Origin: Burkholderia sp.
Lineage (GTDB): Bacteria > Pseudomonadota > Gammaproteobacteria > Burkholderiales > Burkholderiaceae
Reading direction: 5' to 3'
Assembly (NCBI GenBank): GCA_040946965.1
Contig: JAYFRU010000001.1
Location: 74 to 64,073, forward strand
DNA length: 64,000 nucleotides
Part shown: piece by piece, positions 1 through 64,000 of the stretch
Layout: the number at the start of each line of letters is the position of its first letter
How positions within the stretch are numbered: position 1 is the stretch's first letter
Translations under genes and position numbers: made by a program
The notes under the pieces: model-generated
The model's database searches: none
Told to the model about the DNA's origin: nothing
Seen by the model: only the letters and a program-made list of their open reading frames with translations

Positions 1-81
1 CCCTCTCGATGCTTTCGGGTTCGTACACAGTCGCGCCAGGAATTTTACGAATCGGCCATAATTTTCAAATTACAAAATCCT

Positions 82-303
82 TTAAATAACTTTCTCAGGA
101 TCCTCAAGAAAACAATTCGACTCATAAAAATAATGGAAACAATCTCGGGATGCGAGATTATGAATGATGTCGATTTTGTCAATAAACAGATTGAGTAAGA
201 TATTTGGATGCAGAGCAAGATATTCGATGTCTGCAATGATTGTCAGTGGCTTGAAATCCTGGAAAGCCACGCGGGGTAAGGCTTTCTGTTTGATTTGCAT
301 CAT
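82..303 (-). CDS. hypothetical small protein (73 aa); weak call
   Basis: ORF-track entry 82..303(-), MMQIKQKALPRVAFQDFKPLTIIADIEYLALHPNILL... Its amino-acid composition is protein-like (not Arg/Ala/Pro shadow) and it lies in the AT-rich flank, divergent from the megasynthase operon. There is no clear Shine-Dalgarno upstream of ATG 303 and no recognisable motif. It overlaps alternative ORFs 45..236(-) and 179..424(-). Confidence 0.2.
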   Translation of the reverse strand: MMQIKQKALPRVAFQDFKPLTIIADIEYLALHPNILLNLFIDKIDIIHNLASRDCFHYFYESNCFLEDPEKVI

Positions 304-861
304 ATTTCATGCATGAGCGCCAAGCATATATATGCATGATCAGTCCAGCCCCCGATGTTCCTGCGTACCGGATTTGACGGACAGACAATCCCTGCAATCG
401 ATGATTAAATAAGCCTGCATGCAAGTTGTCGAGAAATCGATTGAATCAGAGATCTCGAATAGGTCCAACCAATCACAGTTTCAGCTCACGAGAAAAAAGC
501 TTCGTGGATATCAGTGCGGCATTCCCGACTAATCGACAGGCATCGAAACGAGTCAAGCCAGGCGGTCGAATGCTCGATTTGCCGACTCGTTTTGCCAAGT
601 CCGCTGCCATGAAGCGTTGATCGTTGCTAGCAAGGGCGTGATGCCCGGTTCGCGCAAATGCTGCCCGGTCTGGCGTCGTTTTGCAGTCCTCAGTTGCCGA
701 TATGAAATGAGTTGATCGATTGGCGCGCAATAGTCGTGCGCCGTGTAGGCAAAGGCATGCCGAGGTGCAGGCGGCATGCGGAATTCCGGTAGTTCTTTTA
801 CGGATCCGAGACTCGGCGCCGGTGCTAGGTGTCGTCTCGCGAGCTTGAGGAGCGTTGCCCC
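304..861. promoter_or_regulatory. AT-rich divergent intergenic / leader region upstream of the megasynthase operon (promoter not resolved)
   Basis: No convincing ORF. Hand count gives about 41% G+C over 1-420 (about 32% over 61-240), against a very GC-rich remainder. Perfect palindromes are TCATGCATGA 307-316, GCATATATATGC 324-335 and TGCATGCA 416-423. The GAGGAG ribosome-binding site at 847-852 lies 9 nt before ATG 862. I could not place a confident -35/-10 pair. Confidence 0.35.
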
Positions 862-3800
862 ATGCAGTCAGTCAGCCCGATCGGTGAGACGAAAAAGGCA
901 TTGCGCCTGTTGCAGGAACTGGTTGGATGCGAGCTGGGCATGCCCGCGCACGAGGTACCCGTGGAGTCGGACTACCTCAGCATGGGGTTCAGTTCGCGAG
1001 GCTTGATCGGCTTGATCCAGCAATTGGGCAGCCTGTTGCAGACGAAGCTGAGCCCCTCGGTGCTGTTCGACTATCGGACGCTGACGGAATTTGCTGGCTA
1101 CCTGGCCGAACATCATGCGCGGCGGCTGGCGGCCATGGAAACGGAGCAGGGCGCTTGCGCGAGCCAGGGCACGCACGACGCGCCATGCGCCGTGGCACCG
1201 CTGAACGAAGCGCAGCGCGGGCTGTGGTTCCTGCAGAAGAGCCATCCCCGGATGGCGGCCTACAACGTCCCGCTGTGCCTTCGGCTTTCGTCGCGCGTGT
1301 CGCGCGAGCGCATGCGCGAAGCCGGTGCGTGGCTGCTGCGTCGCTGGCCCATGCTCGGCGCCTCGGTGCGACGCGTGGACGGGCGGCTCGTCATGCAGGC
1401 GCAGCCGGGGCGCGAGCTTGCCTGGCACGAACACCACGCGAGCGACTGGAGCGAGGCGCAGCGGCTGAGCTGGCTGGGCGAGCGGCTGGCCGCGCCCTTC
1501 GACCTCGATAGCGGGCCGCTGCTGCGCGCCTGCTGGCTGGGCGGCGAGGCGGACGGCGGAAGCCGGCTGTTGCTGGTGATTCACCACCTCGTGATCGATG
1601 CGGTATCGGTTGGCGTCCTGCTGGCGGGCCTGCGCAAGACCTACGAGGATCTGGAAGCCGGGCGCAGCCTCGACGGCGCGATGGACGGCAGCGCCTATGG
1701 TGCCTTCGCCGCAGCGGAAGCCGGGCGACTGAGCGGCGCCGATGGCGCGGCTTGCCTCGGTTACTGGCGCGAACAGCTGGCGGACGCGCCGAGCAATCTC
1801 GGTCTGCCGCTGGATCGCGCGCGCGGCGCGGCGCCGAGCTTCCAGGGACGCACGCTGCGGCGCGAACTGCCGCCGGCGTTGAGCGAGTCCCTGCGGGCCT
1901 ACACCGAGCGGCATCGCGTGTATCCGTCCACCTTGCTGCTGGCGGTGTTCCAGGGCTTGCTGAGCCGCCACGCCGGACGCGACGAGGTGGTGGTCGGCAT
2001 GGCCATGGACGAGCGCGATGCGGCCAGCGCCGGGTTGGTGGGCATGTTCGTGAACATGCTGCCGATGCGCGCGCGTGGGCTTGGCCGGCGCGGTTTCGGT
2101 GAGGAGGTGCAGGCCCTGCAACGGCAGCTCGTCGATGCGATGGCACATGCCTATCCGTTCCCCGCGCTGGTGCGCGAGCTGGGCTTGAGCGGCGGAGACG
2201 CCTCGCCCTTGTTCCAGGCCGCGTTTCTCTATCAGGACACGCTCGATATCGACGCGCTTGCCGAGGTGGAGGACTGGACCTGGGAGGAAGCGCTTTACCA
2301 GGAAGGCGAATACGAGCTGGTGCTGGAGGTGCGCAGCGGCCGGCAAGGTCATGCGCTGTATTTCAAATACGATCCCAGCTTGTGGGACGAAAGCACGATC
2401 GAGCGTTGGTTGGGGCATTACCTGCATCTGCTCGAGGGCGTGCTGGCCGATCCGCAACGGCGGCTGGGCGAGCACGAATTGCGCGGCGAGCAGGAGCTTG
2501 CTCAGTTGGCTGCGTGGCAAGGCGAGGCGCGGGATTGGGCGCTGACGCCGGTGCCGGCCTTGTTCGCGCGTCAGGCAGCAGTCGATGCCCAAGCCTGGGC
2601 GGTGAGCGACTCGCAGCAGCGCTGGCGCTACGCGGAGCTGGCGGCCCACAGTGCGTCGATAGCCCAGCGCTTGCGCGCGCAAGGATTCGGCGCGGGTTTG
2701 ATCGTGGGTGTCTGCCAAGGCCGCAGCCCGTGGCTGCTGGCGAGCCTGCTGGGAATCTGGCAGGCGGGCGCGGCTTACGTGCCGCTCGATCCGGCGTACC
2801 CGGCCGAGCGCCTGCGCTACATGCTGGAGGACAGCGGCGCGGGCGTGGTGCTGAGCGATGCCGAGCATCTGTCGCAGGTTCAAGCGCTGGCAGGATCGCT
2901 GCCGGCATGGGCGGCGGATGAACCATGGTCAACGCCCTCGACGCTGGCATCCCTGCCCACGCCGCAGTCGCAAGACCTAGCCTATGTGCTCTACACCTCG
3001 GGTAGCACCGGGCGTCCGAAGGGCGTTCGCATCAGCCACGGCGCGCTGAGCAATTTCCTGCAATCGATGGCCGAGACGCCTGGGCTGAAGGCCGGCGATC
3101 GCTTGTTGGCCGTCACCACGATCAGCTTCGACATCGCGGGCCTCGAACTCTACCTGCCGCTGATCGGCGGCGGCGAATGCGTGCTGTGCCCGGCAGAGGT
3201 CTCGCGCGACGGCCGGCGCCTGAAGGCGGAGGTCGAGTGGGTGCGCCCGAACCTCATGCAGGCGACGCCGGCAACGTGGTCGATGCTGTTCCATGCGGGT
3301 TGGCGCAACACGGAAAGACTGAAGGTGCTGTGCGGCGGTGAAGCGCTGCCGGCGCGCCTGAAGCAGCGTTTCGACGAAATCGGCACGACGGTCTGGAACC
3401 TATACGGCCCGACCGAAACGACGATCTGGTCGACGCTGGCGAAGCTCGATGCCAAGGAGTCGATCCATATCGGGCAGCCGATCGCCAACACCCAGGCCTA
3501 TGTGCTGGACGAAGCCGGCCGTGAGCAGCCGATCGGCATCGAAGGCGAGCTGTATCTGGGCGGCGCGGGGCTGGCACAGGGTTACCACGGCCAACCGGAA
3601 CGCACGTCCCAGGCTTTCGTCGATCACGCACTCGGCAGGCTCTATAAAACCGGCGATCTGGCGCGCTGGCGCGCGGACGGCCGACTGGAACATCGCGGCC
3701 GCTCGGACCAGCAGGTGAAGGTGAACGGCCACCGCGTGGAACCGGGCGAGATCGAGGCGGTGCTGGAACAATCGGGCTTGGTGAAACAGGCGGCGGTGGT

Positions 3801-6800
3801 ATTGCGCGAAGGCGCGCACGGTTCACAGCTGGCCGCGTGGTGCGTTCCGATGAATGCAACGCATGGCGACACCTGGCTGGACCCGGTCCAGGTGCAGGCC
3901 TTGCAGGTGCAATTGCGCGATCGCGTACCGGCCTACATGCAGCCGTCGATCTGGCTGGGCACGGCGGGCTTGCCGCAAACGCCGAATGGCAAGATCGACC
4001 GTCAAGCGCTGCGTGCTCGCGCCTTGCCGGCACAAAGCGACGAGAAGGCGTCGCCCAGCGCAACCAGCCGCAGCGCCGTCCGAGCGGAGCTGGAATCGCG
4101 CCTGCTGGCCCTATGGGCCGAGGTGCTGGAGCGTCCCGCTGTTGGACGCGACGAGCGCTTCCTGGAAGCCGGCGGCAACTCGGTGGCGGCGGTGCTGCTG
4201 GCCGAACGCATCCAGGCCGAGTTCGGCCAGGCATTCGGCGTGGCGCAAGTCTTCGCACACACCAACGTCGCCGCCCAGGCCGCCTATCTCGACGAAGTGC
4301 AGTCCTTGTCGAGGCCGGCCGGCGCCGCCGATTCCCCTCGCCAGGAACCCGTTGCATCCGCAACCGATATCGCCGAGGACGCGCTGGCGATCATCGGCAT
4401 CGCCTGCCATTTCCCCGGTGCCGAAGACCATCGCGCGTTTTGGCACAACCTGCGCACCGGCCACGACAGCGCCCGGCTGTTCAGCCCCGAAGCACTGCGC
4501 GCCGCCGGCGTGCCGGAGCGCCTGATCGCCGACCCGCAATACGTGCCGGTGCAATACGGCATCGAGGGCAAGGCCGAGTTCGACGCGGAATTCTTCAACC
4601 TGCCGCCGCGTACCGTGACGCGCATGGACCCGCCGTTCCGGCTGCTGCTGCAGCACGCCTGGGCCGCGATCGAGGACGCCGGCTACACGCCCGAGGCGAT
4701 CCCCGACACGGCCGTCTACATGGCCATCGGCGGCCCCTTGCGGCTGGCCGAACCGACCGAGCCGGGCAGCCCCGGCGATTCCGACGACTACGTGAACTGG
4801 CTGCTGGCCCAGCCCGGCACGGTGGCCACCATGGTCTCCTACCAGCTCGGCCTGCGCGGGCCCAGCTACGCGGTGCACGCGAACTGCTCCTCGTCGCTGG
4901 TGGGCATGCACGCGGCCGCGCAGAGCCTGCGCAGCGGCGAGGTGCGCACCGCGCTGGTGGGCGCGGCCAGCCTGTTCGGCGACGACAGCCTGGGCTACCG
5001 CTACGAGCCGGGCCTGAACTTCGCCAGCGACGGCCGCTGCAAGACATTCGACTCGCGCGCCGACGGCCTGGTGGCCGGCGAGGGCGTGGCCGTGGTGCTG
5101 CTCAAGCGGGCACGCGAGGCGGTGGCCGACGGCGACCACATCCATGCACTGCTGCGCGGTATCGCGGTCAACAACGACGGTGCCGACAAGGCCGGCTTCT
5201 ACGCGCCCAGCGTGCGCGGCCAGTCCGAGGTGATCGAGCAGGCGCTGCGCCAGGCGCGTGTCGATCCGGCCCGGATCGGTTATGTGGAAGCGCACGGCAC
5301 CGGCACGCGGCTCGGCGATCCGATCGAGGTCACCGCGCTCAGCGAAACCTATCGGCGCCATACGCAGGCAACGCAGTATTGCGCGATCGGCTCGGTGAAG
5401 AGCAACCTCGGCCACCTGGACACGGCAGCCGGGCTGGCCGGCTGCATCAAGCTGGCGCTGAGCCTGCAGCATGGCGAGATTCCGCCGACGCTGCACTACC
5501 AGCAGCCGAACCCGGCGATCGATTTCGCGGCTTCGCCGTTCTACGTGGCAGAGCGCCTGCAAGCCTGGCCGCCCGGCCCGCGGCTGGCGGGCTTGAGCGC
5601 CTTCGGCATCGGCGGCACCAATACCCACGCGATCCTCGAGGCCCATCTGGCGGAACCCGTCGAAGCCCCGGCGGACAGCACCCAACTGGTCGTGCTTTCC
5701 GCGCGGACGCAGGAGCGCCTGCACGCCGTCGCGCGGCAGTTGCTCGACCATCTCGACAGTTCCGCTTCCTTGCCGTCGCTGCGCGACCTGGCTTATACGC
5801 TGCAAGTCGGCCGTCGCGGCATGACGCATCGGCTGGCCTTCGTCGCCGACGACATGAGCAGTTTGCAGCGGCAGCTGTCCGATCATCTGGCGGGCCGCAA
5901 GCTCGGCCACGAGGGCGATTGCGATCGCGGCCAGGCCTTGTTGCAGGCCTTCGAGCACGACGGCGACTCGGCTCGCCTGTTCGCGCAGTGGGCCGCCGCA
6001 GGCAAGCTCGACAAGCTGGCCGCGCTGTGGGTGCAGGGCCTTTCCCTGGACTGGGCGCTGCTGCACGGCACCCGCCGCCCGCGCCGGGTCAGCCTGCCCA
6101 CGTACCCGTTCGAGCGCACGCGTCACTGGCTGGAAGCCCCGGCCGTCGCGCCGGCGGCGGAACCGGAACCGCTCGAGCTCGCACCGGAACGCGCCTGGGA
6201 CGGCATGAGCTATCTGCCGCGCTGGGTGGCCACGCCGGTCATCGCGCATGACGGGCAGGCAGCGCCGGCCCCGGCATCGCTGCTCATCGTGGTGCCGGAG
6301 GCTTCCGCGCGTGCCGGCCAGTTGCTCGAATGGTGCGCGCGACGCTGGCCGTCGGCAGCCTTGCGCCTGATCCGCCTCGGCCGGGAAAACCGTCGCCTGG
6401 GCGAGGCGGAACACGTCTGCGACAGCTTCGACGACGGCCAGGCCTTGAGCGAAGCGCTGCAGGAAGGCAGCTGGCCCGACAGCGTGGTGTTCCTCGCCGA
6501 TGTCGATACCAGCGCGGAGGCGGCCTCGAACTGGCCGGGCCGCCCGGCATCGGCCGAAGCACAGTTGTTGCGCGTGCAACGAGCCCTGAACCAGGGCCAG
6601 GCCAGGCAGCGCACCGATTTCTACCTGGTGACGATCGAAGCCGACGCCGGCGGCGCGTCGGCAGGCGGCGGCCTGAGCGGCCTCGCCTACGCCATGGCGC
6701 AGGGCGATCACCGCCTGCGGCTGCGCCACCTGAGCCTGGACGTCGAGGCGTGGTCGGCATCCAGCTGGTGGGAACTTTGGGCCGAGCCGGCCAGCGAACG

Positions 6801-9800
6801 CGGTGAGCGCGTGCGCTTCAGCGGCGGCGAGCGTTGGCGGCAACGCTTCGAGCGCCTCGATTGGGGCAGCCTGCGCGACGGCGGGCTCAAGCAGGGCGGC
6901 GTCTATCTGATTGCCGGCGGCAGCGGTACGCTGGGCACGGCGATCAGCCGCTACCTGATCAAACGCTATCGAGCGCGGGTGATCTGGCTGGGCCGCAGCC
7001 GCGCCGATGCGCCGGAACTGGCCGCGCGCCTGCAAGCGTTGGCGGCGGGCGAGCTGGGGCCCAGCTATCTCCAGGCCGATCTCACCGACGCCGGCGCGGT
7101 GCGCGAGGCGGTCGCCCGGGCCAGGCAGATCCATGGCCGGATCGACGGCGCGATCTTCTCGGCCATGCAGCGCGGCGCGGATGCGCCCGCCGAGCGCTGG
7201 TGCCCGGCCGCGCTGGCCGAGGCCGTGGCCGTCAAGGCGCTCGGCGCGCGGCATTTCCATCAGGCCCTGCTCGGCGAATCGCTGGACTTCCTCTGCTATT
7301 ACTCCTCGGTGCAGTCCTTCGCCTTCCTCAGCGCCAGGGATTCGGCGGCTTATGCCGTCGGCGTGGCCGCAGCCGATCGCTACGTGCAATCGATCCGTGC
7401 CCGGTCACCGTTCCGCGTCGGCCTGATCCACTGGGGCTACTGGCAGGCGTCGCTGGCCGGCACGGCGCTCGAGCAGGACCTGGCCCGACACTTCACCGGC
7501 ATCCGCGCCGACGAGGCCTGCGTGTTCTTCGAGCGTTTCGTGGCGGCCCTGGGGCAGGGCGTGCTCGACCAGGCGATCTGCCTGAAGGCGTCCGATAGCG
7601 TGCGCGAGCTGATGCCCAGCACGGCCGCCGACGTGGTGGCGGTCGCCACCACCGGCACGCCGTCCTTCCTCGACCGCTTCGATGCCGCCGCGCTGCGCTC
7701 CACCGTGGCGCCGCCGGATTGGACCGAGCTGGACCGGCGCCTGCGCGGTCTGTTGTGCGCGCAACTGCGCCGCCTGGGCCTGTTCGACCAAGCCGGCGTG
7801 AGCTGGGACGGTGAGCAGTTGCGCCGCAAGCTCGGCGTGATCGACGACTACCGGCGCTGGTGGGACGAGTGCTGCACCGAGATGCTGGAGGCCGAAGGCT
7901 GGATCCGCACGCGGCAGGGGCGCGTCGAGTTGCTGCGCGCCCTGAGCCTGGAGCAGGCCGATGCGCTATGGCAGGACTGGGAGCGCGACAAGGCCGGCTA
8001 TCTGCAGGACCCGCAGCTGCGTGCCGCGCTGCTGCTGGTGGAGGACTGCCTGCGCCAGCTGCCCGAGGTGCTGCTCGGCCGGACCTCGGCCACCTCGGTG
8101 ATCTTCGCCGACGGCAGCATGAGCAAGGTGGCCGGTCTCTACCAGGGCACCGCCTGGACCGATTCCTTCAATCACCAGGTGGCGGTCACCGTCGAGGCCT
8201 ATGTGCGCCATCGCCTGGCCGCCGATCCGCAGGCGCGCCTGCGCGTGCTCGAGGTCGGCGCCGGCACCGGCGGCACCACCGCCAAGGTGTTGCCGCGCCT
8301 GGCCGCGATCGGCGCGCCGATGCTCGAATACTGCTACACCGATCTGTCCGAGGCCTTCCTGGCCCAGGCGCGCGAGCGTCATCTGGCCGAGCATCCCTAT
8401 CTGCGTACCTGTCGTTGCGACATCGAACGGCCGCTGGCCGGGCAGGGCATCGTGCCCGGCAGCTACGACATCGTGATCGCCACCAACTGCCTGCATGCCA
8501 CGCACGACATCCGCGCCACCTTGCGCCACGTGCAGGCTGCGCTGCGCTGCCATGGCGTGCTGATCGCCAACGAGGGCGTCAGCAAGAGCCTGCTGGGCAC
8601 CCTGACCTTCGGCCTGCTGGAAGGCTGGTGGCTCTACGACGATCCGCAACTGCGCATTGCCGGTTCGCCGCTGCTGGACAGCGCACATTGGCAGGCCTTG
8701 CTGGTCGAGGCCGGGATGCATCCGGTCTGCCTGGATGGCCCAGGCCGCGAATTGCAGCAGGTGTGGGTGGCGCAGAGCCATGGACTGATGCGCCCGGGCG
8801 GGGCGGCTTCGGTGCCGGTGCTGCCGCCGGCCGCGCCGTCGTCGGCAGCGGCGGGCGAAGCCGTTGCCGCGCCGGCTGCATCCTCGCCCGCCGCGTCCGG
8901 CGAAGCCGCATCCCAGGCGGCGATCGCCGCCGAGATCCGCGCCTGCCTGGCCGATACCTTGAAGCGCGAGGCTGCGGGCCTGGCCGACGAGACGGCCTTC
9001 TCGGACTACGGCATCGACTCGATCCTCAGCGTCGCCCTGGTCAAGCGGCTCAACCAGCGCCTGGGCATCCAGCTCGGCCAGACGGTGATCTACGACTACA
9101 GCACCATCGCCGCGCTGAGCCGCCACGTGCTCGAGCAGCACGGCGCGCCCGCGCCGGCGGTGCAGCCTCGGCCCGAGGCGGCGCCGTCGCCGGAGCCGGC
9201 CAGGGTCGAGACGCCGACCTCATCGGCCGCGCCGATGCTTGCGCCCGCAACGGTATCGGCCGCGACGCCGCCTGCCGTCGAGGCATCCCGGCCCGCGTCC
9301 ATCGCCGTGATCGGCATGGCTCTCCAGGTGCCCGACGCCGAGGATGCCGACACCTTCTGGGCGAACCTGATGAATGGCCGCGACAGCATCCGCGAGCTGC
9401 CCGAGGCCTATGGCCGCCCGGCGCGCGGCGCCCGCCCGCGCGGCGGCGCACTGGCTGGCCGCGACCGGTTCGACGCCGCCTTCTTCGGCCTGTCGCCCGA
9501 GGAGGCCGCCGGTATGAGCCCGGCGCAACGGCTGGTGCTGGAGGAAGGCTGGAAGGCGCTGGAGGATGCCGGCCACGACCCGCACAGCCTGCGCGGCAGC
9601 CGCACTGCGGTGTTCGTCGGCGCGGAGCCGAGCGGCTTTTTCCAGGGCTCCTTCTCGGGGTCGTCCGAGGCGATCATCGCCTCGCGGCTGTCCTATCAGC
9701 TGGACCTGAAGGGGCCGGCCCTGGTGGTCAACACCGGCTGCTCGTCGGGCGCGATGGCCATCCACCTGGCCTGCGAGAGCCTGCGCCGCAGCGAGACGCA

Positions 9801-11520
9801 ACTCGCGCTGGCCGGCGGCGTGGCTGCGGCACTGAGCGTCGAGGGGCTGGGGCATCTGGCCGATGCCGGCATGCTGTCGCCGCAAGGGCGCTGCCTGAGC
9901 TTCGAGGCGTCCGGCGACGGCATGGTGCTGTCCGAGGCGGTGGGCATGCTGGTGCTCAAGCGCCTGGACCAGGCCATCGCCGACGGCGACGCGATCCACG
10001 GCGTGATCGAGGCCAGCGGCAGCAACCAGGACGGCACCAGCAACGGCATCACGGCGCCCAACGGCCGGGCCCAGGAAGCCCTGCTGAGCGAGACCTGGGC
10101 GCGCCACGGGATCGTGCCGGAGCAGATCAGCCATTTCGAGGTGCACGGCACCGGCACCTCGCTGGGCGATGCGGTGGAGGGCAATGCCATCGGCCGCGCC
10201 TTCGCTCGCGTGAGCGCGCGCCGGGGTTTCTGCGTGATCGGCACCAGCAAGACGCATATCGGGCATACCGGTGCCGCGTCCGGCGCGGTGGGCCTGATCA
10301 AGCTGCTGCTGTCGCTGCGCCATCGCCAGTTGCCGGGGCTGCTGCATTTCGAGCAGGCGAACCCGCTGATCGACTGGAACGGCTCGGCGCTGCGCCTGCC
10401 CGAGGCCACCCTGGCCTGGGACGGCGAGCCCGGCGTGCCGCGTCATGCCGGGCTGAACGCCTTCGGCCACAGCGGCACCAATGTACACATGGTGGTGCGC
10501 GAGTACGGCCCGGGCCCGGGCGATCGGCTCGGCCCGCAACTGCTGGAGCAAGCGCAGGAAGTGCTGCTGCCCTTGTCCGCTGCGGGCGCGCCGCAACTGG
10601 CGCGGATCGCGCGGCGCCTGCTCGACTGCCTCGACGAGGCCGGACATGGCCAGCCGCAGCCGAGCCTGGCCGAGCTGGCCTATACCTGCCAGACCGGCCG
10701 CAGCGCGCTGGCCGAGCGCGCCGTGCTCAAGGCGGCCGATCGGCAGCAACTGCGTGCGCTGCTGCTGGCGCTGGCCGAGCAACGGCCGATGGCCGGCTTG
10801 TGGCGCGGCAGCGTCGATCCGGAACTGACGCCGGCCGCGGCGGCGGAGCGAGCCGGGCTCGACGAGCTGGCGCAATCCTGGGTGCAAGGCGCCGAGGTGG
10901 ACTGGCTGAAGCTCTACGGGCCGGTGCGGCCGCAGCGTTGCCACCTGCCGGCTTACCCGTTCGATCGACAGCATTTCCCCTGGCACCTGGCCTCGTCGCT
11001 GCCGGGCCCGGCAAGCGAGCAGCCGGTGCCGGTACAAGCAGCCGAGCCCGTCGCCGCTGCCGCGCCGGCCTGGCGCTTCGAGCTGGCCGCCAGCGCCGAG
11101 GCCGGTGCCGATCCCCGTGCCAAGGCCACGCAATGGCTGCGCCGCTGGCTGGCGATGCGCCTGCAGCGGCCGGTGCCGGCACTCAACCCGCAGCTCAGCT
11201 ATCGCGAACTCGGCCTCACCTCGCTGGGCCTGGTGGCCTTGAGCGAGGAACTGAGCCGGCTGCTCGGCGTCGCGGTGCTGCCTTCGGTGCTGTTCGAATA
11301 CCCGAGCATCGCGCGCCTGGCCGAGTACCTAGCCGAGCAGCATGCCCCGCTCCTGTTGCGCGTGCAGTTGATCCCGCTGACGGACCAGGACGCGCCCGAC
11401 ACCGGCGCGCCGGCCGAGGCGAGCGCGCCCGATCGCGTGCTGTCCGTGCTGCAAGCCTATCGAAACGGTGCTCTGGACCATGCCCAGGCGCGCGCCCTGC
11501 TGGCCGAGCCCACGCCATGA
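862..11520 (+). CDS. hybrid NRPS / trans-AT PKS megasynthase: carrier-C-A(Gly)-PCP-KS-KR-cMT-ACP-KS-carrier
   Basis: Tracked ORF is 829..11520. ATG 862 is preceded by GAGGAG 847-852; GTG 829 (right after in-frame TAG 826-828) is the alternative start. Domains read from motifs: carrier (DYLSMGFSS, Ser 994-996); C (HHLVID 1582-1599); A (DLAYVLYTSGSTGRPKG 2974-3024, PNGKIDR 3982-4002); PCP (FLEAGGNS, Ser 4180-4182); KS1 (~4381-5640, Cys 4885-4887 in HANCSSS, His 5293-5295 in EAHGTGT, NLGH); ~165-aa flanking linker ending LPTYPFERTRHW; KR (GGVYLIAGGSGTLG 6895-6936); C-MT (LEVGAGTGG 8248-8274); ACP (DYGIDS, Ser 9019-9021); KS2 (~9295-10503, Cys 9739-9741, EVHGTGT, HIGH); linker; carrier (ELGLTS, Ser 11221-11223); short helical tail. 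No AT domain anywhere. Confidence 0.95.
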   Translation: MQSVSPIGETKKALRLLQELVGCELGMPAHEVPVESDYLSMGFSSRGLIGLIQQLGSLLQTKLSPSVLFDYRTLTEFAGYLAEHHARRLAAMETEQGACASQGTHDAPCAVAPLNEAQRGLWFLQKSHPRMAAYNVPLCLRLSSRVSRERMREAGAWLLRRWPMLGASVRRVDGRLVMQAQPGRELAWHEHHASDWSEAQRLSWLGERLAAPFDLDSGPLLRACWLGGEADGGSRLLLVIHHLVIDAVSVGVLLAGLRKTYEDLEAGRSLDGAMDGSAYGAFAAAEAGRLSGADGAACLGYWREQLADAPSNLGLPLDRARGAAPSFQGRTLRRELPPALSESLRAYTERHRVYPSTLLLAVFQGLLSRHAGRDEVVVGMAMDERDAASAGLVGMFVNMLPMRARGLGRRGFGEEVQALQRQLVDAMAHAYPFPALVRELGLSGGDASPLFQAAFLYQDTLDIDALAEVEDWTWEEALYQEGEYELVLEVRSGRQGHALYFKYDPSLWDESTIERWLGHYLHLLEGVLADPQRRLGEHELRGEQELAQLAAWQGEARDWALTPVPALFARQAAVDAQAWAVSDSQQRWRYAELAAHSASIAQRLRAQGFGAGLIVGVCQGRSPWLLASLLGIWQAGAAYVPLDPAYPAERLRYMLEDSGAGVVLSDAEHLSQVQALAGSLPAWAADEPWSTPSTLASLPTPQSQDLAYVLYTSGSTGRPKGVRISHGALSNFLQSMAETPGLKAGDRLLAVTTISFDIAGLELYLPLIGGGECVLCPAEVSRDGRRLKAEVEWVRPNLMQATPATWSMLFHAGWRNTERLKVLCGGEALPARLKQRFDEIGTTVWNLYGPTETTIWSTLAKLDAKESIHIGQPIANTQAYVLDEAGREQPIGIEGELYLGGAGLAQGYHGQPERTSQAFVDHALGRLYKTGDLARWRADGRLEHRGRSDQQVKVNGHRVEPGEIEAVLEQSGLVKQAAVVLREGAHGSQLAAWCVPMNATHGDTWLDPVQVQALQVQLRDRVPAYMQPSIWLGTAGLPQTPNGKIDRQALRARALPAQSDEKASPSATSRSAVRAELESRLLALWAEVLERPAVGRDERFLEAGGNSVAAVLLAERIQAEFGQAFGVAQVFAHTNVAAQAAYLDEVQSLSRPAGAADSPRQEPVASATDIAEDALAIIGIACHFPGAEDHRAFWHNLRTGHDSARLFSPEALRAAGVPERLIADPQYVPVQYGIEGKAEFDAEFFNLPPRTVTRMDPPFRLLLQHAWAAIEDAGYTPEAIPDTAVYMAIGGPLRLAEPTEPGSPGDSDDYVNWLLAQPGTVATMVSYQLGLRGPSYAVHANCSSSLVGMHAAAQSLRSGEVRTALVGAASLFGDDSLGYRYEPGLNFASDGRCKTFDSRADGLVAGEGVAVVLLKRAREAVADGDHIHALLRGIAVNNDGADKAGFYAPSVRGQSEVIEQALRQARVDPARIGYVEAHGTGTRLGDPIEVTALSETYRRHTQATQYCAIGSVKSNLGHLDTAAGLAGCIKLALSLQHGEIPPTLHYQQPNPAIDFAASPFYVAERLQAWPPGPRLAGLSAFGIGGTNTHAILEAHLAEPVEAPADSTQLVVLSARTQERLHAVARQLLDHLDSSASLPSLRDLAYTLQVGRRGMTHRLAFVADDMSSLQRQLSDHLAGRKLGHEGDCDRGQALLQAFEHDGDSARLFAQWAAAGKLDKLAALWVQGLSLDWALLHGTRRPRRVSLPTYPFERTRHWLEAPAVAPAAEPEPLELAPERAWDGMSYLPRWVATPVIAHDGQAAPAPASLLIVVPEASARAGQLLEWCARRWPSAALRLIRLGRENRRLGEAEHVCDSFDDGQALSEALQEGSWPDSVVFLADVDTSAEAASNWPGRPASAEAQLLRVQRALNQGQARQRTDFYLVTIEADAGGASAGGGLSGLAYAMAQGDHRLRLRHLSLDVEAWSASSWWELWAEPASERGERVRFSGGERWRQRFERLDWGSLRDGGLKQGGVYLIAGGSGTLGTAISRYLIKRYRARVIWLGRSRADAPELAARLQALAAGELGPSYLQADLTDAGAVREAVARARQIHGRIDGAIFSAMQRGADAPAERWCPAALAEAVAVKALGARHFHQALLGESLDFLCYYSSVQSFAFLSARDSAAYAVGVAAADRYVQSIRARSPFRVGLIHWGYWQASLAGTALEQDLARHFTGIRADEACVFFERFVAALGQGVLDQAICLKASDSVRELMPSTAADVVAVATTGTPSFLDRFDAAALRSTVAPPDWTELDRRLRGLLCAQLRRLGLFDQAGVSWDGEQLRRKLGVIDDYRRWWDECCTEMLEAEGWIRTRQGRVELLRALSLEQADALWQDWERDKAGYLQDPQLRAALLLVEDCLRQLPEVLLGRTSATSVIFADGSMSKVAGLYQGTAWTDSFNHQVAVTVEAYVRHRLAADPQARLRVLEVGAGTGGTTAKVLPRLAAIGAPMLEYCYTDLSEAFLAQARERHLAEHPYLRTCRCDIERPLAGQGIVPGSYDIVIATNCLHATHDIRATLRHVQAALRCHGVLIANEGVSKSLLGTLTFGLLEGWWLYDDPQLRIAGSPLLDSAHWQALLVEAGMHPVCLDGPGRELQQVWVAQSHGLMRPGGAASVPVLPPAAPSSAAAGEAVAAPAASSPAASGEAASQAAIAAEIRACLADTLKREAAGLADETAFSDYGIDSILSVALVKRLNQRLGIQLGQTVIYDYSTIAALSRHVLEQHGAPAPAVQPRPEAAPSPEPARVETPTSSAAPMLAPATVSAATPPAVEASRPASIAVIGMALQVPDAEDADTFWANLMNGRDSIRELPEAYGRPARGARPRGGALAGRDRFDAAFFGLSPEEAAGMSPAQRLVLEEGWKALEDAGHDPHSLRGSRTAVFVGAEPSGFFQGSFSGSSEAIIASRLSYQLDLKGPALVVNTGCSSGAMAIHLACESLRRSETQLALAGGVAAALSVEGLGHLADAGMLSPQGRCLSFEASGDGMVLSEAVGMLVLKRLDQAIADGDAIHGVIEASGSNQDGTSNGITAPNGRAQEALLSETWARHGIVPEQISHFEVHGTGTSLGDAVEGNAIGRAFARVSARRGFCVIGTSKTHIGHTGAASGAVGLIKLLLSLRHRQLPGLLHFEQANPLIDWNGSALRLPEATLAWDGEPGVPRHAGLNAFGHSGTNVHMVVREYGPGPGDRLGPQLLEQAQEVLLPLSAAGAPQLARIARRLLDCLDEAGHGQPQPSLAELAYTCQTGRSALAERAVLKAADRQQLRALLLALAEQRPMAGLWRGSVDPELTPAAAAERAGLDELAQSWVQGAEVDWLKLYGPVRPQRCHLPAYPFDRQHFPWHLASSLPGPASEQPVPVQAAEPVAAAAPAWRFELAASAEAGADPRAKATQWLRRWLAMRLQRPVPALNPQLSYRELGLTSLGLVALSEELSRLLGVAVLPSVLFEYPSIARLAEYLAEQHAPLLLRVQLIPLTDQDAPDTGAPAEASAPDRVLSVLQAYRNGALDHAQARALLAEPTP
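1761..5643 (+). repeat. copy 1 of a 3,883-bp near-perfect direct repeat (C-domain C-terminal part + A(Gly) + PCP + KS core)
   Basis: This tract is identical to 12221-16103 at a fixed offset of 10,460 nt in every stretch I compared. One difference was seen (C5625 vs T16085, synonymous Thr). The encoded proteins are identical from YWREQLADAPSNLG to GGTNTHAILEA. All spurious six-frame ORFs recur at the same offset. Confidence 0.97.
2551..4002 (+). other. adenylation domain, predicted glycine-specific (copy 1)
   Basis: Specificity-conferring residues were read by alignment to the GrsA-PheA numbering. They are D (3130), I (3133), L (3142) in SFDIAGLE; Q (3259) in MQATP; L (3328) and G (3334) in VLCGGE; L (3400) in NLYGPTE; I (3424), W (3427) in TTIWS; and K (3991) in PNGKIDR. 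Together these give DILQLGLIWK, the canonical Gly code. Confidence 0.85.
8070..8790 (+). other. C-methyltransferase domain 1 (core)
   Basis: The SAM-binding motif is RVLEVGAGTGGTT (LEVGAGTGG 8248-8274), followed by VIATNCLHAT...GVLIANE...FGLLEGWW. Position is KR-MT-ACP. Confidence 0.85.
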
Positions 11521-14500
11521 AGACCGTCATGACCCTGGATCAAATCATCGCCTTGTACGAAGCCGGAAAACTCAGCGGCGATCAGGTAAGCGAAGCATTC
11601 GCGCGCTTGTCTTCCCGGTCCGCCGGCGCCGCCGAGACGGGCGCTGCGGTGGATATCGAACTGAGTGAAACCCAGCGCGGCCTGTGGTCCCTGCAAAAGG
11701 CCCATCCGCAGCTGGCGGCCTACAACGTGCCGCTTTGCCTGCGCCTGCCGGCGGATCTCGATCGCGAACGTTTCCTGCGCGCCTGCGCCAGCCTGCTGGA
11801 ACGCTGGCCGGTGCTAGGCGCCTCGGTCGAGCAGCGCGAGGGGCCGCTGCGCCTGCACGCGGCGTCGGCTGCGAGCCTGTCGCTGGAGCAGGGCGATGGT
11901 TCGGCGTTGAGCGAGAGCGAACGTCTCGACTGGCTGCGTGAACGTATCGAGCAGCCTTTCGACCTGGCCAAGGGGCCGCTGCTGCGCGCGCATTGGCTGG
12001 AGGGTGCCGGCGGCGGCGAAAGCCTGTTCCTGCTAGTGGTCCATCACCTGGTGATCGACGGCGCCTCGGTGGGTTTGCTGTTGGCCGGGCTGCACGAGGC
12101 CTATCGCGCTCTGGAGAGCGGCGAGGCCCTGCCGGCCACCGGCGGCAGCGACGGCTACGCGGGTTTCGTTCGCGCCGAGCGCGCGCGCCTGCAAGGCGAT
12201 GAAGCGTCGAGGCGCCTGGCTTACTGGCGCGAACAGCTGGCGGACGCGCCGAGCAATCTCGGTCTGCCGCTGGATCGCGCGCGCGGCGCGGCGCCGAGCT
12301 TCCAGGGACGCACGCTGCGGCGCGAACTGCCGCCGGCGTTGAGCGAGTCCCTGCGGGCCTACACCGAGCGGCATCGCGTGTATCCGTCCACCTTGCTGCT
12401 GGCGGTGTTCCAGGGCTTGCTGAGCCGCCACGCCGGACGCGACGAGGTGGTGGTCGGCATGGCCATGGACGAGCGCGATGCGGCCAGCGCCGGGTTGGTG
12501 GGCATGTTCGTGAACATGCTGCCGATGCGCGCGCGTGGGCTTGGCCGGCGCGGTTTCGGTGAGGAGGTGCAGGCCCTGCAACGGCAGCTCGTCGATGCGA
12601 TGGCACATGCCTATCCGTTCCCCGCGCTGGTGCGCGAGCTGGGCTTGAGCGGCGGAGACGCCTCGCCCTTGTTCCAGGCCGCGTTTCTCTATCAGGACAC
12701 GCTCGATATCGACGCGCTTGCCGAGGTGGAGGACTGGACCTGGGAGGAAGCGCTTTACCAGGAAGGCGAATACGAGCTGGTGCTGGAGGTGCGCAGCGGC
12801 CGGCAAGGTCATGCGCTGTATTTCAAATACGATCCCAGCTTGTGGGACGAAAGCACGATCGAGCGTTGGTTGGGGCATTACCTGCATCTGCTCGAGGGCG
12901 TGCTGGCCGATCCGCAACGGCGGCTGGGCGAGCACGAATTGCGCGGCGAGCAGGAGCTTGCTCAGTTGGCTGCGTGGCAAGGCGAGGCGCGGGATTGGGC
13001 GCTGACGCCGGTGCCGGCCTTGTTCGCGCGTCAGGCAGCAGTCGATGCCCAAGCCTGGGCGGTGAGCGACTCGCAGCAGCGCTGGCGCTACGCGGAGCTG
13101 GCGGCCCACAGTGCGTCGATAGCCCAGCGCTTGCGCGCGCAAGGATTCGGCGCGGGTTTGATCGTGGGTGTCTGCCAAGGCCGCAGCCCGTGGCTGCTGG
13201 CGAGCCTGCTGGGAATCTGGCAGGCGGGCGCGGCTTACGTGCCGCTCGATCCGGCGTACCCGGCCGAGCGCCTGCGCTACATGCTGGAGGACAGCGGCGC
13301 GGGCGTGGTGCTGAGCGATGCCGAGCATCTGTCGCAGGTTCAAGCGCTGGCAGGATCGCTGCCGGCATGGGCGGCGGATGAACCATGGTCAACGCCCTCG
13401 ACGCTGGCATCCCTGCCCACGCCGCAGTCGCAAGACCTAGCCTATGTGCTCTACACCTCGGGTAGCACCGGGCGTCCGAAGGGCGTTCGCATCAGCCACG
13501 GCGCGCTGAGCAATTTCCTGCAATCGATGGCCGAGACGCCTGGGCTGAAGGCCGGCGATCGCTTGTTGGCCGTCACCACGATCAGCTTCGACATCGCGGG
13601 CCTCGAACTCTACCTGCCGCTGATCGGCGGCGGCGAATGCGTGCTGTGCCCGGCAGAGGTCTCGCGCGACGGCCGGCGCCTGAAGGCGGAGGTCGAGTGG
13701 GTGCGCCCGAACCTCATGCAGGCGACGCCGGCAACGTGGTCGATGCTGTTCCATGCGGGTTGGCGCAACACGGAAAGACTGAAGGTGCTGTGCGGCGGTG
13801 AAGCGCTGCCGGCGCGCCTGAAGCAGCGTTTCGACGAAATCGGCACGACGGTCTGGAACCTATACGGCCCGACCGAAACGACGATCTGGTCGACGCTGGC
13901 GAAGCTCGATGCCAAGGAGTCGATCCATATCGGGCAGCCGATCGCCAACACCCAGGCCTATGTGCTGGACGAAGCCGGCCGTGAGCAGCCGATCGGCATC
14001 GAAGGCGAGCTGTATCTGGGCGGCGCGGGGCTGGCACAGGGTTACCACGGCCAACCGGAACGCACGTCCCAGGCTTTCGTCGATCACGCACTCGGCAGGC
14101 TCTATAAAACCGGCGATCTGGCGCGCTGGCGCGCGGACGGCCGACTGGAACATCGCGGCCGCTCGGACCAGCAGGTGAAGGTGAACGGCCACCGCGTGGA
14201 ACCGGGCGAGATCGAGGCGGTGCTGGAACAATCGGGCTTGGTGAAACAGGCGGCGGTGGTATTGCGCGAAGGCGCGCACGGTTCACAGCTGGCCGCGTGG
14301 TGCGTTCCGATGAATGCAACGCATGGCGACACCTGGCTGGACCCGGTCCAGGTGCAGGCCTTGCAGGTGCAATTGCGCGATCGCGTACCGGCCTACATGC
14401 AGCCGTCGATCTGGCTGGGCACGGCGGGCTTGCCGCAAACGCCGAATGGCAAGATCGACCGTCAAGCGCTGCGTGCTCGCGCCTTGCCGGCACAAAGCGA

Positions 14501-17500
14501 CGAGAAGGCGTCGCCCAGCGCAACCAGCCGCAGCGCCGTCCGAGCGGAGCTGGAATCGCGCCTGCTGGCCCTATGGGCCGAGGTGCTGGAGCGTCCCGCT
14601 GTTGGACGCGACGAGCGCTTCCTGGAAGCCGGCGGCAACTCGGTGGCGGCGGTGCTGCTGGCCGAACGCATCCAGGCCGAGTTCGGCCAGGCATTCGGCG
14701 TGGCGCAAGTCTTCGCACACACCAACGTCGCCGCCCAGGCCGCCTATCTCGACGAAGTGCAGTCCTTGTCGAGGCCGGCCGGCGCCGCCGATTCCCCTCG
14801 CCAGGAACCCGTTGCATCCGCAACCGATATCGCCGAGGACGCGCTGGCGATCATCGGCATCGCCTGCCATTTCCCCGGTGCCGAAGACCATCGCGCGTTT
14901 TGGCACAACCTGCGCACCGGCCACGACAGCGCCCGGCTGTTCAGCCCCGAAGCACTGCGCGCCGCCGGCGTGCCGGAGCGCCTGATCGCCGACCCGCAAT
15001 ACGTGCCGGTGCAATACGGCATCGAGGGCAAGGCCGAGTTCGACGCGGAATTCTTCAACCTGCCGCCGCGTACCGTGACGCGCATGGACCCGCCGTTCCG
15101 GCTGCTGCTGCAGCACGCCTGGGCCGCGATCGAGGACGCCGGCTACACGCCCGAGGCGATCCCCGACACGGCCGTCTACATGGCCATCGGCGGCCCCTTG
15201 CGGCTGGCCGAACCGACCGAGCCGGGCAGCCCCGGCGATTCCGACGACTACGTGAACTGGCTGCTGGCCCAGCCCGGCACGGTGGCCACCATGGTCTCCT
15301 ACCAGCTCGGCCTGCGCGGGCCCAGCTACGCGGTGCACGCGAACTGCTCCTCGTCGCTGGTGGGCATGCACGCGGCCGCGCAGAGCCTGCGCAGCGGCGA
15401 GGTGCGCACCGCGCTGGTGGGCGCGGCCAGCCTGTTCGGCGACGACAGCCTGGGCTACCGCTACGAGCCGGGCCTGAACTTCGCCAGCGACGGCCGCTGC
15501 AAGACATTCGACTCGCGCGCCGACGGCCTGGTGGCCGGCGAGGGCGTGGCCGTGGTGCTGCTCAAGCGGGCACGCGAGGCGGTGGCCGACGGCGACCACA
15601 TCCATGCACTGCTGCGCGGTATCGCGGTCAACAACGACGGTGCCGACAAGGCCGGCTTCTACGCGCCCAGCGTGCGCGGCCAGTCCGAGGTGATCGAGCA
15701 GGCGCTGCGCCAGGCGCGTGTCGATCCGGCCCGGATCGGTTATGTGGAAGCGCACGGCACCGGCACGCGGCTCGGCGATCCGATCGAGGTCACCGCGCTC
15801 AGCGAAACCTATCGGCGCCATACGCAGGCAACGCAGTATTGCGCGATCGGCTCGGTGAAGAGCAACCTCGGCCACCTGGACACGGCAGCCGGGCTGGCCG
15901 GCTGCATCAAGCTGGCGCTGAGCCTGCAGCATGGCGAGATTCCGCCGACGCTGCACTACCAGCAGCCGAACCCGGCGATCGATTTCGCGGCTTCGCCGTT
16001 CTACGTGGCAGAGCGCCTGCAAGCCTGGCCGCCCGGCCCGCGGCTGGCGGGCTTGAGCGCCTTCGGCATCGGCGGCACCAATACTCACGCGATCCTCGAG
16101 GCCTTGCCGCCGTCGGCCGCCCGGCAGCAGCCCGAGCCGGCGCCCGGCGTGCCGCAGGTGCTGCCGCTGTCGGCCATGCAGGCCGACAGCCTGCCGGTGT
16201 ACGCGCGCCGCCTCGCGGCGTTCCTGCGCGGCCCGCATGCGGCCTCGTTGCGCCTGGCCGACCTCGCCTACACGCTGCAGACCGGCCGCCGCGCGATGCG
16301 GGTGCGTTGCGCCTTCGTGGCGGAAACGCTCGATCAATTGCTGGCGGCGCTGGACGACTATACGGGCACGACTGACGCCGACACGTCTTCCCAACCCGCG
16401 CCTGCGGACGGCTGGCAACTGCAGCGCGACGCCCATGCGCTAGCCACCGCCTGGCGGCGGGGCGAGCCGATCGACTGGCACGCGCTGCAGGCGGGCGCGC
16501 CGTGGTTGGCGCGCCGCGTCAGCCTGCCGACCTATCCGTTCGCGCCGAAGCGCTGGCCGCGCGCGGCAGTGCGGGTCGCGCCCGGCGCGCAGGCTGCCGT
16601 GCTGCACCCGCTGCTGCACGGCAATACCAGCGACTTCGCCGGTCATCGCTACAGTTCGCGCTTCGGCGGCGAGGAATTCTTCCTGGCCGATCACGTGATG
16701 GGCGGCCACAAGGTCCTGCCGGGCGTGGCGCATCTGGAAATGGCGCGCGCGGCATTTGCCCAGGCGATCGCCGCTGCATCCATCCCGCTCGAATTGCACG
16801 ACGTGGTGTGGGTCCGCCCGGTCGGCGTGGATGCGGCGCTGGAGGTCCACACGGCCTTACGTCCGCAAGCGGACGGTTCGGCCGAGTTCGAGATCTACAG
16901 CCAGCCCGACGCGGCGGGCGAACGCATCGTGCACAGCCAGGGCCGCGCGATGCCGGTCGAGCCGGCCGCCATCGAGCCGCTGGCGCTGGATGCGCTGCGC
17001 GGACGAATCACGCAGGCGCATCGCGATGCCGCCGCCTATTACCGCGATTTCGAACAGGGCGGTGCCAGCTACGGCCCGGCCTTCCGCGCGCTGGAGCAGC
17101 TCTGGCTGGGCGACGGCCAAGGGCTCGCCAGGCTGGTGCTGCCGGCGGCCCTGCACCAAGGCGCCGAGCGCTACGGCCTGCATCCGAGCCTGCTCGACGC
17201 GGCCGTGCAGGCTGCCTTCATCGGCGTCGACGCGTTGCGCGCCGCCGCTGGTGCAGCGGGCGCGAAGCAGGGCGGCTCCCTGCCGTTCGAACTCAAGCGC
17301 ATGCAATTGTTGGTGCCTTGCCGGCCCGTCATGTGGGCCTGGGTGCGCTATACCCAGGGCCTCAGCGCGGACGACCGGGTGCAGCGCATGGACGTCGATC
17401 TGTGCGACGAGCAAGGGCGCATCTGCGTGCGCCTGCATGGCCTGGCCCGCCTGGCCGCGCCGGCGGCGAAACCCGTCGCCCCATCGTCACGGCTGCAACT

Positions 17501-20500
17501 GCCGCAATGGGAAGACGCGCCGCTCGATCACGGCGCCGACGCAAGGGTGTATACACAACGACTGCTGGTGCTGTGCGCGGTACCGGCGCCTGGTATCGAG
17601 GCCGAGCCGGAAACGGCCGATCTCGTCGAACGTCTCGAAGCCGGCGCCGGCCTGGACAGCGTGCAGGACTACGCGCTGCGCCTGCTGGCCCGCGTGCAGG
17701 CCTTCATGCGCGACAAGCCGCGCGGCCGCTGCCTGCTGCAGGTGGTGGTCCCGGCCGAGGGCGAGATGGCCGGCCTGGCCGCGCTGGCCGGCCTGGTGCG
17801 CTGCCTGCGCCTGGAGCACCCGGGCGTGAGCGCGCAACTGATCGCGGTGGCCCTGCGGATCGCCGCGCCGGCGCTGGCGGCCCTGCTGCGCGAGGAGGGC
17901 CGCGAGGCCGCCGAGGCGCAGGTCCGTTATCTGCATGGGCGGCGCCAGCGCAAGGCGCTCGCGGCGCTCACGCTACCTGCGGCGGCAGCGGCGCCGCAGC
18001 CGTGGCGGCAGGGCGGCGTCTACCTGATCACCGGCGGCGCCGGCGGCCTGGGCCGCCTGTTCGCGCAGGAGATCGCGGCCTGTTGCGAGGGCGCCGGCAT
18101 CGTCCTGCTGGGACGCTCGGCCCCGGCTCCCGAGCAGGCTGCCTGGATCGAGCAGCTGGGCCGCAACCGCACGCGCGTGCTCTATCGCCAGGCCGACGTC
18201 ACCGACGCTGCGGCACTCGAAGCGGCAGTGAGCGCGGCGCGCGAACTCGGCCCCTTGCGCGGCGTGCTGCACGCGGCCGGCGTGCTGCGCGACGGCCTGC
18301 TGCTGAGCAAGACCGAGCAGCAGGCGCGCGCGGTGCTGGCGCCGAAGCTGGCCGGCAGCCTGGCCCTGGACCGTGCCACGCAAGCGCTGGACCTCGACTT
18401 CTTCGTGCTGTTTTCCTCAGTATCGGCGCTGGGCAGCGTGGGCCAGAGCGACTACGCAGTGGCCAATGCCTTCCTCGACGAATTCGCGCACTGGCGCGCG
18501 GCCGCTGTGGCGCGCGGCGAGCGCTGCGGGCGCAGCCTCGCGATCGCCTGGCCGCTGTGGGCCGAGGGCGGCATGCGTCTGGCCGAGGCGGCGCTGGCCG
18601 GCGTGCCCGAGGTCTTGCGGCCGGTGGCGATGCCGAGCGCGCAAGGGCTGGCCTGCTTCTACCAGGCGCTGGCCAGCGGCCATGCGCAAGTCGTGGTGTC
18701 GGCGCCGGCCCCGGTCGCGCCGGCGGCAGCGTCGCGCGCGGCCGGCGTCGTCACGGCCGCGACCACCGTGTCGCCGGCGCCCGCCGCGCCTTCCTCCACT
18801 CCGTCCACGCACAAGGCATCCATGGTTAGCGCAGCGGTTTCCACGATCGATATCGAGGCACTCGGCGCGCGCCTGCGCGGCATCGTGCTGGGCCTGGTCA
18901 CGCAACTGCTGGGTGTGCCGGCCGAGCAGGTCGACCTGGACGAGGAGTTCAACGCCTTCGGCTTCGACTCGATCAGCCTGACCAACCTCGCCAACCGTCT
19001 CAATCAGGAACTGCGCCTGAACCTAACGCCGGCGATCTTCTTCGAGCACGCCTCGGTCAATCGCTTCGTCGAGCATTTACTGGCCGAGCACGCCGAGCGC
19101 CTGGGCTTCCTGGCGCCGGCCGCCGCGGCACCGGTACCGGCAGCGGCCCCGGCTTCGGCCACCGCGAGCGCCGCGGCAGCGGAACGCGACGACATCGCCA
19201 TCATCGGCATGAGCGCGCGCTTGCCGATGGCGGCCGACCTCGACCAGTTCTGGGACAACCTGCTGGCCGGGCGCGACTGCATCGGCGAGATCCCGGCCGA
19301 CCGCTGGGACTGGCGCGAGATCTACGGCGACCCGCTGCGCGAGCCGAACCGGACCGATGCCAAGTGGGGCGGCTTCATCGACGGCGTGGCCGATTTCGAT
19401 CCGCTGTTCTTCGGCATCTCGCCGCGCGAGGCCGAGGCGATGGACCCGCACCAGCGCCTCTTGATGAGCCATGTCTGGCAGGCCCTGGAAGATGCCGGCT
19501 ACACGCGCCAGGCCTTGTCCGGCAGCGACACCGGCGTGTTCGTCGGGCTCGGCGGCAGCGACTACGGCCAGCGCGTGGTGGCGGCCGACGGCGGCGTGGA
19601 GGGCCACACGCTGATGGGCTTGCTGCCCTCGATGGCGCCGGCGCGCATGAGCCACTTCATGAACTGGCACGGCCCCAGCGAGTTCATCGACACCGCCTGC
19701 TCGTCGTCCCTGGTGGCGGTGCATCGCGCGGCGCAGGCGATTGCCTCGGGCGACTGCGGCCTGGCGGTGGTCGGCGGCGTGATGGCGATCCTCTCGCCCA
19801 CCTCGCACATCGGTTTCAGCAAGGCCGGCATGCTGAGCAAGGACGGCCGCTGCAAGACCTTCTCCAGCGAGGCCGACGGCTACGTGCGTGGCGAGGGCGT
19901 GGGCATGCTGGTACTCAAGCGCCTGTCGGCCGCGCGTGCCGACGGCGACTGCATCCATGCGGTGATCCGCGCCAGCGCCGTCAACCACGGCGGCCGCGCC
20001 AACACGCTGACCTCGCCCAATCCCGCCGCCCAGGCCGAGCTGATCGAAAGCGCCTGTCGCAAGGCCGGCGTGACGGCCGAGCAGATCGGCTATATTGAGG
20101 CGCACGGCACCGGCACGCGCCTGGGCGACCCGATCGAGATCAACGGGCTCAAGAGCGCCTTCAAGTCGCTCGGGCACGGCGCGGGCGAGGCCTGGTGCGG
20201 CCTGGGCTCGGTGAAGACCAACATCGGCCACCTGGAGCTGTCGGCTGGCATCGCCGGGCTGCTCAAGCTGGTCCTGCAGCTGCGTCATCGCACGCTGGTG
20301 GCGAGCCTGCATTGCGAGCAGGTGAACCCGTATATCGAGCTGGAAGGCAGCCCGTTCTACCTGGTGCGCGAGAATCGCCCCTGGCCGGCTGGCCGCGATG
20401 CGTCCGGCCGCCCGGCGCCGCGCCTGGCCGGCGTGAGCTCGTTCGGCTTCGGCGGCGTCAACGCGCACGTGCTGGTGCAGGAGCATCTGGCCGACCCGCT

Positions 20501-23500
20501 GCCGGCAGACGACGCAGTGCCCGCGCTGATCGTGCTTTCCGCCAGGAGCGAGACCGCCTTGCACGGGCGTGCCCGCGACCTGCTCGCCTACCTGGCGCGT
20601 CGCGGCCTGGACCGGCCCGATACCGCCGCTGCCGCCGACGAGCCGCGCGCCGAGCTGGAACAGCGCATCCGCGTGGCGCTGGCCGGGCTGCTCGATGTCG
20701 ACGCGGGGGAGATCAGCGCTGACGAGAGCTTCGAGGCCTACGGCCTGGATGCCCTGGCCAGGAACCGGCTGGCCGCCGCGCTCGACGAAAGCTCGCCCAC
20801 GCTGCTGGCCGTCGCGTTGCGCGCCGGCTCGGTGGCGCAGCTCGCCGACGAGTGGCTGGCCGCGCAGGGTCATGCGCCGACTGCGGCGGCAACACCGGCG
20901 AGCGAGCCGGCGCTTCGCCTGGGCGACCTCGCTTATACGCTGCAGGTCGGCCGCGAGCCGATGGAGCATCGGCTCGGTTTCATGGCCGCCTCGTTCGCGC
21001 AGCTGCGCGAACGTTTGCGGGCCTTCCTCGACGGACAGGACGGCATGCCGGAGCTGCATCGCGGGCAGTCGAAGTCCGGCAGGAACGGCCTGTCGCTGCT
21101 GAACGCCGACGACGACATGGATGGCACGCTGGCCTCCTGGGCGGCGAAGAAGAAATACGCGCTGATGCTGAAGCTGTGGGTCAACGGCCTGGAGCTGGAC
21201 TGGTGCCTGCTGCATGCGGGCCGGCAGCCCCGGCGCATCAGCCTGCCGGCTTATCCCTTTGATTACCGGCGCTGCTGGATCGGCGAGGCGCCCGCAGCGG
21301 CCACGCAGGAACCGGCCAAGGCGGCCCCGGCCATCGAGCCGGCGGCGACCGCCCGGACGAGCGAGGCGATGGAGCCGGCCGAGTCGGCGCAATTCCTGCT
21401 GCCGACCTGGGACGCGGTCCAGCTCGAGCTGCTCGATGACACGCCGCCGCGAGGCCGCCTCCTGTTGTGCGGCGATCACGAGGGCATCCTCGGTGGCGTA
21501 GCCGGGCAGGCGCCGCTGGTGGTGCGGCCGGGCACCAGCATCGAGGCCTTGAGCGCGCAGCTGGCTGCGGCCGGCACGATCGGCGAGGTGCTGTTCGTCG
21601 CGCCGGACACGGGCGATCCCGGCCCTGGCGACGCGCAGCTGATCGACGCGCAGCAGCAGGGCGTGCTGGGCCTGTTCCGCCTGGTCAAGGCGCTGCTCGC
21701 GACCGGCTACGGCCTGCGCGACCTGGCCTGGACGGTGCTCACCACCCAGGCGATGGATCTGGGCGACGGCCTGCCGGTGCGGGCCGCGCATGCCGGCATC
21801 CACGGCCTGGCCGGCGCGCTGGCGCGCGAATATCTGCACTGGCGCCTGCGCCTGATCGACGTGGCGGCCGGTGAGGCCGGCGACTGGCCGAGCTGGCGCC
21901 GCCTGCCGGCGGCCGAGGACGGCGCGGCCTGGTGCCGCCGCGGCGGCGAATGGTTCCGCCAGCGCCTGCTGCCTTACCAGCCCGACACGGCGAATCCCGC
22001 GAACCCGCCGCTGCCTTACCGGCAGGGCGGCGTCTACCTGGTGATCGGCGGCGCGGGCGGCCTGGGCGAGACCTGGAGCCGTCACATGATCGAGCGCTAC
22101 CAGGCCCGGCTGATCTGGCTGGGACGCAGCGCACCCGACGCGCGGATTCGCCAGCGCATCGACGCGCTGGCCGCTCTCGGCCCGGCGCCACGATATATCC
22201 AGGCCGACGCCGGCGACGAGGCCGCCTTGCGCCGCGCCGCCGCCGAGATCGCGCGAGAGTTTCCGCGCCTGCACGGCATCGTGCACTCAGCCCTGGTGCT
22301 GGCCGACCAGGGGCTGGCCTCGATGCAGGAAGCCGAGTTCGCCGGCGTACTGGCCGCCAAGGTCGATACCGCAGTGCTGAGCACGCGCGTGTTCGCGAAC
22401 CAGCCGCTGGACTTCATGCTGTTCTTCTCGTCGATGATGTCCTTCGGCCGCGCGGCCGGGCAGAGCAACTACGCCGCCGGCTGCGTGTTCGCCGACGCCT
22501 ATGCGCGCCGCCTCGCGCAGCTCGGCGACTACCCGGTGAAGATCGTCAACTGGGGCTACTGGGGCAGCGTGGGCATCGTCAGTCATGCCGACTATCAGGC
22601 GCGCATGCGTCGGGCCGGCATCGGCTCGATCGAACCGGCCGAAGGCATGCAGGCGCTCGAGGTGCTGCTGCACGCGCCGGTGCCTCAACTCGGCTTCGTG
22701 AAGACGCGTGCCGCCGCGAGCGGCGACAGCGTGCGCCAGTACGCCGACACGATTCCCGCCGTGGCCGCGCGGGTGGTGCTCGACACGCCGCCGGTCGCGC
22801 CGCGCCGCGAGGACCTGCTGTTCGCCGACCAGCGCCTGGAAAGCCTGGTCAGGGGCTTGCTGGCGCGGCAGCTGGAAGCGCTCGGCGAGCGGCCGGTGCT
22901 GCCGCTCTACACGCGCTGGCTGGCTGAAAGCCGCCGCGTGCTGGCCGAGGCGCCGCCGGCGGCGGCCGGCGCCGATGCCCTGTGGCGCGAATGGGACGCC
23001 TATGTGCTGACGCGTCGCCGTCTCGACGGCAGCGCGCCCGAACTGGACCTGCTGCGCGACTGCCTGCAGGCGCTGCCGGCGATCCTGCTGGGCCAGCGTC
23101 CCGCCACCGAGGTGCTGTTCCCGCAATCCTCGCTGTCCCTGGTGGAGGCGATCTATCGCGGCAATCCGGTGGCCGACCTGTTCAACGGCCGGCTCCAGCA
23201 ATGGGTGCTGGCCTATGTGCGCGAGCGCCTGGCGCGCGAGCCGCGAGCGCAACTGCGAATCCTGGAGATCGGCGCCGGCACCGGCGGCACCAGCGCGGGC
23301 CTGCTGGCGGCCTTGCAGCCGCTGCGCGAACACATCGCGGAATACAGCTTCACCGACGTCTCGCGCGCCTTCCTGATCCAGGCGCAGGAGCGCTTCGCCG
23401 CCGGTTTCCCCGGCCTGGTCACGCGCCTGTTCGACGTCGAGCAGCCGCTGGCCGCGCAAGGCCTGCCCACCGATCATTTCGACCTGGTGGTGGCCGCCAA

Positions 23501-26500
23501 CGTGCTGCATGCCACCAGCGAGATCCGCACTGCCGTGCGCAATGCCAAGGCGGCCTTGCACAAGGGCGGCGTGCTGCTGCTCAACGAGATCGCCGGGCAG
23601 TCGCTGTTCACCCACCTGAGCTTCGGCCTGCTGGAAGGCTGGTGGCGCTATCGCGATCCGGCCGTGCGGCTGCCGGCCAGCCCGGCGCTGAGCCCGGAGA
23701 ACTGGGCGCGCGTGCTGCGCGAGGAGGGCTTCGGCGAGATCGGTTTCCTGTTGAAGGAGCAGCTCGACCTGGGCCAGCAACTGGTGCTCGCGCAGAGCGA
23801 CGGGCTGGTGCGGCAGGCCGGGGCTGAAGCCGGCCGGCATGTCTCGTCCGCGGCACCGATCGCCGCCGCGAGCGCGCCCGTGCCGGCCGCATCCGTGGAA
23901 GCCGTTGCACCCGCAACCATCGGCGAACCGGTCGCGATCGACGCCGCCGTGCATCGCGTGCTGCTGGAGGAACTGGCCCGCACGCTGAAACTCGAGGCGG
24001 CCGAAATCGACGCGCAGATGCCGTTCTCCGATTACGGCGTCGATTCGATCCTCGGCGTGGGCCTCGTCAAGCAGCTCAACGATCGCCTCGGGCTCGACCT
24101 GAACACCACGATCCTGTTCGAGCACAGCTCGCTCGAGCGGCTGGTCGCGCACATCCTGCAGCGCCATCGCCAGGAGGCCGGCGCAGCGCTGGCCGCCGCG
24201 AGCACGCCTGAACCAGCACCCGCGCTCGCCGCGTCTGTCGAGCCGGCGCGAGCCAGCGTCCCGGTCGCCGAACCGAGCCCCCCGGCGGCGGCCGAGCCGC
24301 GCCGGGCCGACACGGGCCCCGTGGAAATCGCCGTGATCGGCATGTCGGCCCAGGTGCCGGGTGCCGCCGACGTCGAAGCGTTCTGGCACAACCTGATGCA
24401 CGGCGTGGACGGCGTCACCCAGCTGCCCACCGCCTACCTGGACCGCACCCGCCAGGGCGACGACGAGCAGGCCTACTACCTGTGGGGCGGCACCCTGGCC
24501 GAGCGCGCCGCGTTCGATCCGCAGTTCTTCAGCATCTCGCCGCGCGAGGCCAAGTCGATGAACCCGCACCAGCGCCTGGTGCTGCAGGAAAGCTGGAAGG
24601 CGCTGGAGGATGCCGGCTACGACCCGCGCAGCCTGGCGGATCGCCGGGTCGGCAGCTTCGTCGGCGCCGAGCCGGCCGGGTATTTCCACGAGACCTTCAC
24701 CGGCTCGTCGGATGCCATCATCGCCTCGCGCCTGGCGTATTTCCTCAATCTCAAGGGGCCGGCGCTGGTGATCAACACCGGCTGCTCCTCCTCGGCCACC
24801 GCGATCCACCTGGCCTGCGAAAGCCTGCGCCACGGCGAAAGCGAGCTGGCGCTGGCCGGCGGCGTGTATGCCGTGCTCAACGAAACCGCCCTGGTCAGCC
24901 TGGCCCAGCTCGACATGCTGTCGAACAGCGGGCGCTGCCACAGCTTCGACGCGGCGGCCGACGGCACGGTGTTCTCCGAGGCGGTCGGCATGGTGGTGCT
25001 CAAGCGCATGGACGACGCGCTGCGCGACGGCGATCCGATCTACGCGAGCATCGTCGCCAGCGGCATCAACCAGGACGGCGCCAGCAACGGCATCACCGCG
25101 CCCAGCGGCGAGGCGCAGGAGCAACTGCTGCTCGAAACCTATCGCAAGTTCGGCATCGATCCGCGCCGCATCGGCTATATCGAAGCGCACGGCACCGGCA
25201 CGCGCCTGGGCGATCCGGTCGAGGCCAATGCGCTGCTGCGCGCCTTCCGTGCCCATACGGCGGATCGCGACTACTGCGCGGTCGGCAGCGCCAAGGCCCA
25301 TATCGGCCATACCGCCGCCGCCTCGGGCGTGATCGGCTTGATCAAGCTGATGCTCAGCCTCGAGCACGGCCGCACGCCGGGCCTGCTGCATTTCCGCGAA
25401 CTGAACCCGCTGATCGACTGGCAGGATTCGCCGTTCTTCATCCCCACCGCCAACCGCGACTGGCTGGCCGAGCCGGGGCAGCCGCGCATGGCCGCGCTCA
25501 ATTCCTTCGGCCACAGCGGCACCAACGTGCACCTGGTGCTGAAGGAGCATAGGGAGCCGGCTGTGGCTGCCGCCCACGCGCGGCAGCCGGGCTGGCAGTT
25601 GCTGCCCTTGTCGGCGGCCAATGAAACGCGGTTGCGCGCCTATGCCGGCAAGCTCGCCTCCTACCTGCGTGACGCGGGCGAGGGCGTGAACCTGAGCGAT
25701 GTGGCGCATACGCTGCAGCATGGCCGCATCGCGCTGAAGCGCCGCTGGTGCCTGCTGGTGGAGGATGCGGCGAGCGCGCTCGCCCAGTTGCAGGCCTATG
25801 CCGACGGCGCCGAGGGTGCCGACCTTGGCGGCGTGCACGGCCTGGCCGACGGCAGCCTGGCGGCCGACCGGATCGAAGCGGCCGCTCCCGAGACGCTGGC
25901 CGGGCTGGCCCGGCGCTGGGCCGGCGGCGCGAAGGTGGACTGGCCGCTGGCCGGCCCTGCCGCGCGCCGCATCCGCCTGCCCAGCTACCCGTTCGCCCGC
26001 GATCAATACTGGATGGACGGCTCGCTGGCCGCGCCCACGCCCGTGCATACGCCCACGGCCGCGCCGCGCGCGCCGATGCATCCCCTCCTGCATGCCCGCG
26101 CCGATACGGCGGCCGGCCCGCGCTTCAGCGCACGGCTCAGCGGCGAGGAAGCCTTCTTCCGCGACCACCGCATCCTCGGCCGCCCGACCTTTCCCGGCGC
26201 GGCCTACCTGGAAATGGCCGGCGCCGCAGCCGCGCGCGTGCTCGGCACCGACGCGCTGCGCCTGGGCGCGGTGGTGTGGAGCCGGCCGCTGCAGCCCTCG
26301 GCGGCCGGCGTCGAGCTGAGCATCGAGCTGCAGGCGCAGGGCCAGGGCCGCCTGCGCTTCGAGATCGCGGCGGCCGGGCAACTCCACTGCCAGGGTCTGG
26401 CCGCTGTGGCCGAGGCTCGCGAGAACGAATTCGAGCGCCAGGATCTGGGCGCGCTGCTGGCGCGCATGGACGGGCAGGGTGTCGACCGCGACGCCTGTTA

Positions 26501-29500
26501 TGCCGCCTTCGACGCCGTGGGCATCCACTACGGCCCCAGCCATCGCGCGATCGAGCATCTGCATCTCGGCCGCGACGAGGCGCTGGCGCGGCTGGTGCTG
26601 GATCCGGCGGCCGCGCGCGACAGCGATGCCGATGCCTACCGCCTGCATCCGGGCCTGCTCGACGCGGCCCTGCAGGCCACCCTGGGCTTGAGCGCCGGCA
26701 GCGCGCGCGGTGCCTACGTGCCGTTCGCGCTGGAGCGGCTGGTGCTGCGCGCCGCGACCGGCCGCCAGCTGTGGGCCTGGGTGCGCTACACGGCGGGCAG
26801 CCGTCCCGACGAGGCGGTGCGCAAGTACGACATCGACCTGCTCGACGACCAGGGCGACGTGATCGCGCGCTTGTCGGGCTTCGCCTTCCGGCCGGCCGAG
26901 GCGGCAGCGCCTGCCGTCGACCCGGTGCTGCTGTGGCGCCGCGACTGGCAGTCGGAGCCGGCGCCGCTCGCCGGCGATGCCGCGCCGGTGCGGCGCAGCG
27001 TGCTGATCTCGGATCGCGCCGCCTGGCGCTTCGAGGCGCCGGTCGACGGTTCGCTGCTGGCGCATCTCCAGATCGACAGCGCTCGGGAAGCTCCCGATCA
27101 GTGGTACGGCCGCGTGCTGCGCGAGCTGTTCGAGTTGGTCAAGGCGCAAGCGCAGGCGGCGCAAGCCTGCCTGCTGCAGGTGCTGGTGCCGGCGTCGGGC
27201 CAGGCGGCGCTGCTGTCCGGCCTTTCGGGGCTGCTGCGCACGGCGACGCTGGAATTCCCGCGCCTGTCCACCCAGCTGCTGGCATTCGACGCGGTGCCGG
27301 CCGGCTTACCGGCCCTGCTCGAGGCGAACGCACGGCAGCCGTGGCGCGCCCAGCTTCGCTACCAGGGCGGCACGCGGCTGGTGCCGGCCTGGACCGAACT
27401 GGCCGGTAGCACCGACCGCGCGGACGCGCCGGCGCTGCCCTGGCGCGAGCACGGCGTGTATCTGCTCACGGGCGGCCTGGGTGGCCTGGGCCGCCTGCTC
27501 GCCGAGGAAATCCTGAGCCAGGCGCCGGCCGCCACTGTGGTGCTGTGCGGCCGCGCCGCGCCCGACGCGCAGGCCACGCAATGGCTGCAAGCCAAGGGCG
27601 CGAACGGCCGGCTGCGGTATCGCCAGGCCGACGTGGCCGATGCCGCGCAAGTGCGTGCCCTGGTGGCGGAAACCGTGGAGCGCTTCGGCGCCCTGCATGG
27701 CGTGATCCACAGCGCCGGCGTGCTGCGCGACAGCTACCTGCCGGGCAAGACCGTCGCGCAGATCGACGCGGTGCTGGCGCCCAAGGTGGTCGGCACGGTG
27801 AACCTGGACGAGGCCACCCGGGCGCTGGACCTGGACCTGTTCGTGCTGTTCGCCGCCGGCGCGGGCGCGCTGGGCAATCCCGGCCAGGCCGACTACGCCG
27901 CCGCCAATGCCTTCCTCGACGCCTATGCCGGTTGGCGCAATCAGGAAGCCGCGCAAGGCCGCCGACGCGGCCAGGCCGTGGCGCTCGACTGGCCGCTGTG
28001 GGCCGAGGGCGGCATGCGCATCAGCGACAGCCTGCGCGAGGCGATCGAGGCCGGCAACGGCATGCGCGCGCTGGCGCGCGACGAGGGCATGCGCGCGCTG
28101 TATCGCGGCGTCGCCAGCCGGGAGGCGCAGTTGCTGGTGGGCGTGGGCGACCACGCGCGCCTGCGCGCCTGGATGCAGCGCCTGCACGCCGAGCCGGCCG
28201 CCCCTGTGGCCCGGCCGGCGCAAGCCGGCGCAGCGCCCGGCGCCGGCCGCGCGCTGCGCGATCGGGCTCGCCAGTTCCTGATCGACAGCGCCGCCTCGAT
28301 CCTCGAGTTGCAGCCGCAGGACCTGGACCCGCGCGACGAGCTCAGCGACTACGGCTTCGATTCGATCACCTTCACCGAACTCACCCACCGGCTAAACCGT
28401 CAGTTCGAGCTGGAGCTGGTGCCCACGGTGCTGTTCGAGCATCCGACCATCGCCAAGCTGACGGCGCATCTGCTGGAGAGCTTCCCCGAGGCGCTGGCGC
28501 GGGCCTTCCCCGAGGAGCGGGCCGCCACGCAATCGATCGTCGCGGAACCCGAGCCGGCGGCGTCCCGCTCGGCCGTCGAGCCCGTCGAGCCTGTCCAGAC
28601 GGCGGTGCCGTCGAGCGCCGGGCCCGCAGGCGCGGTGGCGATCATCGGCATGAGCGGGCGCTTCCCCGGCGCGCCGGACCTGGCCGGTTTCTGGCAGGTG
28701 CTGGCCGAGGGCCGCGACTGCATCGGCGAGATTCCCGCCGAGCGCTGGGACTGGCGCCAGTATGACGGCGACGCCAGCCAGGCCGGCCGGCACACGCGCG
28801 TCAAGGAGGCCGGTTTCATCGAGGGCGTGGCCGAGTTCGATCCGCTGTTCTTCGGCATCACGCCGCGCGAGGCCGAGCTGATGGACCCGCAGCAGCGCCT
28901 GCTGCTGACCCACGCCTGGGCGGCCATCGAGGAGGCCGGCTACGCACCGTCGAGCCTCGCGGGCGGGCGCACGGCGATCTTCGTGGGCACCGCGCCGAGC
29001 GGCTACAGCAGCCTGATCGAACAGGCCGCGATGGGCCTGGACGGCCACAGCTCGACCGGCTCGGTGGCCTCGGTGGGCCCCAACCGCCTGAGCTACCTGC
29101 TGGACCTGCACGGGCCCAGCGAGCCGGTGGAAACCGCCTGCTCCAGCGCCCTGGTGGCGATCCATCGCGCGGTGCGCGCGATCCGCCACGGCGACTGCGA
29201 GACCGCGCTGGCCGGCGGCGTGAACACCATCGTGCTGCCCGAGGTGCACATCAGCTTCGACAAGGCCGGCATGCTGAGCCCCGACGGACGCTGCAAGACC
29301 TTCTCGCGCCATGCCGACGGCTACGGGCGCGGCGAGGGCGTCGGCATGCTGCTGCTTAAGGACCTGGCGGCGGCCGAGCGCGACGGCGACGCGATCCACG
29401 CGGTGATCCGCAGCACCGCCGAAAACCACGGCGGCCGCGCCAGCTCGCTGACCGCGCCGAATCCCAAGGCGCAGGCCGAGCTGATCAAGGCCGCCGTGCG

Positions 29501-30610
29501 TGATGCCGGCATCGACGTGGCCAGCATCGGCTACATCGAGACCCACGGCACCGGCACCGCGCTGGGCGATCCGATCGAGATCAACGGGTTGAAGGCGGCC
29601 TTCGAGGACCTGCGCCACGAGGCCGGCGCGCTCGCGCCGGTGCCGGAGAGCTGCGCGCTGGGCTCGGTGAAGACCAACATCGGCCACCTGGAGCTGGCCG
29701 CCGGCGTGGCCGGCGTGATCAAGGTGGTGCTGCAGCTGCGCCATCGCACGCTGGCCCGCAGCCTGCATGCCGAGGAGCCGAACCCCTACATCCGCCTGGA
29801 GGGCAGCCCCTTCCACCTGCTGGGCGACACGCGGCCCTGGCCGGCGTCTCGGGACGCCGCTGGCCGAGCGCTGCCGCGCCGCGCCGGCGTCAGCTCGTTC
29901 GGCTTCGGCGGGGTCAACGCGCACGTGCTGCTGGAGGAATACGTGGGCGCGAGCGCCGCCTCGCCCGCGAGCGAGGTGGGGCCGCACCTGCTGGTGCTAT
30001 CGGCCCGGCAGCCGGCGCGCCTGGTCGAGCAGGCCGCGCAGCTCGCGGCCTTCCTGCGCGACGCGGCGCGGCGGCCCGCGCTGGCCGAGCTGATCCACAC
30101 GCTGCAGGTGGGCCGCGACGCGATGGAGGAGCGTGCCGCCTTCCTGGTGGCCGACTACCCGGAACTGGTGCAGCGCCTCGACGAGTTCGTCGCTGGCCGC
30201 GCCGGCGCCTGGCTGCATCGCGGCCGCGCGCGCCACGGCAGCGAGGCCGCCGCGCTGTTCGACAACGAGCACGAGCAGCGCGAGGCGGTGCGCGGCTGGC
30301 TGGCCCAGGGCCGCCACGACAAGCTGCTGCGGCTCTGGACGCAGGGGCTGGAAGTCGACTGGCGGGTGCTGCATGCCGGCCCGCCGCCGCGCCGCGCGCA
30401 CCTGCCCACCTATGCCTTCGCGCGCGAGCGCTACTGGCCGCAGCCGGCGCATCCGGCGGCCCGCCCCGAGGCCGAGACGCGCGTGAGCCCGCCGATGCAG
30501 GCGGCCAACGAAGACGAGCTGGACCGGCACAGCGCCTTGCTGGACCAGCTCATCCACCGACAGATCAGCGCCGACGAAGCGGTTCGTCTGGCGCGCCGTC
30601 AGGAACAGTC

Positions 30611-30614
<4 letters not shown>
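11517..30614 (+). CDS. hybrid NRPS / trans-AT PKS megasynthase: C-A(Gly)-PCP-KS-DH-KR-ACP-KS-KR-cMT-ACP-KS-DH-KR-ACP-KS
   Basis: The real start is ATG 11517 (MKTVMTLDQIIALYEAGK...), overlapping the upstream stop (ATGA 11517-11520). The 7860-11516 part of tracked ORF 7860..30614 is an off-frame overlap with the upstream gene. Domains: C (HHLVID 12042-12059); A (13011-14462, Gly code); PCP (Ser 14640-14642); KS3 (~14841-16100, Cys 15345-15347); DH (LADHVMGGHKVLP, His 16692-16694; HPSLLDAAVQ); KR (GGVYLITGGAGGLG 18012-18053); ACP (GFDS, Ser 18969-18971); KS4 (~19185-20485, Cys 19698-19700); linker with carrier-like insert; KR (GGVYLVIGGAGGLG 22026-22067); C-MT (LEIGAGTGG 23262-23288); ACP (Ser 24045-24047); KS5 (~24321-25550, Cys 24783-24785); DH (His 26166-26168); KR (27453-27491); ACP (Ser 28362-28364); KS6 (~28632-29942, Cys 29139-29141); linker and tail. 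Confidence 0.95.
12221..16103 (+). repeat. copy 2 of the 3,883-bp near-perfect direct repeat
   Basis: See copy 1. Examples of recurring shadow ORFs are 2258..2545 / 12718..13005, 2363..2950 / 12823..13410, 3254..4363 / 13714..14823 and 4284..4625 / 14744..15085. Confidence 0.97.
13011..14462 (+). other. adenylation domain, predicted glycine-specific (copy 2, identical)
   Basis: It lies inside repeat copy 2, so the sequence and the DILQLGLIWK code are identical to copy 1. Confidence 0.85.
20637..20870 (+). other. carrier-protein-like insert lacking the phosphopantetheine serine, inside the KS4 flanking region
   Basis: The insert LEQRIRVALAGLLDVDAGEISADESFEAYGLDALARNRLAAAL...LLAVALRAGSVAQLADEWL aligns by eye with the genuine ACPs of this cluster (..EEFNAFGFDSISLTNLANRL..). 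It has Ala (GCC 20751-20753) where the Ser should be. It sits between the LLAYLARRG and LGDLAYTLQVGRE elements, which are contiguous in 12 of the 14 KS linkers. Confidence 0.6.
23085..23810 (+). other. C-methyltransferase domain 2 (core)
   Basis: LEIGAGTGG lies at 23262-23288, with VVAANVLHATSEI...GVLLLNE...FGLLEGWW. It is paralogous to domains 1 and 3. Confidence 0.85.
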
Positions 30615-50874
<20,260 letters not shown>

Positions 50875-50878
<4 letters not shown>

Positions 50879-53800
50879 AGCGCAACCTCAACCTCAACCA
50901 CGACTTCGATGCCACGCCGCCCTCGCGCGACGCGGGCCGGCAACCCCAAGTCGATGCCGGCGGCCACGCGCGAGCGCTCGGCCATGTGGATACGGCCATC
51001 ATCGGCATCAGCGCCCGCTACCCCATGGCGGGCGACTGGCGGCAATTCTGGGAGAACCTGCGCGCCGGGCGTGACTGCATCGGCGAGATCCCGCCCGAGC
51101 GCTGGGACTGGCGCGCCCATCACGACAGCGCGCGCGGCACGCCGGGGCGCAGCTACACGCGCTGGGGCGGCTTCCTCGACGGAATCGACCGCTTCGATCC
51201 GCGCTTCTTCCGCATCGCGCCCGGCGAGGCCGAGCATCTTGACCCGCAGGAGCGCCTTTTCCTGGAAAGCGCCTACCTGCTGATCGAGGATGCCGGCTAC
51301 ACCCCCGCCAACCTCAGCGCGAGCCGCCGCGTGGCGGTGTTCGTGGGCGCCATGAACAGCAGCTACTCGCTGCTGGCCAGCCAGTGGACGCTGGCCAACC
51401 GCGTGTCCCACGTGCTCGATTTCCACGGCCCGAGCCTGGTGGTCAACAGCGCTTGCTCGTCCTCGCTGAGCGCGATCCACCTGGCGCTGGAGAGCCTGGC
51501 CACCGGCACCAGCGAGGTGGCGATCGCCGGCGGCGTGAACCTGATCATGCATCCGGCGCACTACGCGCGGCTGGCCTCGGTCGGCATGCTGTCGGCCGGC
51601 CCGCATTGCCGCGCCTTCGGCGCCGGCGCGGACGGCTTCGTCGACGGCGAGGGCGTGGGCGCGGTGCTGCTCAAGCCGCTGTCGCGCGCGATCGAGGACG
51701 GCGACCAGATCTACGGCGTGATCAAGGGCAGCGCGCTCAACGCCGGCGGCCGGACCCACGGCTACACGGTGCCCAGCCCGCTGGCGCAGGGCCGCCTGGT
51801 GGCCGAGGCGATCGAGCGCGCCGGTTTCGCGCCGCGCAGCATCGGCTGCGTGGAGGCGCACGGCACCGGCACCGAGCTGGGCGACCCGATCGAGGTGCGC
51901 GGCCTGGCCGAGGCCTTCGGCGCGACCGCCGGCGCGGCACCCTGGTGCGCGCTGGGCTCGGTCAAGTCGAACATCGGCCACAGCGAGGGCGTGGCCGGCA
52001 TCGCCGGCCTGACCAAGCTGCTGCTGCAGATGCGCCATGGCCAGTTGGTGCCCAGCCTGCATGCCGACACGCTCAATCCTCGCATCGATTTCAGCGGCAC
52101 GCCGTTCGCCGTGCAGCGCGAGCTGGCGCCCTGGCCGCGCCCGGCCGGCCATCCGCGTCGCGCGGGCGTGTCCTCGTTCGGCGCGGGCGGCGCGAATGCG
52201 CACCTGCTGGTCGAGGAATACGTGGCGCCGCTCGCGGCTCGGCGCGCCGATGCGCTCTCGCCCGCGCTGATCGTGCTGTCGGCCGCGAACCCCGATCGCC
52301 TGCGCGCGGTGGCGCAGCGGTTGGCCGATTTCCTCGACGGCGAATTCGGCCACGGCATCACGCTGGCCGAGCTGGCCTACACGCTGCAGGTGGGCCGCGA
52401 GGCGCTGGCCGAGCGGCTTGGTTTCGTCGCCGACTCGCTGGCCCAGGTGCGTGCCTGCCTGGCGGCCTTCCTGCAGGACCGCGAGGCCGATCACCCCTTG
52501 CTGCGCACCAGCGTCGGGCGCGGCCGCGATGGCCGGTCCGCCATGCTGGACGACGAGGGCTTCGCGCAAACCCTGCGCGGCTGGGTCGAGCGCGGCAAGC
52601 ACGAGCTGCTGCTGAAGCTGTGGGGGCAGGGCGAGCCGCTGGACTGGTCGCTGCTGTATCGCGGGGCGCGGCCGCGCCGCGTGAGCCTGCCCGGCTATCC
52701 GTTCGCGGGCGAGCGTTACTGGGCACCTGCCGCCGTGCGTTATGCCGGCGTCGCGCGCAGCCGCCGCGCGCGGCCTGCGGCCGATCCTCATCTGCTGCTG
52801 TGCCGGCCGGCCTGGCGCGAGGCACCGGTGCCGGCGGCGGCCCGGCGCGAGCTGCTGCGGCGCGAACTCTGGCTGCTCGGCAGCCTGGCCGCACTCGACG
52901 ATGCCGCCTTGCCGGCGCTGCCGATTGAGCGTTTCCACAGCGACGAGGCCGAGCCGGTACGGCGCTGCGCCGACCTGTATGGCCAGCTCCATGCGCGCCT
53001 GCGCGAGCGGCTGCGGGACAAGCCGAGCGAGTCGGTGCTGCTGCAGGTGGCGATCCTCGGGCGCGACGACGAGCTCCTGCTGTCGGGGCTGTCCGGCATG
53101 CTGCGCAGCCTCGGCCAGGAAAGCCGCAGGCTGCATGGGCAGTTGCTGATGATGGAGGGCGGCGAGGATCGCGCCACCTGGCAGGCGCGGCTCGACGAGA
53201 ACGCCGCGCGGCCCCGCGATGACTGGGTGCGCTACCGCCAGGGGCGCCGCGAGGCCTGGGCACTCCAGGAGTTGCCGCTGGCCGCAGGCGAACCGGCCCT
53301 GCCATGGCGCGCGCAGGGCGTCTATCTGCTGAGCGGCGGCGCGGGCGGGCTGGGGCTGCTGTTCGCCGAGGAAATCGCCCGCCGCGCCGAGGGCGCCACC
53401 GTGATCCTGGCCAGCCGCGCCGCGCCCGACGAGGCGCGTCGCGCGCGGCTGGCCGCGCTCGGGCAGCAGGGCCTAGCGATCCGGCACGCGGTGCTGGACA
53501 TCACCGATGCGGCTGCGGTGCAGGCGCTGGTGGACCAGATCGTGGCCGCCCACGGCCGCCTCGACGGCGTGCTGCACCTGGCCGGCGTGCTGCGCGACGG
53601 CTATCTGCTCGACAAGCAGCGCGACAGCGTCGAGCAGGTGCTGGCACCCAAGCTGCTGGGCGCGCTGCACCTGGACCTGGCCACCCGCGCGCTGCCGATC
53701 GACTGCTTCGTGCTGTTCTCCTCGGCGGCGGCGCTGTTCGGCAATGCCGGCCAGGCTGACTATGCCGGCGCCAACGGTTTCCTCGATGCCTTCGCCGCCT

Positions 53801-54756
53801 ATCGCCAGGCACGGGGGCGGCCGGGCCGCTCGCTGTCGGTGAACTGGCCGCTGTGGGCCGAGGGCGGCATGAGCATGGACACCGCCACCGAGCAGTCGCT
53901 GACCGCTGGCACCGGCATCCGGGCGATGCAGGCCGCCACCGGTTGCCGGGCGCTGGCCCATGCGCTGGCCGGCGAATTCACGCAGGTGCTGGCCCTGGAA
54001 GGCGAGCCGGCGCGCATGCGCGCGACCTTGCTCGAGGCGGGGGCGCCGTCGAACCTTGCCGCCGCCGATGCGGCGTCGCCGGCAGCCGACCTGCCGGGCC
54101 AGGTGCGCGCGCTGGTGGCGGCCCTGCTCAACAAGGTCGAGCCCGAGGAGATCGAAGCAGGGCAGGACATCGGCGACTACGGCCTGGATTCGATCGGTTT
54201 CACCCATCTCGCCAACCAGTTGAACCAGCGCTTCGGCAGCGCGGTGCGGCCGACCGATTTCATGGAGCTGGAGACGGCCAGCGTCGAGCGCATCGCGCGC
54301 CTGCTGCAGCAGCAATTGGCGGCCGCCGAGGCGAGCGGCGCGCCGGCGCGAGCGGCGGCGCCCGAGTCCGGTGCGCCGTCGGTGGCACCGGCCACGCGGC
54401 GCGGCCCCGGTTCGGGCACGGCGCCCGCGACGCGCGAGGCCGGCGCCGCGCATCCCGACGAGCGCCTGCGGGCGCAGGTGCGCGAGGCCGTGGCGGCCCT
54501 GCTCAAGGTGGAGATCGAGGAAGTCGAGCTGGATCTCGACATCAGCGACTACGGCGTCGATTCGATCGGCTTCACGCACCTGGCCAACTGCCTCAACGAA
54601 CAACACGGCACCCGCTTGCGGGCCACCGATTTTCTCGAACTGGAGCAGGTCAGCGTGATCCGCATCGCGCGCCTGCTGCGGGAGGACCCGGGCTCGCACG
54701 CGCTGCTCGACGCGGCCGGGGCGGAGGCCTCGCTGGCCGCCGCCGAGGGGCGCTGA
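50875..54756 (+). CDS. trans-AT PKS: KS-KR-ACP-ACP
   Basis: The frame of tracked ORF 50038..54756 overlaps the previous gene up to 50878. The first sensible start is TTG 50875, with GGGAGA 50863-50868 six nt upstream and a TTGA overlap with the upstream stop at 50876-50878. The only later in-frame start is GTG 50986, which would remove the entire pre-KS segment. Domains: KS12 (~50986-52220, Cys 51454-51456, EAHGTGTELGDP, NIGHS); linker ending LPGYPFAGERYW; KR (GVYLLSGGAGGLG 53317-53355); ACP (DYGLDS, Ser 54190-54192); ACP (DYGVDS, Ser 54562-54564). Stop is at 54754-54756. No TE. Confidence 0.85.
54091..54690 (+). other. tandem ACP pair at the C-terminus of the KS-KR-ACP-ACP protein
   Basis: There are two similar carrier domains: DIGDYGLDSIGFTHLANQLNQRFG (Ser 54190-54192) and DISDYGVDSIGFTHLANCLNEQHG (Ser 54562-54564). 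An Ala/Pro/Gly-rich linker separates them. Confidence 0.85.
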
Positions 54757-54802
54757 GCCCTGCCGCCGTCATCCCGATCACAAGCTGAGTGGAGGATTTT
54801 TG

Positions 54803-55936
54803 ATGAGCGTTTACATGTTTCCGGGTCAGGGTTCCCAAGCCAAAGGCATGGGCGCCGACCTGTTCGCCTCTTTCCCGGAGCTGACCGAGACGGCCGATCG
54901 CATCCTCGGCTACTCGATCCGCGAACTGTGCCTGGAAGACCCGCAACGGCAATTGGGCCAGACGCGCTACACGCAGCCGGCGCTGTACGTGGTCAATGCG
55001 CTGTCCTATCGCCGGCGCCTGCATGAGCACGGCGCGCCCGCCTACGTGCTGGGCCACAGCCTGGGCGAATACAACGCGCTGGAGGCGGCCGGCGTGATCG
55101 GCTTCGAGGACGGCTTGCGCCTGGTGCGCAAGCGCGGCGAGCTGATGAGCGAGGTCCCGCCCGGCGCGATGGCCGCCGTGATCGGCCCCGGCGAGGCGGC
55201 CATCGGCGCGCTGCTGGCCAGGCACGGCCTGGAGGCGATCGACATCGCCAATCTCAACGGCCCGAGCCAGACCATCATTTCCGGGCTGAAGGAGGACATC
55301 GTGCGCGCCGCGCCGCTGTTCGAGGCCGAGCAGGCGCGTTTCGTGCCGCTCAATACCAGCGGCGCCTTCCACTCGCGCTACATGGCCGCAGCCCGCCAGG
55401 CCTTCGCCGCCTACCTGGGCGAGTTCCGTTTCAACAAGCCGCGCATCCCGGTGATCTCGAACGTCGAGGCCCAGCCCTATGCGCTGGAGCGCACCGCCGA
55501 GCTGCTGGCCGCGCAGATCACGCGGCCGGTGCAGTGGACCCGCTCGGTTCACTACCTGCTGGCGCTGGGGCAGAGCGAATTCCTCGAACTCGGGCCGGGA
55601 CAGGTGCTGACGCGGCTGCTGGTCGACATCAGGAAGCATGCGCCGGCGGTTGCGTCGGCCCCGGCACCGGCCGCCACGGCGGCCGCCAGCGCTGCGCCCC
55701 CGGCGAGCGCCTACGACCGCGAGCGCGAACTGAGCCAGCTGCAGCAGCGCATCGACGACTGGAACCGCCGCTACCCGGTCGGCACGCGCGTGCAGGTGGA
55801 CAGCTACCAGCAGCAGCTCGTCACGCGCACCCCGGCGATGTCGCTGTTCGGACATCGCGCGGCGATCTACCTGGAAGGCCACAACGGCTACTTCGAACTG
55901 GCCGACGTGCATCCGCTCCACGGAGCCTCGGCATGA
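54803..55936 (+). CDS. discrete (trans-acting) malonyl-CoA:ACP acyltransferase with an extra C-terminal domain
   Basis: ATG 54803 is preceded by GGAGG 54791-54795. The N-terminus MSVYMFPGQGSQAKGMG, the GHSLGE nucleophile elbow (Ser 55058-55060), the VRKRG arginine and GAFHS (malonyl-type motif) indicate a FabD-like fold of about 290 aa. This is followed by an Ala/Pro linker (APAPAATAAASAAPPA) and a unique C-terminal segment of about 85 aa. Confidence 0.95.
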   Translation: MSVYMFPGQGSQAKGMGADLFASFPELTETADRILGYSIRELCLEDPQRQLGQTRYTQPALYVVNALSYRRRLHEHGAPAYVLGHSLGEYNALEAAGVIGFEDGLRLVRKRGELMSEVPPGAMAAVIGPGEAAIGALLARHGLEAIDIANLNGPSQTIISGLKEDIVRAAPLFEAEQARFVPLNTSGAFHSRYMAAARQAFAAYLGEFRFNKPRIPVISNVEAQPYALERTAELLAAQITRPVQWTRSVHYLLALGQSEFLELGPGQVLTRLLVDIRKHAPAVASAPAPAATAAASAAPPASAYDRERELSQLQQRIDDWNRRYPVGTRVQVDSYQQQLVTRTPAMSLFGHRAAIYLEGHNGYFELADVHPLHGASA

Positions 55937-57318
55937 ACGCGATCCCGAAAGACTACGCGGCACCCAGCATCAGCATCGAGCGGCTCGGCTCGGCGGCCTT
56001 CAAGCAGGACCACGGCCTGCGCTACCCGTATGTGGCCGGCTCGATGGTGAAGGGCATCGCCTCGGCCGCGATGGTGATCAACATGGGCCGCGCGGGTTTC
56101 CTCGGCTACTTCGGCACTGGGGCGCTGGACGCGGCCTCGATCGAGCGCGCCATCCTCGAGATCCAGGCCGCGCTCGGCGACGGGCAGCCCTACGGCATGA
56201 ACCTGCTGAGCAACGCCTCCACGCCGCAGGCCGAGATGGACACGGTGGACCTGTTCCTCAAGCACGGCGTGCGCCGCGTGGAGGCTTCCGCCTACATGCA
56301 GATCACCGCGCCGCTGGTGAAGTACCGCGCCAGCGGCCTGTGGCGCGACGCGCAAGGCGCGGTGGTGGCGCGCAACCTGATCCTGGCCAAGCTCTCGCGC
56401 CCCGAGGTGGCCGCGCTGTTCCTGAGCCCGCCGCCGGACAAGCTGCTGGCCGAGCTGGTGGCCGGCGGCGCGATCACAGCCGATGAGGCCGAACTGGCCC
56501 GGCGCCTTCCGATGGCCGACGACCTCTGCGTGGAAGCCGATTCGGGCGGCCACACCGACATGGGCGTGCTGTCCGCGCTGCTGCCCAGCATCGTGCGCCT
56601 GCGCGACGAGATGGTGGCGCGCCATGGCTACGCGAGGAGCGTGAGGGTGGGCGGCGCGGGCGGCATCGGCACGCCGGAGGCGGCGGCCACCGCCTTCATC
56701 CTCGGTGCCGATTTCATCCTCACCGGCTCGATCAACCAGTGCACGGTGGAGGCCGGCACCAGCGAGGCGGCCAAGGACTTGCTGCAGCAGGTCAACGTGC
56801 AGGACATGGACTACTGCCCCTCGGGCAGCCTGTTCGAGCTCGGCGCCAAGACCCAGGTGCTGAAGAAGGGCGTGTTCTTCCCGGCCCGCGCCAACAAGCT
56901 CTACGAGCTGTGGAAGAACCACGCGTCCTGGGAGGAGATCGACGCGAAGACGCGCGAGCAGATCCAGGACAAGTACTTCATGCGCAGCTTCGAGTCGGTC
57001 TACGAGGAAACGCGTGCGTATTTCCTGCGCGCCGCGCCCGGCGAGATCGAGAAGGCCGAGAAGAACCCCAAGCACAAGCTGGCCCTGGTGTTCCGCTGGT
57101 ACTTCGTGCACACCATGCGCCTCGCGATGAGCGGCGCCAGCCAGCAGAAGGTGGACTACCAGATTCACTGCGGGCCGGCGATGGGTGCCTTCAACCAGTG
57201 GGTCAAGGGCACCGAGCTGGAGGACTGGCGCAATCGCCGCGTCGCCGAGATCGCGCACCGGCTGCTGGAGGGGACCGTGCAATGGCTCAACCGCAGTTTC
57301 CTGACGATGAGCGGCTGA
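55933..57318 (+). CDS. discrete trans-acting enoyl reductase (PfaD/PksE-type, FMN-dependent nitronate-monooxygenase-like fold)
   Basis: ATG 55933 overlaps the AT stop (ATGA 55933-55936); GGAG lies at 55922-55925. The product is 461 aa. The N-terminal signature LRYPYVAGSMVKGIASAAMVINMGRAGFLGYFGTGAL, the GGIGTPEAAA segment and the overall length match what I know of PfaD / PksE-ER family proteins. The tracked ORF 55534..57318 begins too far upstream, inside the AT gene in another frame. Confidence 0.92.
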   Translation: MNAIPKDYAAPSISIERLGSAAFKQDHGLRYPYVAGSMVKGIASAAMVINMGRAGFLGYFGTGALDAASIERAILEIQAALGDGQPYGMNLLSNASTPQAEMDTVDLFLKHGVRRVEASAYMQITAPLVKYRASGLWRDAQGAVVARNLILAKLSRPEVAALFLSPPPDKLLAELVAGGAITADEAELARRLPMADDLCVEADSGGHTDMGVLSALLPSIVRLRDEMVARHGYARSVRVGGAGGIGTPEAAATAFILGADFILTGSINQCTVEAGTSEAAKDLLQQVNVQDMDYCPSGSLFELGAKTQVLKKGVFFPARANKLYELWKNHASWEEIDAKTREQIQDKYFMRSFESVYEETRAYFLRAAPGEIEKAEKNPKHKLALVFRWYFVHTMRLAMSGASQQKVDYQIHCGPAMGAFNQWVKGTELEDWRNRRVAEIAHRLLEGTVQWLNRSFLTMSG

Positions 57319-57460
57319 GGCGCGCCGCGCGCCAAGCCAGAGAAAGCGGCGGACGCCACGCGCGGCCGCCCGATGCATGTGACTCATCTGCTTTATCTGC
57401 CTGATTTGCCCGGCGGCTGCCGTGTTCGCCGCCCTTGCCCGTTGAAGCTAGGAGAATGCA

Positions 57461-64000
<6,540 letters not shown>

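Follow-up and report, generated by a model that had tools for sequence, protein, structure and literature searches.

Organisation of the locus

The window (the whole 64-kb stretch of DNA that was analysed) is the trans-AT PKS/NRPS cluster for lagriamide (lga), a beetle-symbiont antifungal. Its Pfam architecture reproduces the order of the published cluster description (PMC6018673), which we used for gene order and naming and for the two glycine adenylation domains: lgaA and lgaB (hybrid NRPS/trans-AT PKS), lgaC and lgaD (PKS), lgaE (trans-AT), lgaF (AT/ER), and lgaG (PKS). Over 21 kb it is collinear with the lga loci of the LhG_1 MAG (contig L001; 87.7% nucleotide identity) and the Loki_2 MAG (contig L003; 86.5%). 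LgaE, LgaF, and a 6.7-kb contig give 100% identity to Logan contigs of run SRR27332970, which belongs to a Lagriinae study (BioProject PRJNA1054523). A long direct repeat lies across the first two genes, with one copy in each (A in lgaA, B in lgaB); the relevant features are the following.

829..11520, + strand: lgaA, hybrid NRPS/trans-AT PKS; start probably ATG 862
1201..1760, + strand: left flank A, N-terminal (donor-side) part of the LgaA condensation domain including HHLVID; homologous to 11661-12220, diverged
1761..5643, + strand: repeat copy A, lgaA aa 312-1605, from Pfam domains and ketosynthase sequence
4716..5030, + strand: ketosynthase active-site segment of copy A, ~100 aa around the catalytic Cys (...HANCSSSL...), "B-type" allele
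5625..5625, + strand: only copy-specific base, C (T at 16085), in a Thr codon 18 nt from the right boundary
5644..6171, + strand: right flank A, LgaA post-ketosynthase flanking subdomain/linker, to LPTYPF (aa 1756)
5644..12220, + strand: unique spacer between the copies, with LgaA KR-MT-carrier-KS, the lgaA stop/lgaB start, and the N-terminal part of the LgaB condensation domain
11517-11520: ATGA, overlap of lgaA stop and lgaB start
11517..30614, + strand: lgaB, hybrid NRPS/trans-AT PKS
11661..12220, + strand: left flank B, N-terminal part of the LgaB condensation domain
12221..16103, + strand: repeat copy B, lgaB aa 236-1529, domain content as copy A
15176..15490, + strand: ketosynthase active-site segment of copy B, "B-type" allele as in copy A
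16104..16571, + strand: right flank B, LgaB post-ketosynthase flanking subdomain/linker, to LPTYPF (aa 1670)

A near-identical pair with sharp boundaries

Base-by-base comparison of 1761-5643 with 12221-16103, at an offset of 10,460 nt, gives a single mismatch in 3,883 nt (0.026% divergence), bearing out the near-perfect 3.9-kb direct repeat that an earlier sequence-only reading of this DNA had described. That reading was also right that the sole difference is synonymous: ACC at 5623-5625 and ACT at 16083-16085 both encode Thr. The open reading frames are intact in both copies, the repeat has the same codon phase in lgaA and lgaB, and it contains the adenylation specificity code DILQLGLIWK; both lga adenylation domains are predicted in the literature to be glycine-specific (PMC6018673).

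In copy-A coordinates, the matching run is bounded by 1761 and 5643. Outside its left edge, 1201-1760 and 11661-12220 form homologous flanks that have diverged, with 48-75% nucleotide identity in 100-nt windows and 52% amino acid identity, in line with the by-eye estimate that the N-terminal halves of the condensation domains are about half identical. On the right, nucleotide similarity is gone immediately past the boundary (27-40% per 100 nt), and the proteins align with gaps at 37% identity, as expected from the remark that the post-ketosynthase linkers are hardly alignable. Self-BLAST of the 64-kb window, a check that had been suggested, leaves the pair standing alone: the runner-up paralogous pair is 77% identical and no second pair exceeds that value, so the repeat is not explicable by chance or by ordinary domain conservation.

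In length (>500 bp) and in identity (>80%) inside a single PKS cluster, the tract agrees with the definition of GRINS, skew-driven repeats that recode PKS genes. Its nucleotide skews, however, are similar to those of the remaining cluster: with the published windowing (150 nt/30 nt), mean absolute GC skew is 0.090 and TA skew 0.101, short of the 0.15 threshold, and the skew correlation is r = 0.23. Since GRINS are, in addition, reported to be rare in trans-AT PKSs and Proteobacteria, we regard it as very improbable that the tract is one of them.

The copies are homogenised in three lineages

We compared three lga lineages (the window, LhG_1, and Loki_2) and one partial lgb contig; no further orthologues were found in the metagenomes searched, and protein database searches likewise gave no matches. 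In a six-way alignment, the A/B distance within the tract is 0.000 in each of the three genomes, with the reservation that LhG_1 and Loki_2 are Illumina-only SPAdes MAGs and that the graph from the window's own run also collapses the repeat, so that scattered internal A/B differences could be masked. Between genomes, the tract distance is 0.140 (window versus LhG_1), 0.143 (window versus Loki_2), and 0.058 (LhG_1 versus Loki_2). The flanks on both sides cluster instead by position, with distances of 0.09-0.16 between A copies of different genomes and 0.38-0.48 between A and B (0.38-0.43 in the left flank), and the spacer at 5644-12220 is collinear with both other loci at 87-88% nucleotide identity. 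Copies within one genome are thus closer to each other than to the same-position copies elsewhere, while the flanks remain grouped by position, which is the pattern of concerted evolution. It is carried by 563 tract sites at which the copies agree within every genome and the genomes differ; the same three-genome alignment has no site in the tract of the A-versus-B type.

These sites also bear on whether two old copies could have been held alike by extreme purifying selection with no exchange of sequence. Both segments do have intact reading frames and the same chemistry. The tract is nonetheless not conserved between lineages, which differ by 14% in nucleotides: between the window and LhG_1 we count 290 synonymous and 140 non-synonymous codon differences and 6 indel codons, all common to both copies of each genome bar ~7 copy-specific codons. 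Selection alone cannot account for hundreds of parallel synonymous changes and indels in both copies, and the 563 sites contradict it directly, leaving this explanation scarcely credible.

The boundaries are shared as well. The final left-flank mismatch falls at window-equivalent positions 1760, 1753, and 1756 in the three lineages, an agreement to within 7 nt. Mismatches of the right flank start at 5644 in the window and at ~5640-5645 in LhG_1, and in Loki_2 the A/B identity breaks down within that same 150-nt window of the alignment. The A/B differences that exist (5625 in the window; 1865, 5444, 5520, 5528, and 5640 in LhG_1) all lie near the tract ends, as is expected with variable conversion end points. 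Mismatches only near the ends are also the outcome expected of an assembly that walks a collapsed repeat twice.

The sequence-only reading had taken the abrupt switch from diverged to identical sequence as the mark of gene conversion acting on two homologous glycine modules that were already in place, which our comparison supports, and had dated it to one very recent event. A single very recent conversion or module replacement limited to the window genome would explain the one mismatch in 3,883 nt and the sharp boundaries, and the latest conversion in the window lineage cannot be old, given 0.026% between the copies against 14% between lineages. The single event itself does not stand, because LhG_1 and Loki_2 are homogenised over the same tract with the same end points, and 563 genome-specific sites are common to both copies; at least one conversion per lineage after the splits is required, and we consider a lone event very unlikely. 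The same two genomes, where the modules might have been found diverged, also leave the exclusion of an old duplication unsupported. Homogenisation of one tract within the same boundaries in lineages ~14% apart indicates that the paired architecture and the homogenised state are old, with just the latest conversion in each lineage recent.

Assembly evidence

That the repeat is a site prone to assembly error, as had been anticipated, is evident from short-read data. L002, an Illumina contig of Paraburkholderia acidicola, covers LgaA-equivalent aa 1005 through to aa 530 of the following module, so that both its ends fall inside the tract, and MinION reads were required for the assembly of that cluster. 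Logan contig L053 (SRR27332970), an independent assembly from raw reads, matches window positions 5595-12250 at 100%; it opens 30 nt ahead of the copy-specific base 5625 and reaches 29 nt past the start of copy B, where a k=31 graph that branches at this repeat should break (the left end was predicted before the look-up, and the right end was worked out afterwards). The difference at base 5625 is real in the reads.

We therefore weighed the case in which the second copy does not exist or diverged copies were replaced by one sequence pasted twice. Short-read graphs do collapse such repeats, L002 and L053 stop at or in this one, and the A/B differences are confined to ~200 nt from the tract ends, where short reads still phase. 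Against such an artefact, there are four distinct unique/repeat junction contexts, with the spacer contig L053 entering the repeat from both sides; the same architecture is present in three separately assembled genomes rather than in one assembly lacking independent junction support; lagriamide calls for a pair of glycine modules, for each of which an adenylation domain is reported; and a diverged patch in Loki_2 (below) was resolved by assembly. A k-mer graph would keep copies apart once they differ by more than ~1-2%, so the true A/B identity is still far above the 86% seen between lineages. An artefact is, in our judgement, improbable to a high degree.

A probable relic patch in the ketosynthase

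Copy A of Loki_2 retains a probable relic of ~300 nt around the ketosynthase active-site cysteine (window-equivalent 4719-5018). As placed by short-read phasing, the patch reaches 80-84% identity with the copy-A ketosynthase of P. acidicola and just 45-62% with copy B of Loki_2; identity of P. acidicola copy A to the other lga copies in this stretch is likewise low, at 50-79%. Loki_2 copy A and P. acidicola copy A carry an "A-type" allele (...QTNCSSFL...), whereas both window copies are "B-type". The assignment to Loki_2 copy A is by short-read phasing over ~400 identical bases, and the P. acidicola side comprises copy A only. The patch implies that copy A probably once had a ketosynthase allele of its own, which separate overwriting events removed from the lineages of the window and LhG_1; this speaks further against a single event, and the transfer in these two lineages would, on this phasing, have run from B to A.

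Probable recurrent gene conversion and its limits

Taken together, the glycine modules of lgaA and lgaB very probably share a 3.9-kb segment that evolves in concert via recurrent gene conversion. Non-reciprocal homologous recombination would repeatedly copy one segment over the other, so that a mutation in one copy is either erased or spread into both, and homogenisation would halt where the modules keep nothing similar enough for recombination. The left stop lies inside the condensation domain, ~59 residues past the catalytic HH motif; upstream of it the donor-side halves are 38-43% diverged in DNA and serve different upstream partners. The right stop is the exact end of the ketosynthase (NAHVILEE-type motif), beyond which the flanking subdomains are 37% identical in protein. 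Both segments would perform the same chemistry, accepting glycine, forming the amide, and passing the glycyl-terminated chain to the ketosynthase, from which we infer that overwriting is functionally neutral. Many of the symbionts' genes for recombination and repair are reportedly pseudogenised, an awkward fit with very recent conversion.

Gene conversion is well known in such genes, and the lga example is unusually clean, long, and long-lived. It is a natural experiment, clean and datable, that tells which stretches of a hybrid NRPS/trans-AT PKS module can be swapped while function is kept. The segment that opens with the acceptor-side portion of the condensation domain and closes with the final ketosynthase residue would have been exchanged repeatedly, in no fewer than three lineages with a reported lagriamide cluster, and the donor-side half and the post-ketosynthase subdomain never in these three. 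Tentatively, the tract may even represent a "C(acceptor part)-A-T-KS" exchange unit, validated in nature and bounded by selection, that bridges an NRPS module and a trans-AT PKS ketosynthase, a reading we think rather less probable than its opposite. If it were true, one ketosynthase would work with two flanking subdomains (37% identical) and two donor-side halves (52%), the very different A-type and B-type active-site segments would be interchangeable in vivo, the rule of moving a trans-AT ketosynthase with its flanking subdomain up to LPTYPFx5W would be contradicted, and hybrid NRPS/trans-AT PKS engineering would gain concrete fusion sites.

Practical consequences follow for data on lga-type clusters. 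Domain phylogenies and orthology calls for lgaA and lgaB are distorted within the tract (the published BGC phylogeny rests on concatenated lgaA-lgaI alignments), and short-read assemblies are unreliable there. The direct repeats also provide an in-frame route to deletion or duplication of 10.46 kb of assembly line, which would give shortened or extended lagriamide analogues.

Comparison with known systems

Like the XUC (CAsub-A-T-CDsub; bioRxiv 10.1101/354670), the lga tract begins within the acceptor-side half of a condensation domain and takes that half along with A and T. Its left boundary differs in being near, not in, the linker between donor and acceptor subdomains: LgaA Tyr312 aligns with TycC (2JGP) chain index 275 (author residue 277), 12 residues past helix alpha5 (I253-F265), which the XUC paper places beside the linker. 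At the other end, the tract resembles engineering exchange units in stopping at a recognised post-ketosynthase landmark, ...GGTNTHAILEA (LgaA aa 1605, LgaB aa 1529), of the NAHVILEE type; fusion at the NAHVILEE site gave non-functional chimeras in the oocydin PKS. Unlike the trans-AT LPTYPFx5W unit (Mabesoone et al. 2024, PMC11260071), it ends 141-151 residues before LPTYPF.

Adenylation-domain recombination between mcyB and mcyC of microcystin synthetase (Baunach et al. 2021, PMC8097286) likewise involves two modules of one cluster, and the region that breaks the P. acidicola assembly (equivalent aa 530-1005: C end, C-A linker, and Acore) is similar to the Acore-centred units of the "Acore hotspot" model (PMC8097286). 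In contrast to mcyB/mcyC, the lga tract adds the C-A linker, Asub, the carrier domain, and the ketosynthase, and its exchange leaves the substrate unchanged, both modules being glycine modules. GRINS (Nivina et al. 2021, PMC8256042) share with it long intra-cluster repeats attributed to gene conversion, with copies closer within a PKS than between homologous PKSs, whereas the lga tract has no intense nucleotide skews, far exceeds their usual length of 0.3-1.4 kb, and takes in NRPS domains.

A further parallel is given by concertedly evolving modules of assembly-line synthases, for example those of the rapamycin/FK520/meridamycin PKSs and the daptomycin/CDA NRPSs (Medema et al. 2014, PMC4256081; Jenke-Kodama et al. 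2006, PMC1592344), in which, as here, paralogous domains within a cluster are closer than same-position domains of related clusters, through internal recombination and gene conversion that are tolerated wherever the functions are interchangeable. The lga case differs from them in involving one pair and a continuous 3.9 kb over the NRPS-to-PKS junction (part of C, A, T, and the whole KS), and its setting is a proteobacterial trans-AT system, of a kind (pederin/psymberin) for which the cited work saw no such branching. Unlike in those examples, the lga copies are ~100% identical and their end points are conserved in three lineages.

A Near-Perfect Repeat Shared by lgaA and lgaB

We find a single mismatch in 3,883 aligned bases when positions 1761-5643 of lgaA (copy A) are compared base by base with 12221-16103 of lgaB (copy B) at an offset of 10,460 nt. 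The sole difference, 5625 C versus 16085 T, is synonymous (ACC versus ACT, Thr in both), bearing out the near-perfect repeat described in the sequence-only reading. Exact matching is limited in copy A to 1761 on the left and 5643 on the right. That the flanks are homologous but diverged also proved correct: on the left, ~560 nt remain alignable at 48-75% nucleotide identity per 100 nt (52% for amino acids), and on the right, nucleotide similarity is lost immediately, with a gapped protein alignment at 37% identity. In a self-blastn of the window, a check which that reading had proposed, the repeat pair stands alone; the best other paralogous pair reaches at most 77% identity, so that neither ordinary domain conservation nor chance explains the repeat. 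The second most similar long pair (76% over 1.8 kb) consists of neighbors, the last lgaC ketosynthase (49052-50808) and the first lgaD ketosynthase (50995-52751), and represents ordinary divergence without homogenization.

Genes of the lga cluster and copies of the repeat in the window (all on the forward strand)
829/862-11520, +, lgaA (ORF)
1761-5643, +, repeat copy A, LgaA aa 312-1605 (sequence comparison)
11517-30614, +, lgaB (ORF)
12221-16103, +, repeat copy B, LgaB aa 236-1529 (sequence comparison)
30611-50878, +, lgaC, large gene (ORF)
about 50875-54756, +, lgaD, large gene (ORF)
54803-55936, +, lgaE, free-standing acyltransferase (trans-AT; start confirmed by Logan gene calls)
55933-57318, +, lgaF, AT/enoyl-reductase gene, NMO-type enoyl reductase with FabD helical insert (start confirmed by Logan gene calls)
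57452-57750 (start region), +, lgaG, PKS gene continuing past the window end (ORF)

The repeat lies in identical codon phase in both genes and covers the acceptor-side part of the condensation domain (C), the C-A linker, the adenylation domain (A), T, and the whole ketosynthase (KS). Its left end falls at a conserved YW, ~59 residues past the catalytic HH in C; in the TycC PCP-C structure 2JGP, the aligned position is chain index 275 (author residue 277). This is 12 residues beyond helix alpha5, which adjoins the linker between donor and acceptor subdomains (bioRxiv 10.1101/354670). On the right, the repeat stops where the ketosynthase does, at the NAHVILEE-type motif ...GGTNTHAILEA, 141-151 residues before the LPTYPF motif. 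Alignment to a GrsA fragment gives the adenylation domain inside the repeat the specificity code DILQLGLIWK, which we take to be the glycine code. This agrees with the glycine predicted for both adenylation domains in the lagriamide literature (PMC6018673).

Setting in the lga Cluster

The gene order and content of the window agree with the published lgaA-G (PMC6018673). By Pfam, C-A-T-KS opens both lgaA and lgaB, and KS/KR/DH/MT/ACP sets without integrated AT are found elsewhere. The closest genomic loci, both collinear with the window, are the lga loci of the metagenome-assembled genomes LhG_1 from Lagria hirta (L001; 87.7% nucleotide identity) and Loki_2 from L. okinawana (L003; 86.5%), followed at about 79% by an Illumina contig of the lgb cluster of Paraburkholderia acidicola ATCC 31363 (L002). 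Independently assembled Logan contigs of run SRR27332970, from the Lagriinae study PRJNA1054523, are 100% identical to the window.

The first ~800 nt are AT-rich, with 41% GC at 1-500 climbing to ~70% by 1000, and lack a convincing ORF; the part collinear with the LhG_1 locus begins as early as 289. Positions 1-830 are probably a promoter or the island edge of a horizontally acquired cluster. Ahead of its condensation domain, LgaA carries an N-terminal carrier-protein-like stretch (862-1150, aa ~12-110; ...DYLSMGFSSRGLIGL...), one that LgaB lacks in this position, and Pfam finds four PP-binding stretches in LgaA. At the other end of the cluster, lgaE and lgaF meet in an ATGA-type overlap (55933-55936); the lgaF start in the mechanical ORF list, 55534, is too early, and Logan gene calls place it at 55933. 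The lgaG start codon is ambiguous among numerous TTG and GTG candidates. Published LgaG opens with a GNAT loading domain, and Pfam (E<=1e-5) lists no GNAT family in the first ~600 residues of the ORF.

Concerted Evolution across Three lga Lineages

We aligned copies A and B from the window, LhG_1, and Loki_2 as six sequences. The sequence-only reading had proposed asking whether the two modules are diverged in related clusters; they are not, the copies inside the tract being about 100% identical within each of the three genomes. Between genomes, the tract diverges by 14.0% (window-LhG_1), 14.3% (window-Loki_2), and 5.8% (LhG_1-Loki_2). Both flanks reverse this grouping: copy A sequences of different genomes pair with one another, as do copy B sequences, at distances of 0.07-0.16, versus 0.38-0.48 for A against B. 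Tract sites comprise 2,937 that are invariant, 563 at which the copies agree in each genome while the genomes differ, and 15 others, with no A-versus-B type site in the six-way alignment.

The tract ends likewise agree among the three genomes to within a few bases. In window-equivalent coordinates, the left boundary lies at 1760, 1753, and 1756; on the right, mismatches start at 5644 in the window and ~5640-5645 in LhG_1, and in Loki_2 the match between the copies is lost within the same 150-nt stretch of the alignment. Rare A/B differences adjoin the tract ends (5625 in the window; 1865, 5444, 5520, 5528, and 5640 in LhG_1).

Purifying selection alone cannot explain why the copies remain identical, because synonymous changes and indels have occurred in parallel in both. 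The window and LhG_1 tracts differ by 290 synonymous and 140 nonsynonymous codon differences and 6 indel codons, common to both copies except for about seven copy-specific codons, and tract length from the first full codon (3,882 nt in the window, 3,900 and 3,897 nt in the other genomes) is the same for both copies of each genome. Nor can one event in one genome account for the pattern, since all three carry a homogenized tract. The pattern is one of concerted evolution, with at least one conversion per lineage after the lineages split. The gene conversion put forward in the sequence-only reading thus stands, and its single, very recent event gives way to a recurrent and long-standing process.

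A Relic Patch in Loki_2 and the P. acidicola Cluster

The two Loki_2 copies differ in one patch (window-equivalent 4716 to about 5100; L003 4599-5499 in copy A, window-equivalent 4716-5616), which encodes ~100 residues around the catalytic cysteine and exists as two alleles, QTNCSSFL (A-type) and HANCSSSL (B-type). Loki_2 copy A shares 80-84% identity with the P. acidicola ketosynthase over window-equivalent 4719-5018, versus only 45-62% with its own copy B, and its patch also stands apart from the remaining lga copies; these other copies match P. acidicola copy A at only 50-79% there. The P. acidicola ketosynthase is physically linked to copy-A-specific downstream sequence in its contig. A donor of the ketosynthase patch elsewhere in the cluster was ruled out, other ketosynthases of the window reaching at most ~76% identity, over short stretches only, and the B-type does not come from another ketosynthase of the window.

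Because the window lies outside the sister pair of LhG_1 and Loki_2, the simplest history has copy A starting out with its own ketosynthase sequence. Loki_2 would have kept a piece of this original, the patch being assigned to copy A by short-read phasing, and B-type sequence would have overwritten copy A in LhG_1 and, in a separate event, in the lineage of the window. Alternatively, the A-type patch could have been re-imported into Loki_2 from an lgb-like donor.

The P. acidicola contig (9,143 nt) starts at LgaA-equivalent aa 1005 and stops at LgaB aa 454 (equivalent to LgaA aa 530), so both of its ends lie inside the lga tract. The unassembled part, about 1.4 kb, corresponds to the C end and the adenylation core with the C-A linker between them; according to its authors, the lgb cluster is spread over several contigs and required MinION reads. 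These contig ends suggest that lgb also has a homogenized segment, shorter and centered on the adenylation core, which is an NRPS recombination hotspot in other work (PMC8097286).

Assembly Check

We set beforehand that, in a k=31 graph, the spacer unitig should begin at 5625-30 = 5595. A look-up with the protein encoded from 5596 through the end of lgaA retrieves exactly one Logan contig (L053, run SRR27332970) of 6,656 nt, equal to window 5595-12250 at 100%. Its right end, 12250 = 12220+30, was derived afterwards and fits the same graph. The read graph thus forks at the one base specific to copy A and again where copy B begins, which confirms base 5625, two of the four junctions, and the existence of two contexts; it does not establish an interior free of differences. 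The Logan look-up found no contig downstream of copy B.

The LhG_1 and Loki_2 genomes come from Illumina-only SPAdes assemblies, in which a collapsed repeat walked twice would conceal scattered interior SNPs. Copies more than ~1-2% apart would not collapse in an assembler, and hence the contrast with the 14% between lineages stands.

Proposed Mechanism

Among simple processes, only gene conversion, through homologous recombination of the two direct repeats across their 10.46-kb separation, would homogenize both copies and still leave the unique 6.6-kb spacer in place. Flanks too diverged for pairing would keep the tract from growing, a divergence that selection probably maintains. The LgaA condensation domain follows the N-terminal carrier-like domain of the same protein, and that of LgaB must receive its chain from LgaA instead, the last ketosynthase of which is reported as nonextending (PMC6018673); the carrier-like domain that LgaB lacks ahead of its condensation domain may be the reason the donor-side C halves stay different. 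Downstream, the reductive and methylation domain sets after the two ketosynthases are unlike each other. Replacement of the 35%-diverged ketosynthase patch would need repair synthesis primed from identical sequence on either side. A crossover in place of conversion is predicted to fuse LgaA to LgaB in frame, with the loss of 10,460 nt.

Relation to Known Systems

A word search of the lagriamide papers, which cannot prove the repeat unreported, found no mention of the lgaA/lgaB repeat. With 1-17000 as query, the plasmid collection yielded no lga orthologue, only weak Ralstonia ketosynthase matches, and the metagenome scan yielded only distant PKSs (31-59% identity). The exact LgaA protein, starting at 829 or 862, is not on record. 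Against the protein database, the LgaA post-ketosynthase region and N-terminal 300 aa each gave 8,000 word candidates and no scoring match even at E<=1e-20; the index seems to miss or swamp very large or contig-cut PKS products, since NCBI relatives (P. acidicola and the metagenome-assembled genomes) exist.

Concerted module evolution is established in cis-AT PKSs and some NRPSs (PMC4256081), and repeats of 0.3-1.4 kb within clusters, ascribed to conversion, are common (PMC8256042). Such repeats are reported to be rare in trans-AT PKSs and Proteobacteria; from pederin and psymberin they are reported absent (PMC4256081). We rejected the tract as a GRINS element on skew, with means of 0.090 for |GC skew| and 0.101 for |TA skew| versus a threshold of 0.15.

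The lga tract is of value chiefly in letting nature test exchange-unit boundaries where an NRPS meets a trans-AT PKS, and in urging caution with the phylogeny and assembly of lga clusters. Its left end is close to, but not within, the linker of the XUC exchange unit (bioRxiv 10.1101/354670), and its right end, rather than falling at the LPTYPFx5W of the trans-AT PKS exchange unit, lies at NAHVILEE, a site that did not work as a junction when the oocydin PKS was engineered. The lga repeat is an unusually clean case of known concerted module evolution.
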